Part shown: piece by piece, positions 1 to 64,000 of the stretch
How positions within the stretch are numbered: position 1 is the stretch's first letter
How the letters are laid out: each line of letters begins with the position of its first letter
Assembly: GCA_002104945.1 (NCBI GenBank)
Contig: MCFH01000026.1
Location: 434,001 to 498,000 of the forward strand
Length of the DNA stretch: 64,000 nt
Direction: 5' to 3'
Source: Piromyces finnis finn
Lineage: Eukaryota > Fungi > Neocallimastigomycota
Notes under the pieces: generated by a model
Told to the model about the DNA's origin: nothing
Seen by the model: only the letters and a program-made list of their open reading frames with translations
Databases searched by the model: none
Program-made: the position numbers and the translations under genes

Positions 1-3000
1 GAAAATGGTTTAATTATAGATAATTCAACAGAAGAAAATTTATTAGATTATCTTATTGGTCCTTACCGAAAATGTGAATTAATGTTGGCTCTTTTATGTA
101 TAAAAAAAAGGAACTTGATAGAATTTAGAGAAAAAATAGAAAAAGTAAGTTGTTAATGATAAGGATACTTTTGCATTAATTATATTTGAATAAATATTAA
201 TTTGACTTTTTTTTTTTTCAAATAAATACTATACAATGTATATAAATATTATATATATTATGTTTTTTTTTTATAATATTATTACCTTATTTGTTCAATT
301 CTATAAATTATTATGATTATTATTATGATATATATATTCCTATTCATGTATATTAACTATTGTTATTTTATATCTAATCTTACCATCATATAATTATAAT
401 AATACCTTTGATATTTTTTTCCCAATATGATATTATTTAAATATTCAAACTTTTCAAAATAAAAAAAAATTCCACCTTTTTTAATTTTCCTTATTCGGTA
501 AAAATTAAACTTATAATGTCATTAAAAAAAAATAGATACTACAATTAGCAAGACAAGATGCTGAAAATGATAAATTAAATAAGAATTTTATTGGTAGTGT
601 TGCCAGTGCAATTAGAAATTATATTACCACTCCAGGAGGACAATATAATTGTGAAATAGAAAAAGATGATAAATGTTTTGAAAGAGGGGTCAAAAATGTG
701 ATAGCATCATGTAAGAATAAGCTTTTTTTTTATTCATTTATTAAATAATAAAAATTTTATATAGTTTACCCTTTTTTTTTTTCTAATGATGAATAATATT
801 AGAAAGAATTTTACTAATTAATTTAAAAAAAAAAAATTGAATGAGAGATATTATTTAAATTGGTTAATTTTATTATTATTATTATTTATTTATTTAATAA
901 GATTGTTCTTTCAATGAACTAATTTTTTTTTTAATATTTTAATACATACTCTTTTTTTTTTTTTTTATTTTATGATTCCCCTTCTCTATTCCCTCATTTT
1001 ATCATTTAGTATCAGAATACCCAAAATGTCATCCTCCAACCCTCATGTATATAAGACATCAACCAAAAGAAGAATACTTACAAAAAAGTGGAATACAATG
1101 GAAACCTAATTGTGCAATAATATCAGATGATAAAAAAAGAATTGAACTATTAGAAAAAAAAATACCAGGAATAACTGGTATATATATATATTTATTTATT
1201 TATTTATTTATTTATTAAAAAAATATAAATATATATATTTACATAGATAGAAAGATAGATAGATTATTAAAATTTACATGTAATCTAATTATATAATTTA
1301 TATATAAATATGTTTAATTCATATAATCTATTTTATTTTCGGGTTTGCTTCAATTGGTAATTATATAGTCACCTCACCAACATCAATTAAACCACCAGTG
1401 AAAAAAGATGAAAAACCCTCCTTCCTCAGAAGAAAACAACCATCCTACTCATTCTTAAGAAATTCATCCAATAGACCAACCATGAGACAAAGTAAATAAA
1501 GAATTAAGCGAATTGTTTGAAGAATAAGAAAAAAAAAGAAACCTTTTTTTTTTAAAAAAATTTCACAAAAATTAATTTTTATTTTTATTATTGAAATAAA
1601 TTAATATAAAATAGATGATATAAATATATCCTCTGGAGGTGTATCTCTGTTAGCAAGAAAGAATAATGGACCAAGAAGAAATATGTTATTAGATTTAGAA
1701 GAAGTTAATCGTTTGAATCAAATACAAGAAGAAGAGAAACGGTTAGCACAAAAAAGAGAAGAAGAAGAAAAAGCAGCAGCTGAAAGAGAAAAAGAGAGAA
1801 AGAAAAAAGAAGAATTAGCCAGAAAGCAAAAAGAAAAAGAAGAAAGAGAAAGGGAACGTATGGAAAAACGTAAAAAGAAACAAAAAGAAGCAGAAGAAGA
1901 AAAGAAAAGAAAAGAAGCCCTTAAAGAAGCCAAAGAAAAGGAAGCACGAGAAAAAGAAAAAAAGAAACAGGAAGCCTTAGCTGCAGCACGTGAAGCTAAA
2001 GAAAAAGAAGCTCGTGAAAAAGAGATAAGAAAATTGAAAGAAAAAGAAGCTAAAGAGAAACAAAAACAAGAAAGAATATTACAACGTGAAAATTCAGTGA
2101 CTTCTCCAGTGAAAAGAAGAAGTAAGTATTTTATTTTTTTTTTTAGAAAAAAAAAAAAAAGAAATATTATATTTTTGATTCATTTTCAACTCTTTAACAA
2201 TGAAGCAATCCAATGTTTTATGTTTTATTAACAAAATATATAATATAAATTCAAAAATTTATTAATTTATTTATATTTATTTTTTTATGATTTTATTAAT
2301 CTATTTTTTTTTTTTCGTTTGTTTGTTTGTTTTCATTTATTTACTTATTTATCAATCAATTTTTTATCAATTATTCTATTTATCCTGTAAATTTATATTT
2401 TATTAAAATGAAAAAAGCACGTAAGAAAAGAAAAGTTGGCAATGAATCTTTGGATTCTTCCGTTAACAACTCAGAAGCAAATACACCAGTACTACAAGGA
2501 AATAATGTATTGCATGATCCATCCGAAATGAATCCAGATCAAAATAATATGTATGATCAAGGTCAACAACAAGGCATGAATCCTTCCTATGATGGTGGTA
2601 ATAATTATTATCATGATCAAGAAGGAGCAAATCATCAACATTCTATTCAAAATGATCAAGATCAGGGATATTATGATCCACAATACCATTCCCAACAACC
2701 TCCACCTCCACATTCCCAAAACATGGATATGGACGCCAATTCAAATTATTATGGTCAACCTCCTTCCGCCAACGGTATGCCTTCTAATGGTTATGATAAT
2801 AATGAACCACCTTCTTCTAATCATGATCAAGGTTATCCATCCTATACAGATGAATATGCTAATATACTAGGAGATACAAATCAATTAACGATGGAACAAC
2901 GCCAATTTATTGTAGATTTCTTGAGCGGTAAAAAAGGTAAATTTTTTCTCTTTAGTTTTTTTTTTTTTTTTTTCTCTTTTTCTCCTCTCCCAAATAAATA

Positions 3001-3296
3001 TATCTATATATATAATTTTTTTACTTTTTTTTTGTTATCCATAAACTTTATTAAAATATCTATCTATTTATTTATAATTGGCAAAAAAAAATACAACTTT
3101 TTTATATGTATATTTAATTTTAGTATCGGAAAATGAAACTTCAAAAATAATACCATTAAATGTAAAAACGTTTGAAGATCCAAGTGCCAATCTTTCTATT
3201 CGTGAAATTATTGAATTTGAAATGAATTTCCAAAATGGAACCTGGCGTAAATTAAAAAAGATAAAAAAGACATTGATAAATAACGCCAAAGAATAA
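1..3296 (+). CDS. NELFA: NELF-A (negative elongation factor A / WHSC2)-like protein, 5'-truncated by window edge; exons 1-144, 536-710, 1010-1177, 1369-1491, 1615-2121, 2418-2936, 3124-3296
   Basis: All six GT-AG junctions are phase-consistent; 1809 coding nt (602 aa + stop). N-terminal KCELMLALLCIKKRNLIEFREKIEKILQLARQD resembles human NELF-A KLKLLLGTLHLPRRTVDEMKGALMEIIQLASLD. C-terminal NQLTMEQRQFIVDFLSGKK...EIIEFEMNFQNGTWRKLKKIK resembles NKVTRPEKALILGFMAGSR...DTVFEMNYATGQWTRFKKYK. Human sequence recalled from memory. Confidence 0.78.
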
Positions 3297-5417
3297 AAAA
3301 GAAATAAGTAAAAAAAAAAAAAAAAAAAAGGGAGAAAAAAAATCTATATTTATTCCTTTTTATTTTTATCGATAGAAAAACAATAAATGATGGATTTATC
3401 TGTTTATAGGATAATCATTAACCTTGATCATAATAATCCACTCTCCCCAAATTAAAATTAAAATCAATTATTTATCCCAACCACTCCTCGACCTCTAACC
3501 TACCTACTTTATCCTGATGTTATAGGATATATATATATATACACACACACACCTACTCTACAACGACGACACCTATTTTGATACACATTCAAAAAAAGTT
3601 TTAAAAAAAAAGGGAAATAGGATCATCCACGTTTAATCCTATTCTTCTCATCTTCCTCATATTCTATTTAAAAAAACTTTTATTTCCTTAAATCTATCCT
3701 ACTAACTACCTACAACAATTCATAATATTAGTATATAATATATGTTTATGTTTATATGTTTTAATTTTATAATACAAAAAAAAGTTGAAAAAAAAAATTT
3801 TTTTTTTCTTGAATAAATAAAAAAATTTAAAATTTTAGTCTTCTTCCTATTTTTTTTTTTTATTTTTTAATTGTATGTGTAATGTAATGATGTAAGGATA
3901 AAAAAAAAAAAAAAAGGACAATTTTTAAAGTTTTAAATACCATATATTAGAAAAAAAAAAAAAGTTTTAAAATTTTTTTATTTATACACAGATGGTATAT
4001 AATGACCATGTAAAGTTGTTGTTATTGTTGTTGTTGTTTTTGTCCTAACACCTACTAGCAATAGAACAAAAAAAAAAAAAAAAAAAAAATACATTTTATT
4101 ATATTTTATTATATTTTATGGTCAAGTTATAAAAAAAACTTTTTTTTTTTTTTTTTTCTTCTTCTGGTTGGTAATTTTTAAAAATACACTTTACTTTTGA
4201 TAATTAATTTATCTAATAATAACAATAATAATAATGATAATGATAATAATAATCTTTAAATTATAAATCATAGTTTTTTATTTTATCATTTTTTTCAAGT
4301 ACATACATAAAATAAATTGTATCAAAAATGTACAAAAAAAAAAGTTTTTTTAATAATAAAAGTATATATAAATAGGTGGTTTAAAAAACATAATGTATAA
4401 CTACTAAAAGAATTAATTAATATCCTCTTTTTTCTTCTTTTATAAAAATAACTATAATAAACCTCCTTTTATTATTATTATTATTATTAATTAATAAATA
4501 AATAAATAAAATATGAATTTTTTAAAAACATTTTTTTTTTTTTTTTTTGATTTTCTTTACAATGTATTACAATAAAAAAAAAAAAGTTTACCTTTTATGT
4601 ATTTGAGGTGTAAATAAAAAATTCGTTTAAAAAATATATATATATATATATAAAACATTTTAATAAAAGATAATAATAAAAATAATAAGGAATAATAATT
4701 TTAGGTATCGTTATTAAAAAAAAAAAACTTTTAAAAAATTGACTATAAATGGTTATATTTAAAAATAAAAAAAAAATCATTTAATTTAAATATATGGATA
4801 AATAATATACTTTTATGAATACCTTTTTTTTCCATATTAACATTTTTTGATAAAAAAATAAATATTTTTTATTATTATTTAGTTAATCCTCTAACAATAT
4901 ATGATATTTTAATTATTTTTCTTTTTTTTTTTAAAAAAAAAAAAATAAATAAATGCATTTATTAATCATTATTATCATTATTTATTCTTATCCTTATCAT
5001 CATCTTTTTGATGAACTTTACCTTTTTCTTATTATTCCCATTATTTATCCTTATTAAAATTTTATATTAATTATGATGATTAGTAATTTTTTTTTACCAT
5101 CATTTCTAAAGCTTAAATATAAATTTAACTTTAATGCAGAATGCATTCAATTTAACATCAATTAATTTGTTAATAAATTAAATAAAAAAATTTTTTTTTT
5201 TAAATTAAACCTATCTTTTTTTTTCTATGGTTATTAGGTACATTTACAATACTTAAAAATGAATAAATATTTCTTTTGGTGCGAATTAAAAAAAAAAAAA
5301 AGAGTTTCATAATTTATTATAGTTGGTTTTATGTATTAAAAAAAAAAAAGATAAAGTAATGAATATTACTAAATTAAAATTATAATATTCAAATTATAAT
5401 AACAATATTAACAATAT

Positions 5418-5464
<47 letters not shown>

Positions 5465-8400
5465 TTCTATTTATTTAATGTTTAAATTAAAATAAATAAA
5501 AAAAAATAGGTTTTAATTATGAAAGTATAATCTATTAAATACTCTTTTGTTGTTGGTAAGATTTTCTATTAATTAAATTATAAAACTAATTAATAAAAAA
5601 AAAAGTTAATAAACTTTAAATAGTTATTTAACAATTAAACTTCAATAATAAAAATAATAATTCCTTTTAAAGAAATATTTATCAAAAAAAAAAAAAAAAA
5701 AGATAAGCATCACAAATAGAAATTTTGGAACCTGTAGCGATACTAACAACGATTATCCTTTTCTTTTGAAATTAAAAAGCAATGGCAACAACAACAGCTA
5801 TCCTTTTCTTTTGAAAATAAAAAAATATAAAAAGGTATTAATAAAAAACAATATATTACCATAATATATTACAATTGATTGTTTAACAATTAAAAAATGA
5901 ATCATTTATAAAAGAGTGTGACAATTAAAATCTATTTCATTTTTACATAATTTTATTATGATTTAATAAATATTTAATTTAATATGTATCCAATATAAAA
6001 CCTTATTTATTATTGTTTATTTTACAATGTTGTAAATTTAATGTATTGTACATAAAACAAACAGGACATCAAAAGGGTTTTAGAGCATTTCATTGGCTCA
6101 CCTTGTTTTTTAAAAATTTTAATTAATTTTACCAAATTTTTAATGTTTACTCAATATATTAAACTAATTAATTAAAATTTATGACATTAATTAAAAAAAA
6201 ATGAAATTAAAAAATAAATCTATGCCAATTCCACATTTTAAAATCTAACCCCTTTCTATTTATTTTTTAATAATAGAACATGTCTTTTTTTTTTTTTCAT
6301 ATATATATATAGAAAAAAAAAATGAAATAAGAAAAGAAGAAGGAAGAAGAAATAAAAAGTATCATATTATTCTTTTTTTCATTTATACATTAATTTATTT
6401 ATGATTTTCTTATCATGATTTTATCAATTAAATTAAATTTTATTTTTTTTTACATTCGTACATTTAAAAAAAATTAATGCAGCCCATAATACTATCAACT
6501 TTACACACGCACTTTCAAAAAAATTTTTATATATACGCAATAATAAAGTTTCAACATCAACTCTGTGCTTCATGGCAATGCCAATTTTTTTCAATGTAAT
6601 GCTTTAAAATTAAAATATCTTTAAAGTGTCTTTTTTTTGTTTTTTTAAAAAAAATAATTATATTATTATTAATTTTTTTAATTAATAAAAAAATTCTATT
6701 TCTGTATTTCTGTATACAAAAAATTACAAAATATTTACAAATACTGCTTACAATAATGCAATAGAATAAAAATTTTTTAAAAGTTCATTATTATAAATGG
6801 TGGAATAAGGTATTTAAAAAATAGAAAAACCTTTTTAATAAAAAATTAAGTAGTAGCCTCTTTTATTATTATTACCATTATTATTTTTTTTTATAAATAA
6901 AACTTGTTATCTTTTATACAACCTTCACAATTTTTCCCTTGAAAATAAAACAAATATAAATAAGGTTTGCGGACAATGAAGTCACATAAGCCATTCTATT
7001 GGTCAATATTATTGTAATTTCACATTTTACATTTTTTTATGAAGAATTAAATTTTAATTAATATATTATATATATTAATATATATTGAATATAAATATAA
7101 TCAATTTATTATATATACTAATTATATATTAATAATATATGTTTATAGTATAATGTAAAAAACAAACTCTAAGGTCTCTCTCTCTCTTTTTTTTTTTTCT
7201 CTTAGCTACAACAACAACAACAACAACAACAGCATTATGTTTTAATAGTATTTTTTTTATTCTATATAATTAATAAAGGTTTTGTAGTCTTTTTTTTTTT
7301 TATAAATTTTAGGTTAAAAAAAAAAAATACAATAAATAAAATTCTATTGGTCAAAAAATGAATAATTTATTTTTTTTTTTAATATATTTATAAATAATAA
7401 TAATAATACTAATACTATTTAATATTTTAATTTAAACTGTTTCTATATAGAAAAAAGTTTATTTTTTTTATAGAAAAGGTGAGTGTGTTTGTTGTAATGG
7501 AAAAAGTTATATTCTTTTTTATTATAAATAAAGTATTTGTTATTAGCAAGTCTTTTTATTTTTCTTTTAATTGAAAAAAATAAGTTTTTTTTTATATAGG
7601 ATAAAACAAATCATAGTAAAATTTATTAGGTTTAGTGTCAAAAACAATAACATTTGTAATAACATTTGTAATAATAATAATAATAAGGTAATTCATTAAA
7701 ACCAATAAAAATATTATAATATGTCATTTTATTTTATTTTATTTTATTTTATTATCTAATGTTTCAATATAAATTGATTTTATAAAACTTTTTTTTTTCT
7801 AAAGATAATACAATAAAAAAATAATGTATCTTTTTGTATCAAATATTTATTAAAAGTATTTAGAGAAATAAAAACATGACAAATAAACAAGGAAAATAAA
7901 TATATACGTATACTTGCTTTTCTTTTACTTGTTTGTTTGTCGCAACTCTTATAATTTATTCATTGCTTAACACATTTTTTCTCCCTTCCTTTCTAATACC
8001 CATGTTTATAACATTTATATAATAAAATTATACCTTCATGATCACTTTTAAAAACCCTTCTTTTTTTATCCTTTTCACAATAATACATTCTCTTTTAATG
8101 AAACTGTAATTTTATATAAATTAATATAAATATAATATATTGTTATCATATATTATAATGTAATAAATTAAAAATTCCACTTTTTGTAAAAAAAAAAAAA
8201 CTTCATTTGCAATAATAATAGAAATAAGAATGGATAAAAATAGAGTTCAATTAAAAGAAAAAAAAAGTCATATTATTGTATATAAATTATGAAAATAAAG
8301 TGCATCTATTTAGTATTTTATTCGTAGTTGTATTAATATAATTGATATTAATATTTAACAACATGAATACAAATATTAATATTGTTTTCTTATGGTACCT

Positions 8401-9978
8401 CTCAATACTCAATTTATTGTAATACATCATATAGAATTTAAATATTATAATACATGGTGTTAACGTTACTTTTATTAACAACACTCGGCTTCATTATTTA
8501 AAATGTGATTTTACACCTACCTACCCACCTTTTTTTAAAAGAAGTAGTTATGCCTGACCTTTTTTTGTTTTTTAAAAAAAATCTTTACCACAAAATTTAA
8601 CCTAAAGAAATTAAAGTTTTTCCTACAATTTAGCCTAAAATTTTTCAATTCAATTTTAACTGTTTCATATATAAAGTTCAATTTAATAATAAATGATGTA
8701 TCATAAAATCAATATATTCTAATATATTGTAATATATAAAAGTTTGAATTATTATTAAATATTTATATACAACATTATCAATTAAATTTAAATATAATCA
8801 ATTTATATTATTTAAATATATTAAATTTAGATTAATAAATGCTTAAATATATTATAAATAAACTTATGATATATTATTTTTATATTGAATTTACAAAAAT
8901 GTGTTTTTAGCAATTTTGAAAAATGAAATTTTGTTGAACTTGAATTTGACTTGGTTTACATATATTATTATAATATATTAATATATATTATTAATAAATA
9001 CTATAATAGATTTATATATATAAATATAATACAATAATTAAATTGTATTTGAATGGAAGAATTATTCTACACAGATAAAATTTATACCATAATATATAGC
9101 CAGAGCTACAATTTTTTTACCATAAAATTTTGGTAACTATTGTTAGTAAAATTTTGCCAGGCCAAATAAAGTTCTTACTAGAAAATCGACAGTAATGGTT
9201 TTATTATTTACTAAAGTAATGCCTTTTTTTTTTTAAATAGAATGGCTTTATTTTTTTGTTGTTATTACAAAATAGGTAGATTAATAAAGAGGTAAATGGA
9301 AATATCGCTTTTTTTTTTTTTATTATTTAGTTTTATTTTTTTTTTTTTAAGAAGATAATTTATGCATAAATTTTACCAGACATATTTTAAATGAATGGTA
9401 AAATGTTAGGTAAATTTTTTTTCCAATTATGGATAGTTAGTTTATAAAGAATAAACCTTTCACTCTTTATGATACAATAGACTATAGTATATAGCTATTT
9501 ATTCATCTAAATATTTATTCTTTTTCATTTTATTTCCATCTTAATTCCTTTTTTTTTCTTATTTTAACCAAGCCTTTTCCCTACTTTCCTCTTACTTTTG
9601 CCTGCTTTTTTACCAGATTTCTTGCCCAACTTCTTGCTTGTTTTTTGGGTGAATTTTTTTTTTGTATTTTGTTTCATTCTCCATTAAATACCAAATTCTT
9701 CCAGTCGATTGATTCCATATATTAAATATATATAAATTGAATTAACTATTTATATTTTAATATAATTTGTGAATTTTTTTTTTTTTTAATTTTCCCTCTA
9801 TATGGAATAATAGTAAGAAGAAAGTCTTTTCTATTACAAAAAGCAAACCATTACTTTTGCCTACACACCTTCGACGTGGTCCTTTTTCTTTTTTTTTTTT
9901 TTTCCCTTTGGAATAGTTTCTTATCAAACCTAGTGCCTTATGACTTTTTAATACATCAAACCACACATCAACTAAACT

Positions 9979-10272
9979 ATTTATTTAAATTATTATTGAT
10001 TCATTCATTGAATATTCTTGTTATTTATTTAAATTATTATTGATTCATTCATTGAATATTCTGGTTATTTATTTAAATTATTATTGATTCATTCATTGAA
10101 TATTCTGGTTATTTATTTAAATTATTATTGATTCATTCATTGAATATTCTTGTTATTTATTTAAATTATTATTGATTCATTCATTGAATATTCTGGTTAT
10201 TTATTTAAATTATTATTGATTCATTCATTGAATATTCTGGTTATTTATTTAAATTATTATTGATTCATTCAT
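9979..10272. repeat. 44-bp AT-rich minisatellite, ~6.7 copies
   Basis: Unit ttatttatttaaattattattgattcattcattgaatattct(t/g)g starts at 10021, 10065, 10109, 10153, 10197 and 10241, plus a near-complete copy from ~9979. Confidence 0.95.
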
Positions 10273-12604
10273 TTATTTAAAAGGTTTTCATTTTCAATAT
10301 ATTTTAATATATGTCAAAATATATGGTACGATATATTTCAATTGACATGAATTTAGTTCATAAAATTTCAATTACCACAATTAATATATGAAGTAGTAGA
10401 TTCGTATTAAATTGTAACATTAAATAAATATATATTATTGAGTATATTATAATCTATTAATTTAATATATTGAATTGTAATTCATTGGTTTGAAAATTAA
10501 AATTTTTATTTATTTCATCATCTTTTCACCTCAGTAGTCATAAAAAAAAATTGATGATTTAATACAAAGGATTTATTAAAAATGCAACCTTTCTATAAAT
10601 TTATAATTTTTAATATAAACACATATTAACAGTATACTCTCAATATATAATAGACATATATTAAATTATATTGAATGAAATGTTTTAATTTAAAAGTCAA
10701 AAAAATTTTATAAATAAAAAAGTTGGTTTTGCTTTAATTTTTTTTTTCTCCTTTGCGATTGAAAAGATCTTTTATTGTTAGGATTAGTAGTGTGTATTAT
10801 TAGGATTAGATAAAAACCATCATCTTTTATAAAAAGTCAATCTTTTAGAAATAGGAACATTTCAACTATCAAAAAAGAAAAAAAAAAAAAGAGAAAATTT
10901 AATAATTTCAATGTTTAAATATGAATAGTATCATTGGTTAAAGTAAGACTAGTTGATAGAATAAAAAAAAAGATATCCATTTAAGCGTAAGCTTTATAAA
11001 AATTACTTTTTTTTTTTTTTTAAAAAAAAAAGATTAAAAACAACAAAACAACCTCATTAATGGAAACAGTTTTTTATTAAAGTGTAAAAGAAAGAAAAAA
11101 AAAAAAAAACTCAATTATACGCTTTGCATTATACCAATTAATAATTATAATTTTAATTATTAATCTTTTTTTTTATTTTAACAAAAAGTATACTTTAATA
11201 ATTTACTTTTTTTTTTATTTATTATTGTGATATAATAGTGACTATAATCAAATCCTATTTTATACTTCATTATTATACACATTTAAAACATTGACATCCA
11301 TTTTTATTTCTTACTTAAACTATTTATAAACCATAATTTGCATAGAATAAATACACATATTTAGTAAATATTAATTTATTTTAAATTAAATAGAAATTAG
11401 AAAAAAAAAAGAAGCAGTTTGACATTTTATTTTGATTTTTAAATTAGTAAAATAAAAAATAGAAATAAATATATAATATAAAATCTTTATATTTAGATTT
11501 TTAAGGCAAAATTGGTAAATTTCTTGAAGCAACGCGAATAGAAATTTGGCCAATAAATCAAGTATTAATAATTTAAATATAAAAAGTTAAAAACATTATT
11601 CCATCCTAATCTATTAAATATACCATTATATAGTTTACTATCCGTTTACTTTATAAAAGTAAATTTTAAATTATTTTTATATTTTGCAAAGATATAAAAA
11701 TTTATATTGACCTATACTATAAAATTTTGAATATATTATTATAGTATAATATACCTATAAATTTTTTTATCTTTCTAAAAATATTGGAATTATCTGTTAA
11801 AATATATATATATAAAAAGAAAAATTATAATGAATAATACTCAAGTTAAGAAAAAATCTCATAAAAGGTAATTCTTTATGTTATATTCTTAATAAATTTT
11901 ATTTTAAATACCATTGTTTTTTTTAAGAAAAAAAAAAAAAAGAATATAAAATTCTATATTATAATACATATTTTTTTTTAAAAAAAAAAGAATGGTATTA
12001 AAAAAAGATAAATTCAATAATATAGAAAGTGGGATTGTTGTTATTGTTAAAGCATACTTTTTTTTATTAAGATATCGTTTATTGGTTTGTTTATTTGTTT
12101 GTCTATTTTTTTTTTAATTATAATTAGTATTTAAAAAAATATAAACCTTTTCATAACCAAAACCAAAAATGCAAATTAATAAAGTTGAAAAAACAATTAT
12201 GGTTTAAAAAAAGGTTTTATTTTTTAAGGTGTAAAATAATTATAATTAAAAAAAATTTAAATCTATCTATATAAAAAAAGCATGCTTTAAATAATGCAAA
12301 GTGCTGAATTGTATATTATTGGATTTTTATCAGTAGTGTATTAGATTTTTTAGAACAATAACAACAACAATAGAGATTTGATATTGGTTTAAAAAAGGTC
12401 GTTTTTAAAGTTTTTAAATTTCAAAAAAATTAAAATTTTATTATTATTTATTTTTTTTAATTTTTATTTTCATTCACCTTGACTAAAAAAAAAAAAAAAA
12501 AAAGAAAATTCGAAGGGGATGAAAATCAACAACATCATTACTCTAAATCCCAAAAATTGGTGAGGGAAAGAAATAGAAAGGCAAAATTAAGAAAAAATCC
12601 AGCA

Positions 12605-15593
12605 ATGTGTAAGTTTTATATTTTAAATATATAATTTAGTTTTTTGAAAAAAGAAATTGATTTGGTGAATTGTGAAATAGTTTAAGATGGAAAAAAAGAA
12701 ATGAAATATTGATTTTATTTTTTTACACTTTTTTTTTTTTAATTATTGTTTTTGATGAATGATATGGTCATGTAAATAGCTATATTTGAAGCTGGACGTG
12801 AACGTACAAAAAGAATTGTAAAAAAAGAATATCCAAGTATAAATTTAAATAAACCACCTTCTTCTATAGCTTCATTATCAACATACACCCCAAGAAATAA
12901 AAAGAATGATGAAAAATTGAGTAAAAATGAAAAAGAAAATAAAACAACCATTTATAAACGTACGACGTTTAGACTTCCGATTCGTGAACCTTCAGCACAA
13001 AATTTTGATATGTATTATTATTTAGCACCCAATTGTGAACCAGCTGCAGTAACCAATATTTTAGAACTTTACGATCAAACTAAATCAAAATTATTACAAA
13101 AGAAAAAAGCAATGAAAGCCAATACTTCTCTAAAACAAATTGATGGTGGGGAGGATCTTTCAAAAGAAAATGTTTTGAAGGATAAAGAAAATGATGTAAA
13201 AAAATCAACAAATTCTAAAAAGTCTAGTCATGCCACATCCAATAAAAAAAATCTTTCAGAAACTTCCCTTAAAAACAAAGGTATTTTAACCAAGAGTAAT
13301 ACCAATGTTGCAAATATTATAAAATCTGTCAAGGGTCATAAATTAGCCAAAGGTAATTTTATGAAAAATTGTTGAAAAAAATAGTTTAAACCTATAGTGT
13401 AGTATAGATTTTTTTTTTTTTACAATAAAATATTAAATCTATAGAAGTAAAGTAGTAGTATAAAAAATCTTTTTTTTTTTTAACAATACTAAACTTGTCG
13501 TATTAAAAATAGTATAGAAAATTTGATTTTTTTATTGTAATTTAAATATATGTTATGAAAAAAATATATTTCATAGAAAAAATTTATTTACTTATTCTTT
13601 TTTTTTTTTTCCCATTATAGATGCTAAAGGTAGTGCCGTTAAAATAGAAATATTAGATGATAATAAAGAAAATATTCCACCGTTGCATCATAATCAAAAC
13701 AATGCTACCATGAATTTACAATTTGTTGACTATCCTTCAGGTAATGGTATGGTAGGAACCACAACTGTTTCCGTAGGTAATAATAATGAAGAAGAAAATG
13801 AAATGGAGACAGAAAAATCAAGCAAAGTAAAGAAAGAAGATGAAGAAGTAAAAGAAGAAGACGCCATGGAAGGCAAACAAAAAAAGGTAAAACCTATTGT
13901 AGTTAATACTGTATCAGATGAAGATTTAGAAGAATTTTTCCGTGTTTTTGATGATTTAATTCCAATGTACCGTAGCTCTACTCAACTTCAAGAAGTTATC
14001 TTTGAAACCAGTCAAAAAGAATGGAATGAATGGTGTTACAAGGTAGAACAATGTGAAGAAGAAACCCATAGTTGGTTGGATGCTAGAATTATGTTTTACT
14101 CTCGTCGTATTATTGAATACCAAAAAGACTGGGCAGATTACTGGAACAAAAAAAAACAAAAGGAAAAGGAATTATTAGAAATGAGTTCCGATAGTATTTG
14201 TCCAACAACTCCTTCCTCATCTTCCGTTCTTCCATCAGATCCCATTAAATTGTTGGGATCATCTCCTCTTCCAAATTTACCATTAACCACAGATTCAGCA
14301 ACGACAAATACCTATGTTCCTTTCCAAACCCCAGATGAATCTGCCACTTCAATGCTTACCAGTAGTGAAGTTACACCCACAAAATCAAATATCAATACAA
14401 CTACGGCCTTTTCTAATCTTATGGTGGGAATGGAAGATATGGATATATCCTCCTTTTCTCTAGAATCCAATCAAGATCTTCTATCCAATATGTCACTTCT
14501 CTATGATACCACCTGCGGTCAAACCTGCTTTCCAAATTTAGATTATGGTTTAGACAGCACTTCTTCCTTTGACAGCATCGACCCCTTAAGCAATGCTACC
14601 ATTAATAATGACTATTGTAACTGGCTTAGTTCACATCCTTCCTCCTCCCTTTCTGTGGATGACTTTATCTTTAACCCTTCCCAAGATCCCAACCTTTCCC
14701 TTCTTTTAAATTCTGCTGCCATTACCGGCTCCACTATACCAACCCCTACCCCAACCCTAAACTTTTTAAATCCCTTAGGCGCCACTTCATCCTCTTTAAA
14801 TCCAGCCCTTTCCATTTTTGATACCAATTATGCCACCTCTACTTCTACTCCAGATAATATAATAATACCACCCACATCCTTGGTAAGATTTCCAACTACC
14901 TCCTCCACGGCTTCTCTTATTGATTCCTTTGCAAATCTTGATCCAAATCAAGAAGAAGTAAAGGAAGGAAGGGAAGAAGAAGAAGAAGAAAAGAGAGAAA
15001 AGGGAGAAAAAGAAGTGGAAGGTACTAAAGAAAAAGCAAATCAATTAAATGAAGAAACACTTTCCATTCCTACCGCTTCAACCGATGCATTAACTGCTAA
15101 TGATGCTGCTGCCATGACTTCTTTATTTTCCCATGATTTAGGAATAGATCTTCTCTTCCGACAAGACCAAAATGACCTCAAAGAAAATATCACTTTGGAA
15201 AATATGAATGTAGAAAACATCCAAGCCAACCTACCCTTAAACAACGCGTCAAAGGAAACCCCAAAGATGACCATTAAAACCGTAACGGATGCCTTAATGA
15301 CCCCAACCAAACCAAAAGAATGTATTCCACCTACGGTAGACATTATTGTTGATAGTTCAACCAATGACGATAAGAAAATTTCAGAATTTGCAACGCCTCT
15401 CTATATAAAACCACCTGCTAAAGATATATTTTCTACAATACCAAAATCATATCAAGAAATGTACAACGATAAGATGTATTCCCTTATTTCAACCCTTGAA
15501 CGTTGTGTACAAGATAAGGAAGATTTTTGGAAAGTTATGGAAGAATTTACATCCTCCATTCATACTCATGCTTCTGTTACGATTACTTGTTGA
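12605..15593 (+). CDS. Hypothetical ~849-aa low-complexity protein; exons 12605-12608, 12780-13352, 13621-15593
   Basis: ATG-T|gtaagt at 12605 splices in phase to ag|CT ATA TTT (MSIFEAGRERTKR...). Intron 13353-13620 joins ORFs 12917 and 13683; total 2550 nt. Ser/Thr/acidic-rich; no family recognised. Confidence 0.7.
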
Positions 15594-16521
15594 AAAAAAA
15601 AAGCAAACTATTTTTACTGCTATTACCTGTTGAAAAAAAAGGTTAAACATTACAAAGAATGAAATCAGTCAAATTCTATAAAGAAAAGAAATCATTCTAA
15701 AAATTATTATTTTATTTTATTATTTTAATAAAAAAATCTATTAACAAGTTTAATACCTATTTTTTATCTTTTTTATTTAATTATTATTGTTATTTTAATA
15801 TTTAACGAAGAAAAAAAAAAAAGTTTTAGAATAATTTTTCGGTTCCTCTTTTTTTTTAAGAAAAAAAATAAAAAAAAAAAAATAAATTATTAAATTATTA
15901 CCTTTTATCCTTTTTGTACCAAAGTATTTTTTTTTTTTTATTATTATTTTTTACAGTTGTATAATTTTTTTTTTAAAAGATTTTTTATCTACAAAATTCT
16001 ACCTTTTTCTTTTTTTTTTACCACCAAAAAAAAAAGCAAATTTTTTTTAAAAAACTCTAAGCAAATAAAAAATAAAAATAAAAATGTTTATACTAATAAT
16101 AATAATAAAAAAAAAAATAGTTGCCTATTTTACTCTAATGAATACTATATAATAAAATGACCTGTAAATTCGTACGCATATTCTATACATTTTATTTTTA
16201 CTTTATAAAGTTTTTTTTTTAATTTATCTAAAAAAGAAGAAAAGTTTACTTTTTCTTATTTTATTATTAAACTTTTTTTTTTACTTGTTACTTTTTAAAA
16301 AGAAATGAAATGAAATGAAAAAAAAGAAAAAAAACTCTTTTATTTAATAATGCTTTTAAAGACAAAATTGTGTACCAACCCTACGGAAAAATAGTCACAT
16401 AAATATTAAATTAAAAATACCCATATTTTAATAATGTTTATGATGTTTAAAAAAAATTATAACGATAGCAATAAATAAATATAAATATATCTATATATAC
16501 TATGTATACTATGTATACTAT

Positions 16522-17106
16522 GTAATGATGGCAATAGTGAAGATAATAATTCTAATTTAGATAGTAATTTAGTTAATAATAGTAATAGTTTTAGTAATCG
16601 GGTGAATATTAATATGTGCAATAAAATATTTAAATTGGAAGAAGTTTTAACAATATCAATTCCAATCCAGGGGAATGGAAAGAACTTTGCAAGTGTCAGA
16701 TTCCATCGGGCATTTACGAAGAAATACCATTCTTGACGGTAACAGTGGAACTTTTAACCAAAATCCAATATTCAAAAGGTTTGAAGCAACATCCATGAGC
16801 GTCAATGCTGAAGAAACAGAAAGACAGGCTAGGAGGGCCAGCGTAACCAATGGAGATCATAATTTTGTTCCATGACAAAATTTTGATCTTTAACTCGGTA
16901 TGTCCCATTGGAAGTCAACTACAATTATTGTAAACTTTCTTACTTTAATTAAAATGACTCGAATACATCATACCCAATTTTTATTCATTTCATTTTTATT
17001 TATTTAAACCTATTTTTTTTTTATTATTATTTTTTGTAGCATGTATTATAATTTTAATTAAATTAATAATAAAGTTTAAAAAGATTTGATGCCGTTAAAA
17101 AAAAAA
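16522..17106 (+). mobile_element. Degenerate 5'-truncated LINE 3' fragment (same family as 21.7-30.9 kb)
   Basis: Matches the end of the LINE ORF (FEATSMSVNAEETERQARRASVTNGDHNFVP) and the 3' UTR, with internal deletions; ends ...gatttgatgccgtt(A)10. Confidence 0.92.
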
Positions 17107-17177
17107 TGTACCATATATGTATATACTATATTCTATATTGATGGATAATAATAACAAACTTTATAATAAATACATAA

Positions 17178-17320
17178 TAACAAATAACAAATAATAAATA
17201 ACAAATAACAAATAACAAATAACAAATAACAAATAACAAATAACAAATAACAAATAACAAATAACAAATAACAAATAACAAATAACAAATAACAAATAAC
17301 AAATAACAAATAACAAATAA
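17178..17320. repeat. (TAACAAA)n heptanucleotide microsatellite, ~20 copies
   Basis: Directly visible tandem array; it generates the spurious ICYLLFV-repeat ORFs. Confidence 0.97.
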
Positions 17321-19125
17321 TAATAAAATAATACATCTATTTTATTCAATATTTATTTTAATTTTAATATGATACTTTTTTTTTCATTATAAACAATAAT
17401 AATAAGCAAATATTAAACTTTTTTGTTAAATGTCACATATTCATTGAAATTTTATTATTCTTCTCCTACTCCTTTTTTTTTTTTTATCTTTCTTTGTTTC
17501 ATTGTTTTTTTTTTTTTTCTACTATGAAAAGTAAATTGATGGCGCTTAATCCATAGAAAATATAAAACTATTCCAAATACATTTCAATTTCATTTTCATT
17601 TCAACTTCATTCTAATTTCACTTTCTATACCTTTTTTTACTTTGTGTTTTTTCTTTCTATTTTTATGTCAACAATTTTTTTTTTTTTTGTAACTTTTAAT
17701 TATAATTAAATACAAAAAAATATGAACACAAAATAAATTAAAAACATAATTAATTTATTAAATAAACTTTATTAATTAACAAAACAGAATTTCTGTTTTA
17801 TAGTTTAGTGCTTATCTTAAATTTTATTGGTCCCCTTTATTACAAAATAATGTGTATCATGTAACTTTAATTTAAAAAATAAAGATTGTTGAAAATAATA
17901 ATAATAATAAAAAACGATTGTTTTCATATATTATTTAATATATTTAGTTTATTTATTTTGTATTAGAAATACTATTATCTAATATATTACAATAGAATTA
18001 AATTTTATTTCTTTGTATTTTTTTACTATAAAAATACAATGAGAAAAATGTCCATAAAAATAGAATTGATAGAAAATTCTAATGATCATTATAACACAAA
18101 AAAAATAAAGAAATAAAATTTATATATTGGGAAAAGATGAACATTAAATGAATTAATTGAATTGACATAAATTAGAATATATTCTAATAAATGTCACCAT
18201 AGAATGTTACATTCAGAAATTGGCAGGCAAAACTTTTTTGACGATGAACGACTAAGGACTTATTTTTAGTAAATGAATACACTATTATAAACTAAATAAA
18301 TATTATGAATTTGAACATTGGAATTAAAATGATAAATGTCGATGAAGTTGATACTATTGTTATGGTATATACAATGTATATAGTATATAGTGATCATTGA
18401 TGCTGTACGTTAACTTCATACCATTCTATTTTATTTTTAGTATAGAGTGTATTAGTAGTCTAAAATAGTAAATGAATGAATTTATAATAATTTAAATAAT
18501 TAATTAGTATTATTTTCTTATATTAAAAATGTCATTTTCAATGAGTGCTTAAAAATAATATATATTAATATATTATATAATATAATGAAATAATTTAAAA
18601 AGGTATTCCATCATAAATTAACAATATATTTGGATTTAATTTATTGTTAAAAAATTTTTTTATGACGACATTTTTTTTTAAAAAAATGTCTTAAAAATAA
18701 TTATTTCATCATAAATTAGAAAATTGAATGATTTCAAAAAGAGTATAAAAGGAAAGTCATTTTCTTTTTTTTTTTTTTTTAATAAAACAAAAAAAATTAG
18801 TAAAAATTAAAATAAAAAAAAAGAAACCAAAAAGATTGGTAAAAGAACTTTTTTTTATTGTAAAATATATTTTTTTTTTTCAAGCTTGATTAATTAATAA
18901 AAAAAGAAAAAGAAAAAAAAACAAAAAACCAAAGAAAAAAGCAAAAAGAAAATAATATAATTTTTATTTTTTTTTTATTATCACTTTTTAGAATAATATA
19001 ATAAATTTAAAAAAAAAAAAAAGGAATATTTTATAAAATATAATTTTTTTTTTTAAAAAAAGTCATATAAATTCATATAAATAATTTAAGATATAAATAA
19101 ATAAATAAATAAAATAAAATAAAAA

Positions 19126-20817
19126 ATGATGTTTAAACAACTTTTATCCTTTGCTTTCTTTGCTGGTGCTGCTTTCAGTAGAAATGCCACTTTCAAGTTA
19201 ATTTCCTTTGGCTCAAAGGCTCAACTTCAAATTGTTGATGGAAATATTTATGATTTATCTTTATTAAATGATGATATTTTATACGGTACTACTGTTAGTG
19301 ATGCTCCAGAAGGTTCCTTCAAATATTATTACATTATTGATGGTAAAAAGGAAAGTTTTAAACGTACTTTTAAAAAAGGTGATACCTCTACTCACAATGA
19401 ATTCTTTGGTAGAAAGGATACCCTAAAGGAACTTAAAACTTTTAAACGTCCAGAAAATTTCAAAACTTGGGATAGAACTATTGGAAAAACCGAACTTTTT
19501 GATGATTCTTACATTCCAACCATCCATATTACCGGTAGTAAGGCTAAAAAATTCTTTAAAAATCCAGTCAAATATGAAGATTCCAAATTAGAAAAGGTCA
19601 CTTTCTACCTTAGAGATTCTGTTGAAACTTTTACCAATGTTTCTTCTTCTGCAAAGAACTACGAATTCAGTAAATTCCAAATTAAAATGAAATTAGGTAA
19701 AAATTCTCAAGGTACTAAAGGTTTCAATGGTAGATACGTCTTAAAATTACGTAATGGTGGTGAAGATCCAATTAATCTTCGTCAAGTAATTTACGGTAAT
19801 ATTATTCGTGAACTTGGTATGCCAGCCCTTCATTCTGTAATGTGCCGTGTTTACTATGAAAAGAAACCAGCTGGTTTCTATACTTTACAAGAAACTGTTC
19901 CAACCGAATCTTTTGTTAACACTGAATTCTACGGTAACCCAAAAACTGGTGTTGCTAGTCCTCCAAAGAAGATTGGTTACATCTTTGATGGTACTACTGG
20001 TTCTGACTTTGAATACAAGAAAAATGATGAAGACTACTACTCTGTCTTTGATATGACTTCTGATGATCAAAGTTATGATCGTTTAATCGCTTTCACCAAA
20101 GCTATCAAGAATCTTAACCCATTCAATGAAAAGGAATTAGCTTCCTTTGAAAAAAAATGGTTCGATATTGATACTTTCCACAAGGCTATGGCTATGGAAT
20201 ATTTAACTGGTGATTGGGATGGTTATTGGTACACAACTGCTAATTTTGCTATCTACGATGATCCAAACGAATCTACCAAAAATACCTACAAATTCTACTT
20301 TATTACTCAAGATCATGATGAAACTTTTGGTGTCGGTTTAGATGATGATATTAATACCGTTGGTCACAAATTCCCAGAAATTTCTTACACTACTATGCTT
20401 AACCGTACCTGGCATATTGCTGAAGATGATGCCAAGTACCGTACTCTTGTTGATAAATTCATTGCTTCCACTCCAAGTCTTCATAAGCGTTTCCAAGATA
20501 CTCTTTTCGCTATTGTTAAGAACATCTTTAACCCAGTTGCTTTCAGAGATGTTGTTGATTCTTACTATGATCGTTATGAACCAGAAGTTAAATGGGATTA
20601 CTCTTTCACTCGTCCATACGTCGTTAAGGATCAATACCCAGATTATGGTTACAAGGATTTCGTTGACGGTTTTGAAGGTGAAATTGAAGGTGTTGATTGG
20701 AGTCTTTACGAATGGGTTAAACTTAGATCTGAAGCTATTAAAAAGGAATTCTGTATTACCTGGGAAGGTGATGCTAACCCACCAAAAGAAACTTGTGTTC
20801 CAAAGGTTCAATTTTAA
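19126..20817 (+). CDS. cotH: Secreted CotH-family atypical protein kinase (563 aa, intronless, no dockerin)
   Basis: Signal peptide MMFKQLLSFAFFAGAAFS. CotH-type motifs: KFQIKMKL, LKLRNGGEDPINLR, GFYTLQE, FDIDTFHKAMAMEYLTGDWDGYW, QDHDETFG, LYEWVKLR. Confidence 0.88.
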   Translation: MMFKQLLSFAFFAGAAFSRNATFKLISFGSKAQLQIVDGNIYDLSLLNDDILYGTTVSDAPEGSFKYYYIIDGKKESFKRTFKKGDTSTHNEFFGRKDTLKELKTFKRPENFKTWDRTIGKTELFDDSYIPTIHITGSKAKKFFKNPVKYEDSKLEKVTFYLRDSVETFTNVSSSAKNYEFSKFQIKMKLGKNSQGTKGFNGRYVLKLRNGGEDPINLRQVIYGNIIRELGMPALHSVMCRVYYEKKPAGFYTLQETVPTESFVNTEFYGNPKTGVASPPKKIGYIFDGTTGSDFEYKKNDEDYYSVFDMTSDDQSYDRLIAFTKAIKNLNPFNEKELASFEKKWFDIDTFHKAMAMEYLTGDWDGYWYTTANFAIYDDPNESTKNTYKFYFITQDHDETFGVGLDDDINTVGHKFPEISYTTMLNRTWHIAEDDAKYRTLVDKFIASTPSLHKRFQDTLFAIVKNIFNPVAFRDVVDSYYDRYEPEVKWDYSFTRPYVVKDQYPDYGYKDFVDGFEGEIEGVDWSLYEWVKLRSEAIKKEFCITWEGDANPPKETCVPKVQF

Positions 20818-21539
20818 AATTAATTTATACTGCATTGGGTAGAAAAGGAACTATTTTCTTAGGTAGGTTTATATGTTTTTTTTAAATAAATGAAAAAAAA
20901 AAACATTACCTAGGCTAAAGCAAAAAATAAAAAAATTAAAAAAAAAAAAAGATATTATTAATATCAATCTATTAATAGTTTAAAAAAGAAATTTATATAT
21001 ATTATATATTATCAAATTTATATATATCTTATTTAGAAAAAAAGACATAAAAATATATTTTTATGTCAAAAAAAAAAAAAAAAAAAAGTATAAATATATA
21101 ATATCAACAATCTATAAAGAAAATATTTCATTATTTAATATCATCATTCTTTTTATTATATGTATATATATATTAACAATATTTTTTTTTTAGTAATTCA
21201 TAAATATATTTAACTCATATATATAATTAAAAAAAGAAAGAATAATAATATTTATTACAAAAAAAATAATATATATAAATTTACCCTTTTCACTTTTTAA
21301 ATTCGAATTTAATTTTTAAAAAGTGAAAAAAAAAAAAAAAAAAGAAAATGAAAAAATTTTATAAAATTTTAGAAAAAATAAAGAAATTAAAATTTAGCCA
21401 TTTTTTCTGGTTTAGGTTTTAAAAATTTTTTTTGGACGTAAAATTTCATAAATATTTTTGGTGGAATAAAAAGTTTACTTTTTTTTTTGAAAGAAAAATA
21501 TTGTTGTTTTTGTTGTTTTTGTTGTTGCTTAATAATAGC

Positions 21540-21542
<3 letters not shown>

Positions 21543-21595
<53 letters not shown>

Positions 21596-21655
21596 ATTCA
21601 TCAGGGTTGGTTTCTTTATTTTATTATTAGTAATTTGAAAAATTATATTTTTATC
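21543..21655 (-). mobile_element. Short poly(A)-tailed retroposed stub of a different sequence family, abutting the 5' end of LINE copy A
   Basis: T50 at 21543-21592; the minus strand reads ...aataaagaaaccaaccctgatgaatc(A)50, with AATAAA ~20 nt before the tail. No TSD found. Confidence 0.4.
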
Positions 21656-21671
21656 ATGATGGTAAAAAGTT

Positions 21672-23591
21672 ATGATATATTTAAAGAGTGTGAAGATCTC
21701 GGAGTCAGTTTAGGTGACACTCGATGCTGTGGTGGACTTTTTGCAGATGATATAGTTATTTGTGCTCCAACAAGAGGATGCTTAAAAAAGATGCTTAGAA
21801 GAGTTAATGAATGGGCCTTGTATAATGAAATGGAATTTGGTATCCAGAAGTGTTCAACGATGGTGATTCGTCCTGAATCAATAGAAAATCAGAACAAGAG
21901 AGATCCAACATTTTACTTAGCAGGACAACCCATTCCAACTACTGATTGTTATACTTATCTTGGTGTTCCATTTGATAAGAATCTGTCCCTTAAACCAGTT
22001 ATTAAAACTCTTAATAACAAGGTTTTGAAAGGGCTTTTTTCAGTCAGTAAATTCTTAAGAAATCCTAATATTCCTATTCCCTTCAAAAAGCTAGTACTTA
22101 ACTCACAAGTGATTAGCAGAGTTTCATACTTTGCACCATTACTTGGATCCAACAAAGCCAGGTCTAGAATTGCACAGAAGCATGTTAACAAAGGAATACG
22201 ATGGGTTGCCGGAGTTCATAAAGCTGTATCGTTTATATCTTTATACTCTATTTCAAAAGATTTGAATATTCCTCCATTGTCAGCCAAATGTGCATTAGCT
22301 CAGGTTAGATGTTTTAACAAATGGAAAAACTCGAATTGTATTATCTCATACCTTGTCAATTACATTCCTAAATTTAGAAAATACACGTGGTGCAAATCAA
22401 GTAGGACACTTGATAAAAAACTAAAGAAACATGGAGATGTTAAAGCAGTTAAAAACTTTTATTGGAAAGATCTCAAAGGGAATTCAATCAAAGCGCAATA
22501 TTATGATGATAATAAGTTTATTGATACTAAAGATTTTATTAAATTATGTTATGAGTACCCAGAGTTTGCCTATGGCTTCTACTGGCTATTGAAAGCAAGA
22601 AGCGGATACAAGTTGGATGCTAGAGTTGCCAAAGCTGCCAAATTTGTTGATCCAGTTTGTCCTAACTACTGTCCATGTTGCAAGTGTGGAGATCAAAGTA
22701 TTAAACATTGGTTATTAGATTGTCCAACATTTAGAGATATCCGTATTAAACATTATGATTCCATAGTCCAGCTATTAAATTTTTTCAGTCAACGTAATTC
22801 AAATAGTCCTATCAATAATAATGAAATTGATAATATCAGTAGAGATAGTAATAATATTAATAGTAATAGTAACAATAGTAATAATAACAATAGTAATAGT
22901 AACAATAGTAATAATAACAATAGTAGTAATAGAAATAATAATATTAGTAATGATAGCAATAGTGAAGATAATAATTCTAATTTAGATAGTAATTTAGTTA
23001 ATGATAGTAATAGTTCTAATAATCCGGTGAACATTAATGTGTATGATTATTCTAGTGTGTGCAGTAAAATATTTAAATTCCTTCTTGGGGGAAGAAGTTT
23101 TAACAATATCAATTACAATTCAAGGGAATGGAAAGAACTTTGTAAGCGTCAGATTCAATCTGGTACTAATGAAGGAACACCATTCTTGACGGTAACCGCG
23201 GAACTTCTAACCAAAATCATGCCTTTTGCTATTGGCCAGCAATGGTCAATGTTCAAAAGGTTTGAAGCAACATCCAAGAGCGTCAATGCTGAAGAAACAG
23301 TAAGACAGGCCAGGAGGGCCAGCGCAACCAATGGAGATCATAATTTTGTCCCATGATAAAATTTTGATCTTTGGCTCGGTGTCCCATTGGAAGTCAAATA
23401 CAATTATTATACTTTAGTATGATAGTGGCTTTCTTACTTTAATTAAAATTACTAGAATACATTATACCCAATTTTTATTCATTTGTGTTTATTTAAACAT
23501 ATTTTTTTTATTTTTATTTTATTTTAATTTTTATATTTCATGTATTATAATTTTAATTAAATTAATAATAAAGTTTATAATATTTGATGCC

Positions 23592-23627
<36 letters not shown>
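21672..23627 (+). mobile_element. 5'-truncated LINE copy A (C-terminal half of RT, CCHC knuckle, poly-Asn tract, 3' UTR, poly(A))
   Basis: Near-identity to 27061 onward begins at atgatatatttaaagag. Contains GLFADD and CPCCKCGDQSIKHWLLDC; ORF stop at 23356; ends tttgatgccgtt(A)~33. Confidence 0.95.
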
Positions 23628-23628
<1 letters not shown>

Positions 23629-24230
23629 ATTTTATCCATCGAATTTAAGTATTTGATGAATAAGTTGAATGTTTGATACTCAGGTAAGTTTGTATAGTAT
23701 TTAATTAGAAGAGTAATACATTTTGTTGCTGTATTTTTTTCTTTTATTCATGTATTCATGTAGTACTACTCTTCTCTTGTAAGAATCCAATGTAGTCAAC
23801 TTTAGCATTTGCATTGTATTTTTATATTCATGTAGCTATTGTTGTATTGTTTCTTGTAAGAGACTGATTCACTCTACATCATGTAAAAATACTATTCACA
23901 AGCTTTCTGGTGTCGACATTCTTGATTCAAATTTTTTACCAATTTAAATATTTAATGAAAAGTAAAGTCAAACAAGTTTAGTGTCAAAAGCGAATCGAAT
24001 TTACTAACAACAAACCAAAACTAGAATTTTTAAAGAAAATTTACAACTAGAATTCAAAAAAAAAAAAAAAAAAAAAAAGAAACTTTAAACAAAGCATCGT
24101 AACAATTTTTGTACTATCCAGTACTTTTAAGAAGAGAGAGAGAGACAGATTTTTTTCCATATACGTTATATTTATAATTTTTATTAGTATTTATTTTATA
24201 TTCAATATTTTTTAATTAGAATTAATTATC

Positions 24231-27200
24231 ATGTCAGTCCTTTATATTAAAGATAAGAATTATATCAGACGTGGTACCCGGTCTTATGGTATCCCCTTAG
24301 ATGATATTCGCTCCTTCTTTATCCGTGGTATTCGATCATGGTCAGTAAATATGCTATGGGAAAAACTCGAGGTTATTCTAGAAGATAAATTTAATTCAGT
24401 TATTAGTGTTAAATATTTTCAGACTTTCAATGATCACTTTTTCTTAGTCAAGGTTCATGGTTCATCAAAAGATTGTATTAAAATCTTACACATGTTAAAG
24501 AAGAAACTTTCAGTTACCTCAATTTCCTTTTCAGCTCGTAGTAGAAGGAATCACAAATACACTTTTTCCACTCTCAAACGTAAAATTTTAGTTTCTAATA
24601 AACATCAACATTCTATTCAACAATCATTTCAACAATCATTTCAACAATCAGTTCAACAATCTCATCAACAATCCGATCTTCAACAAGATCTTCAACAAGT
24701 TTTCCATCATGAAAATATTCCAGATCTACAGCAAACACAATTTCAATCTCAACATTCAACAATTAATTCTAATAGTTCTATCAACTCTGATAACAGTTCA
24801 ATAGTTGATAGTTCTTCAGTTTCACAGCCATCTAGTAATAGTTCTACTTATTCCTCTGATGCATCATCCATTAATAACGATGACTTTAATAATAATAATA
24901 ATAGCAACGATTCTTCCTCATCCAACAAGCCTGATAACTTTTCTTTTTGTCTTAGTTGGAACACCAATGGGTGGAATCACGAAAAGAGAGATAGTATTAG
25001 CTATTTCACAGCTATTTTCAAACCATTATTTTTATGTTTCCAAGAAACTGGTAATGGTTCTGGATCGAATACAGATTATCCTTGTCGTGTTACTTTGCGA
25101 AACTATAGACACTTTTTCAAGAAAGCTGACGAATCAGTTCCGGGAATGAGAGGTTTATATTTAGGTTTTCACAATTCATGTCAAGCCTCACTTGAAAACT
25201 TCTCTGGAAAGTATATTATTTCTATTTATACTTTTAGTCTCTGGAATAGATTCAAATGCTCGATTGGAAATGTTTATATGCCTCATAGTCATCACAACAT
25301 CTATGTTGATCATGCAAAGTTAGAAGTTCGCTTGTGGTTACAAACTCATTCATCCCATCCATCGATTCTTGTTGGTGATTTTAATATGTCTAAAGTAAAA
25401 TTATCCAACTGGTTATCAACTAATGGATTAGGAGATTGGGAAATTCTTCCGCTTAGAGGGTCTACTATCTCTTGGACTCGAGGTGATCAATCTTCCGACA
25501 TTGACCATGCTCTTATCAATTCGAAGATGAAAGATCTTATTCACTCAGGATCATTTATAAATAATTTTTATCCTGTATCAGACCATAAGCCACTTCTTAT
25601 TAATGGTAAAATTATTCCTATGGAAGATTTTTCTAATGACTTTAATGTTCCTAAGAAAATTCTGAAATGGAATAGATTAAAATGTATTGAGGAAAAGGAA
25701 TCTATTCTCAGTCATAATAAATTCCAAATACTTTCAGCAAAATTCAACGATCCTAATGTTTCTACAGATGAACTTTCCAAAGAGTTTACTTCAACTGCTT
25801 TTTCAATTGCAGACGAGCTCAGTATTACCTCAGCAAATAATGTTATAAAGTCTTCATTTCATATTTCACAACAAATTTTTAATCTCCAAAAAATCAAAAT
25901 GAAGTTGTATAAGAGATTTAAAAAAGAAAGAATTTATGATATAGATGAATTTATTAAAAGAATTAAAATCTACCGTAAGCTCATTGATTACATCCACAAA
26001 AGATGTAATGAATTTAGGAAACAAGAATATCTTCATTGGATTAAAACAGGATGTGAGTATATGAAGAGTCATAATCCTAAGAAGGCCTGGAAATGGATCA
26101 AGAAAACTGCAAAAATTGGAAAAGATTCTTTCTTTATTGCTCAACCAATTAAAAATAAAAATGGAGAATTAGTTGTTGCTACGGAAGAACAACTAGATGT
26201 GTGGCATGATCATTTCGAAAACCTTGCATCAGATCCAAGTGGTGTAAGTCTTGATCTAGAGCATTGGTATGAAGAACCAACGAATAAACGTTTTTCACTT
26301 CCTATGCTTGATGAATGGGATATCAACCAAGATATTAGTATTGATGAAGTCAAGTCAGCTATCCTCTCTACTCCAAATTATAAAGCATCAGGTCCGGATG
26401 GTATTCCAATTGAATTTTACAAAGCATTAATTCCATCAAGTAATGATTCTAATAATGCTACAGATAATAATTCTTCCGGTAATACTACTTCAGATAATGA
26501 CGCTCATGGTTTAAATTTTATTCTTAAATTATTCAACCGTATCTGGGATGGAGACTTTCCCAACTCATGGAATGAATCCAGTATTGTTTCTATTCCTAAG
26601 AAGGGAGATTTGACAGATTGTGATAACTATCGAGGTATATCACTTATCAATAATGGTATTAAGTTGATTTCCAAAATTGTCACCACTAGAATCTCAGAAT
26701 ATGGTTTAAAGAATAATTTCATTAGACCTGAACAATTTGGTTTTCGATAAAAGGAAGAAAGTATCAGTCTTTTCATTTCAATCCAAGAAATATGCCGTAG
26801 ACGTCAATTAGATAATAAAGAGACATATTTGGCCTTTTTAGATCTCAGGAAAGCATACGATTCAGTCCCAATCGGTAATATTCTCCATAAATTAGATTGT
26901 TTAGGAATCCGAGGTAAGAGTCTACAATTTATCAAAAATTTATATTTAACATCTAAGGCTAATGTCAAATTAGATGGACAATTCTCGAAATCTTTTGATG
27001 TGAAGAAAGGAGTCCGTCAAGGTTGCCCTCTTTCTCCTATTCTCTTTAATCTCTTTATTAATGATATATTTAAAGAGTGCGAAGATCTAGGAGTCAGTTT
27101 AGGTGACACTCGATGCTGTGGTGGACTTTTTGCAGATGATATAGTTATTTGTGCTCCAACAAGAGGATGCTTAAAAAAGATGCTAAGAAGAGTTAATGAA

Positions 27201-28108
27201 TGGGCCTTGTATAATGAAATGGAATTTGGTATCCAGAAATGTTCAACGATGGTGATTCGTCCTGAATCAATAGAAAATCAGAACAAGAGAGATCCAACAT
27301 TTTACTTAGCAGGACAACCCATTCCAACTACTGATTGTTATACTTATCTTGGTGTTCCATTTGATAAGAATCTGTCCCTTAAACCAGTTATTAAAACTCT
27401 TAATAACAAGGTTTTGAAAGGACTTTTTTCAGTCAGTAAATTCTTAAGAAATCCTAATATTCCTATTCCCTTCAAAAAGCTAGTACTTAATTCACAAGTG
27501 ATTAGCAGAGTTTCATACTTTGCACCATTACTTGGGTCCAATAAAGCTAGGTCTAGGATTGCTCAGAAGCATGTTAACAGAGGAATACGATGGGTTGCCG
27601 GAGTTCATAAAGCTGTATCGTTTATATCTTTATACTCTATCTCAAAAGATTTGAATATTCCTCCATTGTCAGCCAAATGTGCATTAGCTCAGGTTAGATG
27701 TTTTAACAAATGGAAAAACTCGAATTGTATTATCTCACACCTTGTCAATTACATTCCTAAATTTAGAAAATATACATGGTTCAAATCAAGTAGGACACTT
27801 GATAAAAAATTAAAGAAGCATGGAGATGTTAAAACAGTTAAAAACTTTTATTGAAAGATCTCAAAGGAAATTCAATCAAAGCACAATATTATGATGATAA
27901 TAAATTTATTGAAACTAAAGATTTTATTAAATTATGTTATGAATACCCAGAGTTTGCCTATGGCTTCTACTGGCTATTGAAAGCAAGAAGCGGATACAAG
28001 TTGGATGCTAGAGTTGCCAAAGCTGCTAAATTTGTTGATCCAGTTTGTCCTAACTACTGTCCATGTTGCAAGTGTGGTGTTCAAAGTATTAAACATTGGT
28101 TATTAGAT
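24231..28108 (+). pseudogene. Disrupted LINE ORF, copy B: N-terminal extension + APE + RT
   Basis: Nonsense TAA at 26748-26750 (AAA in the duplicate) and a 1-bp deletion at ~27852 (tattgaaag vs tattggaaag) split it into ORFs 24231-26750 and 26829-27854. Confidence 0.9.
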
Positions 28109-30778
28109 CCTAAGAAGGCCTGGAAATGGATCAAGAAAACTGCAAAAATAGGAAAAGATTCTTTCTTTATTGCTCAACCAATTAAAAATAAAAATGGAGA
28201 ATTAGTTGTTGCTACAGAAGAACAACTTGAAGTGTGGCATGATCATTTCGAAAACCTTGCATCAGATCCAAGTGGTGTAAGTCTTGATTTGGAGCATTGG
28301 TATGAAGAACCAACGAATAAACGTTTTTCACTTCCTATGCTTGATGAGTGGGATATCAACCAAGATATTAGTATTGATGAAGTCAAGTCAGCTATCCTCA
28401 CTACTCCAAATTATAAAGCATCAGGTCCGGATGGTATTCCAATTGAATTTTACAAAGCATTAGTTCCATCAAGTAATGATTCTAATAATGCTTCAGATAA
28501 TAATTCTTCTGGTAATACTACTTCAGATAATGATGCTCATGGTTTAAATTTTATTCTTAAATTATTCAACCGTATTTGGGATGGAGATTTCCCCAACTCA
28601 TGGAATGAATCCAGTATTGTTTCTATTCCTAAGAAGGGAGATTTGACAGATTGTGATAACTATCGAGGTATATCACTTATCAATAATGGTATTAAGTTGA
28701 TTTCCAAAATTGTCACCACTAGAATCCCAGAATATGGTCTAAAGAATAATTTCATTAGACCTGAACAATTTGGTTTTCGAAAAAAGGAAGAAAGTATCAG
28801 TCTTTTCATTTCAATCCAAGAAATATGCCGTAGACGTCAATTAGATAATAAAGAGACATATTTGGCCTTTTTAGATCTCAGGAAAGCATACGATTCAGTC
28901 CCAATCGGTAATATTCTCCATAAATTAGATTGTTTAGGAATCCGAGGTAAGAGTCTACAATTTATCAAAAATTTATATTTAACATCTAAGGCTAATGTCA
29001 AATTAGATGGACAATTCTCGAAATCTTTTGATGTGAAGAAAGGAGTCCGTCAAGGTTGCCCTCTTTCTCCTATTCTCTTTAATTTCTTTATTAATGATAT
29101 ATTTAGAGAGTGCGAAGATCTAGGAGTCAGTTTAGGTGACACTCGATGCTGTGGTGGACTTTTTGCAGATGATATAGTTATTTGTGCTCCAACAAGAGGA
29201 TGCTTAAAAAAGATGCTTAGAAGAATTAATGAATGGGCATTGTATAATGAAATGGAATTTGGTATCCAGAAATGTTCAACGATGGTGATTCGTCCTGAAT
29301 CAATAGAAAATCAGAACAAGAGAGATCCAACATTTTACTTAGCAGGACAACCCATTCCAACTACTGATTGTTATACTTATCTTGGTGTTCCATTTGATAA
29401 GAATCTGTCCCTTAAACCAGTAATTAAAGCTCTTAATAACAAGGTTTTGAAAGGACTTTTTTCAGTCAGTAAATTCTTAAGAAATCCTAATATTCCTATT
29501 CCCTTCAAAAAGCTAGTACTTAACTCACAAGTGATTAGCAGAGTTTCATACTTTGCACCATTACTTGGGTCCAATAAAGCTAGGTCTAGGATTGCTCAGA
29601 AGCATGTTAACAGAGGAATACGATGGGTTGCCGGAGTTCATAAAGCTGTATCGTTTATATCTTTATACTCTATCTCAAAAGATTTGAATATTCCTCCATT
29701 GTCAGCCAAATGTGCATTAGCTCAGGTTAGATGTTTTAACAAATGGAAAAACTCGAATTGTATTATCTCACACCTTGTCAATTACATTCCTAAATTTAGA
29801 AAATATACATGGTGCAAATCAAGTAGGACACTTGATAAAAAACTAAAGAAACATGGAGATGTTAAAGCAATTAAAAACTTTTATTGGAAAGATCTCAAAG
29901 GAAATTCAATCAAAGCACAATATTATGATGATAATAAATTTATTGAAACTAAAGATTTTATTAAATTATGTTATGAATACCCAGAGTTTGCCTATGGCTT
30001 CTACTGGCTATTGAAAGCAAGAAGCGGATACAAGTTGGATGCTAGAGTTGCCAAAGCTGCTAAATTTGTTGATCCAGTTTGTCCTAACTACTGTCCATGT
30101 TGCAAGTGTGGTGTTCAAAGTATTAAACATTGGTTATTAGATTGTCCAACATTTAGAGATATCCGTATTAAACATTATGATTCCATAGTTCAGCTACTAA
30201 ATTTTTTCAGTCAACGTAATTCCAATAGTCCTATCAATAATAATGAAAATGTTAATATCAGTAGAGATAGTAATAATATTAATAGTAATAGTAACAATAG
30301 TAATTGTAACAATAGTAATTGTAACAATAGTAATAATAACAATAGTAGTAATAGAAATAATAATATTAGTAATGATAGCAATAGTGATGATAATAATTCT
30401 AATTTAGATAGTAATTTAGTTAATGATAGTAATAGTTCTAATAATCCGGTGAATATTAATGTGTATGATTATTCTAGTGTGTGCAGTAAAATATTTAAAT
30501 TCCTTCTTGGGGGAAGAAGTTTTAACAATATTAATTACAATTCAAGGGAATGGAAAGAACTTTGTAAGTGTCAGATTCAATCTGGTACTAATGAAGGAAC
30601 ACCATTCTTGACGGTAACCGCGGAACTTCTAACCAAAATCATGCCTTTTGCTATTGGCCAGCAATGGTCAACATTCAAAGGGTTTGAAGCAATAGCCAAG
30701 AACGTCAATGTGGAAGAAACAATAAGACAGGCCAGGATGGCCAGCGCAACCAATGGAGATTATAATTTTGTCCCATAA
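27851..30778 (+). CDS. Chimeric 975-aa LINE ORF: C-terminal CCHC segment of copy B fused in frame to an intact linker-RT-CCHC of copy C
   Basis: Junction HWLLD|PKKAWKW at 28108/28109; uninterrupted RT domain with FADD. Confidence 0.85.
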   Translation: MKDLKGNSIKAQYYDDNKFIETKDFIKLCYEYPEFAYGFYWLLKARSGYKLDARVAKAAKFVDPVCPNYCPCCKCGVQSIKHWLLDPKKAWKWIKKTAKIGKDSFFIAQPIKNKNGELVVATEEQLEVWHDHFENLASDPSGVSLDLEHWYEEPTNKRFSLPMLDEWDINQDISIDEVKSAILTTPNYKASGPDGIPIEFYKALVPSSNDSNNASDNNSSGNTTSDNDAHGLNFILKLFNRIWDGDFPNSWNESSIVSIPKKGDLTDCDNYRGISLINNGIKLISKIVTTRIPEYGLKNNFIRPEQFGFRKKEESISLFISIQEICRRRQLDNKETYLAFLDLRKAYDSVPIGNILHKLDCLGIRGKSLQFIKNLYLTSKANVKLDGQFSKSFDVKKGVRQGCPLSPILFNFFINDIFRECEDLGVSLGDTRCCGGLFADDIVICAPTRGCLKKMLRRINEWALYNEMEFGIQKCSTMVIRPESIENQNKRDPTFYLAGQPIPTTDCYTYLGVPFDKNLSLKPVIKALNNKVLKGLFSVSKFLRNPNIPIPFKKLVLNSQVISRVSYFAPLLGSNKARSRIAQKHVNRGIRWVAGVHKAVSFISLYSISKDLNIPPLSAKCALAQVRCFNKWKNSNCIISHLVNYIPKFRKYTWCKSSRTLDKKLKKHGDVKAIKNFYWKDLKGNSIKAQYYDDNKFIETKDFIKLCYEYPEFAYGFYWLLKARSGYKLDARVAKAAKFVDPVCPNYCPCCKCGVQSIKHWLLDCPTFRDIRIKHYDSIVQLLNFFSQRNSNSPINNNENVNISRDSNNINSNSNNSNCNNSNCNNSNNNNSSNRNNNISNDSNSDDNNSNLDSNLVNDSNSSNNPVNINVYDYSSVCSKIFKFLLGGRSFNNINYNSREWKELCKCQIQSGTNEGTPFLTVTAELLTKIMPFAIGQQWSTFKGFEAIAKNVNVEETIRQARMASATNGDYNFVP

Positions 30779-31362
30779 CATTGGAAGTCAAATATAATTA
30801 TTGTATTTTAGTATCATAGTAGCTCTCATTCTTTAATTGAAATGACTAGAGTACACATAATACCCAATTTTTATTCATTTGTGTTTATTTAAACCTATTA
30901 TTGTTTTTTGTAGCAAGGAAGATAGTAAAAAAAATATTATTATAATAAAAAATGAACAATATCTTTTCTAGTTAATACGTCAGCTAATATATTTTTCAAT
31001 GCTAATGTTTTCTTGTTGCATAATAAATTATTATTATATTATGAAATAAAGAACTTTACTACTCTGTAAAAAGTGATATTATAATTTAATAAATTAATAA
31101 AAAACCCCAATTTGAATATAATTGAATATATTCTTTTAATAATTTTTTTTTTTTAAAAAAAAAAAGTCTTTATTTTATTAATGAATCTTTTTAAATGATA
31201 TAATTCGTATTATAAATTAGAATATTTTTAATATATAAATATAATAGAATATTTTTAAATTTACATTTTTATTTATGACATTATCTATCTGTAAATATAA
31301 TTTTTAAATTAAACGTTTACTAATGTTTTTTCTTTTAAAACTTTTTCCCTATATAATCTTGA

Positions 31363-34300
31363 CTATTTATTATACCATTCGTTATTGTGTTTGTCTATTA
31401 AAATAACATTTTTACATTTAAGATTGTAATTACATTCAATATAACCAACTCCAATATAACCTTCATCTTCGTTACATTGACAAGTATCATTTGAAACTAT
31501 AGAAGTAAAATCATTTTCACATACACTACAATCATAATGAGTTATAGGATAGGAACAAGAATTATTTATATCATTTTCTACATGACATAAACTTGTATTA
31601 GAAAAATCACATTTTTCAACTGTATTCTTAAATTTAATATTTGGTACTCTTCCATATAAATTTTCATTATTTTGTAATTCACTATTAATAATGAATTATT
31701 TTATTTTATTTTTTTTTTATAATAGAAGAAAAAAAAAAAATTAAAAGTATGTAAATATATAGATATTCAGAAATAAAAAAAAATATAAGGAAAATTTTAA
31801 TATTATAAACTTTTTTTAAAAAAAAATATCAAATATAATATAAATATAATATTAGTTTTACATTTCAACAAGATTAGTTAATTTTTCTAATTCTTTTGTT
31901 GGTATCTCCCCAGATAATTTATTGTTAGATAGTGACCTGTAATTTTTGTTTTATATAAATTAAAAAATAATATTAAAAAGGAAATTAGAAAAAAAAATTA
32001 TATATATATATAAAAGGAATAGATATATTTTCTCTATTGAAAATTATAATAATTTTTACAAATGTAATAAGCCTGATAAATTTCCAATTTCTGAAGGAAT
32101 ATTATCAGTAAGTCTATTATTTTGTAAATGCCTAAACATCATTTAATAAAATTTTGTTAAAGTTATATTATTATTACTATTACTACTATGTTTTAAATAA
32201 AAATAAAATATATATATCAAGAGGAAGAATAAAAAAAAATAATTATTATATAATAAAATTTACAGCGTTTTTAAATTTGTTAAATTTCCTATATCTGAAG
32301 GAATAAAATCATAAATATAATTATCATTTAATTTTCTATTTTTTTTTATACATTAATATATTAGTATTGGGAAACATATATTACAATAATAATTATATAT
32401 ATATTATTTACAATATTGTTAAATTCTTTAATTTCCCAAATGAGGAAGGAATAGACGAATATATCTGATTTTTTTCTAAATTTCTATAAAATATTATATA
32501 TATTATAATATATTATATAGGAAGGTTAATAATAAAATTTATCTTTTTTTTTTATCATATTAAAAACATAAATAGAATAATAATAACAAAAATAATAATT
32601 ACATAATCTTCAAATTTACTGAATCAGAAAAAGCATATAAAAAGAAATTGCCAAAAATGTTGCAGTTACTGATAGATCTTTTTGTAAAAAAAAAAAAAAA
32701 GGTTTATAGAAAATATTTATAAATTATACTAATAAATATTTTATATTTATATATATATATATTAATATTACAATTCTTCTAAGTATGGCATAGGGTTAAA
32801 AACTCTTGGAAATTCGTTTAAACCATTTGTATTTCTATATAATAAAATAAAGTTTTTTTTTATTTATTATTTCCTTTTTATTTAATTTTATATATAATAT
32901 ATATATAAATATTTTTCATACTCAATTTTAATAGATATTATATGGCCATCCTCATTACAGGTAACATGACTATCTAAGCAACAATCATATGATTCTTTTT
33001 TTCTAAGTAATCTATTCACCATATTACATTCCTCTATTACTGTTTTACTATTATTGTCAATGATATCGTATTCACTATCATCATCATAACTATTATTTGT
33101 GATGTCATCATTATCAATAGTTTTATAAAAATACTTGTAATTAAAAATGTCAAAGGTTGAAATATTATCTGGCCATGAAGAAACGGGATGGGTTGGATTA
33201 ACTTTATCAGGATGACTCCAATCTTCATGTGTTTCAAGAGAAAGACGACATTCTCCACCTTCTTCTGATAACTTTTTATTTATATATTTTGAGGTATCTT
33301 CCGGGTAGGTATGATGAAGTACAAAATCGTAAAAATATATAGCTTCTTCATCTTCTTCATCATTAGAATTTAAAGCTTCTTGATATTTTCTTTCAAGGAA
33401 GCTTTGTCTAGTATCTTGAATAAGTGAAACTCCTGAAATACCATAAGCATAAACATAATTTGGAACGGTATTCCGTGGATTTGAATAAACCAAGGAACGA
33501 ATATCAATTAAAAATTCTATTTCTTCATCCATTGGAATATCACAGTTACGATGGCTTAAATAATCCGAAATTATATTGTATTGTGAAAAACCAACACGTA
33601 ATTTAAAATCTTTTTTTTTCATAAATCGTGCTTTAATTGAAATTCCTTCTGGTGGTGCAACAAATCCATTATTATTTAATGATCCAATGTAACCATAATC
33701 TTGGTTAATTCCAGGAATAAATTTTATACAATTTTTTTTTTCAGGATCTTCTTGATATACCTCATTCAAAATATAATTTTCTTCTATAAAGTTTATACTA
33801 AAACCATGCTGTATGATACCATTCTTTATCATAACTGTTGGGTCTTTCTTTAAGAAAATACTATTACCAATAAAGATATAAACTGGCATACGACCATAAT
33901 TTCTAATAGTAAATCTAGTATATAAAGTGGGATCATCATCAAGTAGTTTACTTGAATCAATATCTCCAACCATTTCCATCCATTCATTCGTTGGTGGGGT
34001 AATATTTTCAATTTCATAATATGTATCCCTATAACTATATTTTCTGTTATAGTCTTCTGGTTCTATAACAAACTTTAAATCAACTAAGGATAGCCATTCT
34101 TGAGCTTGTATGGTAAAGTCATATTCACTTAAATCACTACATGATAATCCAATATTTTTACAAGTGTATCCTTCATTCTTCAATTCCTCAATTCCCGGAG
34201 CTACTAATTTTATTTCCGATTTAAATTTATGAAAAGAACCAAGATTAATATTAAACTTTACTCTTGGTTCTTTTGTAAGATGGAATTCAATATTTGAATA

Positions 34301-37300
34301 ATTTCTTTTTACTTTTTTTCCTGGTAGATATAAAATCATTGGTGAGTTCTCTGAATCATCACCATTTTTATTAGGAAAGTAAATTTTAGCATCACTAGAA
34401 CCATTTGTAACATCACCTTTATCCCATAAATAAGGTAGATCATTAGTTCCACGACTATACAAAGCAAGATTACCAAACTATTAAATTTTATTTTCATAAT
34501 GATTTAAAAATAATATATATATGTTAAAGTTAAAAATTTAATAATAAAGAGAAATCATGATTAATTTCCTTTTTTTTTTTTTCTTATATATATATTTATT
34601 TTTTGCTTTTAATATTTTATTTTATAATTATATAAATAATGGATATAAAAATATTACCATTTTATTAATTGTTCTACTTAAAGGAATATAAGGTGGATAA
34701 TAGATAATACTATTAATATATAATGTATTATCCATCTGAGTAGCATCTTGAATGACATACCTGTATGTAGGATAATTTTTATTATTTGGAAGTGGAATTG
34801 TATATTCCTCAAATTTTGTAGTTGCTTTAAATGTATATATAATATGATGTGATTCAGAACGATCAATACAAAGAATTTCAATATTGTGATCAGGATTTAA
34901 TACTTTCATATTTATCACAAGGTAACCGCCATCATAATTATTATCTGTTTTAAATCCAAAGCCTGGCCATGTAATTTGTTTTCCTTCCATGGAGCATTCC
35001 ATGTATAAATTATTTATATTATTGCATTTGACAGTTCCCCAACTCTCTTCTTTCCAATGTAACTCACCATTACTAAGAATAACATCTGGTTCATAAAGAT
35101 ATGACGTTTTATAAGGTAGTAAATTATCCTCATCAATATTTTTTATATCTTTATAATAAATATTTCTAAGATATAATGTAACTTTTCTATCATTGCCATA
35201 ATTTTGCCATGCAAATCTTTTAATACTTTTAATAAACGTATTTTCTTCATGATTCTTAATTTCTTGAGTGATAGTTTCCCAATCAGAATCCTATTTTGTT
35301 TTTATAAATATAAAATTTTAAATTTTAATAATGAAAATTTATTCATCATCATCATTATCATTATCATCATCATTATTATTATTAATTACTACTTATTATT
35401 ACTATTATTACTATTATTACTATTATTACTATTATTACTATTATTACTATTATTACTATTATTACTATTATTACTTTATTACTTTTATTACTATTATTAC
35501 TATTATTACTATTATTACTATTATTACTTTTATTACTTTTATTACTATTATTACTATTATTACTATTATTACTTTTATTACTATTATTACTATTATTACT
35601 ATTATTACTATTATTACTATTATTACTATTATTACTATTATTACTATTATTACTTTTATTACTTTTATTACTATTATTACTTTTATTTTTTATTTTTTAT
35701 TTTTTTTAATATTTTAAATATATAAATTATTTTTTAAAAAAAATCGACCAAACTACTATTTAACAAATAACAAATCAAAAAAAAAAAGTGAAAAATACAT
35801 ACTGTATATAAATATTTTCCTTGATCAATATTCTCCAAACCTTCAAAGGAAAAGAAATTTAACATTGTTTTACCATCAGCAGGTCCAAATTTGTAATCAA
35901 ATGTAAGAAAACCATATTGGGAATTTAAATTTTTATTTATTAATGAAAATCCAGCATTTTCAGATAATTTTACTTCAATTATTTCATTTTTAATTCTAGG
36001 TTCACTTCCAATATCCCATGAAATTTCTTCCCAACCCGAATTCCATTCTGACATGCCTTCTTCAAATATTGTTATTACTTGCCCTTCCTTTTCTTTTCCC
36101 TATATATTATGAATATATATATATATATAGGTTAAAAATTAAATTTTTTATCAATATTATTTTTTTTTCTGCTTTGAAGAAATGTATTAATGACACAAAT
36201 ACATAATACATAAATATTGATAGAATTTTAAATAAAAAATACCTCTATTATAGTATCTCTATTAAGAGGAATATAAGGTGGATAGTATGTAATACTTTTA
36301 ATATAAAAAATATTATAACCTTGAGATACTTCTTGAATGGAAAACTTATAAGTAGAATCATTAGGATTTCTTGGAAGTGGAAATATATATTCAACAAATT
36401 CCGTAGTTGCTCTGAATGTTTTAAGAATGTACTGTTTATTATTATGGTAATAGCCAATAATATTAATGTCCTTATCAGGGTACAATACTTTAATATTAAT
36501 ACCAATATAACCACCATCATAATTACTATTATCTGAAAAATCAATATATTGTTGATTATTCAAAGAACATTTCATTAAAGAATTTTCGATTGTACATTCA
36601 GGATAACTTTGCATATCCAACCATTTTAAAGCATTTTCGTTAACGAAGACATAAGGTTCATATAATGAAATAATATTATATAATGGTATATTATTTTCCA
36701 CATTTAATTGATTGTTAGCCGTATACCTATTTCATTTTATATTAATAAAAATATTTTTTTTAAAAATTTTTTTTCAAGTAGATATATACAAATATAATAT
36801 AGAAAAATAAAATAATTTACAATGATTTTAAATTTGGTAAATTTTCAACTTCTGATGGAATAGATCCAGTTAATTGATTATTTTGTAAATATCTATTTTT
36901 TCATTTAATAGTAATGGAAAGCAAAATTTGTTATTATTTATATACATATATATTTACTATATTGCTAAATATTTTATTTTAATAAAAAATAAAAAAAAAT
37001 ATTATAAATTTTACAAGTCCTCTAAATTTGATAAACTTCCAATTTCTAAAGGAATTGATCCAGTTAACTTATTATTATGTAAATATCTATTCGTTTTTTA
37101 ATAAAAATTAAAATTAATTATTAGGTTATTATGTAATTTATTTTTTTTACAAATCCGTATTTTTTCTATGAAAAGAAGTATATAAATTAATAATGAATAA
37201 AACTTTACATTGCTTTTAAATTTACTAAATTTCCTATTTCTGATGGAATGGAATTAGTGAATTTATTATGTTGTAAATATCTATTATAGATAATATAATA

Positions 37301-39896
37301 TAAAAAGACATTGTTATTTTACTTTTTTTAAATATAAACAATTTTTAAAAAAAAACAAATCTTCATACAAATATTTTAGTTTTTTTAAATTTCCAATTTC
37401 AGGAGGAATGGCGTTGCTTAATTGGTTTCCAGCTAAATATCTGTTCATAAAGAATAATAATATTAATATATATATATTAATATATATATATATATATTTA
37501 AAAAAAATAAAAACTTACATTATTTTTAAATTTACTAAATTTCCAATTTCAGAAGGAATTGCACCACTTAAATCATTATTGGCTAAATATCTGTAATAGC
37601 AATTATTGTAAAATTATATTTTTATATTTTATAAAGTGATATATATGTATATTACAACTATTATAGTAGATCTTACAAATATTGTAGTTTTGTTAATTTT
37701 CCAATTTCAGAGGGAATAGTTCCAGAACATAGATCATTATCTAGATTTCTATATTTTATCAATAGTATATGTTTTTAATTTTAAAAAAATATTAATAATA
37801 AAATTTATATATTTTATATTTGTATTTCTCTTAGAGAATACTCGGTTAATTTATATATATAAATATAATTTTTACAAATATTTCAGATTCCTTAAGTTTC
37901 CAATATCTTTAGGGATTGAATCACCAATTTAACTACCTTTTATTTCTCTATATATATATAAAAGTATTTTTTTAAAATAAAATTGATGATTATAAATATA
38001 TCATTTTTTAATTAAAAATGTTTTTATGATATTATAAATTATTTAGTATTACAATTCTTCCAAATATGGCATGGATCCAAAAGATTCTGGTATATGACTT
38101 ATAACATCACCCCTTTTTTAATAATAAAACCAATAAAGTATAATAAAATAGTAATTAATTAGTAATGTTTTGTTTTTTTTATCTTCTTTTTTCTTTGATT
38201 AAATATTAATATAGTTGTATATTAAACATTATATTGAGTAGATAGAGTATAGAAAAATTAAAGTTTCATACTTTAATTTTATAGAAATAATATGGCCATT
38301 ATTATTACAAGTAATTTCGTCATATAAACAACAATTGGTAGTTTCGTATTTCTCAAGTAAACTATTGACATATTTACATTCATTTATTTGTCTATTGTAA
38401 TATTTATAATAATTAAGAGTTATGGTGTTTTCTTTTAGTACAGAAATAGTATCTAAACTAATTGAATCCGGCCATGAGATAACTGGATTAGTTGGATTAA
38501 CTTTTTCAGGATTACTCCAATCTTCATGCGTTTCAAGAGCAAGACGGCATTCTGGACCTTCTTCTGATAATTTTTTATTTGTATATTTTGAGATATCTTC
38601 TGGATAGGTGTGATGAAGTACAAAATCGTAAAAATATAAAGTTTCTTCATAAGCATCTGCTGCTTCTTGACCTTGACTTTTTTTGATATCTTCAATAGGA
38701 GAACTACTCATAAAATGGAAACTGGTAATATCATTTGTTAAAATAGATTTCGAATTCGAATAAACTAAAGAGCGGATATCAATTAGAAATTCTATTTCTT
38801 CTCCAATTGGGATATCACAATTACGATGAATTAAATAATCAGGAATTAAATTAAATTCCTTTTTATCACCAATAGCTAATATAAATTTATTTGTTTTCAT
38901 AGAACGAATCTTAATTGATATTCCTTCTGGTGGTGCAACTGATATATTATTTTTCAATATAGCGTAGTAGCCATAATCCTTATCAGTTTTAGAAACAAAT
39001 TTTACACTATTTTTTTTTTCAGGATCTTCTGGGCATACCTGATCACCAAAATAAGTATCACCAGTAATTGTATCCTTTTTCCAGCTACAATTTGAAAAAT
39101 CGTTTTGAATGATACCATTTTTTACCATAATTGTTGGTTCCTTCTGTAAGAAAATACTATTACCAATAAAAACATATACAGGCATAGTCCCATAATTTCT
39201 AAAAGTAAAGTGGAAATAATTATAATCATCATAGTATAAATTTTTTATCTTATCTTTGTCAATTTCACCAATAACCTCTGACCAGTCTGCTGTTGGAGAA
39301 GAAAGATTTTCAATTTGATAGGAAAAATATTTAGTTTCACTTTCACCTTCATTATAAGAATCATCTGATCGTTCAAATTCTAAATAGAATCTTAGGTCTA
39401 CCTTCGATAACCATTCTTGAATATTTTTTTCAAAATTATAATTATTTAAATTGGTACAGGAAAGTCCAATAGTTTGACAAGTATATCCTTTCTTGATTAA
39501 ATCAGCAACTTTTGGAACCACTAATTTCATTTCGGATTTCAACTTATGTAATGATGTAAGCTTTATGGGAAAGTCTGATAAATCAATAGAAAAATCAAGA
39601 AATGAAAATGATTTATCTTCTTTTCCTGGCAAATATAAAACTAATGGATAATTACTAACATTATCTATTAACTCAGCATTATCATTTTCATTATTATTCA
39701 AACTAAAATCAATATCAGAGGATGGGAAATATATATCAGCGTCATTGGAACCTTTTACATTTTTGTTCCAATATTTAGGTAGATTTCTTTGACCTCTACC
39801 ATAAAATACAAAGTTACTAGTAATTTTATTGGAAAAAATACATTTTAATTTACAAAAAACTAATGGTATTAATAATAATTTATTTTTAAATTTCAT
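31363..39896 (-). CDS. Secreted multidomain protein, ~1968 aa, ~20 exons: signal peptide - NTD1 - LRR array - 3x CBM29-like - NTD2 - LRR array - EGF-like; one in-frame TAA in LRR exon 37876-37947
   Basis: Exons: 39896-38272; eight LRR mini-exons 38112-36821; 36726-36243; 36099-35803; 35290-34658; 34477-32922; six LRR mini-exons 32834-31862; 31681-31363. All junctions are GT-AG and phase-consistent (5907 nt). LRRs read YLxNNxLxGxIPSEIGNLxNL. The 3' end could have extra exons. Confidence 0.72.
35343..35685. repeat. Compound (TCA)n/(TACTATTAT)n microsatellite inside intron 35291-35802
   Basis: Directly visible; it generates the poly-Y/poly-L/ITI ORFs. Confidence 0.95.
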
Positions 39897-40364
39897 GATT
39901 TTATCTTAATAAAAATATATTTTTTTTAAATTAATATTTGATTTTATTATATTTAATAAATAAAGAAAGAAAGAAAAAAAATTATTGAATTTATTTTTTC
40001 ATTAAAAATTTATAAATTTAATATAAATATTAAAGTTTATTATGGAATTACTTTTTCTCTATTTTTTTTTTTCAAGCCTATTTTAATTAAAAAAAAAAAT
40101 CAAAAATAAAAATTTCATTTCTGCTAAAAAAAAATTTTTTTTTGAACTTTTATTTTTTTCTTTCTATAAAAGTTATATAGATAAGTACAATATTTTATAG
40201 TGATCAAAACAATATTTTTTATTTACGTTGTTGTAGTAATTCTTCTTTGCATTTTATTAAAGAATTATTAATGAATTTATTTTTATTATATAAAAAAAAA
40301 AAAGATGTTAAATAAAAAGATACAAAAGTAAATATAAAATATATACATATTAAATTAATAATTA

Positions 40365-43300
40365 ATGAATTCTTACTGAAAAATATTAATATATATAATT
40401 TATTTAGCTTGTTTATTCTATTATTTGTTTTTAATACTGTGTCAATTTCAGGTAGATATCACTTAAGATATAAAGAACTATAAATTCAAAAATAAAAATT
40501 ATATGTTTTGTTAAAAAAATTTTTCTAATTAATTATATTTAAAAAAAATAAAATAAAATTATATATATATTTCAGTGAAAGGAAGAGAAAATGGATACTA
40601 TGTAGATGATGAGGAATACTTAATTCACTGTACTGATCAAAATGAATGTACCAGAATACTAGATGTTAGTACCACTGGATACTATTTTGATCAATCCAGT
40701 CAAATTGATGAAACAACCTATTCAAAATTGATTTTTTGTAAAGATGCTACACATTGTAAATCTCAAACAATGAATAAAGGTTATTACATTGATGCCCATT
40801 CACCCCAAAATATTATTCATTGTGTTAATAGTATTCCGTATATTGCTTGTTCTTCTTCACCTCACAATGATCATTTAAACTATCCCATCTATTATTTTGA
40901 TCCTAACAAAAATAGAGTCATTACATGTACAGCTGAAAGTTGTGACTTAGTCGATAGTTATATTAAGGGTTACTTTTTAAATTCAGGTGATGATTCTGAT
41001 AATTATAAATCTATTCAATGTTCGGGTGAATCAACAAAATGTTCTAAAGTTAAAACTGTAGAAAAGTGTTATAAGGCTGGTTGTGTTTTTTATAATAAAA
41101 ATTATGGATACAGTGATGCAACAATTTTGTTATGCTTACGTGTGGGAGATGAAGGATGTACATATATGTATATTAATAATAATATGAATTATTTTTTATA
41201 TAATATAATTTCAAAAGCTGAAAATGATTTTCCAGGAGCTAAAGCTAATGAAAAGGTAACGGTTTTAATGTATAAGGATGGAACTGCTTTAATGTATATT
41301 GATGGTAATGATTTTTTTTTTCTCTTCGAATATTAAATATAATTTTATATATTATATATATGTATACATTATTAAAAAAAATGAATTTATACTATTTATA
41401 AAAAAATATTTTTTAATATAAAACAAATTTTAGATATACCTACTTGTGCTAATGCAGAAGGTAAAGAAACACCAGAATCAACTACTTCTATTTGTAAAAA
41501 TAGTGGAATTGGTCTGATTGAAGAAGGAAATTATTGTAAAATGGGGTCAAATATTTATAAATCAGGTAATAATTCTTGTGAATTACAAGTATTGGAAGAA
41601 GATACCCTTTATTTCTTCTTTTGTACTCATTATAATAGTTGTATCAGACTTAAAGAAAGTGAAATTACAACATCTCATAAAAAAAGAAATGTTGTTATTT
41701 ATAAATTAATATCAGATGAAAAGAAAAAACTTGTAAAACTAGACCATAATAATGTGTGTTTCATTATTAACAAAAGTGTTGTATGTGGGTTAGATGCGGA
41801 TGGAGGTTTACTTACCATTCCTACATTTAAGAGTGATCACATGATTGACGGTTCCAGTGTGATAGATTCTTCAAAAAATGAGTATAGCAGGATGATTATT
41901 TGTACTAGTTCTTCTTCATGTATATCTAAACCGGCTGTTGCTGGTTACTATATAGATGCATTATCTAAAAAAACAAACATCATTAAATGTGAAGGAGAAC
42001 CAGTGACTTGTACCATTTTTTGGAGTAGCCGATATGGAGATACTTATTTTAATGGTGGGATTCCAGACATAAATTCCTTGAAAGAAATGTTTATTCAATA
42101 TAATAAAAATGGATATATTCTCGTTGATGGGGAAGATAATGGCTATTATCTAGTTGAAAATGATCTTATTCATTGTACACTTCAATATGGTTGTATTAAA
42201 GTTTTGGATCCCAATACTGATACATTTTATCTTGATCAAGCCAGTCGAATTGGAGAAACGAACATTTATAAAAATATAATCTATTGTGAATCTGCTTCAA
42301 ACTGTTATCATTATATGATATATGAAAACAGATTATGTTATCAAATTGATGTTCGTAATCCGGAAAATATTTTTCGTATTGATGAAGCATCAGAAAATTA
42401 TAGTTATTCTTCTGTACCTCATGGTGGTACATTTGATATTCCAACACATTATCTTGGATGTGATAATTTTCGAATCATTACTTGTAATGATGCTGGTTGT
42501 TATTCAGTTGAATATAATCAAATAGGTTATTTTATCAATTCCGGTTCAATTATTTCCTCTGACAATTACAAAGTAATTAAATGTAATGATGGTGATAATG
42601 AGCCATGCGACATGGAAGAAAATAAATATATATATAATGAATGTTCAGGTACCGGAATGATATGTATAGATGATATAATAAATCCAAAAACAGTAATCTT
42701 GTGTTTAACAGATGAATGTGAAAAGGATTCAGAAAAGGTAGAAATTAAAACTGACCCTAATGCAGTAGCTATCACTGTATCATTTCCTCCAAATTCATAT
42801 TTATTTGGAGTTAAAGGAAATCAAAATGTAGATGTTAAACTAAATAATGATGGTACTGCCATGATTGTTAAAGGTAAATATAAAAAAAATATTAAAAATC
42901 AATGTTTTATAAATATTATATGATTATATGTAATAAAAAAACGTTTAGAAATGAATTATGGTTAAATTTTATTTTATTATTTTATTTTTAAAAAAAAAAT
43001 AAGTTTTTTAATAATCTCTATTATAATAAATTTAATTTTTATTAAAATTTAATTATCTTTATAGATATGTGTGTTTTTAATGAATCGAAAGATGGAAGAT
43101 GTATACCAAGTGGTGATTGTAAGTATATCTTTTAAAGGAATAAAATTAAAGTATATATTTTTATTTATTTTTATATTTTTTGTTTTTTTTTTATTATGTA
43201 AAAAGTGTCAAAAAATTATTTATTAATTTTTAGAAATATTTTTTATAAAATAAAGGTCATAAATGTTCAAAAGGATATATTCCAATGGTTCCAAGTGAAG

Positions 43301-46300
43301 CAAAAGCTGGAGATAAAGTAAAGATAGTTAATTTCAAATATGATGAAAGTCCATCTTGTGAATTTGTAGATGTCACTGGTTATTTTGTTGGACCAACTGG
43401 ATTTTATGTTCAATGTATAAAATCTAAAGGTTGTAAATTAATGGCTAATCCTGATGGATCTGAATCTCTTCCTTCCAAATATACTTTCGGTAATATGGAT
43501 TATTTTGATGATTCTCTATATCTTAATATGGGTCATTATCAAGAAGAAGAAGAAGGTAAAATGATCAATTATTTTTTTAAGTTTCCAATGAGCTATAAAC
43601 CAGAAAAGAAATATTTAATTTCTCATAATCCATATTATTATGAATCTGGCAAGAAAGTTGGTATTTTTAATTGGCATGATGAAGCTGATTATTACGTAGT
43701 TAATTATGGTAGAAATTATGTACTTTTTGATTCAACGTTTAATAGTAAGTTTTCAAAAAAAAAAAAAAAATACAATTTTTAAATTGTATTTAATATGAAT
43801 CACAGAAAAAAAAAATAACTATAACATTAAAAGAAAAAAAAATTAATATATTATATCTTTTTATTTAAATAATTAAAAAAAAAAAGAACATGAATACTGC
43901 TCTATAAATAATAATAAATTATTAATCAATAATAAAGATTTTTGCTCCGCTGAATCTTTTGGAAAATACTATGATTGTATTGATGGTATTTGTAAATCTA
44001 AGGATAAGACAAAAAATACTAGATCTGATGGTAATTAATAAATAGAAAAGACAAAATTTATTATATATATTTATATTTATTTTTTTATCATTAAATACAT
44101 TAAGAAATCATTCATAAAAAATAATATTATTTTTTTTATTTTTTTTAATTATTATTATGATACTACCAAATAGAAATAGAAAAAAATTATGAAATCGTCA
44201 GTGGTAATAAATCCTTGGATGAATACAAAGGTAGTTTTTTTTTTTCAAAAATATTTATTATTTTAACAATATTACATAAATTAAATTATGTATTTATATT
44301 ATTTATTTAAAACCCTATCATAAACAAAAAAATATTTCTTTCAACAGAGGAAGATCCTATTGTTGGTATGTAAAAAAAAAAAAAAAAAAGAAATATTAAA
44401 AATTAAAAATTTAAATCTTTATTTAAATATAAAAATCATATATGATAATAATAATAACTATAATAATTATATGTTTAGGCTTAACACTATGTACAAGTAC
44501 TGAATTTAATGAACTTTGTAATTCTGGGGAAATTACAAAGGACCATTTTTGTATTACAAAAGATGGTGAATTATATAAATCCATTACAGATCATTGTCAA
44601 TTACAATATAAAGGCATTTACATTTTTGAATTTGACGAAAACAGCTACAAGTCCATTTATACTACAACAAATGGCATATTAATTTATTCTTGTGATAATT
44701 ATAAAACTTGTTCTCAATTTATTAATTCGGCTTATTATGATGTCACCAAAAAAATGTTCTATAAATGTTCCCTCGGTCAATGCCAAAAGTATAAAGGTAT
44801 CGATGAAATTAACTCGGGTTATTATGTCAGTGGTGCTACAGATAATAATAAAAAATATAGTGAACTTATTCAATGTACTGGTTCTACTGTTAATACCTGT
44901 AGTAAAGTAACTACTATTAATAATGGCTATTATTTAAATGGAAAAGCCATCAATTTAACTTACGCGTTAATTAAATGTGAAGAAGGAAAATGTATAGAAA
45001 TTAAATCTGTCTCTAAAGGTTATTATCACAGTGCTGAGAGTACCAAACCATTAATTTATTGTGATAGAGTTTGTGAATTGACGGAAGGCATTTCCAACTC
45101 CAATTATATTATTGATCAAGACAGTTCTGTAAATGAAAGTACCAAATTTATTACATGTGTAGATACTACTCATTGTAGTTCCGACATTGTTTCATCATCT
45201 GGATTTTTCATTGATGGTTCCAGTTCCAGTGATATTATATTATGTTCTGTATATCAAAGTCCAACTCTAGAAAAGTCAATACGTTACTATTATGATGGTA
45301 ATGATATAAAAACTGTAGAAGAAAATAATAGTGAAAATAAATATATTAAATGTGAAAATATTCCACACAAAGGTACAGACAAAGCACCAATGAATTTCCT
45401 TACTGATACTGGTATCATTCATTGTATTAGTTCAGGTTGTAGTTTTATTCAAGCTCCTGAAACGGCTGAAGCCAATTTCCATGTTAGTAATAATCAAGAT
45501 TTATTAATGTGTAACAATTCTAAATGTTATAAAGTGGTTGATGTTAAAAGCAAACCCTATGCTTATATTTCTGCCAGTGATTCTGATTACAAAACACTTA
45601 TTTTTTGTGAACCAGGAGAGGAAAAGAATATTTGTATTGAAAATGATATTTCCAATAAAATAAATACTAAAGGATCTCTTTTCTTTATTGATGGCACTTA
45701 TCCTTCAAAAATTATTAGTTGTACTTCTTCTGAGGGATGTAAATCCATTAGTCTTTCCTTCAATTTAATTAATGAAACACTTTACTTTATTGATGGTACG
45801 GATGTTAAAAATATCATTACCTGTAGTAAAGATGGTTGTAATAGAGGTAATAAAATAACTGGAACACTATCCTTTACCGATGGTTTTGACTCTTCCAAGA
45901 CAATTTTTTGTGTTGAAGGAAAAGAATGTATCTCTTCAAAAAGTAAATATCTTTAATTTTTATTTTTAAAAAAAAAAAAATTCTTATGAATAATATTTAC
46001 AATTTATTGAATTTTTATATTTAACTTTTTTTTATTTTTGTTAATTAACATTTGTGTAACACATTTTAATTCCCTTTTTTTTTTTTACCTATATTTCAAA
46101 ATAAAAAAAAAAAACTAGGTATTGATTACTGTTCAAAGATAAATGAAAATGAAGCATGTGAAATTAATTCAATTAAAATTAATAATGGAATGCATTGTAT
46201 AAAGGATGGTCATATATATCAATCTATTAATGATAAAGATAATTCATATTGTGTTAAGATATCAAATGGTGAAATCATGCTAAAGAAAGGTATGAATGGT

Positions 46301-47703
46301 TATGAAAAAGGTATATTTGGTGTAGATTCTGGTTTAATTTATTCTTGTACCACTTCTGATGGATGTATTCAACTTCTTTCCACTTATTATTTAAGAATTG
46401 AGATAGATGATGTGAAAAATAATGTTAATCGTTTCCTTTACACCTGTAATATTGATGGAGATTGTTATTCTGAAAATAAAATAGCCAAAGGGTACTATTT
46501 AAGTAAAATTAAAGAAAATGGAATGAATACATTGATTTATTGTTCTAGTAGTGAAGTTTCCAATTGTCAACATAGTTCTGAAATAGATAAAAATGGAAAT
46601 ATGCTATTCGAAATTCCAAATGGACAATTCCTTGATCAAGGAAATACTAAAAATATTATTAAATGTCCCTCGGGTAAAAACTGTGAATCCGAAATGGGTA
46701 TAACCGATTTTGGGTATGCTTATATTGATAATGAAAATTTTAAAATTGTGGATAATCCTGTTTCACCAAAACAAAAAATAAAAATTTATCCATCGGTTAT
46801 CCTATGTACAAAAGAATTTGGTTGTAAATCATATCTAGGTGAAACGACTAAAGATTATGGTTATATTAATAGTAATAATAAAGAAGTCATTGTTTGTACC
46901 GCAAATTACGGTTGTGAAATTCCAATTGAACATACTTCTACCACTTATTATAATTATGCCATGGATCCAATATATATTATTACTTGGCCCTACCCCAATG
47001 ATAATTGTATTATAAATAAAGGTAAGGATATTTAACTATTGAAAAAAAAAAACTATAATTAAAGATTTATTATTTAATGTTATTTCTATATTTTAACTAT
47101 ATTTTAGATTGCAATGTAAAAACCGGTATTAATTGTGTTGACAAGACCTACTATTTAGTGAATGATATAAAAGATTATATGGTTCAAACAAATAAAGACA
47201 CGCCAAGTCCACTCTTTTATTGCAAAGCTACAAATAATAAGACTATAAAATGTAACGAAGTTAATGGTATTGGTTATTATATCAATAATGAGAAAGAAAT
47301 TTATACTTGTACCAAGGATGGTTGTACCGGTTCAGAATTTGATAAAAATACAACAGGAAAAATCGTTGCTACTGATTATTATCAATTTAAAATTTATTTA
47401 ACAATGAATATTACTACAAAGCTTAAATCACCAGCTAAGAATTATATGGTAGCACATGAAGGTGCTGGTAATATTTTTGGTACAAAACAAAATGGAGAAT
47501 ATGCAATTATTACAGTAGATGAAAATTCCGCTACCTTAAATACGACCATTGAATCTAATCATGGTTCATTTTTCTACACTAACTCTGATACGAATGAAAT
47601 TTTAAAGGGAGGAGAATGTCCAATTAGTAGCATTATTGAATTGGCTATTTCTGAATATATATGTACAAAAGAAAGTAATATTTGTACTGAAATAATTTAC
47701 TAG
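40365..47703 (+). CDS. Scaffoldin-like Cys-rich repeat protein (~1976 aa, 11 exons), with an apparent 1-bp deletion at codon 3
   Basis: Exons 40365-40451, 40576-41304, 41434-42873, 43065-43118, 43256-43744, 43938-44030, 44174-44230, 44348-44365, 44479-45942, 46119-47021, 47108-47703; all phase-1 junctions. Many G-Y-Y/F...I-x-C...C repeats, the motif described for anaerobic-fungal scaffoldins. Adding one base at ~40370 gives signal peptide MNFLLKNINIYNLFSLFILLFVFNTVSIS. Confidence 0.75.
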
Positions 47704-47961
47704 TTGGTTTTATTAGTACAACCTTTTTATCTACATAAAAAGATAAATATAATATAATATATAATCAATAAGCTGACTTATCTATTAACTTTTTTCCTTT
47801 TTTTTAAAAAAAAATATATATATATTAATAATGAAATGTAATTTAAATGAGTTATCCTTACATTGAATACATAAATATATTTTGGTCTATATAATGAATT
47901 ATTAAATTTATATTTCGTTATATATCTAATTATTATAATATTTAAAAATAATAAATATTTG

Positions 47962-48070
47962 AAAGTAAAGATAAAATTATAAAAGGTACATTTATATCTA
48001 TAATATAAAAGTAAAGATAAAATTATAAAAGATACATTTATATCTATAATATAAAAGTAAAGATAAAATT
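47962..48070. repeat. 46-bp tandem repeat, ~2.4 copies
   Basis: aaagtaaagataaaattataaaag(g/a)tacatttatatctataatata at 47962, 48008 and partial at 48054. Confidence 0.9.
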
Positions 48071-48406
48071 TATAGAGAATAATCTTTAATGTGTTTACAA
48101 TAATAATGATGATGATTAATTATATAATGATGAACTTTTTTTTTTAGCATTATTGAAGTGGAATACAAAGGAATTAAATTTAATACATATTTATGAACAA
48201 ATATTTTTAAATACTTTTTTTTTGAAAATGATGAAAAACTTTGGTGATAATTTTTTTAATTAACCAAAAATTTTAAAAAAATGGAGACTATTTTAAATAA
48301 TAATTGGAGACGTAACTTTTAATGGAAAGTTTGAAGTTTATAATAAAAGGTTGTAATAAAGGGTTATTATGTTTGTAATAAAATGCTATTATTAGTGTTA
48401 TCATGA

Positions 48407-48484
48407 TTATTATATTTATATTGTCATATAAAAAATGCTATAACATTATTATATTCATATTGTCATATAAAAAACGCTATAACG
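48407..48484. repeat. 39-bp tandem duplication
   Basis: attattatatt(t/c)atattgtcatataaaaaa(t/c)gctataac occurs twice. Confidence 0.85.
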
Positions 48485-51218
48485 TTATTATGTTTATTGC
48501 TATTATTATTTTTATTAATACTTATAATTATTATGTTTGTAATAAAATACTATTATTATGTTTATTATTATGGTTATATTGTTATATTTATTGTTTATTA
48601 CTTTTTCTCTTTTTTTTTTTTTTCTTTTTATTATTATTTTCAATGATTGTAACAACCCTTTTTATCAAGAGGAGAATTATACTAATGTACATTGAAGATT
48701 GTAATAGGTAGAAAATATTGATGAATAGATACAGAAAACATTTGATATTATAATAATAATATCAAATGTATAAAGTATTATTAATACGTTATAATAATAC
48801 TTTTACTATTAATTAATACTATTATTATAATTAGATTAGTAATACGAGTAATACGAGTAATATTAGTAGTAATAATAATCATAATAAATATATTTTCGTC
48901 CGAAAAAGACTTTTCATAACAAATACAATTATTGCGTTTCTAAAACATTTACATTTACATTTTTAACTAAAATGTACAATAAACTTTGGTTTTATTTGTA
49001 AATAAAAGAAAGAGTTTTTTAGTTAGGAAAGCCGCTAATTAAAGTAAACAACAATAGTAAGAAAAAAAAAAAAGTTTAACGCGGATGATGAAAGTACAAT
49101 TAAAAAATAAAAATATTTAAAAAATTTTTTTACTACCGCTAATGCAGGAAACTATTTTTAAGGAATGCTTTAATTAATCTGGGTGGTTTTTTTTATTAAA
49201 GAACCAACTTAATATACAAAAAAAAAAAAGTTAATAACATTTTTTTTTTATTTTCATAGTAAAATCATTTAAACTATATAAAAATTAAACTAAAAAAGAA
49301 TAAAAGAATTAATAATAATAATAATAATAATAATAAAAAGGCTCAAAAATGCTTTTTTTCTTTCTTCTTTTTCAACTTTATAACGCTTTTCCTCTCTCTA
49401 AAAAAAGTTACAGATTAAAAAAAAAAAAAAGTTTAATTAATAATATTCTATTAGTTGTGGCGTAGTATATAATAAATAGAATATTAATAATAAATAAAAT
49501 AAATTCATTCATATATTATCATTCACTATTGATGGTTAAGTAATTAATAATGTTTATAATATTTAATAATTAGCAAAGGCTTAACTAATTGCATCAACTC
49601 ATGAAGATGATAATAAAATAAATACAAAACGAGTAATATTATAATCATTATAAATATAAAGAGTAATAATTACCATTAAATATAATAGTAAGAGTCAGTA
49701 TTCATTACTAATTTACTATTCCAAAATTACTATTATATATATATTCTTATTCTAATCCACATTTTCTATTTTATATTTTTAATAATGAAATTTTACCACA
49801 AACTCAAAACGAATATTAAATGTATTATTCAATATATTATAATTTATTGTAATATGTGTAAACACTATTAATTAAATTATAAAATATTGTTTTGTAATAA
49901 ACTTTATTTAATATTATTTTTTTATTAAACATTGCTATTTATATTCTATTGCTATATATTCCATTATATTATTATTAAATAGAATATTATTTATCCAATA
50001 TTTTAATATATTTTTTAATTAGTTTATATTAAAAAATTAAAAGTTTATTTTTAATATAAAAAGTTTAAAACTATAATTTTTAATAATTTAATAAATTAAT
50101 TAATTTATATTAAAATAATAATAAATAAATTAAAGTTTATATTTATTAAACTTTTTTAAGAAAGTATGACAAAAAAGTTAAAATTAATGATTTGCCAAAA
50201 ATTTCATTTTCTTAGACTTTTTAAAAAGAAAGTTTACACTCCTTTAATATTATTTCTTTTTCTAATAGAATGTCAAAATTTATATTTTAAAAAAAAAAAA
50301 AGATCTAAACTCTAAAACTTGAAAAAAATTAAACAAGCAAACAAGCAAAAAAAAAAAAAAAAAAACATGAATACAAAACAATATAATAATGTTTAAATAA
50401 TTCTTTTTATATTTCAATTTTTTATTATAGAAATTTATATATAAAAAGAATTTAAAAAAAAAAGCATTTTTTACTTAGATCTCCATTGGATATATCTTTA
50501 AAATACCCAACACTCTATATTCTTTTTCAAAAATTAAGGAATAGATGAACCATAACTATAATAATAATAATAATAACAATTATTGTTGTTTACATTAATT
50601 TAATAATTTACAATTTTCAAGTTTATAACTACTTAATAAAGTGGGAAAATTTCTAATATTATAATAATAATAAAAGCAAATTCTTTTGCATTATTAAATT
50701 TAAAATTGTATAAACTTGAAATTAAAAAAAAAAACTATCCAATGTTTTTTCAATAAACATAAAAAATAAGTATATACAGTATTCAATTTTTCTCTTTTTT
50801 AATGTAAATAAAGATACTCTTTATAAATTAACATTTTAAAAAATTATATTTATACAAAACTCTTAACAAAAGCAATAAATTTCAAAATAACAATAATACT
50901 ACTAATAATAATAATCAATATTTATAAATAACAACTGAAATATTCTTTATTTATTATATAAAGAATATTCTTCTATAATCATATTATAGAATTATATATA
51001 TAAATCCTATCATTATTATAATTAATAAAAATAAAAAAAAAAATTCATTCTATTATAAAGTTATTAAATGAGAAAATAAATATTTTTAAAATTATATATA
51101 TTAATTATCAAAGTATACAACACATTATTTTTTATATCGAATATTTTAGAAGAAATTATTCAACAGTAAAAAAAAAACACTTTATTATCAACTACATTTT
51201 ATTAATTTAAGAATAAAA

Positions 51219-54200
51219 ATGAAATTTAATAGAAATATTAAATCATTAATACAGCGTTTGGCTGTACTTTATTACGTAAATACAATATTAAAAACTGTTC
51301 AATCAGTTAATGTTCAAAAAACAAATTGTGATTATTTAAAGAGTATATATAAAGAATTGGATATATCAACTAATTGGAATGATAACACCAATGATTGTTG
51401 TAAATTAAAGGGTATTCAATGTAATCCAGATTTTAATATCATTCGCATGTAACTATTATTTATTCGTTAATTTCAAATAATACTATTAATTTTAAAATGC
51501 AACAACTTATTAATTTTTTATTTATTTAATTTAAATTTCAAATGCAATAACTTTTATTCTTCTTAAAGTGATTTAAGTAAAAGTAAAATCAAGGGAAAAT
51601 TATCAGAAAATATTGGATTTTTAACCAATTTACAATTTATGTAAGTTATACGTTTTAATTACTTATACCAAAAAAAGAAATTAAAATTTCAGAAATTAAA
51701 CTTTTCTTTTTTGAACTATTAGAAAACTTGATAATAATGAAATATATGGAAATATACCACAAAATATTGGAGAATTGGTTAATTTGGAAGAGTTGTAAGT
51801 AATAAAATAGATTTTTAAGAATATTTTAAAGGGTTGTTTATAACTAGTTTTTTTGTACAATTTACAGAATATTAAATAAAAACAATCTTTCTGGAACAAT
51901 TCCAAAAACTCTTGGATCACTCAAAAAACTTAAAGAATTGTAGGCATCACGACAAATGATTTTGATTTTTTTTTTAAAAAAAAAAAAAAGTTATAAAACT
52001 ATTAAAAATTATTATTAAATGTAAGAAATATATGGTTAATTCTTTCTTTTTTAATTATTAATATAGAAATCTTGGTGATAACGGTTTATATGATTATATT
52101 CCAGATGCATTAGGTTCTTTATCAAGTATTAATAAATTGTAAGCAAAAAAGGAAATAATTATTTGATATATATTTGATGGCTATTAATTATCAAGTACCT
52201 TTTTTTTTATTATTGTTATTTTATATAGATATCTTGAAAACAATTTATTAGAAGGCTCAATACCAACTTCATTAAGTTATTTAAATAATCTGGAACATAT
52301 GTAATTATTATTTGACTATTTTTCAATAATGAAAACATTGATTTTTATATTTCATACTTTTAAAATTTATCCATTTTTTATATTATTAATTCTTTAAACT
52401 CTTAAAAAAAAAAATTTTTTTTTTTCTATACCTTTAGCAATTTATCGAATAATAATAAATTAAAAGGAAAAGTTCCAACAATGAATAATTTAAAATCATG
52501 TGAATATAGTAATACTAATCTTTGTTATTTGTCAAATGAAAAATGTAAATCAACATTAAAGGAATGTACATCAGATCAAATTAATGACACCGATAACCAA
52601 CTTATTATTCAAAACAATAAAGAACAACTACAAGAAGGAGATGAAGGTCAAACGATTCAAGAAGGAAAACACGAATCAATTAAAGATGAAATATATAATT
52701 GGCTCTATCGTCCTTATATATTTGCAATTATTGTTGCTGTTTTTGTCATCATAATTCTTTTATTATTTTGTATTACTAAAAAATGTATAAAACATAAATA
52801 TGAAAAGAAGCTTAAGATGTCAATGGAAAAGAAGCAATATTTTGTGAATCATTCAATAAAACATTATCAAAACCAAAATAATGATAAAACGAATGTTGGT
52901 GATTTCAGTAGTAATGATGAAAATAATCATCGTTCCCATAATGATCCCACTACTATATCAGATACAAGAAGTAATATAAATAATTATCAACCAATATATC
53001 AGGATAATCTCACCATTGATTCTCAGCAAGAAAATAATTCAAATGTTGGTAGTCATATTATTTCACCAAATCTTTCTCCAGCCAACTTTCAAATTCCAGC
53101 AATGGCCTATGCTTCACTACAACATCGTTCAACAGTGACATCCCAATTTGTAAATAATGGTGATTATTATACTGTTGATCAAGGTGGTAACTTTGATTCG
53201 CATAACTCAAGATACGGTAGTAGTTCTTACGTAAACTTAAATAATGGTCAATTCCATAATACTCGTTCACGTCCAAGAACTCGTCCACGTAGTAATACAG
53301 GTGGACATAGCCCCGTAAATACCTCATTATCTCAATACAATATAAATCGTTATAGCTATAGTGGTGGTGGTATGCTTTATAGTACCACCACTAGTAATCC
53401 TAATAATAATCGTAATAATCGTCATAGTATTGGCATTTATTCTAACGTTAATTCTTATTTGACTAGTCATTCCGGAGGCAATATTTCTAATTATGGTACA
53501 AGTGAACCAGGAAGTGTTAATTATGATGATAATGATTATTCTAACGAAAATGGCATAACTTACACTATCACTGGAAAATCCAATCCATCCATAACTGAAC
53601 CAAAAAATAATCAAAATAAGAATGTAGTATCTAAACAAGGAAATACATTCACTCGTAATACTGACGCAAAGGATAGCGATAAGGATGACGATGATGATGA
53701 CGACGGTAGCTCCTCTTCTTCCTTTGTTGCAAAATTAAATTCATCAGAGGATGATGATTCAGATATTGATCTACCAAATCATTGTGTGGCCCGAAAAACC
53801 GATAATCATAATATTGCTGGAGATGACGATAGTGATCATGATAGTGGTAATGATAGTGATAATGAAATTAGTAAAGACATTGAGGAAAAGGATCACTATA
53901 ATGAAAAAAGTCAAGATGAAATTGGACATTCTATTTCAATGGAGGCAAATAATGGTCATGATAATGCATCCTCCTCTGAAGAAAATATAACAGAAATAAT
54001 AACTACACCAACAACGTCAACTTTATCAACTCCCAACACCTTAGCTAGTAGTAACAGCCCTCAACCATTGAGTAAAGCGGAGTTAGCAAAAAGAGAAAGT
54101 ACCTACATTAAAAATCATAAAAGAAAAATTCCAATATATAAAAGTCGTACCATTCGAGTAAATTCTGTTGTTCGTAGAGATCCTACAAATAATCCTCGAA

Positions 54201-55978
54201 GACGTCATTCTCTTCAATATGTACAACATCCTTTGTCCTATAGCAATAAGAATAGTTTATCCATGACAAATTTAGTTCAACTCAATAATCCAAGCGTTTT
54301 TCCGCTTCAAAATGCAAATTTCAATTCTCCGGTAGTTCAAGGAATTATCCCTTCAAACGAATCCTATCTTTATGAAGCCTCCACATCCAATAACTATCCA
54401 CCACACAATAGTATAATCTATAGGAGTAAGGACAGCACATCAATAGCATCAAAACGTGCAAAACATCAAAGTATGATATCTATTGGAAGTAATGGACATC
54501 CTTCCTTTTATATTGCCGATGAGGTTAATGGTAGTTCACCAGTCTATTCCAATTCTCTTCGTATGTCTAAAAGTTTGAATCCTATCTATGTGGCACCTTT
54601 AGTTTCACCTACTGGAGATCTAATTCAAACAAAAGACGGTGGACCATCATATCAGATACAACATCATCCACAAATTAACGTACAGGATCAAAGTGGTGGT
54701 CAGGGAATCGTCGCACAAGACGCTCATAACCCTTCCAATAGTTTTCCACAAGATCAAGAGTTAAGTCTTATTCGAAATGATAGTAGTACTAACATTTCAA
54801 ATTTATTAAGTCTCATCAATGATAGTAGTACATCATTATCACCACCACCACCAATTCAAGATTCAATGACTATTGTCAATAGAAAACAAAGTATTCCTAA
54901 TAGTAATGTTAACAGTAATGCTGATAGTAATAGTAGTATTATTGCCGCCTCCGCCACAACAGATCGTATGAATATCTATCCAACGAATGGTAATGTTTCT
55001 GGAGTACCATTGGCCGCCTTTAGTATTAACGGAGTTACCTATGTTCCAGCCGGTACTTCTACTACTGTGAATGTCACTAATCCTTCACCATCAAATGGTT
55101 CCGCCCATGTGAATCGTAATTCCACATTAATTTCACCAAACAATGTTTTCCAAGTACCAATAGTGAATAATAACAATATTGCATTTATGAACAACATTAA
55201 TATGTCACCACCAAATTCACCAGCTCACTCTGTTCACTCACCAATATTAAGTCCACCATCCATAAGTGGTCAACCCATAATGATTAATACTAATAGTCCT
55301 CGGTATGGTCCCAATCAAGAAATATCTTTACCAGGGATATCCCCATCTAATTCACCATTAATTCAACCTGCAGTTTACTGTATTCCAAATGTTGTCACAC
55401 CATCGAATAATCCTTCTCCACACCTTGCTTCCCAATCTCTACCTACGGTCACAACGACCAATATCAAAAATAAAGAGGAAGTCGTTTGTGTGGAAGATCA
55501 AGGACAAGAATCAAGAGATAGTAACGCCATCACCACCACCACCACCAGAACTCAAAATGTTCCTGAAATTATTTTAAATTCAGCCACCAATGAATCAAGT
55601 GAACTCTCTGCCCTTCAAACCCCAGATCCAAACAGTCTTATCTACACAAATACGAATGAATCCCTAGGTAATAGGGACAGCGTGAATCATCTTCAAGATA
55701 TCTATTTTGATGAAGTCATTGAAGTTCCTGGTAGTGATCATCGTATTCTTCGAAGATCCATCTATTTAGATAATGATGATGAAATATATAATCCAATACT
55801 TAATGATTCCACCATCACCAATTTAATGATTGATAATCATAGTGGTCCATACGTTTCCTATAATTATCCACCTACAGAAAACATTACCACAAATATTCCT
55901 CAAGAAGGAGAAGTTGAATTTTATTATGAAGATACTGAAGATGAAGCACCACCTCCCTATTCTGATACTTTTCAATAA
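51219..55978 (+). CDS. Single-pass LRR receptor-like protein (~1352 aa); exons 51219-51448, 51569-51640, 51868-51939, 52067-52138, 52229-52300, 52438-55978
   Basis: Putative signal peptide; Cys cap (CDYL...CCKLKGIQCN); four 72-nt phase-2 LRR exons (e.g. ILNKNNLSGTIPKTLGSLKKLKEL); TM helix PYIFAIIVAVFVIIILLLFCI; long S/N/P-rich tail ending APPPYSDTFQ; 4059 nt total. Confidence 0.85.
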
Positions 55979-56592
55979 AATCCAAGCAACCACAAATCAA
56001 ATAAGAAATTATTTTTTTTAAAGTTTTATAAATTTTGGAAAAGTGAAAAAAAAAAAAAAAAGTTGAATACTCTCCAAAATTTTGGAATAGTGAAAGAAAA
56101 AAAAAAAAATTGAATACTCTCCAAAAGTTCTGTGATCGTAAAAAAAAAAAAAAAAAAAAAATCAATCATATCACAAACCAATAACCGAAAAAAAGTTAAA
56201 AAACAAAAGTTAAAGAAAAAAAAAACAAAAGAAAAAATTTTCAATACGTATTTATTGTAAAAGAAAAAAAAAAATCTTTTTTTTTTTTACACAACATGAT
56301 ATCAAGAGGAAAAAATATATATATTAATTTTTTTTTATTATTATTCATTTAAAATCGTTTCATAATCCAATCTGTGTATTTATTTTATAATTATTGTTTT
56401 ATTTTTTTCTATTTATTAAATTATTTTTTTTCTTCACTTTACACACACCCTTTTATCATGTCAAAATGAAAAAAAAAAAAAAAGGAAAAAACCCTCCAAA
56501 AAAAACCAAAACAAACTAAAATATAAATTTAAAAACTTTTTTTTTTAAATTTATATTATCCATATCAATTGATAAATCATGGGTTTTTTTTT

Positions 56593-56624
<32 letters not shown>

Positions 56625-56870
56625 TATATATATTTTTCATTTCCTATTTTAAAACAATACTTTTTTTTTTTAAAAAAAATGAACAAAAACCAATAACAAA
56701 AACAAATAAACAAAAAAATCAACAATAAAAATAAATAAAATTAAAAAAAAAAGTGAACTTTTTTTAACTATTGACATATATTTATGAATAAATTACTTTT
56801 ATAATTTGAAAATTTCATGGTTAAAAATCTGGTAGAGGTTGTATTTCTTCTGATAAAAAAGTCTGGCTAA

Positions 56871-57090
56871 AATAGCCAAAAATCTAGAAAATAATAAAAG
56901 AATAATCATTAAATGAATCGGCCACAACACCTCTACGGATGGATGATTTTTCAAAAAGAAGTAATGTAGTATAAATAGCAAAAATCTAGAAAATAATGAT
57001 TAATAAAAGAATAATCATTAAATGAATCGGCCACAACACCTCTACGGATGGATGATTTTTCAAAAAGAAGTAATGTAGTATAAATAGCAA
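56871..57090. repeat. ~109-bp tandem duplication, followed by a ~36-bp duplicated segment (57117-57196)
   Basis: aatcattaaatgaatcggccacaacacctctacggatggatgatttttcaaaaagaagtaatgtagtataaatagc occurs twice (offset 109); aaaagaaaaaagaaacag(c/g)actaccagtaatacttt occurs twice. Confidence 0.9.
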
Positions 57091-57967
57091 CAACTACCAC
57101 AGCACTTATAATTACAAAAAGAAAAAAGAAACAGCACTACCAGTAATACTTTTGTTTCAAAAAGAAAAAAGAAACAGGACTACCAGTAATACTTTTAACT
57201 GTTTCAAGGTAGTTTAAATTCATACCTTTAATTTTTTTTTCTTATTTCCAATGAACCAATGAATCTTTTTTAAATAATTATAATAATAGAGAAAAAAAGA
57301 ATAATAAGATAAATCTTTTTTTCCATTAGAAAGTGCCCTTTGGACCTCTTTTTCTTCCTTCCTTCCTTCCTTCCTCTTTTCCTTCCTCGACTTTTTTGTT
57401 CCAAAAATAAATTAATTTAATTAAATAATAAATTCAATTCAATTAAAACAATATATTCTAAATATATTATAATTAAATTATTTTAATATATTTGTGTTTA
57501 CTTTTTAAATTAAAAATTTTAAAATTCTTAATACATTTCTAATACATTTAATGTAATAATTCAATTCATGTACATTAAATTTTAATGCAATTCCATTAAT
57601 TCCATTTTAATAAAGAAAATAATATAAAAAAAATACCCATCATCCATACTTTTTAAGTAGAATTTTTAGGTTCATGGTAGTAGAAATGGTGGTATAAATT
57701 TACCTGAAATAAAATTTTATTATTTTCAAATAAATAATAATAAAAAAAATAAAAATTATAATTATTTTTTTTTTATTTTCAATATTTTAAATTTTTATCT
57801 TTAATATATTATCAATACATTAATTATATATATTAAATTAATTATAATTTATTTCATTAATCGAAATTTTTCATTAATCTATCCTAATAATAATAAACGA
57901 AATTTATTCTTTTTTTTTTTTTTATAAAAAATTCGTCATAATTAATAATTAATATATTATTAAAAAA

Positions 57968-58000
<33 letters not shown>

Positions 58001-59168
58001 AAATCTATCTTGGTCAGTTCATTCTTTTTTTTTTTTTTTTATTTTAAAAAAGTGAACATTTGAACTTTCATCGTAACAAAAAATTAAAAGAAAAATAAAA
58101 AAAATTACCGAAAACTTTTAAAGGTAAAAAGCAAGAAAAAGTTCAATTTTTAAATAAAAAGAAAAAAAAAACGATATTTTCAAAATAAAAAAAAATAAAA
58201 AGTTGATTATCGACATCTTTTTTTTAAAAAAAAAAAATTACTAAATTTTTCATATTTTCATATTTTTTTTTTTTTTACTTTTTCTAATGTTTTTATTTTG
58301 AAAACCAACAACAACAACAACAACAACATAGCTTATTTATTATAAAATAGGTTTTTATTATAGGATAATATTATCGTAAAATATTTCCTCCTCTCTGGAA
58401 TAAATAAACAATAGATAATAACAGTAAATAAAATAGAACAATAAAATTTATAGTAAAAAAAAAAAAAAAATCAATGCCATAGAATTGACATAGAATAAAA
58501 GATATTTGTTTTGTTTTGTTTTGCCTCAATACATTAATATCAATACTTAATAATAGAAAATATTTATAGAATTTTTATATAATAATAATAATAATAATAA
58601 AAGTAAAGTATTAGCTTTTTTTTATTCTATTCTTTTTTTTTATATATATCATTATATATTTAATTTCCATAGTCATACAATTTTTTATTACATATATCAT
58701 CATATATTTAATTTTCCATTAAAAATAGATATTCATACAATTTTTTATTCTAAAATATTACTTTGTAAACACTCTAATAGCAATATTCGAATAGCAATAA
58801 TAATAGACAATAACTACTCCAAAGAAAAAAAAAAAAAGAAAGAAAGAAAAAATAAAAATAATAGTAAATAATAAGTTATAAACACTACATTAATATAATA
58901 TATATATATATACATTATATCTAAATATTAATATCTTTTTTTTTTTTTCAATAATTCCTATATATCGTAAAAAAAATATATATTTCATCAAATTTTATCA
59001 TTTTTATTTTATTCTACCAATGCTTTTTAAAGGAAATAATAAAAATACATTTTTATAAAATAAAATAATAGAGAAATTACAAAAGAAAAAAAAAAAAACA
59101 CAAAAATAAATATAATTTAAAATACATATATCGTATATATAGAATAGATAAAAAAAAAATAAGAAAAA

Positions 59169-61130
59169 ATGAATATAATACATTCATTCTATATTTTAAC
59201 TCTTGGATTATTATTATTTATCCATCAAGCCTATTCAAAAATTCAAACTATTTATGAAATAAATGTTATTCCAGTAAATAAGGAAATTTTTGAAGCTGGT
59301 GTCAATAACCAAATAAGAATAGCTTTATGGAGTAAAACAAGAAATTATCCGGTTCCAATGGAAGAAATTGAACCAAATGAAAGTTCTCTTATTGAAGTTG
59401 TTATATTTTCTAATGATTTAAGATCCTTTGCTCACTTCCATATGGAAGAATTCCCACATTACAATGACGAAAATAATTTACCAACAACTGCAAATTATTT
59501 TGATATTGATTATATTTTCCCAATTGCTGGTGACTATACTATTTCAATTAAATGCAAACCCTACAAAAAAAGTATAAGAATTAATCAAACTATTCACGTT
59601 GAAGGAAAGAAGGAAAATAAAATGAACCTTGATAATGCCTTATTACCAGTTAATCCAAATAACGTTAAAGTAATTTATTTCAAACCAATTCAATTAGAAA
59701 ATATTAAGTCCATCTATCGTTTACCTATCATTCCACATACTTTAACCATTCCAGAAAAGGAATTAAAGAGTGAAGTTGAAAAGGCTACCGGTCCAATATA
59801 CGGTGCAAAAATTAACATTAAGAATACCTTAAAAATTGGCTATTGTAGTAATGTTCTTATAGAATTTTTTAGAGTCGAATTAGAAAATGGTGAAATTAAG
59901 GAAGTTCCGGTCACCGATCTCTTCCAATACAATAATGTACCAATTAAAGCGATCGTTGGTAACGTAGAAAACCCAGATTTCGATATTGTTCAAGGTAATA
60001 TTCTTAATTCTCTTAGTGATCGTTTCCCAAGTTGTGGTTCTAAAATCAATCCACCAAAGGAAATGGTCTTTGGTCCAAACTTTGGTTTTTCTATTCCATT
60101 CCGTAGTAATGGTATTTACCAAATCGTTTTTGAAATTGCCCATTCCTTCAATGATAATACCTATCTTTTAACTCCAAATGTTGTTGTTACCGTTACCGAT
60201 GATGAAGGAAATGCTAATTATGCTGCCGAGGATTATGTTGATGATGACACTAATTACGATCAATTTGTTCAAGATGTTGTCGACAAACAAATTACAGTTC
60301 CAGAAATTCCAGTAGACGATGATTCTTCTTCCGGCGGTAGTGTTCCAATTAATGGTGATAATTCTAATGAAGCCAAGACTACCACTACCACTACTACCAC
60401 CACTACTACTACTACCACCACTACCACCACTACTACCACTACTACTACCACTACAACAGAAGCTGCTGAAACACCAGCTACTTTAGAAGAAAACCCAGAT
60501 GATTCCAAAACAGATGAACAACCAGACGATTCCAAATCATTTGAAAACCCAGATGATTCCAAGACGGATGAACAACCAGACGATTCCAAATCATTTGAAA
60601 ACCCAGATGATTCCAAGACGGATGAACAACCAGAATCTGATGAAAAACCAACAGAAGGTGAACATGAATATATATCAACAGCACCAAATTATGAAGAAGA
60701 CGAACCAATTCCAGAAACTTCACATGGAAAGATTATTATTATTGGTGTTGCCGGTATTATAACGATATCAGGTTTAATGTAAGTAAAAAAAAAAAAAAAA
60801 GCCTGAAAAAAATTTTTTTTTATTAATTATATTTTTACTTTTCATAACGCTATTTTTTTTAATTTATTTATTAATGCATCAAATTTATTATTACCCCTAA
60901 CAAATCACACTTTCTGTAGGTTCTATAAACAAAAAACTAATTTCAGAAACGCTGAAACTATTCCATCAGAATACAAACAAATTAATCCAGATAATGATGA
61001 TGATGATGAAGAATTTATGTTAAATACTGAAGAAAAAGAAATGCTTGAAAAGAGATCCAATGTTTCATTGGACATTGAAAGTGATGACATATTAGATAAC
61101 GAAGACTATACCTTAATGGATGATGAATAA
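59169..61130 (+). CDS. Type I membrane / cell-surface protein (~606 aa): two Ig-like modules, poly-Thr stalk, acidic 18-aa repeats, TM helix, acidic tail; exons 59169-60778, 60920-61130
   Basis: Signal peptide; ~26 consecutive Thr; ENPDDSKTDEQPDDSKSF repeats; TM IIIIGVAGIITISGLMFY spans a phase-2 intron; 1821 nt total. Confidence 0.82.
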
Positions 61131-61718
61131 ATACCAAAAAAAAAAAAAAAAAAAAAAGGATAAAAAATAGAAATATACATACACACATACACACACACAC
61201 GAAAAAAATTAAAACTTTTTTTTTTTATATAAAGTTATATAATTCTATTAAAAACTTTTAAAAAGTAGATAACAATTTATTTATCATCTCTCTTTTTTTT
61301 TTTTTTTAATCTCTTTATAATAATAATAATGGGTCATACCATCACTATAAATATATAAAAATTAATAATCTTATTACTATTATTATTAGTATTAATCCTA
61401 CTCGTTTTTGTATTTTATTTTATACATGTTTTTCCTTTTTTTTTTTTTTTTCCACTAATATATATACATATTTAATATTTAAAAGGAAAAAAGGAAAAGA
61501 AAAGGGAAAAGAAAGAAAAAAATTATGGATACTAAAAAAAAAAATAAATAAATAAAAGTTTTATATAAATACAAAATGTAACTTGCAACATCTAACATCC
61601 TTTTATTTTTATTATTTTTTTTTTCTCTGTTACTAATCTTAATTTTTAAATCCTATTTATGACTATAAAAGGGATAACCAAGCAAAAACAAGTTTATAAA
61701 ATTTTAATAATTGCTTTT

Positions 61719-61761
61719 AAAGTTTAAAACTATTTGATGTCGTTAAAAAAAAAAAAAAAAA
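61719..61761 (+). mobile_element. Isolated LINE 3'-terminal stub
   Basis: aaagtttaaaactatttgatgtcgtt(A)17 resembles aaagtttaaaaagatttgatgccgtt(A)n at 17071-17106 and the tail at ~23570-23627. Confidence 0.7.
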
Positions 61762-62257
61762 TGTTTTACCATAATGCCTAGACGAATGTCTACCAAAAAT
61801 AATCCAAAATTCAGTTGGGTTTTTTTCCTTGGAAAATACGTAGACCATCATAGTTATGCATAAGGAATCAAAAGTACATTTTTAAAAAAGTAGAATTTGA
61901 CTTTTTTTTTTTTTTTTTCCACTTACTTTACTATCCACATTATTCCATTTGTGAATAAATGATTTTTTTTTAACTCATTAAAAGTAAAAGATTTATCAAT
62001 AATATCTTTTTATAATTCCTTTTTTCCTCTTGGATTTTAACAAGTTTTAGGTAAAGTATTACAATTTACCTCTACACAAATATTATTTTTACATTACTAC
62101 CAAAAGATTATAATTATTTTTTAATTTTCAATACCATGGTCCTTTATAAAGTTTTATTTTTATCCTAAAACTTTGTATACTTATTTGGATAATACTTTTC
62201 AGTAAAAATCAACTTTTTATTATTTTTAACTTTTAATGAATAAATAGTATTAATATA

Positions 62258-62318
62258 AACCACCATTGGGATTTACTATTCTGATTGATGGGAGAAATAC
62301 ACTTGGAAGTTAAAAAAA
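62258..62318 (+). mobile_element. ~60-bp 3'-end fragment of the SINE family, inverted relative to the full copy
   Basis: aaccaccattgggatttactattctgattgatgggagaaatacacttggaagtt(A)7 vs SINE aaccaccattggagctaactctgatcgatgggagaaatgcactcggaagtt(A)39. Confidence 0.85.
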
Positions 62319-62533
62319 TAGGAAGAGTTTAATACGCATTATTCAAATAGGTTAATTTAGTTTAGAAATTTCTTTCTTTTTTTTTTTTTTTTAAAAAAAT
62401 GTAGGATCCCTTTCATTCTTTAATAAAGGTTAGATTACTATAAAATACATGTGATAAAATCACATTATATTCACATTATATGTCATCTTATTGGTGGAAA
62501 TTTAATTATTTTATGGATTTGATCTTTTAATTG

Positions 62534-62535
<2 letters not shown>

Positions 62536-62577
<42 letters not shown>

Positions 62578-63106
62578 TTCCGAGTGCATTTCTCCCATCG
62601 ATCAGAGTTAGCTCCAATGGTGGTTCTTAGAGAAACGTTGGCTCATTCCTATTGCTAGGTGGTTGTGACCCTCCTGGTCTGTCATACTGTTTCTTCAGCT
62701 TCGACGCTCACTTAATCCATGTACATTAGATGCATGTCGTTGTACGATATTTCACAACTACAATGCTAAGCCTCTTATAGTCAATTTGATCACGTGTCAA
62801 CCGCCCCCTAATGTTTACACTTAAATTGATTAAGGAATATTATGTGTTTTTGGCATAGCCTAAGTCACCACTTATTAAGTTCTAATTTGGAATGTACCAT
62901 GTACACTAGACCCTCTCAGGCCGGCTAGACGAGTGTTATTATCATAGTAGTAAATTAGAAAGTTCATTTATACTTACCTGAATATCATAACCCAACCCAT
63001 GGCAAACCCAGTGGGAAAATCCACAGGCACTGACATCTGCGGGGTCGAACCAGAAGCCTTATGTATGCTAAGGAAACGCCTTAACAACCAGGATAAAAAC
63101 TGGAAC
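62536..63106 (-). mobile_element. Full-length tRNA-derived SINE (571 bp including A39 tail) with 15-bp TSD
   Basis: TSD gatcttttaattgaa (62521-62535) / gaccttttaattgaa (63107-63121); T39 at 62536-62574; tRNA-like head with B box; LINE-related segment 62661-62710; much higher GC than the flanks. Confidence 0.88.
63031..63102 (-). pseudogene. tRNA-Ala(AGC)-derived head of the SINE (not a functional tRNA)
   Basis: 72 nt with canonical spacing: D-arm cct-ggttgtta-agg, anticodon loop TTAGCAT (63071-63065), variable loop aggct, T-arm tctgg-TTCGACC-ccgca (B box GGTTCGACCCC). Acceptor and anticodon stems do not pair well. Confidence 0.8.
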
Positions 63107-63443
63107 GACCTTTTAATTGAAAGTCACCAAATTTTTCGAAAAAAATTTTTTTTTTTTTTATTTTTTTGCTTTTTACTGTATACCACCACCTCTCAAAAAA
63201 CCTTTTTTTTTTAAACAATAAAAAAGTATATAAAGATCAACTTTTTTTTTCATATTTTATAATTTTGTCAAAGTAATTATACCGCCTTTTTTTTATTTCT
63301 TTTTTTTTTTTATAGTCAAATTTTCTTTTTTTTTTTTTTTATTTAAATATTAAAAAAATAAATTAATAAATTTTTTAAAATTTATTTTTTTTTAAATATA
63401 AAAATATAAAAAAAAAATTTTTTTTCTTTTTCTTTTTTATTAT

Positions 63444-63475
<32 letters not shown>

Positions 63476-63788
63476 GAAAATTTAAATTCTTTTTGTTGTT
63501 TTTCTTTTTTTCTTTTTTTCTTTTTTTTTATTAAAAAAAATAAAATATTTTTATAAAAAATAAAAAAAGTTTACTTTCAAAACTAAGAAAAAGAAGAAGA
63601 AAAAGAGAATTTTTTTTAAAAAAAAAAAAAAATAAAAATTAAATATAATAAAGAAATCAAAATAATTTAACAAAAAAGAATTATCGAAATATCGAAATAT
63701 TTACTAATTATATTTATATATAAAATAAATAAATAAATATCAATTTTATTCTATATATACAAAAAAAAAAAAACATTTTCTTTATAAA

Positions 63789-64000
63789 ATGTCAGATAAA
63801 TCTGCTACTACACCAGAATTTACAATGGATTCAAAAATTGTCATTGCTATTATTGCTGTGACTGTTACTACAGTTGCTGCTGTTGTATGTACAAGAAAAT
63901 ATATATTAGATAAAAAACAACCCACCTCACCCGAAAAACGTATATTAAGAAGAAAACAAAGATCGATGATGAAAAGTATTATTTCCATTGAAGATTCAGC
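63789..64000 (+). CDS. Start of a protein with an N-terminal signal-anchor; truncated by the window end
   Basis: MSDKSATTPEFTMDSKIVIAIIAVTVTTVAAVVCTRKYILDKKQPTSPEKRILRRKQRSMMKSIISIEDS... is open to the end of the window. Confidence 0.65.
   Translation, partial: MSDKSATTPEFTMDSKIVIAIIAVTVTTVAAVVCTRKYILDKKQPTSPEKRILRRKQRSMMKSIISIEDS

Follow-up and report, generated by a model that had tools for sequence, protein, structure and literature searches.

A probable NELF-A orthologue encoded by seven exons in the anaerobic gut fungus Piromyces finnis

The stretch of DNA analysed here (the window, 64,000 nucleotides of contig MCFH01000026.1 of Piromyces finnis) carries at its 5′ end, at positions 1-3296 of the plus strand, what is most probably the P. 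finnis orthologue of NELF-A, the A subunit of the negative elongation factor (NELF), a complex that in animals pauses RNA polymerase II. The gene is intact, with seven coding exons and a product of about 672 aa, and we assign this reading a probability of about 0.82. Several lines of evidence, in agreement and partly independent of one another, give good support to membership of the NELF-A family but fall short of proof. Fungi are usually said to lack NELF, a view based on budding and fission yeast.

Over its first 3.3 kb the window is very AT-rich: GC content is ~12-20% in the gaps, as against 25-37% in seven islands. Seven exons lie on the plus strand within 1-3296, each with exactly one open frame. 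All six introns follow the GT..AG rule, with phases 0, 1, 1, 1, 1 and 1, and at the five split codons the residues L, V, N, T and V fit the corresponding positions of the orthologues described below. Exon 1 opens with an ATG that precedes the window by 209 nt (L001:3384, where a position in locus L001 equals the window position plus 3593). The full gene thus comprises seven coding exons and no more, which amount to 2019 nt or 672 codons, only the first 70 codons lying outside the window. The features of the locus, in window coordinates unless stated otherwise, are as follows.

Exon 1, 3′ part: 1..144, plus strand (full exon L001:3384-3737); phase-0 donor GTAAGT at 145; encodes N-terminal helices, the last ~26 codons opening the NELF-A_N-like core (LIGPYRKCELMLALLCIKKRNLIEFREKIEK).
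Exon 2: 536..710, plus strand; NELF-A_N-like core (ILQLARQDAENDKLNKNFIGS...), equivalent to residues 109-166 of the Anaeromyces robustus orthologue P0002, inside its Pfam NELF-A_N match.
Exon 3: 1010..1177, plus strand; SEYPKCHPPTLMY...LEKKIPGIT, kept among anaerobic fungi.
Exon 4: 1369..1491, plus strand; a basic, Ser-rich stretch (KKDEKPSFLRRKQPSYSFLRNSSNRPTMRQ).
Exon 5: 1615..2121, plus strand; an invariant M.LD.EEVNRL motif, then a Lys/Glu-rich stretch of ~130 aa.
MLLDLEE motif: 1683-1703, plus strand, in exon 5.
Deposited model ORX48687.1: 2408..3296, plus strand; 233 aa, covering exons 6-7 only.
Exon 6: 2418..2936, plus strand; an NLS-like RKKRKV, a poorly conserved N/Q/P-rich linker and, from 2852, the conserved C-terminal domain (EYANILGDTNQLTMEQRQFIVDFLSGKK).
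NLS-like RKKRKV: 2420-2437, plus strand, in exon 6.
Exon 7: 3124..3296, plus strand; the remainder of the conserved C-terminal domain (…IIEFEMNFQNGTWRKLKKIKK…); FEMNFQNGTWRKLKK is also found in this exon.
Stop codon TAA: 3294-3296, plus strand, in exon 7.

Scans of 240-4200 for tRNA genes and Rfam families gave zero matches, and the tandem repeats in the same interval were limited to short AT-rich arrays in the introns and the 3′ flank. A preceding sequence-only reading had described a phase-consistent gene fragment of seven exons that the ORF track breaks into unrelated pieces. The gene structure is borne out by the GT-AG sites, the phases, the split codons and the tiling on orthologues, and the fragmentation is evident from the plain ORF list.

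Used as the query in an exhaustive HMMER search, exon 7 (56 aa) matched four proteins, all from anaerobic fungi: the P. finnis protein ORX48687.1 (P0001; "hypothetical protein BCR36DRAFT_293298", 233 aa, from MCFH01000026.1), which is 100% identical to exon 7; the A. robustus protein ORX84701.1 (P0002; A0A1Y1XG22), which is 85% identical to it (46/54 aligned residues); a chimera-like fragment of 67 aa; and, weakly, a repetitive protein of 3125 aa. ORX48687.1 is the only annotation around the locus, with no other called gene within 12.9 kb, and it starts at an in-frame ATG at window 2408, 10 nt inside intron 5. This gene model should be corrected from 233 to about 672 aa, and its truncation is part of the reason why this species drops out of surveys.

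The A. robustus protein is annotated as full length (653 aa), four further full-length relatives of 662-682 aa (P0005-P0008) are available, and the conservation covers six anaerobic fungi. When the seven exon translations were searched and aligned singly, one exon at a time, they tiled contiguously on all five of these proteins, with one residue left for each split codon. Per exon, P0005 is 62-95% identical to P. finnis; the A. robustus orthologue is 48% identical in exon 6 and 65-86% in the other six exons. Among the anaerobic fungi, mean column identity reaches 77-80% in the two terminal domains. Gene structure is shared as well: P. finnis junctions 1, 2, 5 and 6 have counterparts in A. robustus introns that follow codons 108 (phase 0), 166+1, 432+1 and 596+1, so that at least four intron positions are common to both species in the same phases. 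The A. robustus gene has extra introns and a micro-exon of ~24 nt. Word-index searches with the N- and C-terminal regions of P0002 returned only the same five orthologues and no intermediate sequences from animals or from other fungi.

Public sequencing runs point to expression of the orthologues. The genomic copy of P0002 has introns, and its coding sequence is uninterrupted in 2.4-kb assembled contigs of SRR9694924 and SRR12917191; P0008 is likewise an uninterrupted ORF in an assembled contig of SRR25404267. Because the genomic copy has introns, these short run contigs are read as probable spliced mRNA, the library type of the runs being unconfirmed. For P. finnis itself, none of the runs listed is recorded as RNA. 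Four P. finnis runs from three studies, of unconfirmed library type ("RNA?"), contain 0.49-0.51 of the sampled words of 1-3400, and the exonic share of that interval is 0.53; a word share this close to the exonic share is what spliced P. finnis transcripts would be expected to give, although the agreement is only suggestive.

Searched exon by exon against Pfam and PDB, the window's own exon pieces gave no meaningful matches because they are too short, and the orthologues were therefore examined instead. At the N-terminus, the top Pfam family in all five orthologues was NELF-A_N (PF23553), leaving aside a low-complexity DUF5401 match in P0007; NELF-A_N is the NELF-C/D-binding module in human NELF. 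The scores of 12.3-15.9 bits (E 0.013-0.16) are below the gathering cut-off of 27, and residues 83-165 of P0002 align with profile positions 45-119. An Atlas feature search with residues 1-303 placed two NELF-A_N clusters first (0.85 and 0.84), which serve as leads. In PDB, at E values up to 10, NELF-A was not found by the N-terminal profiles A2 and A4 or by the mid-region profile A5, and AlphaFold2 predictions from shallow alignments reached a pLDDT of 39 for residues 1-303 and 42 for residues 1-175. Furthermore, UniRef gives the A. robustus protein (A0A1Y1XG22) the source name "HDAg domain-containing protein". HDAg is a PROSITE profile (PS51838) that marks NELF-A, and it denotes a Pol II-binding region. 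An N-terminal helical region of the NELF-C-binding type had been proposed from the DNA alone; the family assignment agrees in five of five orthologues, but it stays below threshold and has no counterpart among the PDB matches.

The C-terminal domain gives a clearer picture. The best PDB match of P0002 residues 570-653 is human NELF-A (6GML chain U; human residues 445-523 of 528, E 0.032), the matched part, residues 574-646, aligning within the last 85 residues of the human protein. With the five-sequence profile A3, human NELF-A (residues 442-522) is again the best PDB match, at E 0.0072. In an Atlas structure search with P0002 residues 566-653, the first row is an arthropod cluster labelled "HDAg domain-containing protein / NELF-A_N 100%", with a TM score of 0.76 over 81 residues of the P0002 C-terminal model. 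The fungal protein thus has the conserved C-terminal domain of NELF-A (~85 aa, FEMN(Y/F)..G.W.+.KK), and the order is colinear, with the N-terminal domain at the N-terminus (P0002 83-165) and the C-terminal domain at the extreme C-terminus (P0002 574-646).

Published sequences provide an additional comparison. In the supplement of Chivu et al. (bioRxiv 10.1101/2023.02.19.529146), metazoan NELF-A has GVKLLDISEL followed by a basic stretch and ends in "...VFEMNYATGQWTRFKKYKP...", and NELF-A and NELF-A-like proteins have ..LT.E.+..I..F(L/M)(S/A)G.. followed by FEMN(Y/F)..G.W.+.K+. Protist NELF-A-like proteins in the same files combine a K/E/R-rich stretch with "..LIE.FLSGQ.." and "VVFEMNF..GSWRKLKRRKK". 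The fungal protein has "NMLLDLEEVNRL", a K/E-rich stretch, "LTMEQRQFIVDFLSGKK" and the terminal "IIEFEMNFQNGTWRKLKKIKK". The motifs quoted in the sequence-only reading are therefore correct, since published NELF-A sequences show them: its C-terminal FEMN..G.W..(L/F)KK domain is confirmed by PDB, by the Atlas structure search and by these sequences. Its equation of LLDLEE with human LLDISE fares less evenly, in that the motif and the published KLLDISE are both present but the mid-region profile found nothing in PDB; the equivalence of this short motif in a similar position is plausible.

No single match reaches a curated threshold (NELF-A_N 12-16 bits vs 27; PDB E 0.007-0.03). A chance origin of the combined result is nevertheless unlikely, because two separate regions choose NELF-A from among ~25,000 Pfam models and ~178,000 PDB sequences, and both their order and their terminal placement are those of NELF-A.

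Saccharomyces cerevisiae and Schizosaccharomyces pombe lack NELF, as the sequence-only reading had said in agreement with the literature. Outside animals, Vos et al. 2016 described NELF-A and NELF-C homologues in Dictyostelium and Chlorella and suggested an early eukaryotic origin of NELF followed by losses (PMC4940160). According to Chivu et al., whose survey is the most detailed published, NELF-B and NELF-C/D are widespread, there are "apparent homologs of NELF-A in some unicellular eukaryotes", and the HDAg domain is found only in animals and Capsaspora; HDAg-bearing NELF-A is viewed by these authors as an innovation of animals plus Capsaspora (bioRxiv 10.1101/2023.02.19.529146). In their supplement A. 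robustus, Neocallimastix californiae and P. finnis all have NELF-B candidates, and the first two, but not P. finnis, also have NELF-C/D candidates; their NELF-A files include Rhizophagus and Basidiobolus and no anaerobic fungi. A search of the literature turned up neither a paper that brings NELF and early-diverging fungi together nor nascent-RNA data for anaerobic fungi. The P. finnis protein adds a member to an ancient family that was already known, and the surprise is smaller than the sequence-only reading assumed because NELF-A-like proteins outside animals had already been reported.

The most serious alternative is that the protein is a true homologue belonging to a pan-eukaryotic NELF-A-like family but is of an ancestral type with another nuclear role and is not a pausing factor; it might still bind NELF-B and NELF-C/D, and would then support at most the diffuse "proto-pause" of unicellular eukaryotes. 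Chivu et al. report such proteins from a wide range of protists and propose an origin of NELF-A in an older protein that gained an HDAg-like domain (bioRxiv 10.1101/2023.02.19.529146). The fungal C-terminus and K/E-rich stretch are closer to the protist NELF-A-like sequences than to the metazoan ones, and the N-terminal match is weak, all of which would suit this alternative. Set against it are the HDAg name of the A. robustus orthologue in UniRef, the strong conservation of both terminal domains among anaerobic fungi (77-80%) and the NELF-B and NELF-C/D partners reported in the same fungi. We regard this alternative as clearly less likely than not.

A chance resemblance, in which a lineage-specific, Lys/Glu-rich nuclear protein unrelated to NELF-A has short terminal motifs that resemble it by accident, is very improbable. 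Such a reading could draw on similarity scores that all fall under family thresholds, on the mostly low-complexity composition of the protein and on the restriction of its homologues to anaerobic fungi in the searches used. It would have to account for NELF-A being the best answer for two regions, in the right order, among 24,736 Pfam models and 177,635 PDB sequences, and for the agreement of the Atlas structure and feature searches and of the UniRef name with NELF-A. That the locus is instead a decayed or unexpressed remnant, with the deposited 233-aa model as the real product and the upstream exons dead, is hardly credible: the deposited annotation has only exons 6-7 and the P. finnis runs listed include none recorded as RNA, but none of the seven exons is interrupted, their phases agree and their splice sites are canonical, the upstream exons share 66-95% protein identity with orthologues, short assembled run contigs contain orthologues as uninterrupted ORFs of full length, and the deposited start ATG lies inside the acceptor region of intron 5.

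If the P. finnis gene encodes a NELF-A orthologue, as we favour, a mechanism can be outlined by analogy with human NELF (Vos et al. 2016). NELF-C/D would be the partner of the N-terminal helices, NELF-B would bridge the lobes, and the basic segment together with the long flexible linker would reach over Pol II and DSIF, while RKKRKV may direct nuclear import. Together with the NELF-C/D and NELF-B homologues, the fungal NELF-A could form a NELF of at least three subunits, and such a complex on Pol II with DSIF would be predicted to slow early elongation. The outcome might be a focused, regulated pause as in animals, or a weaker "core-NELF" effect (Chivu et al.). The proposal of the sequence-only reading that anaerobic fungi may keep a NELF complex and metazoan-style pausing corresponds to the first of these outcomes. 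In its strongest form, a complete NELF in anaerobic gut fungi (HDAg-bearing NELF-A, NELF-B, NELF-C/D and a NELF-E-like subunit) with focused, regulated promoter-proximal pausing, we consider it doubtful; if it were true, the "ancillary" function of NELF-A would be at least as old as the opisthokont ancestor, and its absence from Dikarya would reflect a secondary loss. More broadly, an intact, conserved and apparently expressed NELF-A, taken with the NELF-B and NELF-C/D candidates on record, speaks for inheritance of a NELF of at least three subunits by fungi and for its loss in Dikarya. A NELF-A in anaerobic fungi contradicts the published statement of its distribution, yet fits an ancient origin with secondary loss, and it makes Neocallimastigomycota a fungal system for testing the role of NELF-A.

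Compared with human and other metazoan NELF-A (WHSC2; PDB 6GML chain U, 5L3X), the fungal protein has the same order of domains. Both have a helical N-terminal region (a candidate NELF-A_N-like region in the fungus), a basic segment, (K/M)LLD(I/L)(S/E)E with a basic stretch behind it, a linker that is long and of low complexity and, at the very end, a C-terminal domain of ~85 aa with ..LT.E.+..I..F(L/M).G.. and FEMN(Y/F)..G.W.+.KK. The fungal protein is longer (about 672 aa, vs 528 in human NELF-A), and in place of the metazoan "tentacle", a Pro/Ser/Thr-rich linker, it has one that is Lys/Glu-rich and then N/Q-rich. Its N-terminal similarity to human NELF-A is below the Pfam threshold, and its binding to NELF-C/D and Pol II is predicted only. 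The next closest group is formed by the protist NELF-A-like proteins in the supplement of Chivu et al. 2024 and the Dictyostelium and Chlorella homologues of Vos et al. 2016. The protist proteins share with the fungal protein the K/E/R-rich stretch before the C-terminal domain, and the wording of their C-terminus is nearly identical to the fungal one. Their hosts are non-metazoan lineages that also possess NELF-B and NELF-C/D. The protist proteins are without a detectable HDAg domain according to that paper, whereas the A. robustus orthologue bears the HDAg name in UniRef.

In the deposited record, the gene is represented by ORX48687.1, a 233-aa model that comprises exons 6 and 7 only, whereas exons 1-5 of the P. 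finnis gene are without annotation. The start codon assigned to this model is an in-frame ATG lying within the 3′ end of intron 5, and across the 12.9-kb P. finnis locus fetched for the analysis (L001) the deposited annotation calls no further gene. Intron 1, which includes window positions 196-238, is AT-rich.

2408-2417 (L001:6001-6010), + strand: start region of ORX48687.1, in the 3′ end of intron 5

On the 3′ side of the gene, window positions 3297-12900 (approximately 9.5 kb) contain no ORF of at least 70 aa on either strand, and the GC content of this interval is 8-30%. The next sizeable ORFs downstream are the following.

12917-13375, + strand: ORF
13683-15593, + strand: ORF

Two further proteins were matched in the exhaustive HMMER search with the 56-aa exon-7 translation. 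P0003, a protein of 3125 aa, gave five weak repeated matches to query residues 18-52, with 34% identity and an E-value of 3.7e-5. P0004, a database entry of only 67 aa, shares its final 24 residues exactly with the C-terminus of NELF-A from anaerobic fungi, and its first half resembles a P-loop NTPase fragment; it probably derives from a chimeric or misassembled contig.

The orthologous gene of Anaeromyces robustus, encoding P0002 (ORX84701.1), was located in the genome as follows.

MCFG01000047.1, L003:3001-6565: A. robustus orthologous gene

Indels separate the run contig from the genome in the N-rich linker of this orthologue. Compared with the P. finnis gene, the A. robustus orthologue has more introns, one of which leaves a micro-exon of approximately 24 nt (CDS 1274-1297) within the region matching P. 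finnis exon 5.

Follow-up and report, generated by a model that had tools for sequence, protein, structure and literature searches.

Along the minus strand of Piromyces finnis, in the 64,000-nucleotide stretch that was analysed here (the window), 20 exons chain in frame between positions 39896 and 31363, as revealed by ORF and splice-site analysis. The reading that we favour, with a probability of roughly 60%, is that they form one transcription unit that arose by tandem duplication and capture of a CBM29-like cassette, and that its product would be a secreted, non-catalytic, unanchored multi-domain protein. The predicted fusion gene combines two LRR arrays with about seven sugar-binding-type domains, two of which appear to be distant CBM29 relatives. 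The locus bears on how anaerobic gut fungi recognise or hold plant fibre and sense polysaccharides, although its value is tempered by the fact that this predicted gene was found as a fusion in one genome only, with a stop codon in the assembly.

Anatomy of the predicted fusion gene

All 19 introns of the fusion gene are of the GT..AG type and in phase (Table 1). The exon table gave a chain of 891 + 1077 = 1968 codons, which agrees in length, start and stop with the spliced protein of about 1968 aa proposed in an earlier note; however, an in-frame TAA was present at codon 568. From the N- to the C-terminus, the chain encodes a signal peptide, a 480-aa module A1, a Cys cap and about nine plant-type LRRs, followed by W1, Wmid, W3, module A2, about seven LRRs and a Cys-rich end. 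The two modules of about 500 aa were homologous as had been claimed (39896–38272 against 34477–32922; 48% identity, E 2e-162), and each is followed by a CC...TC...GHIISIK cap and 24-residue IPSEIGNL-type LRRs, again as described. Three Trp-containing modules do lie between them. Of these, W1 and W3 proved homologous (42% identity, E 2e-36), whereas Wmid is a homolog of neither. The intron between W3 and A2, also recognised earlier, is in frame and is spliced in GenBank ORX48690.1 as well.

Table 1. Positions of exons and other features of the fusion gene in the window
Feature	Position	Strand	Remarks
Exon E1	38272..39896	-	Signal peptide MKFKNKLLLIPLVFC..., module A1, LRRNT-like Cys cap CCLYDEITCNNNGHIISIKL; donor GTATGA at 38271; gene start 39896
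LRR array 1 (E2–E9)	36821..38112	-	GT..AG; phase 2; single-exon Pfam LRR_1/LRR_4 matches
E2	38112-38053	-	60 nt, LRR array 1
E3	37947-37876	-	72 nt LRR cassette, contains TAA
E4	37748-37677	-	72 nt LRR cassette
E5	37590-37519	-	72 nt LRR cassette
E6	37440-37369	-	72 nt LRR cassette
E7	37280-37209	-	72 nt LRR cassette
E8	37086-37015	-	72 nt LRR cassette
E9	36892-36821	-	72 nt LRR cassette
In-frame TAA, codon 568	37929..37931	-	Within E3: L-E-I-K-G-S-stop-I-G-D-S-I-P-K-D-I-G-N-L
Exon E10	36243..36726	-	LRR half-repeat (YTANNQLN) running into W1 (about 36698-36243)
Wmid, N-terminal part	35803..36099	-	ITIFEEGMSEWNSGWEEISW...QGKYLYT; predicted beta-sandwich, CBM/adhesin-like type other than CBM29
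Intron splitting Wmid	35291..35802	-	GTATGT...AATAG; 512 nt
Wmid C-terminal part and W3 exon	34658..35290	-	Wmid 35290 to about 35132; W3 about 35131-34658
W3–A2 intron	34478..34657	-	180 nt, GTAATA...TTTAATAG
Module A2 and Cys cap exon	32922..34477	-	Opens at mature-domain start FGNLALYSRG
LRR array 2, exons 1–3	32834-32772, 32677-32603, 32483-32412	-	
LRR array 2, exons 4–6	32335-32264, 32131-32060, 31936-31862	-	Array 31862..32834
Last exon	31363..31681	-	Final LRR, LRRCT-like Cys cap, Cys-rich stretch; TAG stop 31365-31363

The LRRs of both arrays are 24 residues long, typically with one repeat per 72-nt phase-2 exon. Pfam analysis of array 2 in ORX48690.1 revealed LRR_14 (53.7 bits, cut-off 40), LRR_8 (50.2, cut-off 27), LRR_4 (37.8, cut-off 27) and LRR_1 (31.4, cut-off 20.6). 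When array 1 was scanned exon by exon, five of six cassettes matched LRR_1/LRR_4 at sub-threshold level (E 7e-4 to 0.04), and the consensus L.NN.L.G.IPSEIGNL.NLK.L could be seen directly. The last exon, previously called EGF-like, has a CxC...G..C spacing that is suggestive only, and no Pfam family matched it at E<=1.

The fusion protein lacks an anchor and a dockerin. Neither the exon pieces nor ORX48690.1 showed a CBM_10 dockerin in Pfam, and no catalytic domain was detected in the fusion protein, so that the earlier description of a non-catalytic, dockerin-less protein holds as far as Pfam sees. Neither a GPI tail nor a TM segment or kinase was present, and no plausible additional 3' exon could be found; the maximum 19-residue hydropathy of ORX48690.1 was 1.08, compared to 1.7–2.3 in the tails of P0049 and P0030. 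Because TM segment, kinase, GPI signal and dockerin are all missing, the suggested role as a sensor has no structural basis.

Existing protein calls and the in-frame stop codon

GenBank ORX48690.1 (Piromyces finnis, 1201 aa) maps at 100% to the locus and starts at an internal Met in W1, while the sole A1 call in the protein collection, P0028, is an unspliced ORF of 555 aa. Neither call covers LRR array 1, and their sequence clusters consist of one member each. The corrected gene model would merge both calls with this unannotated array. Two independent genes, one for a module-A protein of 555 aa and one for a W/A2/LRR protein of 1201 aa, with dead LRR exons between them, would correspond to the way in which both calls divide the locus, and some module-A proteins, about 560 aa in length, do stand alone (e.g. 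the C113 paralog and P0002). P0028, however, runs through a canonical donor into an intron and, unlike the stand-alone paralogs, has no GPI-like tail. The seven LRR cassettes in between are intact and in phase, and E9 meets E10 exactly in frame, with W1 located in the same exon as the LRR half-repeat. The internal-Met start of the 1201-aa model truncates a conserved W domain by deleting its first strands, and leaves a protein of extracellular-type domains devoid of a signal peptide. Two separate genes were thus judged improbable. A2 has neither a signal peptide nor an in-frame start of its own; the 3' part of the W3–A2 intron is what is left, in decayed form, of the DNA that encoded the signal peptide in the ancestral A2 gene, and includes an ATG at 34497 that is out of frame.

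The TAA in E3 is the sole stop in the 2673-nt chain E1–E10, and the chain without E3 (2601 nt) contains none. No acceptor bypassing it was found among the alternative acceptors examined, and an open frame could be obtained solely by skipping of E3 (1944 aa), or if the base call is wrong. The 1944-aa product would therefore need E3 to be skipped, or the TAA to be an assembly error or a very recent mutation. It is also conceivable that the TAA is real and E3 constitutively spliced in, in which case a long-functional fusion would now be a young pseudogene downstream of the stop, and the product of the strain would not exceed a fragment of 567 residues (signal peptide, A1, the cap and about 1.3 LRRs). 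The stop is unavoidable with any acceptor, the splice sites of E3 are as canonical as those of its neighbours, nothing points to its skipping, array 1 lies outside both called proteins (the A1 call ends at 555 aa and ORX48690.1 begins in W1), and further dead copies of the family exist, among them the C84 locus with its many stops. Yet the 1968 codons and 19 introns contain only this lesion, and about 1400 codons without a further stop follow it, whereas neutral sequence in a 20% GC genome gains stops fast. With only one lesion, the death of the gene, if it is dead, would have been very recent. Moreover, E3 is frame-symmetric, so that skipping would rescue the frame, and the TAA may be a base-call error. 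A recently dead gene was regarded as rather unlikely. For the favoured single transcription unit, expression and any skipping of E3 are predictions.

In the databases searched, no second protein with both LRRs and a CBM29-like W module was found, and no paper reporting one, in keeping with the earlier remark that no description of the architecture was known to its author. Since the fused architecture is unique in these databases, conservation is unable to vouch for the fusion.

Sugar-binding-type domains

The relationship of W1 and W3 to CBM29 was examined using a profile built from the alignment (A3) of the W-bearing family, W1 and W3 included. The profile matched NCP1 chains with E values of 9.1e-5 (1w90), 1.1e-3 (1oh3), 1.4e-3 (1gwk) and up to 1.8e-2, its positions 371–493 aligning with NCP1 chain 16–132; besides the P. 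equi NCP1 CBM29 and dockerin entries, no chain was matched at E<=10. As single-sequence queries, W1 and W3 gave no match (identity to CBM29 about 17%), and they are therefore predicted to belong to CBM29 only as a remote subfamily. None of W1, Wmid and W3 had a Pfam match. Fold comparison was conducted on the AlphaFold model of the paralog P0052, whose W domain (pLDDT about 90) is 40–57% identical to W1/W3. Among 48,161 chains, the best match of this domain was 1gwk_A, i.e. CBM29-2 (Z 17.4, rmsd 2.5 A, 134/141 residues), and 1wcu_A gave Z 16.6; the next family was CBM8 (Z 13.9), about 3.5 Z below CBM29-2. Profile and modelled paralog fold together show the W family to be homologous to CBM29, with W1 and W3 as predicted distant relatives.

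The ligand-binding residues of CBM29-2 comprise the aromatics W24, W26 and Y46 and the polar residues K74, E78, D83, R112 and Q116 (PMC9079177). In W3, the positions of W24 and Y46 are both occupied by W and that of W26 by T; R112 and Q116 are unchanged. Two of three binding aromatics are thus present in W3, whereas K74 and E78 are not retained. In W1, deletion or substitution has removed the W24 and Y46 positions, and only K and Q remain. Across the W family, K74/E78/D83 show no conservation. The CBM29 assignment that the earlier note drew from the motifs YDGGYIGINIK... and YDGGYLVINMK... was thus borne out by profile and fold, with binding aromatics retained by W3 only. The W family represents a divergent, unannotated CBM29-like family that occurs in dockerin proteins of Piromyces and Neocallimastix, with sample-derived relatives, and here beside LRRs.

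Wmid is a beta-sandwich with an unsplit homolog in P0052 residues 55–208. Its best fold match was 4itc_A (Z 10.7), and atlas leads pointed to the CBM27/CBM30/SGBP-B clan. The intron that interrupts it contains a 9-nt microsatellite at 35374–35687 (34.8 copies). Both W and Wmid were found in dockerin-bearing non-catalytic proteins, and P0052-type proteins are the likely source of the W1/Wmid/W3 cassette.

The two 500-aa modules had been left without interpretation in the earlier note. AlphaFold modelling of A1 (pLDDT 81, pTM 0.81) revealed two CBM-like beta-sandwich domains (residues ~24–258 and ~251–436), and the nearest structural neighbours of module A were almost all CBMs, with malectin-like structures absent from the top 50 fold matches. 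The modelled halves of module A are shown in this way to be CBM-like beta-sandwiches of types other than CBM29, and no sequence link from module A to any CBM was found. A1 was 35–54% identical to 29 proteins from Piromyces, Anaeromyces, Neocallimastix and rumen-type samples (E down to 1e-153). Both A1 and A2 keep 25/25 family-invariant columns, and A2 is placed in the tree as the sister of A1 on a long branch (support 0.946). The family is specific to Neocallimastigomycota, has no Pfam model and usually carries a predicted GPI anchor; relatives of about 730 aa consist of signal peptide, module A, LRR and GPI-like tail, and in P0041 module A is internal. This 480-aa double beta-sandwich "head" on predicted GPI-anchored LRR stalks is testable.

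The W modules and module A might instead be generic beta-sandwich spacers or protein binders in an LRR protein-protein adhesin, their CBM29 likeness reflecting ancestry only. Such a view would fit the missing aromatic platform of W1, the Ser/Thr found at the W26 equivalent across the W family, the missing sequence link of module A, and the occurrence of beta-sandwiches of the same class in reelin, ephrin receptors and toxins. It is opposed by the conservation, in nearly all W-family members and in W3 too, of Trp at W24 and Y46 and of Gln at Q116, by the presence of the same modules in dockerin-bearing cellulosome-type proteins, and by closest structures that are almost all CBMs; we consider it very improbable.

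Proposed origin and comparison with known systems

In the favoured scenario, a gene for a surface protein restricted to gut fungi, with signal peptide, module A and LRRs, would have been tandemly duplicated, and a CBM29-like/beta-sandwich/CBM29-like cassette captured between both copies. The signal peptide of the second copy would have been lost, its DNA becoming the 3' end of an intron. The product would possess a pair of "heads", each built of two CBM-like beta-sandwiches, together with two LRR solenoids of plant type, two CBM29-like modules and an additional beta-sandwich. Like CBM29-2, W3 may bind single beta-1,4-linked chains of glucan or mannan in plant cell walls; the module-A heads might do likewise, and the combination of several binding modules could provide avidity. 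The LRR solenoids may serve as rigid spacers or offer docking surfaces to other proteins, possible partners being the GPI- or TM-anchored LRR proteins in which P. finnis is rich. The fusion protein could thus bridge plant fibre and the fungal surface; it cannot signal by itself. A wider proposal, which we regard as speculative and improbable, is a gut-fungal wall-recognition system in which module A/LRR/GPI receptors act with the fusion protein as a soluble bridging co-receptor or adhesin, an independently invented fungal counterpart of plant malectin-like/LRR receptors. Were it true, this co-receptor or adhesin would link beta-glucan or mannan of the fibre to surface LRR proteins and aid attachment or the substrate-dependent control of enzyme production.

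Several known proteins can be compared with the fusion. The gut-fungal module A/LRR/GPI-signal proteins (A. robustus P0049 "L domain-like protein", N. californiae LY90DRAFT_663715 (P0009), P0030 and P0048) share a unit of signal peptide, module A, Cys cap, five to seven plant-type LRRs and Cys-rich cap, and the A2 half of the fusion gene equals one such unit minus signal peptide and tail. They differ in being about 730 aa long, with a single unit and a hydrophobic GPI-signal-like tail, whereas in the fusion gene the unit is present twice, a CBM29-like cassette is inserted and the tail is missing. P. finnis P0052 (BCR36DRAFT_360758, "CBM10 domain-containing protein") and its relatives P0053–P0067 in Piromyces and Neocallimastix carry domains of the Wmid and W types that are ordered as in the fusion (identity 51% for Wmid, 40–57% for W). 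Unlike the fusion, they contain three fungal dockerins (CBM_10), a Thr-rich linker and, located between Wmid and W, an additional beta-sandwich (D2); they carry a signal peptide of their own and are devoid of LRRs and module A.

Plant malectin-like/LRR receptor kinases of the LRR-I class present a tandem carbohydrate-binding-type beta-sandwich head followed by plant-type LRRs as their cell-surface ectodomain. The fusion protein has no TM segment and no kinase, unlike these receptors, and the likeness is one of functional analogy only, with no homology claimed. NCP1 is a small cellulosome component of two CBM29 modules and a dockerin, whereas in the fusion protein the CBM29-like modules sit between LRR arrays with no dockerin. 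Its CBM29-1 and CBM29-2 (P. equi; PDB 1GWK, 1GWL, 1GWM, 1WCU, 1W8T–1W9F) are the known CBMs closest to W1 and W3; the W family and the NCP1 modules have in common the motif GG.L...MK, a Y..Y strand and an I/F-Q-[ED]-A strand, and NCP1 and the fusion protein are both non-catalytic and belong to the same fungal genus.

Gene model and reading frame

The window had a G+C content of about 20%, and its introns were short and bounded by GT..AG. A homology search recovered one deposited protein for the downstream part of the gene (P0001; GenBank ORX48690.1, UniProt A0A1Y1V829, 'hypothetical protein BCR36DRAFT_73100 [Piromyces finnis]'), whose 11 exons align with 100% identity to minus-strand positions 36614-31366; its leucine-rich repeat (LRR) exons were 72-75 nt long with phase-2 GT..AG introns. 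The upstream exon boundaries were placed manually, with frame bookkeeping. Searches used single exons or ORX48690.1, while the concatenated exons served for frame and stop counts and for the identity check against ORX48690.1.

Upstream exons of the gene, positions in the window
Feature	Position or size	Strand	Basis
E1	39896-38272	-	exon logic of deposited model extended upstream
E2	38112-38053	-	exon logic of deposited model extended upstream
E3-E9	seven 72-nt cassettes	-	exon logic of deposited model extended upstream
E10	36726-36243	-	exon logic of deposited model extended upstream

The two large homologous modules claimed in the earlier note, here called A1 and A2 (module A), could be confirmed as ORFs at 39896-38232 and 34477-32891 with 48% identity over approximately 530 residues (E 2e-162). 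Each was followed by a Cys cap (CC...TC...GHIISIK), a canonical donor and a series of small exons, each encoding one 24-residue plant-type LRR with the consensus L.NN.L.G.IPSEIGNL.NLK.L. The E9/E10 junction was exactly in frame, and E10 opened with an LRR half-repeat (YTANNQLN) continuous into W1, the first of three Trp modules (W1, Wmid and W3) lying between A1 and A2.

The E1-E10 chain comprised 2673 nt with a remainder of 0, and together with residues 125-1201 of ORX48690.1 it gave 1968 codons. The anatomy and codon total of the proposed single 1968-aa protein thus held, but the frame contained a TAA that had gone unreported, at codon 568 (37931-37929) in cassette E3, which reads L-E-I-K-G-S-stop-I-G-D-S-I-P-K-D-I-G-N-L. 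All alternative acceptors near E3 also met this TAA, while the chain lacking E3 was open, with a total of 1944 aa. As assembled, the full product would require either the skipping of E3 or a wrong base at the TAA; otherwise, if E3 is kept and the TAA is genuine, the gene would have died very recently. Apart from the TAA, the approximately 5.9 kb of coding sequence contained no stop and no broken splice site in a genome of 20% G+C, and this points to constraint of long standing acting along the entire chain.

The searches turned up two protein calls at the locus, and both look wrong at their ends. The 555-aa call for A1 (P0028) was the first ORF left unspliced, running past the GTATGA donor into intron 1 (38229-38272). 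ORX48690.1 started at a Met inside W1 (36614), so that the W domain lacked its conserved N-terminal strands and extracellular-type domains were left with no signal peptide. The upstream LRR array was absent from both calls. The splice from W3 to A2 across 34657-34478 was already present in ORX48690.1, and A2 had no in-frame start, two in-frame stops preceding 34477. The ATG at 34497 was considered as a second start with its own signal peptide for A2 and was ruled out, being out of frame. Alignment with four paralogs revealed that the DNA just upstream of 34477 was decayed signal-peptide-coding sequence, now the 3' end of the intron, and that the A2 exon began at the first mature-domain residues, GNLA[FL]Y[GS]RG. 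All 25 family-invariant residues were kept in A2, which was placed as sister to A1 on a long branch with a support of 0.946 (FastTree). The locus can be argued to be one transcription unit because W1 shares its exon with an LRR half-repeat in phase with E9, W3 is spliced to A2, A2 keeps the invariant residues and lacks a start, the deposited start is truncated, and the chain is otherwise free of stops. Exact matches to the spliced W3/A2 junction were absent from JGI metagenome contigs, as were matches to the exonic control.

The W modules and their relation to CBM29

W1 and W3 were homologous (42% identity, E 2e-36), and elsewhere in the P. finnis assembly their only homologs were in a single gene, P0052 (BCR36DRAFT_360758, 'CBM10 domain-containing protein'; contig C180). 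Its product begins with a signal peptide and a contiguous Wmid-type domain; an extra beta-sandwich separates the latter from a W module, after which come a Thr-rich linker and three fungal dockerins. Sixteen relatives occurred in Piromyces and Neocallimastix. In a 1829-aa protein of Piromyces sp. E2 (P0051, PIROE2DRAFT_16535), approximately seven W modules alternated with Cys-rich repeats ahead of a long Thr-rich tail. Nothing in P0051 exceeded the Pfam threshold, which makes it a further unannotated poly-CBM29-like protein.

Searched one sequence at a time against the PDB, W1, Wmid and W3 gave only noise and no CBM29; the link was visible only with the family profile. The W-family profile, in which W1, W3 and Wmid were included, matched dockerin structures and otherwise only the CBM29 chains of NCP1 (E 9.1e-5 to 1.8e-2), and the latter match spanned exactly the W module. 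The P0052 model consisted of three beta-sandwich domains (pLDDT of approximately 90). Foldseek with this three-domain model was dominated by multi-beta-sandwich targets (Cry, Vip3, reelin), which was resolved by a rigid-body wide search; the best match among 48,161 chains was 1gwk_A (Z 17.4, rmsd 2.5 A, 134/141 residues), followed by 1wcu_A (Z 16.6), with CBM8 as the next family (13.9). By these profile and fold matches, the CBM29 pattern described in the earlier note was right.

The CBM29 binding residues given in PMC9079177 were located in the HMM alignment. There, W3 and most family members kept a Trp at W24, a Trp at the Y46 position, a Lys/Arg at R112 and a Gln at Q116, and were without equivalents of W26, K74 and E78; in W1 both aromatic positions were lost. 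From the analogy to CBM29-2, the probable ligands of W3 are single beta-1,4 glucan or mannan chains.

Wmid was a beta-sandwich of another type than W1/W3, with its best match in a gingipain cleaved-adhesin domain (Z 10.7) and atlas leads in the CBM27/CBM30/SGBP-B clan. It was split in the window by a 512-nt intron containing a 9-nt microsatellite (35374-35687; unit TATTATTAC, 34.8 copies, 94% matches), which on the minus strand mimics an ORF rich in Asn and Ser. A Wmid-like locus on contig C185 (L027:4219-4614) was rejected as a further copy; it lies beside LINE-like ORF debris, contains ADNKTIDLLAFDYDGN twice as an internal tandem duplication, and probably represents a degenerate remnant.

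Module A and the surrounding sequence

Module A had no Pfam match and no match when its profile was searched against PDB sequences. Its relatives numbered 23 among 1.84 billion representatives and 29 by word-indexed search, all named ones being from Piromyces, Anaeromyces and Neocallimastix, with about six loci in the P. finnis assembly (56.5 Mb, 232 contigs). The module occurred in three kinds of context. In the paralog on contig C113 it stood alone, accompanied by an S/T-rich linker and by a GPI-signal-like tail. In P0005 and P0007, and internally in P0041, it was combined with Cys-rich repeats. In P0030, P0048, P0049 ('L domain-like protein') and P0009, proteins of approximately 730 aa, it was joined to a Cys cap, 5-7 LRRs and a GPI-like tail. 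A further copy at the end of a 21-kb contig (C84:15132-16501, L016) was a dead paralog with many stops (8 in one match).

The AlphaFold model, based on 32 sequences, was mostly beta (pLDDT 81, pTM 0.81). Its best Foldseek matches were the tandem CBM22-1/CBM22-2 (E 4.5e-8), reelin repeats, a xylanase with CBM36, tandem CBM51 and CBM8. In the rigid-body wide search, the N-terminal half (residues ~24-258) matched CBM29-2 (Z 12.2), 1wcu_A (11.9), CBM30 (10.3) and CBM11 (10.2), and the C-terminal half (~251-436) matched CBM8 (Z 12.0). No sequence relation between module A and the W family (hhalign probability 0.5%) and no internal duplication (BLASTP, half against half) could be detected. Since both halves match CBM folds, module A is predicted to be a lineage-specific head of two CBM-type beta-sandwiches, and it may bind carbohydrate.

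A LINE-type ORF with a reverse-transcriptase-like region (27851-30778, plus strand) lay approximately 600 bp past the 3' end of the gene, and a near-identical, longer copy (L013:5594-9064) lay just downstream of the C113 paralog. A run of large plus-strand ORFs with Cys-rich 'GYY.D....LI.C....C' repeats (40575-47703) was transcribed divergently from the gene; this repeat type also flanked module A in P0005, P0007 and P0041 and alternated with W in P0051. None of the neighbouring ORFs, including these, exceeded the Pfam threshold. The plus-strand ORF at 52436-55978 started with an LRRCT-like Cys cap (42% identity over 38 aa to the last exon of the gene), followed by a TM segment and an S/N/P-rich tail of approximately 1000 aa, and probably represents the terminal exon of a further gene for an LRR surface protein.

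Predicted product, probable history and novelty

The first exon encoded a typical signal peptide. Neither the exon pieces nor ORX48690.1 showed a dockerin, a TM segment or a catalytic domain, and ORX48690.1 had no hydrophobic segment (maximum 1.08 vs 1.7-2.3 in the tails of relatives); a stand-alone sensor role was thus not supported. A search for a further 3' exon with a GPI tail revealed none evident, and Pfam gave 0 matches on all exon pieces, including the last exon, which had been called EGF-like. The gene would most likely encode a single protein, secreted and unanchored, that combines two LRR solenoids with approximately seven CBM-type domains and whose multivalency and LRR surfaces suggest a possible fibre-binding or bridging role.

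Most likely, a module-A/LRR gene would have been duplicated in tandem, after which a Wmid/W cassette of the kind present in the dockerin proteins would have been captured and W duplicated; the downstream copy would have lost its signal peptide, and the upstream copy its tail.

The weight of the finding is limited by the fusion occurring in a single genome and by the stop interrupting its frame. No combination of LRRs with CBM29 was found in the literature, and the protein collections searched held no other case of LRRs and a W module in one protein. New are the architecture, the divergent CBM29-like subfamily that it contains, and an unnamed head domain of gut fungi.

Follow-up and report, generated by a model that had tools for sequence, protein, structure and literature searches.

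A young SINE-like retroposon family in the fungus Piromyces finnis shares 3′ sequence with an L1-like LINE

The minus strand of the 64-kb stretch of DNA analysed here (the window), from the anaerobic gut fungus Piromyces finnis, carries a 535-nt sequence with a long poly(A) tail. This sequence probably represents a family of short, non-coding and non-autonomous retroposons composed of a tRNA-Ala-type head, a body, a 3′ domain derived from a LINE and a poly(A) tail. The SINE-like family is real and young, and an L1-like element is a plausible partner. Its host belongs to a phylum, the Neocallimastigomycota, in which no such family seems to have been described.

The element and its insertion are defined by the following features, given in window coordinates.
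63109–62536, minus strand: the SINE element, a 535-nt body followed by A39.
62575–63109, minus strand: the 535-nt SINE body, from direct reading and from 534/535 identity to a second copy (L003:8030-8564).
63110–63121, minus strand: the 5′ target-site duplication TTCAATTAAAAG, a perfect repeat of 62524–62535.
62524–62535, minus strand: the 3′ target-site duplication TTCAATTAAAAG, from direct reading.
62536–62574, minus strand: the pure A39 tail, from direct reading.
62258–62318, plus strand: an older, severely 5′-truncated copy of the family, comprising the last ~54 nt and A7, 81–84% identical.

The second full-length copy, L003:8030-8564, lies on another P. finnis contig of the same assembly (GCA_002104945.1). 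Both full-length copies start with the nucleotides GTCGTTCCAG. Since the second copy begins at this same nucleotide, the 5′ end of the window element can be placed at 63109, and with the start fixed there the duplication flanking it is a perfect 12 bp. An earlier sequence-only reading of this DNA had described a 15-bp duplication with one mismatch; the three additional positions belong to the element at one end and to the flank at the other. The A39 tail that it reported is present at 62574–62536. The G+C content of the body is 42%, compared with ~20% for the genome and mostly 14–36% for the window, and a G+C-rich island of this kind in AT-rich genomes can mislead gene callers. Neither AATAAA nor ATTAAA occurs anywhere in the SINE, including the region upstream of the A tail, whereas AATAAA(G/A) is found ~15–30 nt before the tail in every LINE copy and relative examined. 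This difference fits an A tail that would be templated in the SINE and not added after Pol II cleavage.

The two full-length copies are 99.8% identical, differing at one of 535 positions. On the other contig, the copy ends in GGAAGTT followed by a pure A22, and a perfect 13-bp duplication of its own, TTCTTTATCAAAA, lies on either side of it. The older copy is situated 220 nt from the window element on the opposite strand and also ends in GGAAGTT, followed by A7. It had been noticed before as a second 3′ end nearby, and its severe 5′ truncation is expected from target-primed reverse transcription. Two full copies on different contigs and a truncated one exclude a single-copy sequence. The element is short, dispersed and non-coding: it has no Pfam match and no stop-free frame of more than 57 aa, and a peptide from one of its frames retrieved no homologue when used as bait. 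Duplications of 12 and 13 bp, tails of A39 and A22 and the 5′-truncated copy are hallmarks of LINE-type insertion. The anatomy of the copies shows that the family inserts by a LINE-type mechanism and has been active very recently. The near-identity of the full copies, their pure tails and their perfect duplications also bear out the earlier proposal of a young family and a recent insertion. A young SINE family implies that the L1-like LINE was active recently as well, and insertion polymorphisms of the family would be usable as strain markers. One full copy was present in 139.9 kb of non-overlapping P. finnis DNA (loci L001–L008) that had been picked irrespective of the element. A density of ~1 per 100–150 kb would correspond to probably hundreds of copies in the genome, with a very wide error.

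The 5′ region of the element contains a tRNA-like head with the following features.
63030–63109, minus strand: the head, ~80 nt, of which nt 27–69 (63083–63041) resemble tRNA-Ala(AGC) in an ungapped comparison.
63041–63051, minus strand: B box GGTTCGACCCC, element nt 59–69, an exact match to the consensus.
63065–63071, minus strand: the anticodon-loop-like heptamer TTAGCAT (anticodon AGC), from direct reading.
63095–63099, minus strand: a T5 run at element nt 11–15, where the A box should lie, in both full-length copies.

The heptamer (63071–63065) and the exact B box (63051–63041) are both as the sequence-only reading had given them. Apart from the B box, the 64-kb window contains no match to GGTTCGANNCC (0.05 are expected by chance); 13 nt separate TTAGCAT from the first G of the box, which is the canonical tRNA spacing (positions 39–51). 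For a comparison at the sequence level we used the human tRNA-Ala(AGC) printed in bioRxiv 10.64898/2026.08.12.744379, so that the comparator is a human sequence and not a P. finnis gene. SINE nt 27–69 matched it at 30 of 43 positions without gaps, from the 3′ strand of the D stem through the T loop. None of 3,000 shuffles reached this value (shuffle maximum 25). The first 29 nt of the match, which leave out the generic T arm, agreed at 20 positions (p ~0.0003), and the tRNA-Pro control from the same paper scored 22/43 in the same register. By manual count, 10 of the 13 mismatches to tRNA-Ala are transitions.

The proposed tRNA-Ala origin of the head is supported by the sequence of the mid-head and not by the fold. 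The acceptor and anticodon stems have lost their pairing, the 5′ third contains extra bases and the best A-box match in the head has three mismatches. ARAGORN reported no tRNA in the window at its default or 90% thresholds; a call made at the 80% threshold was rejected as an artefact that borrows flanking DNA. Rfam searches at E values up to 10, run with 4 kb, with 601 nt and with the 91-nt head, gave no match to tRNA, 5S, 7SL or snRNA. We read the head as a tRNA-Ala-type sequence in decay, which would have kept its B box and lost its cloverleaf. The family would most likely be transcribed by Pol III from an internal promoter in the head. The T5 run at nt 11–15 and a T4 run at nt 91–94 could both act as Pol III terminators. 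In the 175 kb of P. finnis loci that were fetched (139.9 kb non-overlapping), ARAGORN found no usable tRNA gene. Its sole call there, a 95-nt 'tRNA-His(atg)' at L002:18811-18905, is probably spurious.

Downstream of the head, SINE nt ~85–400 have no significant similarity to the rest of the window, the LINE 5′ UTR included, in agreement with the unique body of ~320 nt described before. One feature of the body counts against a SINE.
62925–62977, minus strand: an AT-rich piece that resembles an intron, GTAAGT ... CTAAT ... TAG, flanked by blocks of higher G+C content, from direct reading.

This piece carries a perfect GTAAGT donor. Separately, TGATAyTCAGGTAAGT is common to SINE nt 124–139 (62971–62986) and to the LINE 5′ UTR at 23674–23689 (15 of 16 positions, E = 1.2). 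The match is a perfect 5′ splice-site consensus, and the resemblance to the LINE is probably due to chance.

The intron-like piece is one of several observations that would suit a different origin, which we regard as rather unlikely. The family could be a LINE-dependent retroposon and not a true SINE, that is, a Pol II non-coding RNA with a dead tRNA fragment and a 3′ end that mimics the LINE. A T5 run at nt 11–15 together with a poor A box, the failure of the tRNA finders ARAGORN and Rfam on the head, and the presence of the element in assemblies of RNA runs, which maybe stem from poly(A)-selected libraries, would all be compatible with such a transcript. It is harder to reconcile with an exact B box at a tRNA-like distance from the fixed 5′ end of both full copies, and with a SINE that lacks the AATAAA or ATTAAA found before the tail of the LINEs. 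Moreover, retroposition would leave an upstream Pol II promoter behind, and yet the family continued to amplify. A SINE that would be transcribed by Pol III is the favoured reading.

A LINE that combines an APE endonuclease domain (PF03372) with a reverse transcriptase domain (PF00078) occurs several times in the window. The solved structure closest to its protein is human L1 ORF2p (E 1e-33), with R2 at 1e-18. Its poly(A) tails range from A10 to A37, which together with the two domains characterizes an L1-like LINE. A truncated LINE copy in L006 is flanked by a duplication of 11–13 bp and has an A22 tail, resembling the SINE in both respects. Neither of the two full-length LINE copies examined, one in the window and one in L001, has an intact ORF. 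The sequences that relate the SINE to this LINE are listed below.
62575–62712, minus strand: the LINE-derived 3′ domain of the SINE, 138 nt, in which a two-hairpin module is followed by an insertion of 39 nt and by a terminal stretch that ends in GGAAGTT.
23275–23399, plus strand: the LINE module homologous with the 3′ domain of the SINE, comprising the ORF end, the stop codon (23354–23356) and the proximal 3′ UTR.
16794–16915, plus strand: the module in a second LINE copy, from alignment to the SINE 3′ domain.
30697–30795, plus strand: the module in a third LINE copy, internally deleted, from alignment to the SINE 3′ domain.

In blastn comparisons a 53-nt stretch of the SINE was 85% identical to 23278–23330 (E 6e-11), 84% identical to 16796–16840 (E 3e-8) and 75% identical to 30700–30752 in the third LINE copy (E 7e-4). 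SINE nt 402–451 correspond to the codons with which the LINE ORF ends. These values substantiate two points of the sequence-only reading, namely that the SINE has sequence in common with an L1-like LINE from this genome and that a segment of ~50 nt is homologous to the end of its ORF. The MAFFT alignment extends the relationship. Past the 39-nt SINE insertion, ACCAnTGGAG ... GGAAGTyAAA is collinear with the LINE across the stop codon, and the collinear LINE stretch ends ~40 nt into the 3′ UTR. The last ~55 nt of the full copy and the 3′ half of the LINE module, aligned end to end, gave z scores of 3.7–3.8, and the older fragment (62258–62318) aligned end to end with the LINE module at z up to 5.4. 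The boundaries of these alignments were picked after the MAFFT alignment had been seen, which makes their p-values optimistic. When the SINE tail and the 3′ half of the module were aligned purely locally, significance was not reached (p 0.07–0.1). A LINE origin of the last ~55 nt of the SINE thus has moderate support at the level of sequence, and the 3′ end, which had been taken as distinct, turns out to be collinear with the 3′ half of the module (shuffle z 3.7–5.4). The description of the shared piece as LINE coding sequence is right for the last 26 codons and too narrow overall: the SINE carries the entire module, which also spans the stop codon and ~40 nt of the 3′ UTR.

The module is present in seven P. 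finnis LINE copies and in three relatives. All 10 of these extend past it into ~240–470 nt of AT-rich UTR, the longest being that of relative L011; the LINE with the module at 23275–23399, for example, continues to an A37 tail at 23595–23631. LINE subfamilies ending in GGAAGTT(A)n, for which a search had been suggested, were not encountered among the 10 copies and relatives. The conserved terminal sequence of the LINEs is instead TTTGnTGCCnTT(A)n, with TTTGCGCTAAT in L011, and this extreme 3′ end is absent from the SINE. Because the LINEs run on to TTTGnTGCCnTT(A)n and none of them ends in GGAAGTT(A)n, the SINE holds an internal LINE module and not the LINE terminus. At the homologous internal site a truncated LINE variant, L006:12727-12736, reads GGAAGTTAAA, which is exactly the end of the SINE. 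The L1-like LINE is most likely the element that moves the SINE.

Several further observations concern the LINE itself. L006:12669-12960 is the 5′-truncated 3′ end of a diverged LINE subfamily, 77% identical to the UTR of the window LINE. We compared the 3′ UTRs at window positions 23357–23631 and at L009:5262-5500, L010:4947-5180 and L011:5005-5387, the last three from relatives with proteins 53–61% identical. Conserved blocks are CAATTATTATAC (in three of four), ATACATTATACC, AATAAA(G/A) and the terminal TTTGnTGCCnTT (TTTGCGCTAAT in L011). The terminal block, just before the poly(A), represents a second conserved 3′ element of the LINE that is missing from the SINE. In the window, LINE copies are nested or adjacent at 21593–30778. 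A 5′-truncated copy ends in A37 at 23631, and directly after it begins a full-length copy, CATTTTATCC..., whose ORF is broken and which contains an internal duplication of 2,033 bp (27061–27360 repeats at 29094–29393). A run of ~54 T at 21541–21594, directly upstream of the truncated copy, could represent the poly(A) of a retroposon on the minus strand.

A LINE-derived 3′ domain would also be found in an internally deleted LINE that kept both LINE ends, as in RIME/ingi or HAL1. We consider this origin very improbable for the P. finnis family. The 15/16 match of SINE nt 124–139 to the LINE 5′ UTR at 23674–23689 points in its direction, but has an E value of 1.2. The first 400 nt of the SINE are otherwise unlike the LINE, including its 5′ UTR, which starts CATTTTAT, and the distal 240-nt UTR of the LINE is missing. 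We rejected this candidate on the lack of 5′ similarity between SINE and LINE. Accidental similarity, a processed pseudogene formed once and a misassembly all have next to no probability. Nothing except the failure of the tRNA finders speaks for them, and they are refuted by a 99.8% identical copy on another contig with different flanks and its own duplication, with the truncated copy in the window and the LINE similarity of E 6e-11 adding to this. A processed pseudogene was also rejected on its own account, the element being multi-copy and devoid of AATAAA and ATTAAA. The data are best described by the tRNA-headed SINE with a LINE-derived 3′ domain.

The first part of this domain can be folded into two hairpins.
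62657–62712, minus strand: the two-hairpin module, from alignment and pair counts, scoring 69.5 bits against the module covariance model.
62705–62681, minus strand: hairpin 1.
62679–62667, minus strand: hairpin 2.

The first 56 nt of the module align without gaps with the LINE relatives L009–L011. In this alignment 95.5% of the cells of the proposed pairs are paired, a value that drops to 20–39% if the partners are slid against each other. Of the 12 pairs, three show changes in both partners, and the observed covariation score was reached by only 1 of 500 shuffles. Hairpin 1 retains its stem under a variable loop (AAGAAA, ATAACA, ATATAA, ACAATA). At the second pair of hairpin 2, most LINEs have G-C, and L009 and the two SINE copies have A-U, a change that costs the LINE two amino-acid changes. 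These data support, short of conclusively given a small and related sample, that the two hairpins would be maintained by compensatory changes in the LINE relatives and the SINE. A longer hairpin across the stop codon was unusually stable in two LINEs (z ~−3.1), and the terminal hairpin of the SINE had no unusual stability (z −0.9 to −1.3). Run over 233 kb, the module covariance model recovered its own source sequences and no further carriers.

We tentatively propose, as a possibility that at present falls short of an even chance, that the two small hairpins across the stop of the L1-like LINE, perhaps together with the longer one, are a cis-acting signal, and that the SINE spreads by carrying a copy of it. 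The LINE protein would bind the hairpin signal on leaving the ribosome, and the SINE would present its copy directly before the poly(A). If so, the partnership of SINE and LINE would be of a 'stringent', structure-specific kind, in an L1-type element that has a poly(A) tail and belongs to an early-diverging fungus. The shared module is a concrete, mutable RNA element with natural compensatory changes, present in both LINE and SINE, and could offer a means of testing how an L1-type reverse transcriptase picks its template.

A mobilization cycle in three steps would account for the structure of the family. First, an RNA would start at a fixed nucleotide, most likely transcribed by Pol III from the internal promoter. 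Second, the endonuclease/reverse transcriptase protein of the L1-like LINE would capture this RNA through its poly(A), and probably also through the two-hairpin module. Third, target-primed reverse transcription into AT-rich DNA would generate the duplications of 12–13 bp and sometimes a 5′ truncation, as the anatomy of the copies shows.

Related partnerships are known from animals. The eel UnaSINE1, a tRNA-derived SINE of the SINE2 type, has a 3′ region derived from the LINE UnaL2. The P. finnis family resembles it in its tRNA-like head with a B box, its unique body, its 3′ region copied from a LINE, its target-site duplications, its 5′-truncated copies and its non-coding nature. In contrast to the UnaSINE1/UnaL2 pair, the P. 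finnis partner is L1-like and poly(A)-tailed and the head has no cloverleaf. Its shared piece is not the extreme 3′ end of the LINE. It is a module that spans the LINE stop codon, ~240 nt before the LINE tail, and the SINE has this module immediately ahead of its poly(A). Alu has a 7SL head and is not known to share sequence with L1. Like the primate Alu/L1 system, the P. finnis family combines what appears to be a templated A tail with an L1-type partner, duplications of ~12–15 bp and young, near-identical copies; unlike Alu, it carries a LINE-derived, probably structured module.

SINEs are little documented in fungi, and the described ones that we found are in Ascomycota: MgSINE (472 bp), Foxy, AfuSINE2 and others (PMC5063351). 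AfuSINE2 heads do not fold as cloverleaves, the 3′ end of AfuSINE2-1a is common to the 3′ UTR of a LINE-like element, and the duplications of Ascomycota SINEs are up to 14 bp long (PMC5063351). Compared by description, the P. finnis family is like them in size, in its probable tRNA-related origin, in a head without cloverleaf and in a 3′ region shared with a LINE (PMC5063351), and is unlike them in its host, one of the Neocallimastigomycota, and in its partner, which is L1-like and not of the Tad/I clade. Full-text literature searches turned up no report of SINEs in Neocallimastigomycota or P. finnis, which agrees with the earlier suggestion that the family is probably undescribed.

We also followed the 31-mers of the SINE in sequencing-run assemblies. 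Assemblies of RNA-type runs contained 73–92% of them in organisms A and B (73–83% in B) and 60–75% in organisms C and D, and gut metagenomes contained 25–31%. Scans of metagenome contigs with a 29-mer from the head and with a gapped tail pattern gave 0 matches each. A single-copy gene next to the element (59169–60300) was present, among organisms A–D, only in B. As the sole holder of this gene, B is presumably the organism from which the window derives. The near-identical SINE sequences in organisms A, C and D could result from sharing among close relatives, from an abundant RNA carried over between samples or from recent spread between species.

Two other coding sequences in the window deserve mention. 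Behind its signal-like start, the 537-aa ORF at 59169–60782 has a long Thr run and then PDDSK-type repeats. RNA-run assemblies of organism B contain this ORF in full, and it is not on record as a called protein. A CotH protein is encoded at 19126–20814; its closest named relative, from Piromyces sp. E2, is 84% identical, and named paralogues occur in P. finnis.
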